Origin: Heptranchias perlo
Taxonomy: Eukaryota
Direction of reading: 5' to 3'
Assembly: GCF_035084215.1 (NCBI RefSeq)
Contig: NW_027139176.1
Location: 620,001 to 684,000, forward strand
Length of the DNA stretch: 64,000 nt
The notes below the pieces were generated by a model. The model was not told the DNA's origin. It saw nothing but the letters and a program-made list of their open reading frames with translations, and did no database searches. A program made the position numbers and the translations under genes. This document shows positions 1 to 64,000 of this stretch, one piece after another; the stretch's first letter is position 1; every line of letters starts with the position of its first letter.

Positions 1-539
1 TTAATAGGCCTTTTTACACAGGAGAAATTGGTAAACTTTAATGTTCTAATCTTAAATCAACCAATTTTAAAGGTCATATTTTGGAACTGTGTTGGCGGTT
101 TCAGCAGGTTCACACACACGGAGAGCGAAATAGGATATTGTAAATTGATGCCTTAGAATCATTCCCATCTTTCCTTCGAAATAAAACCCTGTCTCCGTGC
201 AGATTCACGCTCCATTCAACAAAACGCGGCTGCAACTCAATACATCACTGATTGGTCAGTGGATCTGGACCGGAAGTGTAATCTGTTCTATACCATGTTC
301 GAGGGGGTCAAACTGGTCTTAGGCGGCAGAGCAAAACGGCAGAGCTTCCCGTGTCACAGCCCGCTCGATCACGGGCTTGGGCTGGGATCCTGTATCGGTG
401 GGGTGATCCGTACCCCTGGAGACCACCGGCCTTTCTTCCTCCACATTCCCGGACCACGGGAACCTTCACTTTACCAGATTTTCCGTGCTCAGCCCTCCTC
501 GCCCACCACGGCCCGCCGCGATTCTGCTCTAACGATTTA

Positions 540-860
540 TCCCTCTTCTGGGCCCATCTTTTGTTTCTATACTTGTCCCATTACCACCACCTTGGACATT
601 GCTCTATCATCACTTTTGTCATTAAATTTTCTCCTGCCCTCCAGCCTATCACAGACCTTTCGCTTCTGTACTTTTTCTGCCCCCTTTTCCCTGACTCTGT
701 ACTTACTTTAAAGCCGTTCATCTCTAACATCTTCCAGTCCTGATGAAAGGTCAACGACCTGAAACATTAACTCTGTTTCTCTCTCCACGGGCTCTGAATG
801 ACCGTTTCTACAATTTTATGCTTTTATTTCAGATTTCCAGCGGTATTTTGCTTTGATGAA
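540..860 (+). mobile_element. Penelope-like retroelement 3' remnant (pLTR-type) with degenerate minimal hammerhead core
   Basis: Pyrimidine-rich tract, then CTGATGA(740-746)-A-AGGTC-aac-GACCT-GAAA(761-764), then ctctgtttctctctccac...ttttatttcagatttccagc. This matches from memory the common elasmobranch PLE terminus. Boundaries are approximate. Confidence 0.6.
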
Positions 861-1532
861 ATGTTCCCGCCATCTTTAGTGCACCATTAAATAGAGCGAC
901 CAAAGGAAATCTCCCTCAGTATATGATTTTAAATATTAACATTGGAATCTCGAGTTTGCTATTAATATAATCAACAAGACGGGGAATAATTTTGATGGTG
1001 ATCTTATAAAGATCTAATTCTTGTTTCATGATTATGCTGAAATTTGCTGTGTACTGGGGCTGTCTGTTTCACTTCAATGATGATAAATATTGATACAATA
1101 TCAGCCTGAACATTGATGTTGGTGAGATACGTGGGCCAATGATTAAGACCGCGAACATTCCCGTGCCTACTGTTTCAGCGGAGGCGTTAATCCATTTGAG
1201 GGGATTGAGTGAAGGCCTGGATTAACGAATGTCATCCCGGAGCCTGAATTATTCATCGTGCAGTTTTGCGCTGTATACTCCTAAATTCAGAGAGCCTGTT
1301 GGCTGTCCTTATTCTGAAATAGTTCAATGTTTACCAACTCTAATTTTCAGATATTGAGGCATAAAATCACGATCCATCTTTCAATCCTGTGATGTTCATC
1401 TGTTGTGCTGTCCTCTATTTAAACAATGGAGTCTGAAATTACAAGAAGGGTCTTTAATTGCAATCGCTTGTCTGAATTGTTCTTCTATTTTAGCGGAAAT
1501 GTTAACCCACTTATTTTATTCCAGATGGTCTG

Positions 1533-1612
1533 AATTGGACAGCTCTTTCAAGAGCCGGCACAGGCACGACAGGCCGAATGGCCTCTTTCTGTGGTGTAAG
1601 ATTCGATGATTT
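1533..1612 (+). mobile_element. CR1-type LINE/SINE 3' tail fragment
   Basis: acagctctttcaagagccggcacaggcacgacaggccgaatggcctc...gattcgatgatt is the same 3' hairpin/tail seen at the end of the CR1 at ~32550-32628. Confidence 0.55.
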
Positions 1613-1762
1613 TAATTCCTCTACTAAATTAGTGGAAGAAATAAATTCAGATAACCCTCGGTCCCTGTAACCGAGAGGGATATTCTCACCACCAATTGTT
1701 ACAGCCCCCCAGTTAGAACCGTGAACCGGGACCGCCGTGAACATCAGAAAGGATTCCCCACT

Positions 1763-2503
1763 TAGGAACATAGGAACAGGAGGAGGCCATTCAGCCCCTC
1801 GTGCCTGCTCCGCCATTTGATAAGATCATGGCTGATCTGTGATCTAACTCCATATACCTGCCTTTGGCCCATATCCCTTAATACCTTTGGTTGCCAAAAA
1901 GCTATCTATCTCAGATTTAAATTTAACAATTGAGCTAGTATCAATTGCCGTTTGCGGAAGAGAATTCCAAACTTCTACCACCCTTTGTGTGTAGAAATGT
2001 TTTCTAATCTCGCTCCTGAAAGGTCTGGCTCTAATTTTTAGACTGTGCCCCCTACTCCGAGAATCCCCAACCAGCGGAAATAGTTTCTCTCTATCCACCC
2101 TATCCGTTCCCCTTAATATCTTATAAACTTCGATCAGATCACCCCTTAACCTTGGAAACTCTAGAGAATACAACCCCAATTTGTGTAATCTCTCCTCGTA
2201 ACTTAACCCTTGAAGTCCAGGTTTCATTCTAGTAAACCTACGCTGCACTCCCTCCAAGGCCAATATGTCCTTCCGAAGGTGCGGTGCCCAGAACTGCTCA
2301 CAGTGCTCCAGGTGCGGTCTAACCAGGGTTTTGTATAACTGCAGCATAACTTCTGCCCCCTTGTCCTCCAGTCCTCTAGATATAAAGGCCAGCGTTCCAT
2401 TAGCTTTATTGATTATTTTCTGCACCTGTTCATGACACTTCAATGATCGATGCACCTGAACCCTTAAGTCCCTTTGGACATCCACTGTTTTTAACTTTTT
2501 ACC
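1763..2503 (-). mobile_element. 5'-truncated CR1 LINE (ORF2 C-terminus and 3'UTR)
   Basis: Minus ORF 1844-2485 has LYKTLVRPHLE..QFWAP and RLRGDLIEVYKI motifs. The tail is (TGTTCCTA)n, seen on + as taggaacataggaaca at 1763. Confidence 0.92.
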
Positions 2504-2852
2504 ACTTCTGCTTTTGGTATTCCCAGAGTTAGAACTTGCTGGTCGCCATGATTAGCGACAGTGTCAATGATTTTGTGAAAACTCCCTCTGTTCGGGATTT
2601 CGAGCGAGATGATAATTGTTCCTTTGAGAATCTGTTAACTATTTCAAAATAGCGAAGAGAGGAAATCCTCCGAGGCGCATTTGCGAATTCGGTTAATTTA
2701 GCGAAAGGAAAACCTTTTTCTCCTGTCCATCTTTCTTTATTTACCATTCGTAAATCTGTAGTTAACGGAACAAACAGACACAGGATAGAGACACGAGTGT
2801 ACAGGAGCACGGATGTGCACTGAACTATGTGTTCACACATAACTATTAAACT

Positions 2853-3573
2853 GGTGTTCAGAGAGACTTGGGTGTCCTCGTACAAGAAACACAGAAAGTT
2901 AACATACAGGTACAGCAAGCAATTAGGAGGGCAAATGGCATGTTGGCCTTTATTCCATGGGAGTTGGAGTACAAGAGTAAGGAAGCCTTGCTACAATTGT
3001 ACAGGGCTTTGGTGAGACCTCACCTGGAGTACTGTGTGCAGTTTTGGTCTCTTTATCTAAGGAAGGATATACTTGCCTTAGAGGCGCTGCAACAAAGGTT
3101 CACTGGATTGATTCCTGGGATGAGAGGGTTGTCCTATGAGGAGAGATTGAGTAGAATGGGCCGATACTCTCTGGAGTTTAGAAGAGTGAGAGGTGATCTG
3201 ATTGAAATATATAACATTTTGAGGGGGCTTGACAGGGGAGATGCTGAGAGGCTGTTGCCCCTGGCTGGAGAATCTAGAACTAGAGGGTATAGTCTCAGGA
3301 TAAGGAGTCGGCCATTCAAGACTGAGATGAGGAGGAATTTCTTCACTCAGAGGATTGTGAATCTTTGGAATTCTCTACCTCAGGGGGCTGTGGATGCTCA
3401 GTCATTGAGTATATTCAAGACTGAGATCGAGAGATTTTTAGACTCTCGGGGAATCAATAGATTGGGCGGGAAAGTGGAGTTGAGGTCGATGATCAGCCAT
3501 GATCTGATTGAATGGTGGAGCAGGTTCGAGGGGCCGGATGGCCTACTCCTGCTCCAATTTCTTATGTTCTTAT
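2853..3573 (+). mobile_element. 5'-truncated CR1 LINE (ORF2 C-terminus and 3'UTR)
   Basis: ORF 2868-3575 has LYRALVRPHLEYCVQFWS and RRVRGDLIEIY. It ends in the tail ttcttatgttcttat. Confidence 0.92.
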
Positions 3574-4001
3574 AACATTCGCGCTCTAAATTTTCTGAGT
3601 AAAATGAAAAACAGGAAACCCATGGGTTCTGATTAGCTTTCACCTCCCAGATGGATCTGAGGATGTTGCAGTACCGATCCGTCCCGTGCTACTCTCATCA
3701 ACGGCAGCTCCTTTCCAGTTCCTCAGCGGTCCAAAAGTACCAGACAGAGGCGTCGAAAAAGGACCCACTCACCGCCGAAATGGACGACCGGTTCCCCGAA
3801 GACTGGCCTCGGATACAAACCCTGCAGCGTTTCGGTGCTGTAAACTGCAGGGGGAGAACAAGGTCAGAATTGCACCGGTCGCTGCCATTTATTGCGTCTT
3901 CGGACTGTTCATTGCTGCTCGGTATTTATAGCGAAATAGTAAATGCTCACAGCGGCCGGAACAGTTCTGTGACTAACATCATGAGTGTGGAAAAGATTTG
4001 T

Positions 4002-5320
4002 GGGAATTCGGGGGAAAACTCTCCAGTGGCTGGAGGCATACCGAGCTCACAGGAAGATGGTAGTGGTTGTTGGAGGCCAATCATCTCAGCCCCAGGACAT
4101 TGCTGCAGGAGTTCCTCAGGGCAGTGTCCTAGGCCCAACCATCTTCAGCTGCTTCATCAATGACCATCCCTCCATCATAAGGTCAGAAATGGGGATGTTC
4201 GCTGATGATTGCACAGTGTTCAGTTCCATTCGCAACTCCTCAGATAATGAAGCAGTCCGAGCCCGCATGCAGCAAGACCTGGACAACATCCAGGCTTGGG
4301 CTCATAAGTGGCAAGTAACATTCGCGCCAGACAAGTGCCAGGCAATGACCATCTCCAACAATTGTAAACAATTTTACAACACCAAGTTATAGTCCAGCAA
4401 TTTTATTTTAAATTCACAAGCTTTCGGAGATTTTCTCCTTCCTCAGGCAAATGTTTGCCTGAGGAAGGAGAAAATCTCCGAAAGCTTGTGAATTTAAAAT
4501 AAAATTGCTGGACTATAACTTGGTGTTGTAAAATTGTTTACAATTGTCAACCCCAGTCCATCACCGGCATCTCCACATCATCTCCAACAAGAGAGAGTCT
4601 AACCACCTCCCCTTGACATTCAACGGCATTACCATCGCCGAATCCCCCACCATCAACATCCTGGGGGTCACCATTGACCAGAAACTTAACTGGACCAGCC
4701 ACATAAATACCGTGACTACAAGAGCAGGTCAGAGGCTGGGTATTCTGCAGCAACTGACTCCCCAAAGCCTTTCCACCATCTACAAGGCACAAGTCAGGAG
4801 TGTGATGGAATACTCTCCATTTGCCTGGGTGAGTGCAGCTCGAACAACACTCAAGAAGCTTGACACCATCCAGGACAAAGCAGCCCGCTTGATTGGCATC
4901 CCATCCACCACCCTAAACATTCACTCCCTTCACCACCGGCGCACTGTGGCTGCAGTGTGTACCATCCACAGGATGCACTGCAGCATCTCGCCAAGGCTTC
5001 TTCGACAGCACCTCCCAAACCCGCGACCTCTACCACCAAGAAGGACAAGGGCAGCAGGCGCATGGGAACAACACCACCTGCACGTTCCCCTCCAAGTCAC
5101 ACACCATCCCGACTTGGAAATATATCGCCGTTCCTTCATCGTCGCTGGGTCAAAATCCTGGAACTCCCTTCGTAACAGCACTGTGGGAGAACCGTCACCA
5201 CACGGACTGCAGCGGTTCAAGAAGGCGGCTCACCACCACCTGCTCAAGGGCAATTACGGATAGGCATTAAATGCCGGCCTCGCCAGCGACGCCCACATCC
5301 CATGAATGGATAAAAAAAAA
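4002..5320 (+). mobile_element. Truncated non-CR1 LINE (L2/Crack/Jockey-group RT), split by a Penelope-like insertion
   Basis: RT motifs GVPQGSVLGP and MFADD (ORF 3985-4392) continue as LGVTIDQKLNW..IYKAQVRSVMEYS (ORF 4544-5263). It ends in a poly-A tail at ~5312-5320. The clade assignment is tentative. Confidence 0.85.
4358..4580. mobile_element. Palindromic Penelope-like insertion with hammerhead core on both strands
   Basis: Perfect inverted repeat 4358-4451 / 4454-4547 with a 2-nt spacer, plus a ~30-nt tail. It is flanked by duplicated CATCTCCAACAA (4350-4361 and 4579-4590). Each arm contains CTGAGGA-A-GGAG-aaaat-CTCC-GAAA. Confidence 0.8.
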
Positions 5321-5545
5321 TCCTGCTCTGTTTGGACTTTGAACGTTTGCAGTTTGTGCGGTTGGAATATTTACTTTGTGGTTGGCTGGAGACTGCGCGC
5401 TGTGCTTTGCCCAAATACTATGTCACATCCGCCGGGACACTGAAGCGACTCGAGCCACTCTCAAGGCGTATTGACTCGGCGTTCAATTCTTACCAGTCCA
5501 GTGTCCAGGGTTTACAAAGTTTATATACACAGGGACGGAGCAGCA

Positions 5546-5591
5546 ATGCAGTTAATCGGTATCTGGGCTGTGTTTGGAGCATTTGTTACAG
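5546..5591 (+). CDS. TRAV: TCR V segment 1, leader exon (MQLIGIWAVFGAFVT-G)
   Basis: ATG at 5546 opens a hydrophobic 15-codon+1-nt exon ending at donor G|GTAATT (5592). A 92-nt phase-1 intron joins it in frame to the V exon. TATA-like ttatatac at ~5521. Confidence 0.88.
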
Positions 5592-5683
5592 GTAATTATT
5601 CTGGGACACGATTTGAGGCCAAAATTGAACATCACTGAATTTAAAAATGGTTTAATTTTGCCGTTGGTTTGTATTTAATGCAG

Positions 5684-5990
5684 GTCTGAGCCATGAAATC
5701 TCTGTTAGACAGCGACCCCCTACAGTAATTAGCACAGAAGGAAACATTATAACTTTAGACTGTATCTATTCCATTAACACGAGTTCCTACAGCCTGCTGT
5801 GGTCCCGCCAATACCCCGGCAGAGGACCGGAGATCCTCGTTCGCAAGTTTCCAAGTGGTTATCAGATTAAAGCGGATTTTGCTCGAAGCCGTCTCTCCTC
5901 TGCGCTGGACAAAGCGAATGCCATCTTCACCTTAACCGTCTCCAAACTGCGGACGACTGACGCGGCAATCTATTACTGCGCGCTGACTCT
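5684..5990 (+). CDS. TRAV: T-cell receptor alpha/delta-type variable segment 1, V exon (germline, open frame)
   Basis: After acceptor TGCAG|: (G)LSHEISVRQRPPTVISTEGNIITLDCIYSINTSSYSLLWSRQYPGRGPEILVRKFPSGYQIKADFARSRLSSALDKANAIFTLTVSKLRTTDAAIYYCALT. It has the Ig-V first Cys, Trp and DxAxYYC, and is followed directly by a 23-RSS. Alpha versus delta cannot be decided by eye. Confidence 0.9.
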
Positions 5991-6029
5991 CACAACGGTG
6001 GAAGTCAGTTGGGCCCTCGTACAAAAACT
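5991..6029 (+). other. 23-spacer recombination signal sequence of V segment 1
   Basis: Heptamer CACAACG (5991-5997), 23-nt spacer (5998-6020), nonamer ACAAAAACT (6021-6029). Confidence 0.9.
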
Positions 6030-7263
6030 AACTGATCCTCTGTGCCCTGGAGATCATCCCGATTCGGGGCTGTGCAGACAGGCAGTGAGAGGATGCTGTG
6101 CTCGACATACGGTGTGGAGTGAGGGTCACAGGGAAAACATATTACAGCGACCCAGAGACATTCTGACTGCAAATCGACCCAAAACTGCCATAAATCACCA
6201 GCTGGAGAAAGGATCGGGCTCGATTTCCGTTCCTCTTCGTGATGCGAACACGGGAGGAATTTTCCTTGCGCGTTATTTCTGGCGAAATGCTAAACATGTG
6301 CTCACTGTAAGGAAAATATTCTTTTTATATTCATTTCTTTATATTAACTTTTAGTTTTTGCCTGTAAAGTGAATTTCTGTTAGCATTATTCAGTTAGTCA
6401 GTTTAAATAAAAACCAGGCAGAGACAGTCTTTCCTGATAGGGGAGTTGAGTAGAGACAGAAACAGACTTGCTGTGTTCGAGCACCATCGATCTGTCAGCA
6501 GGGAGACAGGCGGCATTTCTATGGACACGTATCGATCAGCAAGCCGAGAAGCGATAACTTCAGATAGCGACTCCTCCGAGGACAGTTGTGGAAGGAATGT
6601 GGAACATTCCTGGAGGGGCTTTTGTTCTCTGTAACTGTCTCCAGTTCAATGATTTGTTTGTCAGTTCAGTCGTGGTGAAAACTCGGGGAGTGATTCTTGT
6701 TAAAACTGAAGTTATTGCAGCTAATTGAATGGGTTAATGCTGTGGGAATGTGAGACGTAGCAGGCTGGACAAGAGGTTTAAAAGTGGGTGTTACGAAAGA
6801 TACATTAGAATTAGACACAGTCAGATTAGCTGATCAGCAAGAGCTGACCAACTGACCGCTCACTCGTATTACCGTAAATGTGCTCTTAACTATATGTGTA
6901 ATTGTTATTAATAATAATCATTGTATGTTTAGTTCCAATGATAGCCAATAAATGTCTTTTGAACCCAATTATCTTGTGGAATAATTAGAAACTTATAAGT
7001 AAGAACATCCGTTCGCGAACATTACATTATATCGATAAAAGGAAATATCTCCAATGTCTATGCAATTTAACAAAAAGCAACCGGAGCAAACATCCCCCAA
7101 CAGCAGCAAAACCCGTGAATATCCCTACAATCATATTAATGGTGGGAAAATCGGGGTGGGGGGTATTCTGGGCGGTAACCCCACGGATTACGGCGGGTAT
7201 TATGGACGGTAAGACTTCCCTTTGTCCATCGGAGACATTAATCCATTATTGTAATCCGGGTAA

Positions 7264-7400
7264 CACTTCCGGTCCGCGTTCAACCTTCGCCATTGATCCG
7301 CCAACAATGTGCTGCTGATGACGCCGATAATCCTTCCACCAATGGTATTCTTTTTCGAAAGGACCAAACTGAACCACGTGACTAATGTCTGATGACGTCA
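7264..7400 (+). promoter_or_regulatory. Putative promoter of V segment 2 (ETS, E-box, CRE)
   Basis: ACTTCCGG (7265-7272), CACGTG (7375-7380) and a perfect CRE TGACGTCA (7393-7400), ~150 nt upstream of the leader ATG at 7551. CRE-type elements are typical of TCR V promoters. No perfect Ig octamer is present. Confidence 0.55.
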
Positions 7401-7550
7401 TATCAGATTGAGGTTGTGGATGTGTTTTCATATTTGGTCAGATAAACCAGTGAAGCAGGTCTGCTCCGTGTTATTGTCCCCGTGATAGTCTTGATTAATT
7501 CTTGCCACGATACTCTGATCGGATTTGTACAGAAACTGTCAGCACAGAAC

Positions 7551-7602
7551 ATGCAAGAATATTTCAGATTAGTACTTGTCATTCCAGCCAGCTTTATGAC
7601 AT
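7551..7602 (+). CDS. TRAV: TCR V segment 2, leader exon (MQEYFRLVLVIPASFMT-)
   Basis: ATG at 7551 opens a 52-nt exon ending at consensus donor T|GTAAGT (7603). Phase 1 matches the V exon at 10068. Confidence 0.72.
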
Positions 7603-7694
7603 GTAAGTATTTAAATGTTTGAGCTAATGGCGACAGTTGAAGTAACGCTACATTACATTGCTTTCCCAGAGAGGGGTAAAGATATTTATTACCG

Positions 7695-8540
7695 TATTTA
7701 TTGATGACTTGGTGAAGGAATTAAGTGTAGTGCACCCAAGTATGCAGATAGCACTAAATTAGGAGGGACAGTTAGTGGTGCAGATGGGAGGAGGGAGATG
7801 CAAAGGGACATAGACAGATTAAGAGAGTGGGCAAAACTATGGGAGATTGAGGTTAATGTGGGCAAGCGTGAGGTGATCCACTTTGGACCGAAAAAAGATA
7901 AATCAGAGCATTTTAAAACAGTGAGAATCTCGGAACTGGAGTGGAGAAAGGAGATTTGGGAGTCCAAGTACAGCATCATTTAAAACTGATAGATAGGTAC
8001 AGAAAGCATTCACAAGGGTGACTGGAATGTTGGCCTTTATCTCAAGCAGGCTAGAAAACAAATGTGAGGAAGTGATACAGAACCTTGGTCAGGCCCCATC
8101 TGGAGATACTGCGTTCAGTTCTGGGCACCTCAGGAAGGATAAACTGGCTTTGGAGTGGGTGAAGCGCAGATTAACCCGAATGATACAGGGGCCTAGAAGT
8201 TTGAATGATGAGGACAGATTGCATAAAGTTGGGTTTTATTCCCTTGAGTTTAGAAGATTGAGGGATTATCTGGTTAAGATGTTTAAAAAGTTAAAATGAT
8301 TCAATAGGGTGCATATGAAGAAAATATTCCTTGTGATGGCGGAATTAAGAAGGAGGGGTCATAGCCTTAAACAAAGAGCGAGGCCATTTAGGGAGAACTT
8401 TCAGGACTGAGATGCAGAGATTTTTGTTTGGTCCGGGTATCAAGGGAAATGGAGTCAGATACAGATCATCCATCATTTAATGGAATGGTGGAGCAGACCC
8501 TTAGGGCTGAATGGCCGACTCCTGTGCCGAAATTCCTGCG
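7695..8540 (+). mobile_element. Degenerate CR1 LINE fragment inside the leader-V intron
   Basis: Frameshifted RT remnants (KYADSTKLGG, MQRDIDRLREWAKLW, YSLEFRRLRD) followed by a CR1-type 3' end, gggctgaatggccgactcctgtgcc. Confidence 0.85.
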
Positions 8541-8542
8541 AT

Positions 8543-10044
8543 ACCTATTGGGACCGACTGGTGTTGACCGTCCGGTGACGGGACCTGTTGGGACCGACTG
8601 GTGTTGACCGTCCGGTGACGGGATCTGTTGGGACTGACTGGTGTTGACCGTCCGGTGACGGGACCTGTTGGGACTGACTGGTCTTGACTGCCCGGTGATG
8701 GGATCTGTTGGGACTGACTGGTGTTGACCGCCCGGTGACGGGACCTGTTGGGACTGACTGGTGTTGACCGTCCGGTGATGGGATCTGTTGGGACTGACTG
8801 ATGTTGACCGCCCGGTGACCGGACCTGTTGGGACTGACTGGTGTTGACCGCCCGGTGATGGGATCTGTTGGGACTGACTGGTGTTGACCGTCCGGTGACG
8901 GGACCTGTTGGGACTGACTGGTGTTGACCGTCCGGTGATAGGATCTGTTGGGACTGACTGGTGTTGACCGTCCGGTGACGGGACCTGTTGGGACTGACTG
9001 GTGTTGACCGCCCGGTGATGGGATCTGTTGGGACTGACTGGTGTTGACCGCCCGGTGACGGGACCTGTTAGGACTGACTGGTGTTGACCGCCCGGTGATG
9101 GGATCTGTTGGGACTGACTGATGTTGACCGCCCGGTGACCGGACCTGTTGGGACTGACTGGTGTTGACCGCCCGGTGATGGGATCTGTTGGGACTGACTG
9201 GTGTTGACCGTCCGGTGACGGGACCTGTTGGGACTGACTGGTGTTGACCGCCCGGTGATGGGATCTGTTGGGACTGACTGGTGTTGACCGCCCGGTGATG
9301 GGATCTGTTGGGACTGACTGGTGTTGACCGCCCGGTGACGGGACCTGTTGGGACTGACTGGTGTTCACCGCCCGGTGATGGGATCTGTTGGGACTGACTG
9401 ATGTTGACCGCCCGGTGACCGGACCTGTTGGGACTGACTGGTGTTGACCGCCCGGTGATGGGATCTGTTGGGACTGACTGGTGTTGACCGCCCGGTGACG
9501 GGACCTGTTGGGACTGACTGGTGTTGACCGCCCGGTGATGGGATCTGTTGGGACTGACTGATGTTGACCGCCCGGTGACCGGACCTGTTGGGACTGACTG
9601 GTGTTGACCGCCCGGTGATGGGATCTGTTGGGACTGACTGGTGTTGACCGTCCGGTGACGGGACCTGTTGGGACTGACTGGTGTTGACCGCCCGGTGATG
9701 GGATCTGTTGGGACTGACTGATGTTGACCGCCCGGTGATGGGATCTGTTGGGACTGACTGGTGTTGACCGCCCGGTGATGGGATCTGTTGGGACTGACTG
9801 GTGTTGACCGCCCGGTGACGGGACCTGTTGGGACTGACTGGTGTTGACCGCCCGGTGATGGGATCTGTTGGGACTGACTGATGTTGACCGCCCGGTGACC
9901 GGACCTGTTGGGACTGACTGGTGTTGACCGCCCGGTGACGGGACCTGTTGGGACTGACTGATGTTGACCGCCCAATGACGGGACCTGTTGGGACTGACTG
10001 GTGTTGACCGTCCTGTGATGGGATCTGTTGGGACTGACTGGTGT
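8543..10044. repeat. 40-bp minisatellite (~37 copies) GGA(C/T)CTGTTGGGACTGACTGGTGTTGACCG(C/T)CCGGTGA(C/T)G
   Basis: Direct 40-nt periodicity. It lies in the intron of V segment 2 and ends ~23 nt before the acceptor. Confidence 0.97.
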
Positions 10045-10067
10045 CTGTTTTGTTCCATTGATAACAG

Positions 10068-10350
10068 TGCGTGTTACAGGGAAAGAGGAAGTTGTACAAA
10101 CATTTCCGTCACAGCCTCCCAGTGAATGGAAAACCATAACTATTAATTGCCACACCAGCATTCCGTTCTCTGCGATATACTGGTTCGTGCAGGCTCCAAA
10201 CCAAAGCCCAAAGATGTTGATAATGGCATCGGAAAACGGTGAACAAGAAGGTCGGATTAAAGCCGTCAGTCAACGTTGGGAGAAGCGCAGCTCCCTGACT
10301 ATCGCGGCCTTACGTCTGACGGACACCGCGACCTACTTCTGTGTCGTTCA
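10068..10350 (+). CDS. TRAV: T-cell receptor alpha-type variable segment 2, V exon (germline, open frame)
   Basis: After ataacAG|: RVTGKEEVVQTFPSQPPSEWKTITINCHTSIPFSAIYWFVQAPNQSPKMLIMASENGEQEGRIKAVSQRWEKRSSLTIAALRLTDTATYFCVV. It has the Cys, WF.Q and DTATYFC landmarks. An alternative in-phase acceptor lies at 10079. Confidence 0.88.
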
Positions 10351-10389
10351 CACAGTGTAATAAGGAGCGGGAGAGTCCGTACAAGAACC
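10351..10389 (+). other. 23-spacer recombination signal sequence of V segment 2
   Basis: Consensus heptamer CACAGTG (10351-10357), 23-nt spacer, nonamer ACAAGAACC (10381-10389). Confidence 0.93.
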
Positions 10390-10425
10390 GCTGCTGCATT
10401 TCCGATCAGGTGTGGAGGAAGAAGA

Positions 10426-10615
10426 GTGGGCGAGGTTTTGACTTTATGCGATTATGTAAAGCGGGTGAGAGCGAATCGGAGACCTGTTTTACATCTCTCC
10501 TGATTTTTCTTTCCACGGACTTGGATTGAAATTACAGTCGGGGGAGATGTGAAACGGGCGGTCGATTCGCTCTCACCCGTTTAACGCAATCGCACAAAGT
10601 CAAAACCTAACCCAC
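10426..10615. mobile_element. MITE-like ~190-bp imperfect palindromic element
   Basis: Left arm gtgggcgaggttttgactttatgcgatt..gggtgagagcgaatcg..ttttacatctc is the reverse complement of right arm gagatgtgaaac..cgattcgctctcaccc..aatcgcacaaagtcaaaacctaacccac. A related half-copy lies at ~38690-38745. Confidence 0.7.
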
Positions 10616-10752
10616 GGTGTGTTTCTTCAGCGCCTTTTACATTCACAGCCCGCTCCAACGCTCTTTCAGCTTGGTGAATTGTATTTTGAAGAGTAGTTAC
10701 GGTTCTTATAACGGTAAATACGGTCGGCATTTCACGTCCAGCGGGATCCCAC

Positions 10753-13700
10753 AAAGGGGGAGGGTGAGCAGGCAGAGGTCGTGGTCCACATTGGGACCAA
10801 CGACATAGGTAGGAAGGGAGATGAGGTCCTGCATCAAGAATTTAGGGAGCTAGGTAGCAGATTAAAGAGCAGGACCTCAAAGGTTGTAATCTCTGGATTA
10901 CTCCCAGTGCCACGGGCTAGTGAGTATAGAAATAGGAGGATAGAACAGATGAATGCGTGGCTAAAGAGTTGGTGCAGGAGGGAGGGTTTCAGTTTCCTGG
11001 ATCACTGGGCCTGCTTCTGGGGAAGGTGGGACTTGTACAAGTCGGACGGGTTGCATCTGAACCAGAGCGGGACAAATATCCTTGCGGGGAGGTTTGCTAG
11101 CACTGTTGGGGGGGGTTTAAACTAACTTGGCAGGGGGATGGGACACAGAGTGGAGCTACAATAGGGGGTGATGTGCAGCCAAATATTGAGAAAAAAACAA
11201 GTCAGCTTGGAAGACAGGGCAAATATGTAAGGGCAAGGCTGGATGGCATCTATTTTAATGCAAGGAGTCTTGCAAATAAGGTGGATGAACTGAAGGTGTT
11301 GATAAACACATGGGAGGATGATATTGTTGCTGTCACAGAGACATGGTTGAGGGAGGGGCAAGACTGGCAGCTCAATATTCCGGGGTACAGAATCTTCAGG
11401 CGAGACAGAGGGGGAGGTATAAGAGGAGGGGGGGTCGCAATATTAATTAAAGAATCAATTACTGCCATAAGGAGGGATGATATATTAGCAGGTTCCTCTA
11501 ATGAGGCCACATGGGTGGAGCTTAAAAACAAAAAGGGGGCAAGCACTTTGATGGGAGTGCACTATAGGCCCCCAAACAGTCAGGGGGAGATAGAGGAACA
11601 GATATGTAGGCAAATCTCAGAAAATTGTGCAAATAATAGGGTAATAATAGTGGGGGATTTCAACTTCCCCAATATTAACTGGGATACTCAGAGTGTAAAA
11701 GGCTTAGAGGGTACAAAATTCTTAACGTGCATCCAGGAGAGCTTTTTGAGCCAGCATGTAGAAAGTCCGACAAGAGAGGGGGCGGTACTGGACCTAATTC
11801 TAGGGAATGTGGCCGGCCAAGTGGAAGAAGTGCTAGTCGGTGAGCACTTTGGTGACAGTGACCATAATTCAGTGAGATTTAAGGTGGTCATGGAAAAGGA
11901 CAGGGAGGGGCCGGAAATAAAGGTTCTAAATTGGGGGAAGGCCGATTTTAATAGGATAAGGCAGGATCTGGCCAAAATGGACTGGGATCAGCTGCTTGTA
12001 GGAAAATCTGCATCGGAGCAATGGGAGTCTTTCAGAAGGGAGATTGAGACCATACAATGGCAACATGTTCCCGTGAAGGTCAAGGGTGGTTCCAAGAACT
12101 CCAGGGAACCTTGGATGTCAGGGGATATACGAGAATGGATTAGGAAAAAAAGGAGGGCTTTTGGCAGATACAAAAGGCTAAGGACGGAGGAAGCCCTAGA
12201 GGAGTACAAAAAGTGCAGGGGGATACTTAAAAAAGAAATTAGGAGATCAAGGAGGGGCCATGAAAAAACACTGGCGAGCAAAATAAAGGAAAATCCTAAG
12301 ATGTTTTATAAGTATATTAAGGGTAAGAGGATAACACGGGAAAAAATAGGGCCCATTAGGGACAAAAATGGCAATCTGTGTGTGGAGCCGGAAGATGTAG
12401 GAGGGGTTCTAAATGAATTTTTGGCATCTGTTTTCACTATGGAGAAGGACGATGTAGACATAGAAATACGACAGGGGGACTGTGATATACTCGAACATAT
12501 TAACATCGAGCGGGAGGAGGTATTGGCGGTTTTAGCAGGCCTAAAAATGGATAAATCCCCAGGCCCGGACGAAATGTATCCCAGGCTACTGTGTGAGGCA
12601 AAGGAGGAGATTGCGGGGGCTCTAACACATATATTCAGAACCTCTCTGGCCACAGGGGATGTGCCAGAGGACTGGAGAACCGCTAATGTGGTACCATTAT
12701 TCAAGAAGGGGAGTAGGGAAAAACCGGAGAACTACAGGCCAGTGAGGAAAATTATTGGAAAAAATTCTGAAGGACAAAATTAGTCTCCACTTGGAGAAGC
12801 AAGGATTAATCAGGGATAGTCAACATGGCTTTGTCAAGGGAAGATCATGTCTGACTAATTTGATTGAATTTTTTGAGGGGGTGACTAGGCGTGTGGATGA
12901 GGGTAACGCAGTGGATGTGGTATACATGGATTTCAGTAAGGCCTTCGATAAAGTTCCGCACAGGAGACTGGTCACGAAGGTACGAGCCCATGGAGTCCAG
13001 GCTGCCTTGGCACTTTGGATACAAAACTGGCTTAGTGGCAGAAGGCAGAGGGTGATGGTCGAAGGTTGTTTTTGTGACTGGAAGCCTGTGGCCAGTGGGG
13101 TACCACAGGGATCTCTGCTGGGGCCCTTGCTGTTTGTGGTCTGCATTAACGACTTGGATATGAATGTAAAAGGTATGATCAGTAAGTTCGCTGATGATAC
13201 AAAAATTGGTAGGGTGGTAAATAGCGAGGAGGATAGCCTCAGTCTGCAGGACGATATAGATGGGTTGGTCAGATGGGCCGAACAGTGGCAAATGGAATTT
13301 AACCCGGAAAAGTGCGAGGTGATGCACTTTGGAGGGACTAACAAGGCAAGGGAATACACAATGAATGGGAAGACCCTAGGCAAGACAGAGGGTCAGAGGG
13401 ATCTTGGTGTGCAAGTTCACAGATCCCTGAAGGCGGCGGAACAGGTAGATAAGGTGGTAAAGAAGGCATATGGGATACTTGCCTTTATTAGCCGAGGCAT
13501 AGAATATCAGAGCAACGAGGTTATGATGGAGCTGTATAAAACACTGGTTAGGCCACAGCTGGAGTACTGTGTGCAGTTCTGGTCGCCACACTACAGGAAG
13601 GATGTGATCGCTTTGGAGAGGGTGCAGAGGAGATTCACCAGGATGTAACCAGGGCTGGAGCGCTTCAGCTATGAAGAGAGACTGGGAAGATTGGGTTTGT

Positions 13701-13770
13701 TTTCCTTGGAGCAGAGGAGGCTGAGGGGGGACATGATTGAGGTGTACAAAATTATGAGGGGCATAGATAA
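10753..13770 (+). mobile_element. CR1 LINE: ORF1 esterase C-terminus plus ORF2 (APE endonuclease-RT), inactivated and 3'-truncated
   Basis: ORF1 SGNH/esterase (VHIGTND..DGLHLN). ORF2 APE motifs (NARSL, VTETW, GDFN, SDH) and RT motifs (GVPQGS, KFADD). Frameshifting deletion near 12745, premature TAA at 13646, and an abrupt end into the satellite at ~13770. Confidence 0.95.
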
Positions 13771-16700
13771 ATATATCAATACAACTCCGGCAGGATTCTA
13801 CTGTCCTAAATATATCAACACAACTCCGGCAGGATTCTACTGTCCTAAGTATATCAATACAACTCCGGCAGGATTCTAATGTCCCAAATATATCAATACA
13901 ACTCTGGCAGGATTCTACTGTCCGAAATATATCAACACAACTCCGGCAGGATTCTACTGTCCTCAATATATCAATACAACTCCGGCAGGATTCTAATGTC
14001 CCAAATATATCAATACAACTCTGGCAGGATTCTACTGTCCCAAATATATCAATACAACTCCGGCAGGATTCTACTGTCCACAATATATCAATACAACTCG
14101 GGCAGGATTCTACTGTCCTCAATAGATCATTAAAACTCCGGCAGGATTCTACTGTCCTAAATATATCAATACAACTCCGGCGGGATTCAACAGTCCGAAA
14201 TATATCAACACAACTCCGGCAGGATTCTACTGTCCAAATATATCAATACAACTCCGGCAGGAATCTAATGTCCCAAATATATCAATACAACTCCGGCAGG
14301 ATTCTACTGTCCTAAATATATCAATACAACTCTGGCAGGATTCTACTGTCCGAAATATATCAATACAACTCTGGCAGGATTCTACTGTCCGCAATATAAA
14401 TCAATACAACTTCGGCAGGATTCTCCTGTCCCAAATATATCAATACAACTCTGGCAGGATTCTACTGTCCGAAATATATCAATACAACTCCGGCAGGATT
14501 CGACTGTCCAAATATATCAACACAACTCCGGCAGGATTCGACTGTCCTAAATATATCAATACAACTCCGGCAGGATTCTACTGTCCTAAATATATCAATA
14601 CAACTCCGGCAGGATTCTACTGTCCGAAATATATCAATACAACTCCGGCAGGATTCTACTGTCCCAAATATATCAATACAACTCCGGCAGGATTCTACTG
14701 TCCTAAATCTATCAACACAACTCCGGCAGGATTCTACTGTCCTAAATATATCAATACAACTCCGGCAGGATTCTACTGTCCTAAATATATCAACCAACTC
14801 CGGCAGGATTCTACTGTCCCAAATATATCAATACAACTCCGGCAGGATTCTACTGTCCCAAATATATCAACACAACTCCGGCAGGAATCTATTGTCCAAA
14901 TATATCAATACAACTCCGGCAGGATTCTACTGTCCCAAATATATCAACACAACTCCGGCAGGATTCTACTGTGTAAAATATATCAATACAACTCCGGCAG
15001 GATTCTACTGTCCAAATATATCAATACAACTCCGGCAGGATTCTACTGTCCAAATATATCAATACAACTCCGGCAGGATTCTACTGTCCCAAATATATCA
15101 ATACAACTCTGGCAGGATTCTACTGTCCGAAATATATCAATACAACTTCGGCAGGATTCGACTGTCCCAAATATATCAATACAACTCTGGCAGGATTCCA
15201 CTGTCCGAAATATATCAATACAACTCCGGCAGGATTCTACTGTCCAAATATATCAACACAACTCCGGCAGGATTCGACTGTCCTAAATATATCAATACAA
15301 CTCCGGCAGGAATCTACTGTCCTAAATATATCAATAAAACTCAGGCAGGATTCTACTGTCCGAAATATATCAATACAACTCCGGCAGGATTCGACTGTCC
15401 TAAATATATCAACACAACTCCGGCAGGATTCTACTGTCCTAAATATATCAATACAACTCCGGCAGGATTCTACTGTCCGAAATATATCAACACAACTCCG
15501 GCAGGATTCTACTGTCCCAAATATATCAATACAACTCCGGCAGGATTCTACTGTCCTAAATATATCAACACAACTCCGGCAGGATTCTACTGTCCCAAAT
15601 ATATCAAAACAACTCCGGCATGATTCTACTGTCCCAAATATATCAACACAACTCCGGCAGGAATCTATTGTCCAAATATATCAATACAACTCCGGCAGGA
15701 TTCTACTGTCCCAAATATATCAACACAACTCCGGCAGGATTCTACTGTCCCAAATATATCAATACAACTCCGGCAGGATTCTACTGTCCCAAATATATCA
15801 ACACAACTCCGGCAGGAATCTATTGTCCAAATATATCAATACAACTCCGGCAGGAATCTATTGTCCAAATATATCAATACAACTCCGGCAGGATTCTACT
15901 GTCCTAAATATATCAATACAACTCCGGCAGGATTCTACTGTCCCAAATTTATCAATACAACTCCGGCAGGAATCTATTGTCCAAATATATCAATACAACT
16001 CCGGCAGGATTCCACTGTCCAAATATATCAATTCAACTCCGGCAGGAATCTATTGTCCAAATATATCAATACAACTCCGGCAGGATTCTACTGTCCCAAA
16101 TATATCAATACAACTCCGGCAGGAATCTATTGTCCAAATATATCAATACAACTCCGGCAGGAATCTATTGTCCAAATATATCAATGCAACTCCGGCAGGA
16201 TTCTACTGTCCTAAATATATCAATACAACTCCGGCAGGATTCTACTGTCCCAAATATGTCAATACAACTCCGGCAGGAATCTATTGTCCAAATATATCAA
16301 TACAACTCCGCCAGGATTCTACTGTCCGAAATATATCAACACAACTCCGGCAGGATTCTACTGTCCCAAATATATCAATACAACTCCGGCAGGATTCGAC
16401 TGTCCTCAATATATCAACACAACTCTGGCAGGATTCTACTGTCCAAATATATCAACACAACTCCGGCAGGATTCTACTGTCCCAAATATATCAATAAAAA
16501 TCCGGCAGGATTCTACTGTCCTCAATATATCAACACAACTCGGGCAGGATTCTACTGTCCTCAATATATCAACACAACTCTGGCAGAATTCTACTGTCCA
16601 AATATATCAATACAACTCGTGCAGGATTCTACTGTCCTAAATACATCAATACAACTCCGGCAGGATTCTACTGTCCCAAATATATCAATACAATTTCGGC

Positions 16701-19700
16701 AGGATTCTACTGTCCAAATATATCAACACAACTCCGGCAGGATTCTACTGTCCCAAACATATCAACACAACTCCGGCAGGTTTCTACTGTCCTAAATATA
16801 TCAATACAACTCGGGCAGGATTCTACTGTCCTCAATATATCAATACAACTCCGGCAGGATTCTACTGTCCTAAATATATCAATACAACTCGGGCAGGATT
16901 CTACTGTCCTAAATATATCAATACAACTCGGGCAGGATTCTGCTGTCCTAAATATATCAATACAACTCCGGCAGGATTCTACTGTCCCAAATATATCAAT
17001 ACAACTCCGGCAGGATTCTACTGTCCTAAATATATCAACACAACTCCGGCAGGATTCTACTGTCCAAATATATCAACACAACTCCGGCAGGATTCTACTG
17101 TCCCAAATATATCAATACAACTCCGGCAGGATTCTACTTTCCAAAATATATCAACACAACTCCGGCAGGATTCTACTGTCCTCAATATATCAATACAACT
17201 CCGGCAGGATTCTACTTTCCAAAATATATCAACACAACTCCGGCAGGATTCTACTGTCCAAATATATCAATACAACTCCGGCAGGATTCTACTGTCCAAA
17301 TATATCAATACAACTCCGGCAGGATTCTACTGTCCTAAATATATCAATACAACCCCGGCAGGATTCTACTGTCCAAATATATCAATACAACTCCGGCAGG
17401 ATTCTACTTTCCAAATATATCAATACAACTCCGGCAGGATTCTACTGTCCAAATATATCATCACAACTCCGGCAGGATTCTACTGTCCCAAATATATCAA
17501 TACAACTCCGGCAGGATTCTACTGTCCTAAATATATCAATACAAATCCGGCAGGATTCTACTGTCCTAAATATATCAATACAACCCCGGCAGGATTCTAC
17601 TGTCCAAATATATCAATACAACTCCGGCAGGATTCTACTGTCCAAATATATCAATACAACTCCGGCAGGATTCTACTGTCCTCAATATATCAATACAACT
17701 CCGGCAGGATTCTACTGTCCAAATATATCAATACAACTCCGGCAGGATTCTACTGTCCCAAATATATCAACACAACTCCGGCAGGATTCTCCTGTCCAAA
17801 TATATCAATACAACTCCGGCAGGATTCTACTTTCCAAATATATCAATACAACTCCGGCAGGATTCTACTTTCTAAAATATATCAACACAACTCCGGCAGG
17901 ATTCTCCTGTCCCAAATATATCAATACAACTCCGGCAGGATTCTACTGTCCCAAATATATCAATACAACTCCGGCAGGATTCTACTTTCCAAATATATCA
18001 ATACAACTCCGGCAGGATTCTACTTTCCAAAATATATCAACACAACTCCGGCAGGATTCTGCTGTCCAAATATATCAATACAACTCCGGCAGGATTCTAC
18101 TTTCCAAAATATATCAACACAACTCCGGCAGGATTCTACTGTCCTCAATATATCAATACAACTCCGGCAGGATTCTACTTTCCAAAATATATCAACACAA
18201 CTCCGGCAGGATTCTACTGTCCTCAATATATCAATACAATTCCGGCAGGATTCTACGTTCCAAAATATATCAACACAACTCCGGCAGGATTCTACTGTCC
18301 CAAATATATCAATACAACTCCGGCAGGATTCTACTGTCCCAAATATATCAATACAACCCCGGCAGGATTCTACTGTCCAAATATATCAATCCAACTCCGG
18401 CAGGATTCTACTGTCCTAAATATATCAATACAACTCCGGCAGGATTCTACTGTCCGAAATATATCAATACAACTCCGGCAGGATTCTACTGTCCCAAATA
18501 TATCAATACAACTCCGGCAGGATTCTACTGTCCGAAATATATCAATACAACTCCGGCAGGATTCTACTGTCCCAAATATATCAATACAACTCTGGCAGGA
18601 TTCTACTGTCCAAATATATCAATACAACCCCGGCAGGATTCTACTGTCCAAATATATCAATACAACTCCGGCAGGATTCTCCTGTCCCAAATATATCAAT
18701 ACAACTCCGGCAGGATTCTACTGTCCTAAATATATCAACACAACTCCGGCAGGATTCTACTGTCCTAAGTATATCAATACAACTCCGGCAGGATTCTACA
18801 ACCCAAATATATCAATACAACTCCGGCAGGATTCTACTGTCCCAAATATATCAACACAACTGCGGCAGGATTCTACTGTCCCAAACATATCAATACAACT
18901 CCGGCAGGATTCTACTGTCCTCAATATATCAACACAACTCCGGCAGGATTCTACTGTCCCAAATATATCAATACAACTCCGGCAGGATTCTACTGTCCAA
19001 ATATATCAATACAACTCCGGCAGGATTCTACTGTCCAAATATATCAATACAACTCCGGCAGGATTCTACTGTCCAAATATATCAATACAACTCCTGCAGG
19101 ATTCTACTGTCCCAAATATATCAATACAACTCCGGCAGGATTCTACTGTCCAAATATATCAATACAACTCCGGCAGGATTCTACTGTCCTAAATATATCA
19201 ATACAACTCCGGCAGGATTCTACTGTCCAAATATATCAATACAACTCCGGCAGGATTCTACTGTCCCAAATATATCAATACAACTCTGGCAGGATTCTAC
19301 TGTCCAAATATATCAACACAACTCCGGCAGGATTCTACTGTCCAAATATATCAATACAACTCCGGCAGGATTCTACTGTTCAAATATATCAATACAACTC
19401 CGGCAGGATTCTACTGTCCAAATATATCAATACAACTCCGGCAGGATTCTATTGTCCAAATATATCAATACAATTCCGGCAGGATTCTACTGTCCAAATA
19501 TATCAACACAACTCCGGCAGGATTCTACTGTCCAAATATATCAATACAATTCCGGCAGGATTCTACTGTCCAAATATATCAATACAACTCCGGCAGGATT
19601 CTACTGTCCAAATATATCAATACAATTCCGGCAGGATTCTACTGTCCAAATATATCAATACAACTCCGGCAGGATTCTACTGTCCAAATATATCAATACA

Positions 19701-22700
19701 AATCGGGCAGGATTCTACTGTCCTCAATATATCAATACAACTCCGGCAGGATTCTACTGTCCAAATATATCAATACAACTCCGGCAGGATTCTACTTTCC
19801 AAATATATCAATACAATTCCGGCAGGATTCTACTGTCCAAATATATCAACACAACTCCGGCAGGATTCTACTGTCCAAATATATCAATACAATTCCGGCA
19901 GGATTCTACTGTCCAAATATATCAATACAACTCCGGCAGGATTCTACTGTCCAAATATATCAATACAATGCCGGCAGGATTCTACTGTCCAAATATATCA
20001 ATACAACTCCGGCAGGATTCTACTGTCCAAATATATCAATACAACTCCGGCAGGATTCTACTGTCCAAATATATCAACACAACTCCGGCAGGATTCTACT
20101 GTCCCAAATATATCAATACAACTCCGGCAGGATTCTACTGTCCAAATATATCAATACAACTTGGGCAGGATTCTACTGTCCAAATATATCAATACAATTC
20201 CGGCAGGATTCTACTGTCCAAATATATCAATACAACTCCGGCAGGATTCTAATGTCCCAAATATATCAATACAACTCCGGCAGGATTCGACTGTCCAAAT
20301 ATATCAATACAACTCCGGCAGGATTCTACTGTCCAAATATATCAACACAACTCCGGCAGGATTCTACTGTCCAAATATATCAATACAACTCCGGCAGGAT
20401 TCTACTGTCCAAATATATCAATACAAGTCCGGCAGGATTCTACTGTCCCAAATATATCAATACAACTCGGGCAGGATTCTACTGTCCCAAATATATCAAT
20501 ACAACTCCGGCAGGATTCGACTGTCCAAATATATCAATACAACTCCGGCAGGATTCTAATGTCCCAAATATATCAATACAACTCCGGCAGGATTCGACTG
20601 TCCAAATATATCAATACAACTCCGGCAGGATTCTACTGTCCAAATATATCAACACAACTCCGGCAGGATTCTACTGTCCAAATATATCAATACAACTCCG
20701 GCAGGATTCTACTGTCCAAATATATCAATACAAGTCCGGCAGGATTCTACTGTCCGAAATATATCAATACAACTCCGGCAGGATTCTACTGTCCCAAATA
20801 TATCAACACATGTCCGGCAGGTTTCTACTGTCCCAAATATATCAATACAACTCCGGCAGGATTCTACTGTCCAAATATATCAATACAAGTCCGGCAGGAT
20901 TCTACTGTCCCTAATATATCAATGCAACTCCCGCAGGATTCTACTGTCCAAATATATCAATACAAGTCCGGCAGGATTCTACTGTCGCAAATATATCAAT
21001 ACAACTCCGGCAGGATTCTACTGTCCAAATATATCAATACAAGTCCGGCAGGATACTACTGTCCAAATATATCAACACAACTCCGGCAGGATTCTACTGT
21101 CCAAATATACCAATACAACTCCGGCAGGATTCGACTGTCCAAATATATCAATACAACTCCGGCAGGATTCTACTGTCCAAATATACCAATACAACTCCGG
21201 CAGGATTCTACTGTCCAAATATATCAACACAACTCCGGCAGGATTCTACTATCGCAAATATATCAATGCAACTCCCGCAGGATTCTACTGTCCCAAATAT
21301 ATCAATACAACTCCTGCAGGATTCTACTGTCCAAATATACCAATCCAACTCCGACAGGATTCTCCTGTCCAAATATATCAACACAACTCCGGCAGGATTC
21401 TACTGTCCAAATATATCAATACAACTCCGGCAGGATTCTACTGTCCCAAATATATCAACACAACTCCGGCAGGATTCTACTGTCCAAATATATCAACACA
21501 ACTCCGGCAGGATTCTACTGACCAAATATATCAATACAACTCCGGCAGGATTCTACTGTCCAAATATATCAATGCAACTCCGGCAGGATTCTACTGTCCC
21601 AAATATATCAATACAACTCCGGCAGGATTCTACTGTCCTAAATATATCAATACAACTCCGGCAGGATTCTACTGTCCAAATATATCAATACAACTCCGGC
21701 AGGATTCTACTGTCCAAATATATCAATACAATTCCGGCAGGATTCTACTGTCCAAATATATCAACACAAATCCGGCAGGATTCTACTGTCCCCAATATAT
21801 CAATACAACTCTGGCAGGATTCTACTGTCCAAATATATCAATACAACTCCGGCAGGATTCTACTGTCCAAATATATCAATACAATGCCGGCAGGATTCTA
21901 CTGTCCAAATATATCAATACAACTCCGGCAGGATTCTACTGTCCAAATATATCAATACAACTCCGGCAGGATTCTACTGTCCAAATATATCAACACAACT
22001 CCGGCAGGATTCTACTGTCCCAAATATATCAATACAACTCCGGCAGGATTCTACTGTCCAAATATATCAATACAACTTGGGCAGGATTCTACTGTCCAAA
22101 TATATCAATACAATTCCGGCAGGATTCTGCTGTCCAAATATATCAATACAACTCCGGCAGGATTCTAATGTACCAAATATATCAATACAACTCTGGCAGG
22201 ATTCGACTGTCCAAATATATCAATACAACTCCGGCAGGATTCTACTGTCCAAATATATCAACACAACTCCGGCAGGATTCTACTGTCCAAATATATCAAT
22301 ACAACTCCGGCAGGATTCTACTGTCCAAATATATCAATACAAGTCCGGCAGGATTCTACTGTCCCAAATATATCAATACAACTCAGGCAGGATTGTACTG
22401 TCCGAAATATATCAATACAACTCCGGCAGGATTCTACTGTCCCAAATATATCAACACATGTCCGGCAGGTTTCTACTGTCCCAAATATATCAATACAACT
22501 CCAGCAGGATTCTACTGTCCAAATATATCAATACAAGTCCGGCAGGATTCTACTGTCCCTAATATATCAATGCAACTCCCGCAGGATTCTACTGTCCAAA
22601 TATATCAATACAAGTCCGGCAGGATTCTACTATCGCAAATATATCAATACAACTCCGGCAGGATTCTACTGTCCAAATATATCAATACAAGTCCGGCAGG

Positions 22701-25700
22701 ATACCACTGTCCAAATATATCAACACAACTCCGGCAGCATTCTACTGTCCAAATATACCAATACAACTCCGGCAGGATTCTACTGTCCAAATATATCAAT
22801 ACAACTCCGGCAGGATTCTACTGTCCAAATATACCAATACAACTCCGGCAGGATTCTACTGTCCAAATATATCAACACAACTCCGGCAGGATTCTACTAT
22901 CGCAAATATATCAATGCAACTCCCGCAGGATTCTACTGTCCCAAATATATCAATACAACTCCTGCAGGATTCTACTGTCCAAATATACCAATCCAACTCC
23001 GACAGGATTCTCCTGTCCAAATATATCAACACAACTCCGGCAGGATTCTACTGTCCAAATATATCAATACAACTCCGTCAGGATTCTACTGTCCCAAATA
23101 TATCAACACAACTCCGGCAGGATTCTACTGTCCAAATATATCAACACAACTCCGGCAGGATTCTACTGACCAAATATATCAATACAACTCCGGCAGGATT
23201 CTACTGTCCAAATATATCAATGCAACTCCGGCAGGATTCTACTGTCCCAAATATATCAATACAACTCCGGCAGGATTCTACTGTCCTAAATATATCAACA
23301 CAACTCCGGCAGGATTCTACTGTCCCAAATATATCAATACAACTCCGGCAGGATTCTACTGTCCAAATATATCAATACAACTCCGGCAGGATTCTACTGT
23401 CCCAAATATATCAACACAACTCCGGCAGGATTCTACTGTCCCAAATATATCAATACAACTCGGGCAGGATTCTACTGTCCCAAATATATCAATACAACTC
23501 CGGCAGGATTCTACTGTCCAAAATATATCAATACAACTCCGGCAGGATTCTCCTGTCCTCAATATATCAATACAACTCCGGCAGGATTCTACTGTCCAAA
23601 ATATATCAATACAACTCCGGCAGGATTCTACTGTCCCAAATATATCAACACAACTCCGGCAGGATTCTACTGTCCCAAATATATCAATACAACTCCGGCA
23701 GGATTCGACTGTCCAAAATATATCAATACAACTCGGGCAGGATTCTACTGTCCAAATATATCAACACAACTCCGGCAGGATTCTACTGTCCCAAATATAT
23801 CAATACAACTCCGGCAGGATTCTACTGTCCAAAATATATCAATACAACTCCGGCAGGATTCTACTGTCCAAATATATCAATACAACTCCGGCAGGATTCT
23901 ACTGTCCTAAATATATCAATACAACTCCGGCAGGATTCTACTGTCCCAAATATATCAATACAACTCCGGCAGGATTCTACTGTCCAAAATATATCAATAC
24001 AACTCCGGCAGGATTCTACTGTCCAAATATATCAACACAACTCCGGCAGGATTCTACTGTCCTAAATATATCAATACAACTCCTGCAGGATTCTACTGTC
24101 CAAAATATATCCATACAACTCCGGCAGGATTCTACTGTCCCAAATATAACAACACAACTCCGGCAGGATTCTACTGTCCCAAATATATCAACACAACTCC
24201 GGCAGGATTCTACTGTCCCAAATATATCAATACAACTCCGGCAGGATTCTACTGTCCCAAATATATCAATACATCTCCGGCAGGATTCTACTGTCCAAAA
24301 TATATCAATACAACTCCGGCAGGATTCTACTGTCCAAATATATCAACACAACTCCGGCAGGATTCTACTGTCCCAAATATATCAATACAACTCCGGCAGG
24401 ATTCTACTGTCCAAAATATATCAATACAACTCCGGCAGGATTCTACTGTCCCAAATATATCAACACAACTCCGGCAGGATTCTACTGTCCAAAATATATC
24501 AATACAACTCCGGCAGGATTCTACTGTCCAAAATATATCAATACAACTCCGGCAGGATTCTACTGTCCCAAATATATCACTACAACTCCGGCAGGATTCT
24601 GCTGTCCAAAATATATCAATACAACTCCGGCAGGATTCTACTGTCCCAAATATATCAATACAACTCCGGCAGGATTCTACTGTCCCAAATATATCAATAC
24701 AACTCCGGCAGGATTCTACTGTCCAAAATATATCAATACAACTCCGGCAGGATTCTACTGTCCAAATATATCAACACAACTCCGGCAGGATTCTACTGTC
24801 CCAAATATATCAATACAACTCCGGCAGGATTCTACTGTCCAAAATATATCAATACAAGTCCGGCAGGATTCTACTGTCCAAAATATATCAATACAACTCC
24901 GGCAGGATTCTACTGTCCCAAATATATCAACACAACTCCGGCAGGATTCTACTGTCCCAAATATATCAATACAACTCCGGCAGGATTCTACTGTCCCAAA
25001 TATATCAATACAACTCCGGCAGGATTCTACTGTCCAAAATATATCAATACAACTCCGGCAGGATTCTACTGTCCCAAATATATCAACACAACTCCGGCAG
25101 GATTCTACTGTCCCAAATATATCAATACAACTCCGGCAGGATTCTACTGTCCAAATATATCAACACAACTCCGGCAGGATTCTACTGTCCCAAATATATC
25201 AATACAACTCGGGCAGGATTCTACTGTCCCAAATATATCAACACAACTCCGGCAGGATTCTACTGTTCCAAATATATCAATACAACTCCGGCAGGATTCT
25301 ACTGTCCAAATATATCAATACAACTCCGGCAGGATTCTACTGTCCAAAATATATCAATACAACTCGGGCAGGATTCTACTGTCCCAAATATATCAATACA
25401 ACTCCGGCAGGATTCTACTGTCCTAAATATATCAATACAACTGCGGCAGGATTCTAATGTCCGAAATATATCAATACAACTCGGGCAGGATTCTACTGTC
25501 CCAAATATATCAATACAACTCCGGCAGGATTCTACTGTCCCAAATATATCAATACAACTCCGGCAGGATTCTGCTGTCCTAAATATATCAATACAACTCC
25601 GGCAGGATTCTGCTGTCCTAAATATATCAATACAACTCTGGCAGGATTCAACAGTCCAAAATATATCAATACAACTCCGGCATGATTCTGCTGTCCTAAA

Positions 25701-27826
25701 TATATCAACACAACTCCGGCAGGATTCTGCTGTCCCAAATATATCAATACAACTCCGGCAGGATTCTGCTGTCCCAAATATATCAATACAACTCCGGCAG
25801 GATTCTACTGTCCAAATATATCAACACAACTCCGGCAGGATTCTACTGTCCAAATATATCAATACAAATCCGGCAGGATTCTACTGTCCAAATATATCAA
25901 TACAACTCCGGCAGGATTCTACTGTCCTAAATATATCAATACAACTCCGGCAGGATTCTACTGTCCAAATATATCAATACAACTCCGGCAGGTTTCTACT
26001 GTCCTAAATATATCAACACAACTCCGGCAGGATTCTACTGTCCCAAATATATCAATACAACTCTGGCAGGATTCTACTGTCCAAATATATCAATACAACT
26101 GCGGCAGGATTCTACTGTCCCAAATATATCAACACAACTCCGGCAGGATTCTACTGTCCCAAATATATCAATACAACTCCGGCAGGATTCTACTGTCCAA
26201 ATATATCAACACAACTGCGGCAGGATTCTACTGTCCCAAATATATCAACACAACTCCGGCAGGATTCTACTGTCCCAAATATATCAATACAACTCTGGCA
26301 GGATTCTACTGTCCAAATATATCAATACAACTGCGGCAGGATTCTACTGTCCCAAATATATCAACACAACTCCGGCAGGATTCTACTGTCCCAAATATAT
26401 CAATACAACTCCGGCAGGATTCTACTGTCCCAAATATATCAATACAACTCCGGCAGGATTCTACTGTCCAAATATATCAATACAACTCCGGCAGGATTCT
26501 ACTGTCCAAATATTTCAATACAACTCCGGCAGGATTCTACTGTCCAAATATATCAATACAACTCCGGCAGGATTCTACTGTCCCAAATATATCAATACAA
26601 CTCCGGCAGGATTCTACTGTCCAAATATATCAATACAACTCCGGCAGGATTCTACTGTCCAAATATTTCAATACAACTCCGGCAGGATTCTACTGTCCAA
26701 ATATATCAATACAACTCCGGCAGGATTCTACTGTCCCAAATATATCAATACAACTCCGGCAGGATTCTACTGTCCAAATATATCAATACAACTCCGGCAG
26801 GATTCTACTGTCCAAATATATCAATACAACTCCGGCAGGATTCTACTGTCCAAATATTTCAATACAACTCCGGCAGGATTCTACTGTCCAAATATATCAA
26901 TACAACTCCGGCAGGATTCTACTGTCCCAAATATATCAACATAACTCCGGCAGGATTCTACTGTCCCAAATATATCAATACAACTCCGGCAGGATTCTAC
27001 TGTCCAAATATATCAACACAACTCCGGCAGGATTCTACTGTCCTAAATATATCAATACAACTCCGGCAGGATTCTACTGTCCCAAATATATCAACATAAC
27101 TCCGGCAGGATTCTACTGTCCCAAATATATCAATACAACTCCGGCAGGATTCTACTGTCCAAATATATCAACACAACTCCGGCAGGATTCTACTGTCCCA
27201 AATATATCAATACAACTGCGGCAGGATTCTACTGTCCCAAATATATCAATACAACTCCGGCAGGATTCTACTGTCCAAATATTTCAATACAACTCCGGCA
27301 GGATTCTACTGTCCAAATATATCAATACAACTGCGGCAGGATTCTACTGTCCCAAATATATCAATACAACTCCGGCAGGATTCTACTGTCCAAATATTTC
27401 AATACAACTCCGGCAGGATTCTACTGTCCAAATATATCAATACAACTCCGGCAGGATTCTACTGTCCCAAATATATCAATACAACTCCGGCAGGATTCTA
27501 CTGTCCCAAATATATCAATACAACTCCGGCAGGATTCTACTGTCCAAATATTTCAATACAACTCCGGCAGGATTCTACTGTCCCAAATATATCAATACAA
27601 CTCCGGCAGGATTCTACTGTCCCAAATATATCAACATAACTCCGGCAGGATTCTACTGTCCCAAATATATCAATACAACTCCGGCAGGATTCTACTGTCC
27701 AAATATATCAACACAACTCCGGCAGGATTCTACTGTCCTAAATATATCAGTACAACTCCGGCAGGATTCCACTGTCCAAATATATCAACACAACTCCGGA
27801 AGGATTCTACTGTCCTAAATATATCA
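13769..27826. repeat. 38/39-bp satellite, ~14 kb (~365 units) AAATATATCAATACAACTCCGGCAGGATTCTACTGTCC(N)
   Basis: Continuous tandem periodicity with a +/-1-nt variable position after TGTCC. Confidence 0.98.
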
Positions 27827-27845
27827 GATGTGATAGCATTTGTGT

Positions 27846-28870
27846 GTTCAATGACTGTAACTAACATTAATGGTGATGTTACAGAATCTGTTTGTTCAAT
27901 GACTGTAACTAACATTAATGGTGATGTTGCAGAATCTGTTTATTCAATGACTGTAACTAACATTAATGGTGATGTTACAGAATCTGTTTATTCCATGACT
28001 GTAACTAACATTAATGGTGATGTTACAGAATCTGTTTGTTCAATGACTGTAACTAACATTAATGGTGATGTTACAGAATCTGTTTATTCAATGACTGTAA
28101 CTAACATTAATGGTGATGTTACAGAATCTGTTCAATGACTGTAACTAACATTAATGGTGATGTTACAGAATCTGTTTATTCAATGACTGTAACTAACATT
28201 AATGGTGATGTTACAGAATCTGTTCAATGACTGTAACTAACATTAATGGTGATGTTGCAGAATCTGTTTATTCAATGACTGTAACTAACATTAATGGTGA
28301 TGTTACAGAATCTGTTTATTCAATGACTGTAACTAACATTAATGGTGATGTTACAGAATCTGTTCAATGACTGTAACTAACATTAATGGTGATGTTACAG
28401 AATCTGTTTATTCAATGACTGTAACTAACATTAATGGTGATGTTACAGAATCTGTTCAATGACTGTAACTAACATTAATGGTGATGTTACAGAATCTGTT
28501 TATTCAATGACTGTAACTAACATTAATGGTGATGTTACAGAATCTGTTTATTCAGTGACTGTAACTAACATTAATGGTGATGTTACAGAATCTGTTTATT
28601 CAATGACTGTAACTAACATTAATGGTGATGTTACAGAATCTGTTTATTCAGTGACTGTAACTAACATTAATGGTGATGTTACAGAATCTGTTTATTCAAT
28701 GACTGTAACTAACATTAATGGTGATGTTACAGAATCTATTCAATGACTGTAACTAACATTAATGGTGATGTTACAGAATCTGTTCATTCAATGACTGTAA
28801 CTAACATTAATGGTGATGTTACAGAATCTGTTTATTCAATGACTGTAACTAACATTAATGGTGATGTAAC
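27846..28870. repeat. 48-bp minisatellite (~22 units, some 44-bp) ATGACTGTAACTAACATTAATGGTGATGTTACAGAATCTGTTTATTCA
   Basis: Direct periodicity. It abuts the 38/39-bp satellite on the left and the GPCR promoter on the right. Confidence 0.96.
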
Positions 28871-29718
28871 CTAATTGTCTCTCTGGGGGTTAACATCAGG
28901 TATAAGAAGGGATCCTTTCAATATCGAACAGAGCGGGTGTGGGACAGGGAACTGACATCGCTGCTTCTCACAGAAAATGCACTCCCCGCCCAGAGGTCCG
29001 GTCTATGCCATTTACTACACTGTCCTTGCAGCTGTCGCTGTTCCGGGTAAAGTATTACAGCAAGTTATTCATTGTGAGAAGCATTAGTTACCTGAATTGT
29101 CTCAGTGACTGGTTGTTGACCGCACTTTGTACAATGCGTTTCCCCCGGAGCCGCCTGTCCAGCGGGATCACTCCAATCCGTGTTCCACCCTGAAAGGACT
29201 TTGTTTGTTCAGTGCGACGGTTGATTGAAATTATATTCACATGTTGATATTTTTTGATCATAATTGGACTGTGTCTGTGTAATGGCGGAGAGTGAAATAT
29301 CCCTCCCCCAACACCGACCTCCAAATCACACTTTGAAATGTGTCTCCATTCTCTCCAATCAGCCGCTTCCCCGGTGTGAGGAGCGGGCGAACTTCCCACC
29401 AGCTCACGCCTTGCTCCGGTCTAACTGTTTCTGGACGATTGTGAATAGGTGGAGAAAAAATCTCTGCAAAAATACCTCTGTGTGTTTAAACTGTATTGAA
29501 TTACATGCAGTTCTAATCATTGCCTTGTAATCGGGTTTAATGACATTTCACCTCTCTCAGTTCCCGGGATCTCAGCTCTGCTCCCACCTCCTCCCATCTC
29601 CTGGTGTGTCTCGGACTAACCCGTTCCAGCTGGCTGTAACTGGACAACGTTACAAAGTGAATACTTTAAATACAATGTGTAATTGTACATTATATCAGTG
29701 TAAGACACAAGCTCGTTA

Positions 29719-30876
29719 CCGCATGGTAGGTTGTTACATAAGGTTAAATCTCACGGGATCCAAGGTGAGGTAGCCAATTGGATACAACATTGGATTGACG
29801 ACAGAAGACAGAGGGTGGGTGTGGAGGGTTGTTTTTTAAACTGGAGGCCTGTGACCAGCGGTGTGCCTCAGGGATCCGTGCTGGGTCCGCTGTTATTTGT
29901 TATTTATATTAATGATTTGGATGAGAATTTAGGAGGCATGGTTAGTAAGTTTGCAGATGACACCAAGATTGGTGGCGTTGTGGACAGTGAAGAAGGTTAT
30001 CTAGGATTGCAACGGAATCTTGATAAATTGGGCCAGTGGGCCGATGAATGGCAGATGGAGTTTAATTCAGATAAATGTGAGGTGATGCATTTTGGTAGAT
30101 CGAATCGGACCAGGACCTACTCCGTTAATGGTAGGGCGTTGGGGAGAGTTATAGAACAAAGAGATCTAGGAGTACAGATTCATAGCTCCTTGAAAGTGGA
30201 GTCACAGGTGGATAGGGAGGTGAAGAAGACATTCAGCATGCTTGGTTTCATTGGTCAGAACATTGAATACAGGAGTTGGGATGTCTTGTTGAAGTTGTAC
30301 AAGACATTAGTAAGGCCACACTTGGAATACTGTGCACAGTTCTGGTCACCCTATTATAGAAAGGATATTATTAAACTAGAAAGAGTGCAGAAAAGATTTA
30401 CTAGGATGCTGCCGGGACTTGATGGTTTGACTTATAGGGAGAGGTTTGACAGACTGGGACTTTTTTCCCTGGAGAGTAGGAAGTTAAGGGGTGATCTTAT
30501 AGAAGTCTATAAAATAATGAGGGGCATAGATAAGGTAGATAGTCAAAATCTTTTCCCAAAAGTAGGGGAGTCTCTAATGAGGGGGCATAGATTTAAGGTG
30601 AGAGGGGAGAGATACAAAAGGGTCCAGAGGGGCAATTTTTTCACTCAAAGGGTGGTGAGTGTCTGGAACGAGCTGCCAGAGGCAGTAGTAGAGGCGGGTA
30701 CAATTTTGTATTTTAAAAAGTATTTGGACAGTTACATGGGTAAGATGGGTGCAGAGGGAGATGGGCCAAGTGCAGGCAATTGGGACTAGCTTAGTGGTAT
30801 AAACTGGGCGACATGGACATGTTGGGCCGAAGGGCCTGTTTCCATGTTGTAAACTTCTATGATTCTATGATTCTAT
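29719..30876 (+). mobile_element. 5'-truncated CR1 LINE (RT half, uninterrupted frame) in the GPCR intron
   Basis: ORF 29731-30789 has GVPQGSVLGP, KFADD and LVRPHLEYC, followed by a (TTCTATGA)n tail. Confidence 0.95.
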
Positions 30877-31129
30877 AACAGGATCACGCAGTGAGACCGT
30901 GTCCTCACATTTCCTATCACCTTATTGATATTATATTTCAGTGATATTATCATATTATTGATCAATGGGTCTGATTTGTCTTCCCTCCTCTCCTGCGGTT
31001 TGACTCAGGCTGGGGCTCGGTAATACTGAGGTTCTATTCGCCCCTCCCCCGTGACACTGGAGATTCTGTGACCCGCCCTTCTGTTTCATTCCTTGTATTT
31101 ATTTCCAGTTGTATGATCTTAGTTCAGTG

Positions 31130-31420
31130 AGAAACACTCTGACCTCTTAGTCCGAGAGTTACGGGTTCTACAGCCCACTCCAGGACCTTAGTCCATAGTC
31201 CGGGATGACACAGGGAAGGATTGAGGGAGTGCTGCATTGCGGGACCTGTGGTTCTCCCACGACCCCCTGAACCCCAGCCCCCGTCAGGTGATTGGGATGG
31301 AAGTTGAGGATTGTATTGGAGAACTACCGACCGATCTCCTGGTGCTCTGGATAATATTCATTCTCAATCAATGCCGCCAGATCCAGACTAACTGGGTAAT
31401 GCTCTCCCTGCTGTTTCCGG
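31130..31420 (+). mobile_element. Decayed tRNA-derived Deu-domain-type SINE
   Basis: tRNA-like head (..gggttc..cccactccagga..), the tgagggagtgctgca core and ctcctggtg..ctggataatatt..ctcaa resemble DeuSINE (SacSINE1/AmnSINE-like) consensus from memory. Confidence 0.45.
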
Positions 31421-31909
31421 GACCTGGATCAGCCAGACTGACCGTGGGTCTGTCAATGTGAAGGGGATCCAATATATTGAGAGATCTGTCAGGCGGTCAC
31501 ATCAATACGAATCTTCACAATCTTTGTTTCATTGTTTGTAAGATTCATTTTACATTTGTTCTGTTTTTGTTCCATTTGTTACTGTGTTGATTGTGTGGTT
31601 TTTCATTAATTATCTTAAACTGTATAAATTGCTCATTATTCATTACACAAGGACTGTTATTAACACGTTTGAACATTCTATTTATTTTAATACATGTTGT
31701 TTCCCAAGGATTTTAAATATTTTTCGTTCACCGAGGTCTCTGGCCTGTGTGGAATCTTAGAGGACAGGAGGAGGCCATTCGGTCCATCGCGCCTGTGCCA
31801 GCTCTTTAAAAGATTAACTGTCAGACTCCATCCCTTCAATTATCAAAGACGGAAACTTTATACAATTCCGGTCAATGTATTACTTCTGCTGGGAGTCTAT
31901 AAGTTAATC

Positions 31910-32628
31910 TAAATGGTATTATTTTGATGTAGTACAAGAGCAGAGGGACCTGGGGGGACATATTGATAAATATTTGAAGGCGGCAGGGCAAGCTGATAAA
32001 GCGGTTAAGACAGTGTATGGGATAAATCGGAGCATTGAATAAAAAACACGGAAATCACTCTAAAACTTTACAAATCTCAGGTTAGGCCTCAGCGTACTGT
32101 GTCCAATTCTGGGCACCGCACTTTAGCAAGGGTGTCAAGGCCCTGGAGAGGGTGCAGAGGAGATTTACCAGGATGGTTCGAGGGGATGAGAGACTCCAGT
32201 TATGTGGAGAGACTGGAGAAGCTGGGATTGTTCTCCTTAGAGCAGAGAAGATTAAGGGGAGATTTAATAGAGGTGCTAAGAATCATGAGGGCTTTCGATC
32301 GAACAAGTAGGGAGAAGCTGATTCCTTGGGTAAGTGGGTGGGTAAAATAATAGGCAAAAGAACTGGAGGGGAAATCAGGAGAAATATTTCGACACCGAGG
32401 GCTGTGAGATTTGGAGAGCACCACCTGAAGCGGTGGGGGGGGGTGAAGCAAATTCCACAGGAAATTTCAAAAGGAAATTGGACCTGTACTTAACGCTGAT
32501 TCGCAGCGTTAAGGGGAAAAAGCTTGGGGAGTGGGATCAAATTGCAGACCTCTATCAAGGAGCTGGCACAGGCACGGCGGGCCGAATGGCCTCCTCCTGT
32601 GCTGTAAGATACTATGATTCCATTCTCT
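31910..32628 (+). mobile_element. Degenerate CR1 LINE fragment ending just before the GPCR exon-2 acceptor
   Basis: [23 protein letters not shown] motif, then 3' end gccgaatggcctcctcctgtgctgtaagatactatgattc. Confidence 0.85.
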
Positions 32629-33773
32629 AACTTCTCATCTCTCTCCTTCTTCACAGTTAATTTAGTGGCGATTGTGATCCTGTCCTGAGGAAGGTGCGGT
32701 CTCTCCAGATGTATCACTCGGTACCTGGTGTCCATGGCGGTGACGGATCTCCTGGTCATTCTCACGGCTGTGATATTAAACCGGATTCCTGGTATTTATT
32801 TTCCGGGTAGTTTCCTGTCCATCACTCCCGTCTGTAGTCTGAGCATTACATTAATTTATGCATCAAGAGACAGTTCTGTCTGGTTAACGGTCGCTTTCAC
32901 CTTTGATCGATTTGTGGCCATTTGTTGCCAGAAGCTGAAAATTAAATATTGCACCGAGAAAACGGCGGCCGTGGTTATCGGGACGGTCTGTGCGCTGATT
33001 TGTTTTAAAACCGTCCCCTGGTACTTTATGCACGAACCCGTCTACATAATTAACAAAATCCCATGGTATTGCAGACAGAAGGATATCCGTTATACATCAA
33101 TTGTATGGACAGCATTTGATTGGTCTGATCGTCTTTTAACCCCTTGTCTCCCATTCATTCTGATTCTTCTGCTCAATGTTCTGACCGTCAGACACATTCT
33201 AGCGGCCAACAGAGCCCGCAGGAGACTCCGGGTCCACAGCAATGGAGAGAATCAGAGTGACCCGGAGATGGAGAGTCGGAGAAAGTCCATCGTTTTACTC
33301 TTCGCCATCTCGGGCAGTTTTATCCTCTTGTGGATAACGTATGTTGTACAATTCTTATATGTGCGAATTACAAACGATTACAACATCAAAAGCTTCAGTG
33401 ATCCGAAGTTTATTCTGCAGGAAAGCGGAAACATGCTTCAGCTCCTAAGTTCTTGCACCAACACGTTTATTTATGCAGTGACTCAAAGTAAATTCAGGGA
33501 GGAGTTAACGAATGCGGTCAAATATCCACTGAATCTAATTGTTCAATTAATTATACAGCGAAAGGAATAAATTCCAATCATAATTCTGCCTTTTAAAAAT
33601 AAGAACCACTCTCAGCTGTTAACAAACCAGGAAACAAAGCTGGTTTGTTTTCAAATTAGTAATAAATCGGAACAGGAAACATTTCCAACTTTTGTGGCTT
33701 CCGTAAAATAATCACCACTGTAAGAGATTGATAACAGGGATTTCAGGTGCGTTGAGTTCTGGGATGGGGCGGA

Positions 33774-36700
33774 TGACCTCACTGTACCAGAGAGAGAAAC
33801 ATCCCAATTTACTGACAGGTGACCTTACTGTACCAGTGAGAAAAACATCCCAATTTACTGACAGGTGACCTTACTGTACCAGTGAGACAAACATCCCAAT
33901 TTACTGACAGGTGACCTTACTGTACCAGTGAGACAAACATCCCAATTTACTGACAGGTGACCTTACAGTACCAGTGAGAGAAACATCCCAATTTACTGAC
34001 AGGTGACCTTACTGTACCAGAGAGACAAACATCCCAATTTACTGACAGTTGATCTTACTGTACCAGTGAGAAAAACATCCCAATTTACTGACAGGTGACC
34101 TTACTGTACCAGTGAGAAAAACATCCCAATTTACTGACAGGTGACCTTACTGTACCAGTGAGACAAACATCCCAATTTACTGACAGGTGACCTTACTGTA
34201 CCAGTGAGACAAACATCTCAATTTACTGACAGGTGACCTTACTGTACCAGTGAGACAAACATCCCAATTTACTGACAGGTGACCTTACAGTACCAGTGAG
34301 AGAAACATCCCAATTTACTGACAGGTGACCTTACTGTACCAGAGAGACAAACATCCCAATTTACTGACAGGTGATCTTACTGTACCAGTGAGAAAAACAT
34401 CCCAATTTACTGACAGGTGACCTTACTGTACCAGTGAGAAAAACATCCCAATTTACTGACAGGTGACCTTACTGTACCAGTGAGACAAACATCCCAATTT
34501 ACTGACAGGTAACCTTACTGTACCAGTGAGACAAACATCCCAATTTACTGACAGGTGACCTTACTGTACCAGTGAGACAAACATCTCAATTTACTGACAG
34601 GTGACCTTACTGTACCAGTGAGAAAAACATCCCAATTTACTGACAGGTGATCTTACTGTACCAGTGAGAAAAACATCCCAATTTACTGACAGGTGACCTT
34701 ACTGTACCAGTGAGAAAAACATCCCAATTTACTGACAGGTGACCTTACTGTACCAGTGAGACAAACATCCCAATTTACTGACAGGTGACCTTACTGTACC
34801 AGTGAGACAAACATCTCAATTTACTGACAGGTGACCTTACTGTACCAGTGAGACAAACATCCCAATTTACTGACAGGTGACCTTACAGTACCAGTGAGAG
34901 AAACATCCCAATTTACTGACAGGTGACCTTACTGTACCAGAGAGACAAACATCCCAATTTACTGACAGGTGATCTTACTGTACCAGTGAGAAAAGCATCC
35001 CAATTTACTGACAGGTGACCTTACTGTACCAGTGAGAAAAACATCCCAATTTACTGACAGGTGACCTTACTGTACCAGTGAGACAAACATCCCAATTTAC
35101 AGACAGGTAACCTTACTGTACCAGTGAGACAAACATCCCAATTTACTGACAGGTGACCTTACTGTACCAGTGAGACAAACATCTCAATTTACTGACAGGT
35201 GACCTTACTGTACCAGTGAGAAAAACATCCCAATTTACTGACAGGTGACCTTACTGTACCAGTGAGACAAACATCCCAATTTACTGACAGGTGACCTTAC
35301 TGTACCAGTGAGACAAACATCCCAATTTACTGACAGGTGACCTTACAGTACCAGTGAGACAAACATCCCAATTTACTGACAGGTGACCAAACTGTACCAG
35401 TGAGACAAACATCCCAATTTACTGACAGGTGATCTTACTGTACCAGTGAGACAAACATCCCAATTTACTGACAGGTGACCTTACTGTACCAGTGAGACAA
35501 ACATCCCAATTTACTGACAGGTGACCTTACTGTACCAGTGAGACAAACATCCCAATTTACTGACAGGTGACCTTACTGTACCAGTGAGACAAACATCCCA
35601 ATTTACTGACAGGTGACCTTACTGTACCAGTGAGACAAACATCCCAATTTACTGACAGGTGACCTTACTGTACCAGTGAGATAAACATCCCAATTTACTG
35701 ACAGGTGACCTTACAGTACCAGAGAGACAAACATCCCAATTTACTGACAGGTGACCTTACTGTACCAGTGAGATAAACATCCCAATTTTCTGACAGGTGA
35801 CCTTACTGTACCAGAGAGACAAACATCCCAATTTACTGACAGGTGACCTTACTGTACCAGAGAGACAAACATCCCAATTTACTGACAGGTGACATTACTG
35901 TACCAGTGAGATAAACATCCCAATTTACTGACAGGTGACCTTACTGTACCAGAGAGACAAACATCTCAATTTACTGACAGGTGACCTTACTGTACCAGAG
36001 AGACAAACATCTCAATTTACTGACAGGTGACCTTACTGTACCAGAGAGACAAACATCCCAATTTACTGACAGGTGACCTTACTGTACCAGAGAGACAATC
36101 ATCCCAATTTACTGACAGGTGACCTTACTGTACCAGTGAGACAAACATCCCAATTTACTGACAAGTGACCTTACTGTACCAGAGAGACAAACATCTCAAT
36201 TTACTGACAGGTGACCTTACTGTACCAGAGAGACAAACATCTCAATTTACTGACAGGTGACCTTACTGTACCAGTGAGATAAACATCCCAATTTACTGAC
36301 AGGTGACCTTACTGTACCAGAGAGACAAACATCCCAATTTACTGACAGGTGATCTTACTGTACCAGAGAGACAAACATCTCAATTTACTGACAGGTGACC
36401 TTACTGTACCAGTGAGATAAACATCCCAATTTACTGATAGGTGACCTTACTGTACCAGTGAGACAAACATCCCAATTTACTGACAGGTGACCTTACTGTA
36501 CCAGTGAGACAAACATCCCAATTTACTGACAGGTGACCTTACTGTACCAGTGAGACAAACATCCCAATTTACTGACAGGTGACCTTACTGTACCAGAGAG
36601 ACAAACATCCCAATTTACTGACAGGTGACCTTACTTTACCAGTGAGACAAACATCCCAATTTACTGACAGGTGATCTTACTGTACCAGTGAGAAAAACAT

Positions 36701-36809
36701 CCCAATTTACTGACAGGTGACCTTACTGTACCAGAGAGACAAACATCCCAATTTACTGACAGGTGACCTTACTGTACCAGAGAGACAAACATCCCAATTT
36801 ACTGACAGG
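33774..36809. repeat. 46-bp minisatellite (~66 units) ACTGTACCAGTGAGACAAACATCCCAATTTACTGACAGGTGACCTT
   Basis: Direct 46-nt periodicity starting ~200 nt after the GPCR stop codon. Confidence 0.97.
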
Positions 36810-37105
36810 CATGCTTCAATTTCTCAATCACTAGAGAAGCATTTTAAAGGCGCTGGGCCGTGAGTTTCTCCGGTGGAGATGGGAATCTTCATGAGAACCT
36901 GATCTCCATGTCTGAGCCAGGTTGTTCCACGTCGTTCCCTATGGAAATTGCAAGAGAGTTGTGATTTTAATTTGTGTATCAACAATACTGTTTATTAAAC
37001 CTGCAATAAAGCTGTTAATTTTATGTTGCTTATTTAATCCCATGCAAGTATTATGGAGTCCATTGCTCTGGTATCTTTGTGCAGCTACATTGATCATGAT
37101 CCCTG

Positions 37106-38502
37106 TATGGGAGAGAGCAGGTTCAGTGGGGACTGTTTTGGATTGATGCAGGGCTACGGGGAGAGAGCGGGGCAGTGGGATTAATTTGGGATTGATAAAG
37201 GGCTGTGGGGAGAGAGTGGGACAGTGCGATTACTTTGGGATTGATAAAGGGCTATGGGGAGAGAGCGGGGCAGTGGGATTAATTTGGGATTGATACAGGG
37301 CTATGGGGAGAGAGTGGGGCAGTGGGATTAGTTTGGGATTGATACAGGGCTATGGGGAGAGAGTGGGACAGTGGGATTAGTTTGGGATTGATACAGGGCT
37401 ATGGTAAGAGAGAGGGGCAGTGGGATTAGTTTGGGATTGATACAGGGCTATGGGGAGAGAGAGGGACAGTGCGAATACTTTGGGATTGATAAAGGGCTAT
37501 GGGGAGAGAGAGGGGCAGTGGCATTAGTTTGGGATTGATACAGGGCTGTGGGGAGAGAGTGGGACAGTGGTATTAGTTTGGGATTGTTACAGGGCTATGG
37601 GGAGAGAGAGGGGCAGTGGGATTAGTTTGGGATTGTTACAGGGCTATGGGGAGAGAGAGGGGCAGTGGTATTAGTTTGGGATTGTTACAGGGCTATGGGG
37701 AGAGAGAGGGGCAGTGGGATTAGTTTGGGATTGTTACAGGGCTATGGGGAGAGAGAGGGGCAGTGGTATTAGTTTGGGATTGTTACAGGGCTATGGGGAG
37801 AGAGAGGGGCAGTGGTATTAGTTTGGGATTGTTACAGGGCTGTGGGGAGAGAGAGGGGCAGTGGGATTAGTTTGGGATTGTTACAGGGCTATGGGGAGAG
37901 AGAGGGGCAGTGGTATTAGTTTGGGATTGTTACAGGGCTATGGGGAGAGAGAGGGGCAGTGGGATTAGTTTGGGATTGATACAGGGCGTTGGGGAGAGAG
38001 TGGGGCAGTGGGATTAGTTTGGGATTGATACAGGGCTATGGGGAGAGAGAGGGGCAGTGGGATTAGTTTGGGATTGATACAGGGCTGTGGGGAGAGAGTG
38101 GGACAGTGGGATTAGTTTGGGATTGATACAGGGCTATGGGGAGAGAGTGGGGCAGTGGGATTAGTTTGGGGATTGATACAGGGCTATGGGGAGAGAGAGG
38201 GGCAGTGGGATTAGTTTGGGATTGATACAGGGCTATGGGGAGAGAGAGGGGCAGTGGGATTAGTTTGGGATTGATACAGGACTATGGGGAGAGAGAGGGG
38301 CAGTGGGATTAGTTTGGGATTGATACAGGGCTATGGGGAGAGAGTGGGGCAGTGGGATTAGTTTGGGATTGTTACAGGGCTATGGGGAGAGAGAGGGGCA
38401 GTGGGATTAGTTTGGGATTGATACAGGGCTATGGGGAGAGAGAGGGGCAGCGGGATTAGTTTGGGATTGATACAGGGCGATGGGGAGAGAGTGGGGCAGT
38501 GG
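37106..38502. repeat. 49-bp G-rich minisatellite (~28 units) GGGATTAGTTTGGGATTGATACAGGGCTATGGGGAGAGAGAGGGGCAGT
   Basis: Direct periodicity, with five G3/G4 runs per unit. Confidence 0.96.
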
Positions 38503-38764
38503 AAACTCTCTGTTGTACTGTTTATAAATGCAAATTATTGATAATTCCCAAAGGGATTTTGTCAAACTCACTCTTAAAGGGAAGGTTATGGAAACAACAA
38601 ATAAGATAAAAGGCTCCAGACTCTCGGAATAATCTGAGACGAAGAGCGTTATGTGGAACTGGTCTCGGGCAGGAGTGCAGAATCGGCGGGGGCGTGAATC
38701 GGCCGCCCGTTTTACACACCGCCCGATTTTGCTTTCCAATCGCCCCCATTGTCTCCTGAAGGAA

Positions 38765-39951
38765 AGGGAACAACTGATAGAATTAATGGGAAATCCAACA
38801 CTGGACACCAGCACTGACAGGGAACAACTGATAGAATTAATGGGAAATCCAACACTGAACACCAGCACTGACAGGGAACAACTGATAGAATTAATGGGAA
38901 ATCCAACACTGGACACCAGCACTGTCAGGGAACAACTGATAGAATTAATGGGAAATCCAACACTGAACACCAGCACTGACAGGGAACAACTGATAGAATT
39001 AATGGGAAATCCAACACTGAACACCAGCACTGACAGGGAACAACGGAGAGAATTAATGGGAAATCCAACACTGGACACCAGCACTGACAGGGAACAACTG
39101 AGAGAATTAATGGGAAATCCAACACTGGACACCAGCACTGACAGGGAACAACTGAGAGAATTAATGGGAAATCCAACACTGGACACCAGCACTGACAGGG
39201 AACAACTGAGAGAATTAATGGGAAATCCAACACTGAACACCAGCACTGACAGGGAACAACTGAGAGAATTAATGGGAAATCCAACACTGAACACCAGCAC
39301 TGTCAGGGAACAAATGATAGAATTAATGGGAAATCCAACACTGGACACCAGCACTGACAGGGAACAACGCATAGAATGAATGGGAAATCCAACACTGAGC
39401 ACCAGCACTGACAGGGAACGACTGAGAGAATTAATGGGAAATCCAACACTGAACACCAGCACTGACAGGGAACAACGCATAGAATGAATGGGAAATCCAA
39501 CACTGAGCACCAGCACTGACAGGGAACAACTGATAGAATTAATGGGAAATCCAACACTGAGCACCAGCACTGACAGGGAACAACTGATAGAATTAATGGG
39601 AAATCCAACACTGGACACCAGCACTGACAGGGAACAACGCATAGAATGAATGGGAAATCCAACACTGAGCACCAGCACTGACAGGGAACTACTGAGAGAA
39701 TTAATGGGAAATCCAACACTGAGCACCAGCACTGACAGGGAACTACTGAGAGAATTAATGGGAAATCCAACACTGGACACCAGCACTGACAGGGAACAAC
39801 TGATAGAATTAATGGGAAATCCAACACTGGACACCAGCACTGACAGGGAACAACGGAGAGAATTAATGGAAATCCAACACTGGACACCAGCACTGACAGG
39901 GAACAACTGATAGAATTAATGGGAAATCCAACACTGAACACCAGCACTGAC
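38765..39951. repeat. 54-bp minisatellite (~22 units) AGGGAACAACTGATAGAATTAATGGGAAATCCAACACTGGACACCAGCACTGAC
   Basis: Direct periodicity; appears as an 18-aa repeat in the ORF track. Confidence 0.96.
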
Positions 39952-40200
39952 CGCCCTTTTAAGGAGGGACTAACTATTGATTTGAGCCTTGCGTTCATTT
40001 TAATGAATATGATGCCGATTTTAAACTCATGAGCAGAGTAAAATTGAATGGACTCGGCCTGGTCATCTCATTCCAACAGATTATAACATTTCGGACTTCA
40101 TTTCACAAATTAATCATAAATTGAATGATCGCAAAAAATTACGTTCAGCGATCTATTGACACATTTATGTGTGAACTCTGCAGAACGTGGTGAGCTGGCG

Positions 40201-41643
40201 GCTGCAGAGAGTGATGGTGTTTGTGCTGCAGAGGGTGATGGTGTTTGGGCTGCAGAGGGTGATGGTGTTTGGGCTGCAGAGAGTGATGGTGTTTGGGCTG
40301 CAGAGAGTGATGGTGTTTGTGCTGCAGAGGGTGATGGTGTTTGTGCTGCAGAGGGTGATGGTGTTTGTGCTGCAGAGGGTGATGTTGTTTGTGCTGCAGA
40401 GGGTGATGGTGTTTGTGCTGCAGAGGGTGATGGTGTTTGGGCTGCAGAGAGTGATGGAGTTTGGGCTGCAGAGGGTGATGGTGTTTGGGCTGCAGAGGGT
40501 GATGGTGTTTGGGCTGCAGAGGGTGATGGTGTTTGGGCTGCAGAGAGTGATGGTGTTTGTGCTGCAGAGAGTGATGGTGTTTGGGCTGCAGAGGGTGATG
40601 GTGTTTGGGCTGCAGAGGGTGATGGTGTTTGTGCTGCAGAGGGTGATGGTGTTTGTGCTGCAGAGGGTGATGGTGTTTGGGCTGCAGAGAGTGATGGAGT
40701 TTGGGCTGCAGAGGGTGATGGTGTTTGGGCTGCAGAGGGTGATGGTGTTTGGGCTGCAGAGGGTGATGGTGTTTGGGCTGCAGAGAGTGATGGTGTTTGT
40801 GCTGCAGAGAGTGATGGTGTTTGGGCTGCAGAGGGTGATGGTGTTTGGGCTGCAGAGGGTGATGGTGTTTGTGCTGCAGAGGGTGATGGTGTTTGTGCTG
40901 CAGAGGGTGATGGTGTTTGGGCTGCAGAGAGTGATGGAGTTTGGGCTGCAGAGGGTGATGGTGTTTGGGCTGCAGAGGGTGATGGTGTTTGGGCTGCAGA
41001 GGGTGATGGTGTTTGGGCTGCAGAGAGTGATGGTGTTTGTGCTGCAGAGAGTGATGGTGTTTGGGCTGCAGAGGGTGATGGTGTTTGTGCTGCAGAGAGT
41101 GATGGTGTTTGGGCTGCAGAGGGTGATGGTGTTTGTGCTGCAGAGAGTGATGGTGTTTGTGCTGCAGAGAGTGATGGTGTTTGTGCTGCAGAGAGTGATG
41201 GTGTTTGTGCTGCAGAGGGTGATGGTGTTTGGGTTGCAGAGAGTGATGGTGTTTGGGCTGCCGAGAGTGATGGTGTTTGTGCTGCAGAGAGTGATGGTGT
41301 TTGTGCTGCAGAGGGTGATGGTGTTTGGGCTGCAGAGAGTGATGGTGTTTGGGCTGCAGAGAGTGATGGTGTTTGTGCTGCAGAGAGTGATGGTGTTTGT
41401 GCTGCAGAGGGTGACGGTGTTTGGGCTGCAGAGGGTGATGGTGTTTGGACTGCAGAGAGTGATGGTGTTTGGGCTGCAGAGAGTGATGGTGTTTGGGCTG
41501 CAGAGAGTGATGGTGTTTGGGCTGCAGAGAGTGATGGTGTTTGGTCTGCAGAGAGTGATGGTGTTTGGGCTGCAGAGAGTGACGGTGTTTGTGCTGCAGA
41601 AAGTGATGGTGTTTGGGCTGCAGAGGGTGATGGTGTTTCAGCT
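40201..41643. repeat. 24-bp minisatellite (~60 units) GCTGCAGAG(A/G)GTGATGGTGTTTG(G/T)
   Basis: Direct periodicity. A 240-bp higher-order block is marked by the GGAGT variant in units starting at 40441, 40681 and 40921. Confidence 0.97.
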
Positions 41644-42054
41644 CCTGACTCCACCTGCCACCCGCAGGGTGTTGATGTGAGGGGAGTGCTTTACTATGAG
41701 GAGCCTCACCTCACCGCCTCTCCAACTCCCGGCCCCTCTGGCTCTGTGCGAGACACACACAATCCCCCTCTCACAGGCAGCCGCCAGCTGAGTCCGACCT
41801 GTCGTGGGGGGGGGGGGGGGGGGGAGGGGGGAGAGTGACCGATGCGAGTTGGGGTAGATGCGCCCCAGTCCATCGTGAGGCGACGTAGACACCAGCTCCC
41901 CTGCTCCTCCTCCCCCACCCCGCCCCCCCCCCCCCCATTGTGGATGATGAATTGGGAGAGGACATCAACGGTCAACAAGTGAGACGATTGACGGCTGATG
42001 AGACCGACAAGTGCCGTGACTGTTTCACCTCCATGAGACAGGAGATCAAGGATG

Positions 42055-42917
42055 CTGGACAGAACATTAGTGCCCAGCTGGCCCACACTGGACAGAACAT
42101 TGCCCAGCTGGCCCACACTGGACAGAACATTGCCCAGCTGGCCCAGACTGGACAGAACATTGCCCAGCTGGCCCATACTGGACAGAACATTGCCCAGCTG
42201 GCCCATACTGGACAGAACATTGCCCAGCTGGCCCACACTGGACAGAACATTGCCCAGCTGGCCCAGACTGGACAGAACATTGCCCAGCTGGCCCATACTG
42301 GACAGAACATTGCCCAGCTGGCCCAGACTCGACAGAACATTGCCCAGCTGGCCCAGACTCGACAGAACATTGCCCAGCTGGCCCATACTGGACTGAACAT
42401 TGGTGCCCAGCTGGCCCATACTGGACAGAACATTGCCCAGCTGGCCCATACTGGACAGAACATTGCCCAGCTGGCCCAGACTGGACAGAACATTGCCCAG
42501 CTGGCCCATACTGGACAGAACATTGCCCAGCTGGCCCATACAGGACAGAACATTGCCCAGCTGGCCCATACTGGACAGAACATTGCCCAGCTGGCCCATA
42601 CTGGACAGAACATTGCCCAGCTGGCCCATACTGGACAGAACATTGCCCAGCTGGCCCATACTGGACAGAACATTGCCCAGCTGGCCCACACTGGACAGAA
42701 CATTGCCCAGCTGGCCCATTCTAGACAGAACATTGCCCAGCTGGCCCACACTGGACAGAACATTGCCTAGCTGGCCCATACTGGACAGAACATTGACCAC
42801 CTGGCCCATACTGGTCAGAACATTAGTGCCCTGCTGGCCCATACTGGACAGAACATTGACCACCTGGCCCATACTGGTCAGAACATTAGTGCCCTGCTGG
42901 CCCATTCTGGACAGAAC
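42055..42917. repeat. 30-bp minisatellite (~28 units) CTGGACAGAACATTGCCCAGCTGGCCCA(T/C/G)A
   Basis: Direct periodicity with occasional 33-bp units. Confidence 0.96.
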
Positions 42918-42982
42918 TTTGGTAACCACTGGCAAATATTCACCAGGTGCTCGCACATTTCCTGGAGTTGAATGCGAGTACA

Positions 42983-45900
42983 GATGCCCTGCACCTGACG
43001 GATGTCCTGCACCTGACGGATGTCCTGCAACTCACGGATGTCCTGCACCTGATGGATGTCCTGCAACTCACGGATGTCCTGCACCTCACGGATGTCCTGC
43101 AACTCACGGATGTCCTGCACCTGATGGATGTCCTGCACCTGATGGATGTCCTGCACCTGATGGATGTCCTGCACCTCACGGATGTCCTGCACCTCACGGA
43201 TGTCCTGCACCTGACGGATGTCCTGCACCTCACGGATGTCCTGCACCTCACGGATGTCCTGCACCTCACGGATGTCCTGCACCTGACGGATGTCCTGCAC
43301 CTGACGGATGTCCTGCACCTCACGGATGTCCTGCACCTGACGGATGTCCTGCACCTGATGGATGTCCTGCACCTCACGGATGTCCTGCACCTGACGGATG
43401 TCCTGCACCTCACGGATGTCCTGCACCTCACGGATGTCCTGCACCTGATGGATGTCCTGCACCTGATGGGTGTCCTGCACCTGATGGATGTCCTGCACCT
43501 GATGGATGTCCTGCACCTCACGGATGTCCTGCACCTGATGGATGTCCTGCACCTGATGGATGTCCTGCACCTGATGGATGTCCTGCACCTGATGGATGTC
43601 CTGCACCTCACGGGTGTCCTGCACCTCACGGATGTCCTGCACCTCACGGGTGTCCTGCACCTGACGGATGTCCTGCACCTGACGGATGTCCTGCACCTCA
43701 CGGATGTCCTGCACCTCACGGATGTCCTGCACCTGATGGATGTCCTGCACCTGACGGATGTCCTGCACCTCACGGATGTCCTGCACCTCACGGATGTCCT
43801 GCACCTCACGGATGTCCTGCACCTCACGGATGTCCTGCACCTGACGGATGTCCTGCACCTCACGGATGTCCTGCACCTGACGGATGTCCTGCACCTGACG
43901 GATGTCCTGCACCTCACGGATGTCCTGCACCTGACGGATGTCCTGCACCTGATGGATGTCCTGCACCTCACGGATGTCCTGCACCTGACGGATGTCCTGC
44001 ACCTCACGGATGTCCTGCACCTCACGGATGTCCTGCACCTGATGGATGTCCTGCACCTGATGGGTGTCCTGCACCTGATGGATGTCCAGCACCTGATGGA
44101 TGTCCTGCACCTCACGGATGTCCTGCACCTGATGGATGTCCTGCACCTGATGGATGTCCTGCACCTGATGGATGTCCTGCACCTGATGGATGTCCTGCAC
44201 CTCACGGGTGTCCTGCACCTCACGGATGTCCTGCACCTCACGGGTGTCCTGCACCTGACGGATGTCCTGCACCTGATGGATGTCCTGCACCTCACGGATG
44301 TCCTGCACCTCACGGATGTCCTGCACCTCACGGATGCCCTGCACCTGATGGATGTCCTGCACCTCACGGATGTCCTGCACCTCACGGATGTCCTGCACCT
44401 CACGGATGTCCTGCACCTCACGGGTGTCCTGCACCTCACGGATGTCCTGCACCTCACGGATGTCCTGCACCTGATGGATGTCCTGCACCTGATGGATGTC
44501 CTGCACCTCACGGATGTCCTGCACCTGATGGGTGTCCTGCACCTCACGGATGTCCTGCACCTGATGGATGTCCTGCACCTCACGGATGTCCTGCACCTGA
44601 TGGATGTCCTGCACCTCACGGATGTCCTGCACCTGATGGATGTCCTGCACCTCACGGATGTCCTGCACCTCACGGATGTCCTGCACCTCACGGGTGTCCT
44701 GCACCTCACGGATGTCCTGCACCTCACGGATGACCTGCACCTGATGGATGTCCTGCACCTGATGGATGTCCTGCACCTCACGGATGTCCTGCACCTGACG
44801 GGTGTCCTGCACCTCACGGATGTCCTGCACCTGATGGATGTCCTGCACCTCACGGATGTCCTGCACCTGATGGATGTCCTGCACCTCACGGATGTCCTGC
44901 ACCTGATGGATGTCCTGCACCTCACGGATGTCCTGCACCTGATGGATGTCCTGCACCTCACGGATGTCCTGCACCTGACGGGTGTCCTGCACCTCACGGA
45001 TGTCCTGCACCTGACGGGTGTCCTGCACCTCACGGATGTCCTGCACCTCACGGATGTCCTGCACCTCACGGGTGTCCTGCACCTCACGGATGTCCTGCAC
45101 CTCACGGATGCCCTGCACCTGACGGGTGTCCTGCACCTCACGGATGTCCTGCACCTCACGAATGTCCTGCACCTGATGGATGTCCTGCACCTGATGGATG
45201 TCCTGCACCTCACGGATGTCCTGCACCTCACGGATGTCCTGCACCTGACGGATGTCCTGCACCTGACGGGTGTCCTGCACCTGACGGGTGTCCTGCACCT
45301 CACGGATGTCCTGCACCTGATGAATGTCCTGCACCTGACGGATGTCCTGCACCTCACGGATGTCCTGCACCTGACGGATGTCCTGCACCTGACGGATGTC
45401 CTGCACCTGACGGATGTCCTGCACCTCACGGATTTCCTGCACCTGATGGATGTCCTGCACCTCACGGATGTCCTGCACCTCACGGATGTCCTTCACCTGA
45501 CGGGTGTCCTGCACCTCACGGATGTCCTGCACCTCACGGGTGTCCTGCACCTCACGGGTGTCCTGCACCTCACGGATGTCCTGCACCTCACGGATGTCCT
45601 GCACCTGACGGATGTCCTGCACCGCACGGATGTCCTGCACCTCACGGGTGTCCTGCACCTGACGGATGTCCTGCACCTCACGGATGTCCTGAACCTGACG
45701 GATGTCCTGCACCGCACGGATGTCCTGCACCTCACGGATGTCCTGCACCTGACGGATGTCCTGCACCTCACGGATGTCCTGCACCTCACGGATGTCCTGC
45801 ACCTCACGGATGTCCTGCACCTGACGGATGTCCTGCACCTCACGGATGTCCTGCACCTGACGGATGTCCTGCACCTCACGGATGTCCTGCACCTCACGGA

Positions 45901-48900
45901 TGTCCTGCACCTGACGGATGTCCTGCACCTCACGGATGTCCTGCACCTGACGGATGTCCTGCACCTCACGGATCTCCTGCACCTCACGGATGTCCTGCAC
46001 CTCACGGGTGTCCTGCACCTCACGGATGTCCTGCACCTCACGGATGTCCTGCACCTGACGGATGTCCTGCACCTCACGGATGTCCTGCACCTCACGGATG
46101 TCCTGCACCTCACGGATGTCCTGCACCTGATGGATGTCCTGCACCTCACGGATGTCCTGCACCTGATGGATGTCCTGCACCTCACGGATGTCCTGCACCT
46201 GATGGATGTCCTGCACCTCACGGATGTCCTGCACCTGACGGGTGTCCTGCACCTCACGGATGTCCTGCACCTCACGGATGTCCTGCACCTCACGGATGTC
46301 CTGCACCTGATGGATGTCCTGCACCTCACGGATGTCCTGCACCTGATGGATGTCCTGCACCTCACGGATGTCCTGCACCTGACGGGTGTCCTTCACCTCA
46401 CGGATGTCCTGCACCTGACGGGTGTCCTGCACCTCACGGATGTCCTGCACCTCACGGGTGTCCTGCACCTCACGGATGTCCTGCACCTCACGGATGCCCT
46501 GCACCTGACGGATGTCCTGCACCTGACGGATGTCCTGCACCTGATGGATGTCCTGCACCTGACGGGTGTCCTGCACCTCACGGATGTCCTGCACCTCACG
46601 GATGTCCTGCACCTGACGGATGTCCTGCACCTGACGGGTGTCCTGCACCTGACGGGTGTCGTGCACCTGATGGATGTCCTGCACCTCACGGGTGTCCTGC
46701 ACCTCACGGATGTCCTGCACCTCACGGGTGTCCTGCACCTCACGGATGTCCTGCACCTGATGGATGCTCTGCACCTCACGGATGTCCTGCACCTCACGGA
46801 TGTCCTGCACCTCACGGGTGTCCTGCACCTCACGGATGTCCTGCACCTCACGGATGTCCTGCACCTGACGGATGTCCTGCACCTGACGGATGTCCTGCAC
46901 CTCACGGATATCCTGCACCTCACGGATGTCCTGCACCTCACGGATGTCCTGCACCTCACGGATGTCCTTCACCTGACGGGTGTCCTGCACCTCACGGATG
47001 TCCTGCACCTCACGGGTGTCCTGCACCTCACGGATGTCCTGCACCTCACGGGTGTCCTGCACCTCACGGATGTCCTGCACCTCACGGATGTCCTGCACCT
47101 GACGGATGTCCTGCACCTCATGGTTGTCCTGCACCTCACGGGTGTCCTGCACCTGACGGATGTCCTGCACCTCACGGATGTCCTGCACCTGACGGATGTC
47201 CTGCACCTCACGGATGTCCTGCACCTCACGGATGTCCTGCACCTGACGGATGTCCTGCACCTGACGGATGTCCTGCACCTCACGGGTGTCCTGCACCTCA
47301 CGGATGTCCTGCACCTCACGGATGTCCTGCACCTCACGGATGTCCTGCACCTGACGGATGTCCTGCACCTCACGGATGTCCTGCACCTCACGGATGTCCT
47401 GCACCTCACGGATGTCCTGCACCTCACGGATGTCCTGCACCTCACGGATGTCCTGCACCTCACGGATGTCCTGCACCTGACGGATGTCCTGCACCTGACG
47501 GATGTCCTGCACCTGACGGATGTCCTGCACCTGACGGGTGTCCTGCACCTCACGGATGTCCTGCACCTCACGGATGTCCTGCACCTCACGGATGTCCTGC
47601 ACCTGATGGATGTCCTGCACCTCACGGATGTCCTGTACCTGACGGATGTCCTGCACCTCACGGATGTCCTGCACCTGACGGGTGTCCTGCACCTCACGGA
47701 TGTCCTGCACCTGACGGGTGTCCTGCACCTCACGGATGTCCTGCACCTCACGGGTGTCCTGCACCTCACGGATGTCCTGCACCTCACGGATGCCCTGCAC
47801 CTGACGGATGTCCTGCACCTGACGGATGTCCTGCACCTGATGGATGTCCTGCACCTGACGGGTGTCCTGCACCTCACGGATGTCCTGCACCTGACGGATG
47901 TCCTGCACCTGACGGGTGTCCTGCACCTGACGGGTGTCCTGCACCTCACGGATGTCCTGCACCTGATGGATGTCCTGCACCTCACGGGTGTCCTGCACCT
48001 CACGGATGTCCTGCACCTCACGGGTGTCCTGCACCTCACGGATGTCCTGCACCTGACGGATGCTCTGCACCTCACGGATGTCCTGCACCTCACGGATGTC
48101 CTGCACCTCACGGGTGTCCTGCACCTCACGGATGTCCTGCACCTCACGGATGTCCTGCACCTGACGGATGTCCTGCACCTCACGGATGTCCTGCACCTCA
48201 CGGATATCCGGCACCTCACGGATGTCCTGCACCTCACGGATGTCCTGCACCTCACGGATGTCCTTCACCTGACGGGTGTCCTGCACCTCACGGATGTCCA
48301 GCACCTCACGGGTGTCCTGCACCTCACGGATGTCCTGCACCTCACGGGTGTCCTGCACCTCACGGATGTCCTGCACCTCACGGATGTCCTGCACCTGACG
48401 GATGTCCTGCACCGCACGGATGTCCTGCACCTCACGGGTGTCCTGCACCTGACGGATGTCCTGCACCTCATGGATGTCCTGCACCTCACGGGTGTCCTGC
48501 ACCTGACGGATGTCCTGCACCTCACGGATGTCCTGCACCTGACGGATGTCCTGCACCTCACGGATGTCCTGCACCTCACGGATGTCCTGCACCTCACGGA
48601 TGTCCTGCACCTCACGGGTGTCCTGCACCTCACGGATGTCCTGCACCTCACGGATGTCCTGCACCTCACGGATGTCCTGCACCTGACGGATGTCCTGCAC
48701 CTCACGGATGTCCTGCACCTCACGGATGTCCTGAACCTCACGGATGTCCTGCACCTCACGGATGTCCTGCACCTCACGGATGTCCTGCACCTGACGGATG
48801 TCCTGCACCTCACGGATGTCCTGCACCTCACGGATGTCCTGCACCTGACGGATGTCCTGCACCTCACGGGTGTCCTGCACCTCACGGATGTCCTGCACCT

Positions 48901-51900
48901 CACGGATGTCCTGCACCTGACGGATGTCCTGCACCTGACGGATGTCCTGCACCTGACGGATGTCCTGCACCTGACGGATGTCCTGCACCTCACGGATGTC
49001 CTGCACCTGACGGATGTCCTGCATCTCACGGATGTCCTGCACCTCACGGATGTCCTGCACCTCACGGATGTCCTGCACCTGACGGATGTCCTGCACCTCA
49101 CGGGTGTCCTGCACCTCACGGATGTCCTGCACCTGACGGATATCCTGCACCTGACGGATGTCCTGCACCTGACGGATGTCCTGCACCTCACGGATGTCCT
49201 GCACCTCACGGGTGTCCTGCACCTCACGGATGTCCTGCACCTCACGGATGTCCTGCACCTGACGGATGTCCTGCACCTGACGGATGTCCTGCACCTCACG
49301 GATGTCCTGCACCTGACGGATGTCCTGCACCTCACGGATGTCCTGCACCTCACGGATGTCCTGCACCTGATGGATGTCCTGCACCTGACGGGTGTCCTGC
49401 ACCTCACGGATGTCCTGCACCTCACGGATGTCCTGCACCTGACGGATGTCCTGCACCTCACGGATGTCCTGCACCTGACGGATGTCCTGCACCTCACGGA
49501 TGTCCTGCACCTCACGGATGTCCTGCACCTGATGGATATCCTGCACCTGACGGGTGTCCTGCACCTCACGGATGTCCTGCACCTGACGGATGTCCTGCAC
49601 CTGACGGATGTCCTGCACCTCACGGATGTCCTGCACCTCACGGATGTCCTGCACCTCACGGATGTCCTGCACCTCACGGATGTCCTGCACCTGACGGATG
49701 TCCTGCACCTGACAGATGTCCTGCACCTCACGGATGTCCTGCACCTCACGGATGTCCTGCACCTCACGGATGTCCTGCACCTGATGGATGTCCTGCACCT
49801 CACGGATGTCCTGCACCTCACGGATGTCCTGCACCTGACGGATGTCCTGCACCTGACGGATGTCCTGCACCTCACGGGTGTCCTGCACCTCACGGATGTC
49901 CTGCACCTCACGGATGTCCTGCACCTGACGGATGTCCTGCACCTCACGGATGTCCTGCACCTCACGGATGTCCTGCACCTCACGGATGTCCTGCACCTCA
50001 CGGATGTCCTGCACCTGACAGATGTCCTGCACCTCACGGATGTCCTGCACCTCACGGATGTCCTGCACCTGATGGATGTCCTGCACCTGACGGATGTCCT
50101 GCACCTGACGGGTGTCCTGCACCTGACGGATGTCCTGCACCTCACGGATGTCCTGCACCTCACGGATGTCCTGCACCTGACGGATGTCCTGCACCTCACG
50201 GATGTCCTGCACCTGACGGATGTCCTGCACCTCACGGATGTCCTGCACCTGACGGGTGTCCTGCACCTGACGGATGTCCTGCACCTGACGGATGTCCTGC
50301 ACCTCACGGATGTCCTGCACCTGACGGATGTCCTGCACCTCACGGATGTCCTGCACCTCACGGTTGTCCTGCACCTCACGGATGTCCTGCACCTCACGGG
50401 TGTCATGCACCTCACGGATGTCCTGCACCTCACGGATGTCCTGCACCTCACGGATGTCCTGCACCTGACGGATGTCCTGCACCTGACGGATGTCCTGCAC
50501 CTCACGGATGTCCTGCACCTGACGGATGTCCTGCACCTCACGGATGTCCTGCACCTCACGGATGTCCTGCACCTGACCGATGTCCTGCACCTCACGGATG
50601 TCCTGCACCTCACGGATGTCCTGCACCTCACGGATGTCCTGCACCTGACGGATGTCCTGCACCTCACGGATGTCCTGCACCTCACGGATGTCCTGCACCT
50701 GACCGATGTCCTGCACCTGACGGATGTCCTGCACCTCACGGATGTCCTGCACCTGATGGATGTCCTGCACCTCACGGGTGTCCTGCACCTCACGGATGTC
50801 CTGCACCTCACGGATGTCCTGCACCTGACGGGTGTCCTGCACCTCACGGATGTCCTGCACCTGACGGATGTCCTGCACCTGACGGATGTCCTGCACCTCA
50901 CGGGTGTCCTGCACCTCACGGATGTCCTGCACATCACGGGTGTCCTGCACCTCACGGATGTCCTGCACCTCACGGATGTCCTGCACCTGACGGATGTCCT
51001 GCACCTCACGGGTGTCCTGCACCTCACGGATGTCCTGCACCTGACGGATGTCCTGCACCTCACGGATGTCCTGCACCTCACGGATGTCCTGCACCTGACC
51101 GATGTCCTGCACCTGACGGATGTCCTGCACCTGACGGATGTCCTGCACCTCACGGATGTCCTGCACCTGACGGATGTCCTGCACCTCACGGATGTCCTGC
51201 ACCTCACGGTTGTCCTGCACCTCACGGATGTCCTGCACCTCACGGGTGTCATGCACCTCACGGATGTCCTGCACCTCACGGATGTCCTGCACCTCACGGA
51301 TGTCCTGCACCTGACGGATGTCCTGCACCTCACGGATGTCCTGCACCTGACGGATGTCCTGCACCTCACGGATGTCCTGCACCTGACGGATGTCCTGCAC
51401 CTCACGGATGTCCTGCACCTCACGGATGTCCTGCACCTGACCGATGTCCTGCACCTCACGGATGTCCTGCACCTCACGGATGTCCTGCACCTCACGGATG
51501 TCCTGCACCTGACGGATGTCCTGCACCTCACGGATGTCCTGCACCTCACGGATGTCCTGCACCTGACCGATGTCCTGCACCTGACGGATGTCCTGCACCT
51601 CACGGATGTCCTGCACCTGATGGATGTCCTGCACCTCACGGGTGTCCTGCACCTCACGGATGTCCTGCAACTCACGGATGTCCTGCACCTCACGGATGTC
51701 CTGCACCTGACGGGTGTCCTGCACCTCACGGATGTCCTGCACCTGACGGATGTCCTGCACCTGACGGATGTCCTGCACCTCACGGGTGTCCTGCACCTCA
51801 CGGATGTCCTGCACCTCACGGGTGTCCTGCACCTCACGGGTGTCCTGCACCTGACGGATGTCCTGCACCTCACGGATGTCCTGCACCTGACGGATGTCCT

Positions 51901-54900
51901 GCACCTCACGGGTGTCCTGCACCTCACGGATGTCCTGCACCTGACGGGTGTCCTGCACCTCACAGATGTCCTGCACCTCACGGATGTCCTGCACCTGACG
52001 GATGTCCTGCACCTCACGGATGTCCTGCACCTCACGGATGTCCTGCACCTCACGGGTGTCCTGCACCTCACGGATGTCCTGCACCTCACGGATGTCCTGC
52101 ACCTCACGAATGTCCTGCACCTGAAGGATGTCCTGCACCTGACGGATATCCTGCACCTGAAGGATGTCCTGCACCTCACGGATGTCCTGCACCTCACGGA
52201 TGTCCTGCACCTGACGGATGTCCTGCACCTCACGGATGTCCTGCACCTCACGGATGTCCTGCACCTCACGGGTGTCCTGCACCTCACGGATGTCCTGCAC
52301 CTGACGGATGCTCTGCACCTCACGGATGTCCTGCACCTCACGGATGTCCTGCACCTCACGGGTGTCCTGCACCTCACGGATGTCCTGCACCTCACGGATG
52401 TCCTGCACCTGACGGATGTCCTGCACCTCACGGATGTCCTGCACCAGACGGATGTCCTGCACCTCACGGATGTCCTGCACCTCACGGATGTCCTGCACCT
52501 CACGGATGTCCTTCACCTGACGGGTGTCCTGCACCTCACGGATGTCCAGCACCTCACGGGTGTCCTGCACCTCACGGATGTCCTGCACCTCACGGGTGTC
52601 CTGCACCTCACGGATGTCCTGCACCTCACGGATGTCCTGCACCTCACGGATGTCCTGCACCTGACGGATGTCCTGCACCTGACGGATGTCCTGCACCTCA
52701 CGGATGTCCTGCACCTGACGGATGTCCTGCACCTCACGGATGTCCTGCACCTCACGGATGTCCTGCACCTGATGGATGTCCTGCACCTGACGGGTGTCCT
52801 GCACCTCACGGATGTCCTGCACCTCACGGATGTCCTGCACCTGACGGATGTCCTGCACCTCACGGATGTCCTGCACCTGACGGATGTCCTGCACCTCACG
52901 GATGTCCTGCACCTCACGGATGTCCTGCACCTGATGGATATCCTGCACCTGACGGGTGTCCTGCACCTCACGGATGTCCTGCACCTGACGGATGTCCTGC
53001 ACCTGACGGATGTCCTGCACCTCACGGATGTCCTGCACCTCACGGATGTCCTGAACCTCACGGATGTCCTGCACCTCACGGATGTCCTGCACCTGACGGA
53101 TGTCCTGCACCTGACAGATGTCCTGCACCTCACGGATGTCCTGCACCTCACGGATGTCCTGCACCTCACGGATGTCCTGCACCTGATGGATGTCCTGCAC
53201 CTCACGGATGTCCTGCACCTCACGGATGTCCTGCACCTGACGGATGTCCTGCACCTGACGGATGTCCTGCACCTCACGGGTGTCCTGCACCTCACGGATG
53301 TCCTGCACCTCACGGATGTCCTGCACCTGACGGATGTCCTGCACCTCACGGATGTCCTGCACCTCACGGATGTCCTGCACCTCACGGATGTCCTGCACCT
53401 CACGGATGTCCTGCACCTGACAGATGTCCTGCACCTCACGGATGTCCTGCACCTCACGGATGTCCTGCACCTGATGGATGTCCTGCACCTGACGGATGTC
53501 CTGCACCTGACGGGTGTCCTGCACCTGACGGATGTCCTGCACCTCACGGATGTCCTGCACCTCACGGATGTCCTGCACCTGACGGATGTCCTGCACCTCA
53601 CGGATGTCCTGCACCTCACGGATGTCCTGCACCTCACGGATGTCCTGCACCTGACGGGTGTCCTGCACCTGACGGATGTCCTGCACCTGACAGATGTCCT
53701 GCACCTCACGGATGTCCTGCACCTGACGGATGTCCTGCACCTCACGGATGTCCTGCACCTCACGGTTGTCCTGCACCTCACGGATGTCCTGCACCTCACG
53801 GGTGTCATGCACCTCACGGATGTCCTGCACCTCACGGATGTCCTGCACCTCACGGATGTCCTGCACCTGACGGATGTCCTGCACCTCACGGATGTCCTGC
53901 ACCTGACGGATGTCCTGCACCTCACGGATGTCCTGCACCTGACGGATGTCCTGCACCTCACGGATGTCCTGCACCTCACGGATGTCCTGCACCTGACCGA
54001 TGTCCTGCACCTCACGGATGTCCTGCACCTCACGGATGTCCTGCACCTCACGGATGTCCTGCACCTGACGGATGTCCTGCACCTCACGGATGTCCTGCAC
54101 CTCACGGATGTCCTGCACCTGACCGATGTCCTGCACCTGACGGATGTCCTGCACCTCACGGATGTCCTGCACCTGATGGATGTCCTGCACCTCACGGGTG
54201 TCCTGCACCTCACGGATGTCCTGCACCTCACGGATGTCCTGCACCTCACGGATGTCCTGCACCTGACGGGTGTCCTGCACCTCACGGATGTCCTGCACCT
54301 CACGGATGTCCTGCACCTGACGGATGTCCTGCACCTCACGGGTGTCCTGCACCTCACGGATGTCCTGCACATCACGGGTGTCCTGCACCTCACGGATGTC
54401 CTGCACCTCACGGATGTCCTGCACCTGACGGATGTCCTGCACCTCACGGGTGTCCTGCACCTCACGGATGTCCTGCACCTGACGGATGTCCTGCACCTCA
54501 TGGATGTCCTGCACCTCACGGATGTCCTGCACCTGACCGATGTCCTGCACCTGACGGATGTCCTGCACCTGACGGATGTCCTGCACCTCACGGATGTCCT
54601 GCACCTGACGGATGTCCTGCACCTCACGGATGTCCTGCACCTCACGGTTGTCCTGCACCTCACGGATGTCCTGCACCTCACGGGTGTCATGCACCTCACG
54701 GATGTCCTGCACCTCACGGATGTCCTGCACCTCACGGATGTCCTGCACCTGACGGATGTCCTGCACCTCACGGATGTCCTGCACCTGACGGATGTCCTGC
54801 ACCTCACGGATGTCCTGCACCTGACGGATGTCCTGCACCTCACGGATGTCCTGCACCTCACGGATGTCCTGCACCTGACCGATGTCCTGCACCTCACGGA

Positions 54901-57900
54901 TGTCCTGCACCTCACGGATGTCCTGCACCTCACGGATGTCCTGCACCTGACGGATGTCCTGCACCTCACGGATGTCCTGCACCTCACGGATGTCCTGCAC
55001 CTGACCGATGTCCTGCACCTGACGGATGTCCTGCACCTCACGGATGTCCTGCACCTGATGGATGTCCTGCACCTCACGGGTGTCCTGCACCTCACGGATG
55101 TCCTGCACCTCACGGATGTCCTGCACCTCACGGATGTCCTGCACCTGACGGGTGTCCTGCACCTCACGGATGTCCTGCACCTGACGGATGTCCTGCACCT
55201 GACGGATGTCCTGCACCTCACGGGTGTCCTGCACCTCACGGATGTCCTGCACCTCACGGGTGTCCTGCACCTCACGGATGTCCTGCACCTCACGGATGTC
55301 CTGCACCTGACGGATGTCCTGCACCTCACGGGTGTCCTGCACCTCACGGATGTCCTGCACCTGACGGATGTCCTGCACCTCACGGATGTCCTGCACCTCA
55401 CGGATGTCCTGCACCTGACCGATGTCCTGCACCTGACGGGTGTCCTGCACCTCACGGATGTCCTGCACCTCACGGATGTCCTGCACCTGACGGATGTCCT
55501 GCACCTCACGGATGTCCTGCACCTGACGGATGTCCTGCACCTGACGGATGTCCTGCACCTGACGGGTGTCCTGCACCTGACGGATGTCCTGCACCTGACG
55601 GATGTCCTGCACCTCACGGATGTCCTGCACCTCACGGGTGTCCTGCACCTCACGGGTGTCCTGCACCTGACGGATGTCCTGCACCTCACGGATGTCCTGC
55701 ACCTGACGGATGTCCTGCACCTCACGGGTGTCCTGCACCTCACGGATGTCCTGCACCTGACGGGTGTCCTGCACCTCACAGATGTCCTGCACCTCACGGA
55801 TGTCCTGCACCTGACGGATGTCCTGCACCTCACGGATGTCCTGCACCTCACGGATGTCCTGCACCTCACGGGTGTCCTGCACCTCACGGATGTCCTGCAC
55901 CTCACGGATGTCCTGCACCTCACGAATGTCCTGCACCTGAAGGATGTCCTGCACCTGACGGATATCCTGCACCTGAAGGATGTCCTGCACCTCACGGATG
56001 TCCTGCACCTCACGGATGTCCTGCACCTGACGGATGTCCTGCACCTCACGGATGTCCTGCACCTCACGGATGTCCTGCACCTCACGGGTGTCCTGCACCT
56101 CACGGATGTCCTGCACCTGACGGATGCTCTGCACCTCACGGATGTCCTGCACCTCACGGATGTCCTGCACCTCACGGGTGTCCTGCACCTCACGGATGTC
56201 CTGCACCTCACGGATGTCCTGCACCTGACGGATGTCCTGCACCTCACGGATGTCCTGCACCAGACGGATGTCCTGCACCTCACGGATGTCCTGCACCTCA
56301 CGGATGTCCTGCACCTCACGGATGTCCTTCACCTGACGGGTGTCCTGCACCTCACGGATGTCCAGCACCTCACGGGTGTCCTGCACCTCACGGATGTCCT
56401 GCACCTCACGGGTGTCCTGCACCTCACGGATGTCCTGCACCTCACGGATGTCCTGCACCTGACGGATGTCCTGCACCGCACGGATGTCCTGCACCTCAAG
56501 GGTGTCCTGCACCTGACGGATGTCCTGCACCTCATGGATGTCCTGCACCTCACGGGTGTCCTGCACCTGACGGATGTCCTGCACCTCACGGATGTCCTGC
56601 ACCTGACGGATGTCCTGCACCTCACGGATGTCCTGCACCTCACGGATGTCCTGCACCTGACGGATGTCCTGCACCTCACGGATGTCCTGCACCTCACGGG
56701 TGTCCTGCACCTCACGGATGTCCTGCACCTCACGGATATCCTGCACCTCACGGATGTCCTGCACCTGATGGATGTCCTGCACCTCACGGATGTCCTGCAC
56801 CTCACGGATGTCCTGCACCTCACGGATGTCCTGCACCTCACGGATGTCCTGCACCTCACGGATGTCCTGCACCTCACGGATGTCCTGCACCTCACGGATG
56901 TCCTGCACCTCACGGATGTCCTGCACCTGACGGATGTCCTGCACCTCACGGATGTCCTGCACCTCACGGATGTCCTGCACCTGACGGATGTCCTGCACCT
57001 CACGGATGTCCTGCACCTCACGGATGTCCTGCACCTCACGGATGTCCTGCACCTGACGGATGTCCTGCACCTCACGGGTGTCCTGCACCTCACGGATGTC
57101 CTGCACCTGACGGATGTCCTGCACCTGACGGATGTCCTGCACCTCACGGGTGTCCTGCACCTCACGGATGTCCTGCACCTGACGGATATCCTGCACCTCA
57201 CGGATGTCCTGCACCTGACGGATGTCCTGCACCTCACGGATGTCCTGCACCTCACGGGTGTCCTGCACCTCACGGATGTCCTGCACCTCACGGATGTCCT
57301 GCACCTGACGGATGTCCTGCACCTGACGGATGTCCTGCACCTCACGGATGTCCTGCACCTGACGGATGTCCTGCACCTCACGGATGTCCTGCACCTCACG
57401 GATGTCCTGCACCTGATGGATGTCCTGCACCTGACGGGTGTCCTGCACCTCACGGATGTCCTGCACCTCACGGATGTCCTGCACCTCACGGATGTCCTGC
57501 ACCTCACGGATGTCCTGCACCTGACGGATGTCCTGCACCTCACGGATGTCCTGCACCTCACGGATGTCCTGCACCTGACGGATGTCCTGCACCTGACGGA
57601 TGTCCTGCACCTCACGGATGTCCTGCACCTGACGGATGTCCTGCACCTGACGGATGTCCTGCACCTCACGGATGTCCTGCACCTCACGGATGTCCTGCAC
57701 CTCACGGATGTCCTGCACCTGACGGATGTCCTGCACCTGACGGATGTCCTGCACCTCACGGATGTCCTGCACCTCACGGATGTCCTGCACCTCACGGATG
57801 TCCTGCACCTGACGGATGTCCTGCACCTGACGGATGTCCTGCACCTCACGGGTGTCCTGCACCTCACGGATGTCCTGCACCTCACGGATGTCCTGCACCT

Positions 57901-60900
57901 GACGGATGTCCTGCACCTGACGGGTGTCCTGCACCTGACGGATGTCCTGCACCTCACGGATGTCCTGCACCTCACGGATGTCCTGCACCTGACGGATGTC
58001 CTGCACCTCACGGATGTCCTGCACCTGACGGATGTCCTGCACCTCACGGATGTCCTGCACCTGACGGATGTCCTGCACCTGACGGATGTCCTGCACCTGA
58101 CGGATGTCCTGCACCTCACGGATATCCTGCACCTGACGGATGTCCTGCACCTCACGGATGTCCTGCACCTCACGGATGTCCTGCACCTCACGGATGTCCT
58201 GCACCTCACGGGTGTCATGCACCTCACGGATGTCCTGCACCTCACGGATGTCCTGCACCTCACGGATGTCCTGCACCGCACGGATGTCCTGCACCTCACG
58301 GATGTCCTGCACCTGACGGATGTCCTGCACCTCACGGATGTCCTGCACCTGACGGATGTCCTGCACCTCACGGATGTCCTGCACCTCACGGATGTCCTGC
58401 ACCTGACCGATGTCCTGCACCTCACGGATTTCCTGCACCTCACGGATGTCCTGCACCTCACGGATGTCCTGCACCTGACGGATGTCCTGCACCTCACGGA
58501 TGTCCTGCACCTCACGGATGTCCTGCACCTGACCGATGTCCTGCACCTGACGGATGTCCTGCACCTCACGGATGTCCTGCACCTGATGGATGTCCTGCAC
58601 CTCACGGGTGTCCTGCACCTCATGGATGTCCTGCACCTCACGGATGTCCTGCACCTCACGGATGTCCTGCACCTGACGGGTGTCCTGCACCTCACGGATG
58701 TCCTGCACCTGACGGATGTCCTGCACCTGACGGATGTCCTGCACCTCACGGGTGTCCTGCACCTCACGGATGTCCTGCACCTCACGGGTGTCCTGCACCT
58801 CACGGATGTCCTGCACCTCACGGATGTCCTGCACCTGACGGATGTCCTGCACCTCACTGGTGTCCTGAACCTCACGGATGTCCTGCACCTGACGGATGTC
58901 CTGCACCTCACGGATGTCCTGCACCTCACGGATGTCCTGCACCTGACCGATGTCCTGCACCTGATGGATGTCCTGCACCTCACGGATGTCCTGCACCTGA
59001 TGGATGTCCTGCACCTCACGGGTGTCCTGCACCTCACGGATGTCCTGCACCTCACGGATGTCCTGCACCTCACGGATGTCCTGCACCTGACGGGTGTCCT
59101 GCACCTCACGGATGTCCTGCACCTGACGGATGTCCTGCACCTGACGGGTGTCCTGCACCTGACGGATGTCCTGCACCTCACGGATGTCCTGCACCTCACG
59201 GATGTCCTGCACCTGACGGATGTCCTGCACCTCACGGATGTCCTGCACCTGACGGATGTCCTGCACCTCACGGATGTCCTGCACCTGACGGGTGTCCTGC
59301 ACCTGACGGATGTCCTGCACCTGACGGATGTCCTGCACCTCACGGATGTCCTGCACCTCACGGGTGTCCTGCACCTCACGGGTGTCCTGCACCTGACGGA
59401 TGTCCTGCACCTCACGGATGTCCTGCACCTGACGGATGTCCTGCACCTCACGGGTGTCCTGCACCTCACGGATGTCCTGCACCTGACGGGTGTCCTGCAC
59501 CTCACAGATGTCCTGCACCTCACGGATGTCCTGCACCTGACGGATGTCCTGCACCTCACGGATGTCCTGCACCTCACGGATGTCCTGCACCTCACGGGTG
59601 TCCTGCACCTCACGGATGTCCTGCACCTCACGGATGTCCTGCACCTCACGGATGTCCTGCACCTGAAGGATGTCCTGCACCTGACGGATATCCTGCACCT
59701 GAAGGATGTCCTGCACCTCACGGATGTCCTGCACCTCACGGATGTCCTGCACCTCACGGATGTCCTGCACCTGACGGGTGTCCTGCACCTGATGGATGTC
59801 CTGCACCTGACGGATGTCCTGCACCTGACGGGTGTCCTGCACCTGACGGATGTCCTGCACCTGACGGATGTCCTGCACCTCACGGGTGTCCTGCACCTCA
59901 CGGATGTCCTGCACCTCACGGATGTCCTGCACCTCACGGATGTCCTGCACCTGACGGATGTCCTGCACCTGACGGGTGTCCTGCACCTGACGGATGTCCT
60001 GCACCTCACGGATGTCCTGCACCTGACGGATGTCCTGCACCTCACGGGTGTCCTGCACCTCACGGATGTCCTTCACCTGACGGGTGTCCTGCACCTCACG
60101 GATGTCCTGCACCTGACGGGTGTCCTGCACCTCACGGATGTCCTGCACCTGACGGATGTCCTGCACCTGACGGATGTCCTGCACCTCACGGGTGTCCTGC
60201 ACCTCACGGATGTCCTGCACCTCACGGGTGTCCTGCACCTCACGGATGTCCTGCACCTCACGGATGTCCTGCACCTGACGGATGTCCTGCACCTGACGGA
60301 TGTCCTGCACCTCACGGATGTCCTGCACCTGACGGATGTCCTGCACCTCACGGATGTCCTGCACCTCACGGATGTCCTGCACCTGACGGGTGTCCTGCAC
60401 CTCACGGGTGTCCTGCACCTCACGGATGTCCTGCACCTCACGGATGTCCTGCACCTCACGGATGTCCTGCACCTGACGGATGTCCTGCACCTCACGGATG
60501 TCCTGCACCTGACGGATGTCCTGCACCTGACGGATGTCCTGCACCTCACGGATGTCCTGCACCTCACGGATGTCCTGCACCTCACGGATGTCCTGCACCT
60601 GACGGATGTCCTGCACCTGACGGATGTCCTGCACCTCACGGGTGTCCTGCACCTCACGGATGTCCTGCACCTCACGGATGTCCTGCACCTGACGGATGTC
60701 CTGCACCTCACGGATGTCCTGCACCTGACGGATGTCCTGCACCTCACGGATGTCCTGCACCTCACGGATGTCCTGCACCTGACGGATGTCCTGCACCTCA
60801 CGGATGTCCTGCACCTGACGGATGTCCTGCACCTCACGGATGTCCTGCACCTCACGGATGTCCCGCACCTGACGGATGTCCTGCACCTCACGGATGTCCT

Positions 60901-63900
60901 GCACCTCACGGTTGTCCTGCACCTGACGGATGTCCTGCACCTCACGGATGTCCTGCACCTCACGGATGTCCTGCACCTGACGGATGTCCTGCACCTCACG
61001 GATGTCCTGCACCTCACGGGTGTCCTGCACCTCACGGATGTCCTGCACATCACGGATGTCCTGCACCTGACGGGTGTCCTGCACCTCACGGATGTCCTGC
61101 ACCTGACGGGTGTCCTGCACCTCACCGATGTCCTGCACCTCACGGATGTCCTGCACCTCACGGATGTCCTGCACCTCACGGGTGTCCTGCACCTCACGGA
61201 TGTCCTGCACCTCACGGATGTCCTGCACCTCACGGGTGTCCTGCACCTCACGGATGTCCTGCACCTCACGGATGTCCTGCACCTCACGGCTGTCCTGCAC
61301 CTGACGGGTGTCCTGCACCTCACGGATGTCCTGCACCTCACGGATGTCCTGCACCTGACGGATGTCCTGCACCTGACGGATGTCCTGCACCTCACGGATG
61401 TCCTGCACCTCACGGGTGTCCTGCACCTCACGGATGTCCTGCACCTCACGGATGTCCTGCACCTCACGGATGTCCTGCACCTGACGGGTGTCCTGCACCT
61501 CACGGATGTGCTGCACCTCACGGATGTCGTGCACCTCACGGATGTCCTGCACCTGACGGATGTCCTGCACCTCACGGATGTCCTGCACCTGACGGATGTC
61601 CTGCACCTGAAGGATGTCCTGCACCTCACGGATGTCCTGCACCTCATGGGTGTCCTGCACCTCACGGATGTCCTGCACCTCACGGATGTCCTGCACCTCA
61701 CGGGTGTCCTGCACCTGATGGATGTCCTGCACCTGACGGATGTCCTGCACCTCACGGATGTCCTGCACCTCACGGATGTCCTGCACCTCACGGATGTCCT
61801 GCACCTCACGGGTGTCCTGCACCTGATGGATGTCCTGCACCTGACGGATGTCCTGCACCTCACGGATGTCCTGCACCTCACGGATGTCCTGCACCTCACG
61901 GATGTCCTGCACCTCACGGATGTCCTGCACCTGACGGATGTCCTGCACCTCACGGATGTCCTGCACCTGACGGATGTCCTGCACCTGATGGAATTCCTGC
62001 ACCTGACGGATGTCCTGCACCTCACGGGTGTCCTGCACCTGACGGATGTCCTACACCTGACGGATGTCCTGCACCTCACGGATGTCCTGCACCTCACGGA
62101 TGTCCTGCACCTGACGGATGTCCTGCACCTCACGGGTGTCCTGCACCTGACGGACGTCCTGCACCTCACGGGTGTCCTGCACCTGACGGATGTCCTGCAC
62201 CTCACGGATGTCCTGCACCTCACGGATGTCCTGCACCTCACGGATGTCCTGCACCTCACGGATGTCCTGCACCTCACGGGTGTCCTGCACCTGATCGATG
62301 TCCTGCACCTCACGGATGTCCTGCACCTCACGGATGTCCTGCACCTGACGGATGTCCTGCACCTCACGGATGTCCTGCACCTCACGGATGTCCTGCACCT
62401 GACGGATGTCCTGCACCTGACGGATGTCCTGCACCTGACGGGTGTCCTGCACCTCACGGATGTCCTGCACCTGACGGATGTCCTGCACCTGACGGATGTC
62501 CTGCACCTCACGGATGTCCTGCACCTGACGGGTGTCCTGCACCTCACGGATGTCCTGCACCTGACGGGTGTCCTGCACCTCACGGATGTCCTGCACCTGA
62601 CGGATGTCCTGCACCTGACGGGTGTCCTGCACCTCACGGGTGTCCTGCACCTCATGGATGTCCTGCACCTCACGGATGTCCTGCACCTGACGGATGTCCT
62701 GCACCTCACGGATGTCCTGCACCTCACGGATGTCCTGCACCTGATGGATGTCCTGCACCTCACGGATGTCCTGCACCTCACGGATGTCCTGCACCTGACG
62801 GATGTCCTGCAACTCACGGATGTCCTGCACCTCACGGATGTCCTGCACCTCACGGATGTCCTGCACCTGACGGATGTCCTGCACCTGATGGATGTCCTGC
62901 ACCTCACGGATGTCCTGCACCTCACGGGTGTCCTGCACCTCACGGATGTCCTGCACCTCACGGATGTCCTGCACCTCACGGATGTCCTGCACCTCACGGA
63001 TGTCCTGCACCTGACGGATGTCCTGCACCTGACGGATGTCCTGCACCTGACGGATGTCCTGCACCTCACGGATGTCCGGCACCTCACGGATGTCCTGCAC
63101 CTGACAGATGTCCTGCACCTCACGGATGTCCTGCACCTCACGGATGTCCTGCACCTCACGGATGTCCTGCACCTGATGGATGTCCTGCACCTGACGGATG
63201 TCCTGCACCTCACGGATGTCCTGCACCTCACGGATGTCCTGCACCTGACGGATGTCCTGCACCTCACGGATGTCCTGCACCTCACGGATGTCCTGCACCT
63301 CACGGGTGTCCTGCACCTCACGGGTGTCCTGCACCTGACGGATGTCCTGCACCTCACGGATGTCCTGCACCTCACGGATGTCCTGCACCTCACGGGTGTC
63401 CTGCACCTCACGGATGTCCTGCACCTGACGGATGTCCTGCACCTCACGGATGTCCTGCACCTCACGGATGTCCTGCACCTCACGGATGTCCTGCACCTCA
63501 CGGATGTCCTGCACCTCACGGATGTCCTGCACCTCACGGATGTCCTGCACCTCACGGATGTCCTGCACCTCACGGGTGTCCTGCACCTGACGGGTGTCCT
63601 GCACCTCACGGATGTCCTGCACCTCACGGATGTCCTGTACCTCACGGATGTCCTGCACCTCACGGATGTCCTGCACCTGACGGATGTCCTGCACCTCACG
63701 GATGTCCTGCACCTGACGGATTTCCTGCACCTCACGGATGTGCTGCACCTCACGGATGTCGTGCACCTCACGGATGTCCTGCACCTGACGGATGTCCTGC
63801 ACCTCACGGATGTCCTGCACCTGACGGATGTCCTGCACCTGAAGGATGTCCTGCACCTCACGGATGTCCTGCACCTCATGGGTGTCCTGCACCTCACGGA

Positions 63901-64000
63901 TGTCCTGCACCTCACGGATGTCCTGCACCTCACGGGTGTCCTGCACCTGATGGATGTCCTGCACCTGACGGATGTCCTGCACCTCACGGATGTCCTGCAC
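42983..64000. repeat. 18-bp satellite, >21 kb (~1170 units, runs off window) GG(A/G)TGTCCTGCACCT(C/G)A(C/T)
   Basis: Strict 18-nt periodicity to the end of the window. Confidence 0.99.

What the first reader, a model, noticed from the sequence alone, without database searches (positions are those of the whole stretch)
5546..10389. Two divergent, RSS-intact TCR V segments with no D/J/C in 54 kb downstream, next to a GPR139-like gene and satellite blocks
Seen: two complete leader + V + 23-RSS units in the same orientation with low similarity to each other. Downstream I found no 12-RSS/FGxG J segment or C exon, only a CR1, satellites and a GPCR. Known: V 23-RSS plus CRE-type promoter and YYCAL/YFCVV ends fit TRA/TRD; shark Ig clusters would have D/J within a few kb. 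Inference: this is an edge of the shark TRA/TRD V array, an inverted V block, or an orphon V cluster that could still be a RAG substrate. The layout echoes mammalian TRA being flanked by olfactory-receptor GPCRs.
Basis: partly seen in the sequence, partly recalled or inferred. Interest (0 to 1): 0.7.

Follow-up and report, generated by a model that had tools for sequence, protein, structure and literature searches.

The report
Stranded shark T-cell variable-gene island
Three largely intact T-cell-receptor variable gene segments sit alone in satellite DNA with no joining or constant gene on their contig, and are likely far outliers of the shark alpha/delta receptor locus like those already mapped in other sharks and rays; whether they still recombine is untested.

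Summary
Observation confirmed: two leader + V + 23-RSS units lie at 5546-6029 and 7551-10389. A third V lies 4.5 kb before the window. The three form an island on a 712-kb contig that is 72% tandem repeat, with no D, J or C in the 632 kb read. A second haplotype contig has the same island (five copies of the third V), so misassembly is unlikely. The canonical TRA/TRD locus lies on another contig, and its V array ends there, so this is not its edge. Each island V falls in a different TRA/TRD clade with no close paralogue (at most 51% identity). V1 keeps the primordial V-alpha end (RSS at position 15, T8G9). Best reading: distal outlying TRA/TRD Vs of the elasmobranch antigen-receptor chromosome, a layout already tabulated for white shark and stingray (PMC12227049). 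Linkage and rearrangement are not shown; an orphon remains possible. The olfactory-receptor analogy fails: the GPCR belongs to a very large dispersed family and this copy has a premature stop. This scan earlier noted the third V and its GPCR from the adjacent window (e1-9939587).

The parts
5520..5527 (+). TATA-like TTTATATA just upstream of the V1 ATG (promoter role inferred)
   Evidence: sequence
5546..5591 (+). V1 leader exon (46 nt, phase-1 donor)
5684..5990 (+). V1 exon: open TRA/TRD V-set domain, ends YYCALT with T8G9 and RSS at position 15
5991..6029 (+). V1 23-RSS, CACAACG / ACAAAAACT
7375..7400 (+). E-box CACGTG (7375) and full CRE TGACGTCA (7393), 158 nt before the V2 ATG (function inferred)
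   Evidence: a full CRE lies within 300 nt of 12 of 91 C240 V leaders called
7551..7602 (+). V2 leader exon (52 nt, phase-1 donor GTAAGT)
7603..10067 (+). V2 leader intron, 2,465 nt, swollen by a LINE fragment (about 7700-8540) and a 40-mer satellite (8543-10044) that ends 23 nt before the acceptor
10068..10350 (+). V2 exon: open TRA/TRD V-set domain, ends YFCVV, RSS at position 12, no T8G9
10351..10389 (+). V2 23-RSS, CACAGTG / ACAAGAACC
10718..13768 (+). CR1-type LINE (family name recalled); a 96%-identical inverted copy lies upstream of the island at C1009:596026-599033
13769..28867 (.). 39-mer satellite (13769-27826) and 48-mer satellite (27847-28867)
32656..33570 (+).
33774..64000 (.). 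Successive satellites (46-, 49-, 54-, 24-, 30- and 36-mer)

Best explanation
This is an island of three T-cell-receptor alpha/delta V gene segments, each the only member of its subgroup found in this genome, set in satellite DNA away from the main V array, and it is likely a distal outlier on the antigen-receptor chromosome whose Vs (V1 above all) would be joined by RAG to the alpha J segments over a long distance. Shown: gene anatomy, isolation on the contig in both haplotypes, TRA/TRD affinity, RSS scores within the range of array Vs. Inferred: that the island was moved or pushed away from the array rather than copied from it, helped by the duplicating satellite-GPCR unit that brackets it; that it is on the same chromosome as C240; that it still rearranges.
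For: Only 3 V hits, and no J, D or C, in 631,630 of 711,630 bases of C1009 (the J profile and D scan recovered C240's J array and its D-delta as controls). The same island in the same satellite order lies on C1079. TRAC-like and TRDC-like exons were found only on C240 and on C820. Tree of 83 rows: V2 groups with 4 C240 Vs (99/91), V0 with 17 (98/93), V1 with 3 (89/82, weaker); none joins the TRB, TRG or Ig outgroups. Best paralogues in the genome: 47% (V1), at most 41% (V2), at most 51% (V0), against a median nearest-neighbour identity of 89% among 119 C240 Vs. Open frames, leaders and splice sites despite such divergence imply selection over most of their history (inference). RSS profile scores 20.1, 22.2 and 23.1 equal or exceed those of 11, 23 and 25 of 79 array RSS; the best of the other CAC sites among 440 scores 4.1. 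V1 has the RSS at position 15 and T8G9, the V-alpha signature of PMC10322711, and offers an in-frame microhomology of 3 nt or more to 23 of 40 J-alpha. PMC12227049 Table S1 lists TCRad Vs singly or in twos and threes up to about 8.7 Mb from the TCR C gene in white shark and about 5 Mb in stingray. The GPCR's closest paralogues (83-85%) include copies on C1414, a contig with many C1-set exons.
Against: No sequence link between C1009 and C240: their sampled ends carry different repeats, and the 3' terminal satellite continues on C1714, not C240; the 5' terminal repeat matched C1009 only. The heptamers of V1 and V0 occur in 0 of 123 array V candidates, though V1's occurs at one J-alpha. V2 and V0 lack T8G9, which 91 of 119 array Vs have; V2's RSS position (12) is not among the array values; V0 ends in TAG before its heptamer in 5 of 6 copies. 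The leader introns of V2 and V0 are invaded by repeats (2,465 and 2,801 nt against an array median of 89). The contig is 72% tandem repeat against 5.7% for the array, which would suit closed chromatin (inference). In five V searches this was the only TRA/TRD V island found outside C240 and C383 (four of them scored only 150 candidates), unlike the wide scatter tabulated for white shark. No shark orthologue was retrieved to tie these Vs to the published outliers. The GPCR family is so widespread that its C1414 link is weak.
Confidence: 0.55

Rival explanations
1. A true orphon: the block was carried to another chromosome, probably with the mobile satellite-GPCR unit, recently enough that the frames have not decayed, and it no longer contributes to receptors.
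For: No J or C on the contig and no link to C240. Direct repeats of a duplicating unit on both sides, also found with its 46-mer satellite on C49, C1605 and C1414. Early decay signs: odd heptamers, swollen introns, terminal TAG in V0. Human orphons can keep ORFs without use (PMC7555362 passages).
Against: An orphon made by copying should leave a close parent in the array; none exceeds 51% identity. All three frames are open up to the RSS in both haplotypes, and V1 keeps its microhomology end. Same-chromosome dispersal is the published pattern.
Confidence: 0.22
2. Same chromosome, but dormant: satellite growth has sealed the Vs off and they are rarely or never rearranged now.
For: 72% tandem repeat; satellite within 23 nt of V2's acceptor; V0 tandemly multiplied 1 versus 5 times between haplotypes with its satellites; the neighbouring GPCR carries a nonsense allele.
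Against: V1's leader, intron, exon and RSS show 0 differences in 484 nt between haplotypes, against 7 in 1,521 nt in the spacer (too few to test). RSS scores lie within the array range.
Confidence: 0.15
3. The Vs belong to an unassembled or unrecognised J-C unit further downstream, beyond the contig end.
For: All three point the same way, toward a contig end 81 kb beyond V2; the next contig is probably C1714, which I could not read. This genome does hold extra TRDC-like and TRAC-like exons.
Against: All six extra TRDC-like exons and the extra TRAC-like exon lie on C240 (the latter also on C820); C1714 appears in none of the V or C hit lists.
Confidence: 0.05
4. Misassembly, or an ordinary internal part of the contiguous V array.
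For: Contig-level assembly in very repetitive DNA; both contigs come from one assembly.
Against: Two contigs that differ in SNPs, satellite lengths and V0 copy number give the same order of unique blocks and satellites on both sides. The array on C240 ends at about 1.60 Mb and is followed by 115 kb with no further V.
Confidence: 0.03

Closest known systems
Dispersed TCR alpha/delta V exons of the elasmobranch antigen-receptor complex (AgRC; Flajnik et al. 2025, PMC12227049, text and Table S1)
   Same: TRA/TRD-type Vs alone or in groups of two or three, far from the J-C core, with no D, J or C of their own.
   Different: Here there is no IgH cluster on the contig, the setting is satellite and GPCR repeats, linkage to the core is not shown, and only one such island was found. 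The parts of the paper that I read give gene-model coordinates and do not test whether those Vs rearrange.
Canonical TRA/TRD translocon V segments (this genome's C240; bamboo shark TRAV in PMC10322711)
   Same: Split leader, V-set exon, 23-RSS; V1 has the RSS-15 and T8G9 end; each island V nests among array Vs in the tree.
   Different: Not in the array; singleton subgroups at 51% identity or less; unusual heptamers in two; long repeat-filled leader introns in two.
IG/TR orphons (IMGT definition; human IGHV, IGKV, IGLV orphons, PMC7555362)
   Same: V genes outside the main locus that may keep open frames.
   Different: Orphons are defined as not contributing to chain synthesis and (from my own knowledge) are usually close copies of locus genes; these have no close parent, and neither location nor disuse is shown.
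Mammalian TRA/TRD flanked by olfactory-receptor genes (recalled)
   Same: A class A GPCR next to TRA-type Vs.
   Different: The GPCR hit only 7tm_1, belongs to a family with thousands of candidate copies, and flanks a stray island, not the array.

Membership tests
TRA/TRD V gene segment | Split leader with phase-1 intron and open V-set exon with Cys, Trp and Y/F-x-Cys | tested here: met
   (V0 open up to a terminal TAG)
TRA/TRD V gene segment | 3' RSS with 23-nt spacer and CAC start | tested here: met
   scores in the lower third of array RSS
TRA/TRD V gene segment | Groups with TRA/TRD-locus Vs rather than TRB, TRG or Ig Vs | tested here: met
   (own-genome references only; outgroup labels inferred from their sequence and RSS; V1's node is 89/82; no nurse shark set was used)
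TRA/TRD V gene segment | V-alpha end geometry (RSS at 15, T8G9) | tested here: inconclusive
   met for V1, not met for V0 and V2; PMC10322711 notes that V-alpha and V-delta cannot be told apart confidently from the genome
TRA/TRD V gene segment | Found rearranged to J (or D-J) and C in T cells | not testable with these tools
   only assembled contigs of three runs from one sample were on offer
Member of the contiguous TRA/TRD V array | Lies within the V array, continuous with D, J and C | tested here: not met
Dispersed AgRC V outlier | Isolated small group of TRA/TRD Vs away from the core | tested here: met
Dispersed AgRC V outlier | On the same chromosome as TRAC/TRDC and the IgH clusters | tested here: inconclusive
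   no end-to-end link; only a weak hint from GPCR paralogues
Orphon (IMGT) | Outside the major locus | tested here: inconclusive
   outside the array contig; chromosome unknown
Orphon (IMGT) | Does not take part in chain synthesis | not testable with these tools
   needs repertoire sequencing
Shark Ig minicluster or NAR-TCR cassette | D and J (and C) within a few kb of the V | tested here: not met
Non-rearranging VJ gene (UrIg type) | V and J in one exon, no RSS | tested here: not met
   each V ends in a 23-RSS with no J strand
Olfactory receptor (for the flanking GPCR) | Olfactory-receptor Pfam family | tested here: not met
   one search returned 7tm_1 only

The most novel reading that the evidence does not exclude
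Three unique V subgroups are kept functional in a satellite-walled island, several hundred kb or a whole chromosome away from the J segments, and are routinely joined to J-alpha across that heterochromatin or in trans, with a 1-versus-5 copy-number polymorphism of V0 that changes the repertoire between haplotypes.
Probability: 0.2. Interest if true: 0.65.

Novelty: new member of a known kind. Interest (0 to 1): 0.33.

Why it matters
Dispersed TRA/TRD Vs are tabulated in several elasmobranch genomes, but I found no test of whether they rearrange. This island is a clean test case: its Vs are so unlike any array V that one read of V joined to J would be unambiguous. A positive result would show RAG joining across a large satellite block or between chromosomes in normal shark T cells, and might explain part of the expressed V-alpha that does not map to the annotated locus (V identified in 68.8% of bamboo shark TRA sequences, PMC10322711 Suppl. 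Table 1; that gap may equally reflect a fragmented assembly). A negative result makes it an ordinary stranded V cluster.

Tried and rejected
RNA: no RNA holder was listed for window 5480-6060. Contigs of three same-sample runs gave no cover of the V1 exons or the V2 leader while they did hold spliced TRAC. Homologue searches found no close relative: V1 near-length none, longer one salmonid multi-V protein at 32%, V2 none, representatives at most 47% among the best 150; no shark orthologue could be placed. PDB: V2's single-domain hits were TCR alpha chains; V1's 60 shown hits were all multi-V antibody constructs. Haplotype differences are too few for a selection test (V1 exon 0 of 307 nt, V2 exon 2 of 283). 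DNA comparison of the island with the C240 array gave only repeat-like multi-copy matches, so no donor site; the V1-V2 unique DNA occurs only on C1009 and C1079. Contig linking by terminal repeats pointed to C1714 (82; 100 of 289 matches listed) and found nothing for the 5' end. The bamboo shark TRAV table gives coordinates, not sequences, so orthology could not be tested (73, part 1 of 12). Paper searches for a shark TCR orphon and for shark GPR139 (56) listed nothing on either; PMC11406177 passages were not useful. The RSS scans skipped overlapping CAC sites and missed V2's RSS; one search repeats them correctly. mis-sliced four V0 copies; one search repeats that step. My checkpoint note giving a 30-Mb distance in catshark is wrong: catshark TCRA is on an unplaced scaffold in that table.
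Full report
OBSERVATION. Both units are real. V1 has its ATG at 5546, a 46-nt leader, a 92-nt intron, an open V exon (5684-5990) and a 23-RSS CACAACG/ACAAAAACT at 5991. V2 has its ATG at 7551, a 52-nt leader, a 2,465-nt intron holding a LINE fragment and a 40-mer satellite, an open V exon (10068-10350) and a 23-RSS CACAGTG/ACAAGAACC at 10351. Both are Pfam V-set and share 27 of 94 residues. Two 23-RSS in the first 13.8 kb exceed chance: shuffled mean 0.11, two or more in 0 of 200. A full CRE precedes V2 only.

CONTEXT. The window is C1009:620001-684000 of a 711,630-base contig in a 3.25-Gb assembly. That the animal is a shark or ray is inferred from its Ig clusters and multiple TRDC-like exons; I did not identify it. 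A third V (V0) lies at C1009:615182-615528, with an 82-nt leader at 612299, a 2,801-nt intron, an open frame and a TAG just before a CACCGCG heptamer. I read 631,630 of the 711,630 bases; the 80 kb unread lie between stretches of one 34-mer satellite. What was read is 72% tandem repeat, against 5.7% for the canonical array. A V profile found only these three Vs. A J profile built from 45 C240 Js gave two hits at E above 1 on C1009 and 82 on the control region. The D scan found none on C1009 or C1079 and recovered the one D-delta on C240. Four C-exon queries gave nothing below E 0.2 on C1009. The rest of the contig holds LINEs, 84-bp zinc-finger-type repeats (label recalled) and satellites.

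NOT A MISASSEMBLY. C1079 carries the same island with the same order of satellites and unique blocks at about 99% identity, different satellite lengths, and five tandem V0 copies instead of one; all five are open up to the last codon and one ends in CAG instead of TAG. I read C1079 from 330,001 to its end and sampled four 10-kb stretches before that. Both contigs come from one assembly, and no spanning reads were available.

NOT THE ARRAY EDGE. C240 (1,715,135 bases) holds the canonical locus: TRAC at 717.5 kb, 40 J-alpha at 723-767 kb, TRDC at 792 kb, 5 J-delta, a D-delta at 804.5 kb and Vs from 817 kb to 1.60 Mb. In the 640 kb of the V region that I fetched there are 123 V-RSS candidates, 85 on one strand and 38 on the other. 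After the last V come a tandem array of a different GPCR and satellites for 115 kb. TRAC-like exons occur only on C240 (two, one also on C820) and TRDC-like exons only on C240 (seven). The 3' terminal satellite of both island contigs continues on C1714; no match on C240 is listed (100 of 289 shown), and C240's ends carry other repeats. The island is therefore at least 81 kb plus an unknown gap from any J on its 3' side and over 600 kb on its 5' side.

WHAT THE Vs ARE. In a tree of 83 rows (59 C240 Vs left from 119 after an 80% redundancy filter, 21 outgroup Vs from the same genome, 3 island Vs; 98 columns, so many forks are open) the island Vs fall in three different places among C240 Vs, never together, and not with the TRB, TRG or Ig rows: V2 99/91, V0 98/93, V1 89/82. 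Each is a long single branch. Best identities in the genome are 47%, at most 41% and at most 51%. Among 119 array Vs the median nearest neighbour is 89%, and 9 are below 55%, so singletons also exist in the array. The island is thus not a recent copy of an array block; it holds the only representatives found of three subgroups. On a heptamer-nonamer profile the island RSS score 20.1 (V0), 22.2 (V1) and 23.1 (V2), at or above 11, 23 and 25 of 79 distinct array RSS (median 25.2); the best unrelated site among 440 scores 4.1. PMC10322711 (passages, sections 7 and 21) describes a primordial V-alpha end with the RSS at position 15 and T8G9 pairing with J T1G2. V1 has both and offers an in-frame microhomology of 3 nt or more to 23 of 40 J-alpha (array median 6); V0 (position 16) and V2 (position 12) lack T8G9, which 91 of 119 array Vs have. 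Mean V trimming in bamboo shark TRA is about 3 nt, so V0's terminal TAG could be removed in joining (inference).

THE GPCR. It has 4,536 first-look candidates, and the 134 scored lie on dozens of contigs. A second copy (88% protein identity) with the same 48-mer and 46-mer satellites lies on the other side of the island in the same orientation, and the three closest paralogues I fetched (C49, C1605, C1414) also carry the 46-mer. It behaves as a duplicating unit. The window's copy has a premature TGA that the other haplotype lacks. The olfactory-receptor parallel is not supported.

MECHANISM. Shown: anatomy, isolation, TRA/TRD affinity, two haplotypes, bracketing direct repeats. Inferred: a small block of old V subgroups was displaced from the array, or pushed from it by satellite growth, with the GPCR-satellite unit as a substrate for unequal exchange; unequal crossover likewise explains the 1-versus-5 V0 copies. 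Open frames, leaders and RSS at about 50% divergence from the nearest paralogue mean selection for most of their history, but cannot date the move. I put 0.55 on a same-chromosome outlier still used by long-range joining, 0.22 on an orphon elsewhere, 0.15 on same-chromosome but dormant, 0.05 on a hidden downstream J-C and 0.03 on an artefact. Against use are the heptamers seen in 0 of 123 array V candidates, the repeat-swollen introns, V0's stop and the satellite setting.

COMPARISON WITH WHAT IS KNOWN. PMC12227049 (parts 1-3 of 8, passages, all of Table S1) states that TCR alpha/delta-type V exons occur between IgH clusters. Its table has white shark TCRad Vs at 11.7, 12.8, 15.0, 15.7, 16.3 and 17.0 Mb with the TCR C gene model at 8.2-8.35 Mb, and stingray Vs at 21.0-22.5 Mb with C at 26.15-26.35 Mb. 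PMC10751288 (passages) notes TCR and Ig genes on unplaced scaffolds in elasmobranch assemblies. PMC5931798 (passages) found only a small part of the nurse shark germline Vs on BACs. PMC7555362 (passages) defines orphons as not contributing to chains. Searches listed no paper on a shark TRAV orphon island or on rearrangement of the distal Vs; the library lacks most subscription papers.

VERDICT. A real, well-formed feature and a new member of a known kind. Its value is as a clean test of whether distal shark Vs rearrange. Interest 0.33; 0.65 if routine joining across the satellite block or in trans were shown (probability 0.2).

Noticed in passing
G000:C1009:612299-615528 (L030); C1079:395281-428410: Third V (V0) with a TAG just before its heptamer; one copy on C1009 and five tandem copies on C1079, one of them ending in CAG.
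   Followed up: yes
window 32686-32688: Premature TGA in the GPCR exon; the other haplotype and the upstream paralogue have CGA.
   Followed up: yes
G000:C240:635138-635395 (+) and C820:14950-15207: Second TRAC-like exon, 79% identical, facing the main TRAC about 82 kb away.
   Followed up: no
G000:C240:1160164-1476825: Six extra TRDC-like exons (64-66% identity) scattered in the V array, probably NAR-TCR-type miniclusters.
   Followed up: no
G000:C240:1609035-1652536 (L057-L062): Tandem array of a different class A GPCR, four copies at about 14-kb spacing, right beyond the distal end of the real TRA/TRD V array.
   Followed up: no
G000:C240:1057185-1105300: Two IgM-like C clusters embedded in the TRA/TRD V array.
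   Followed up: partly
G000:C1286 near 4.95 Mb and 8.9 Mb: Two similar blocks of TRB-like Vs about 4 Mb apart.
   Followed up: no
G000:C1009:698103-698552 (-): Fragment resembling an aurora-kinase C-terminal exon (resemblance recalled), present in both haplotypes.
   Followed up: no
G000:C1009:114762-115238 (-): Short retroviral env-like piece (resemblance recalled) among LINEs and satellites.
   Followed up: no
window 13769-27826 and 42983-64000: Satellite lengths differ greatly between haplotypes: 39-mer 14 kb versus 37 kb; 36-mer about 28 kb versus 2.5 kb.
   Followed up: partly
window 6335-7030: An old interspersed repeat (67-86% identity at many loci) between V1 and V2; it accounts for the only RNA-contig cover there.
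   Followed up: partly
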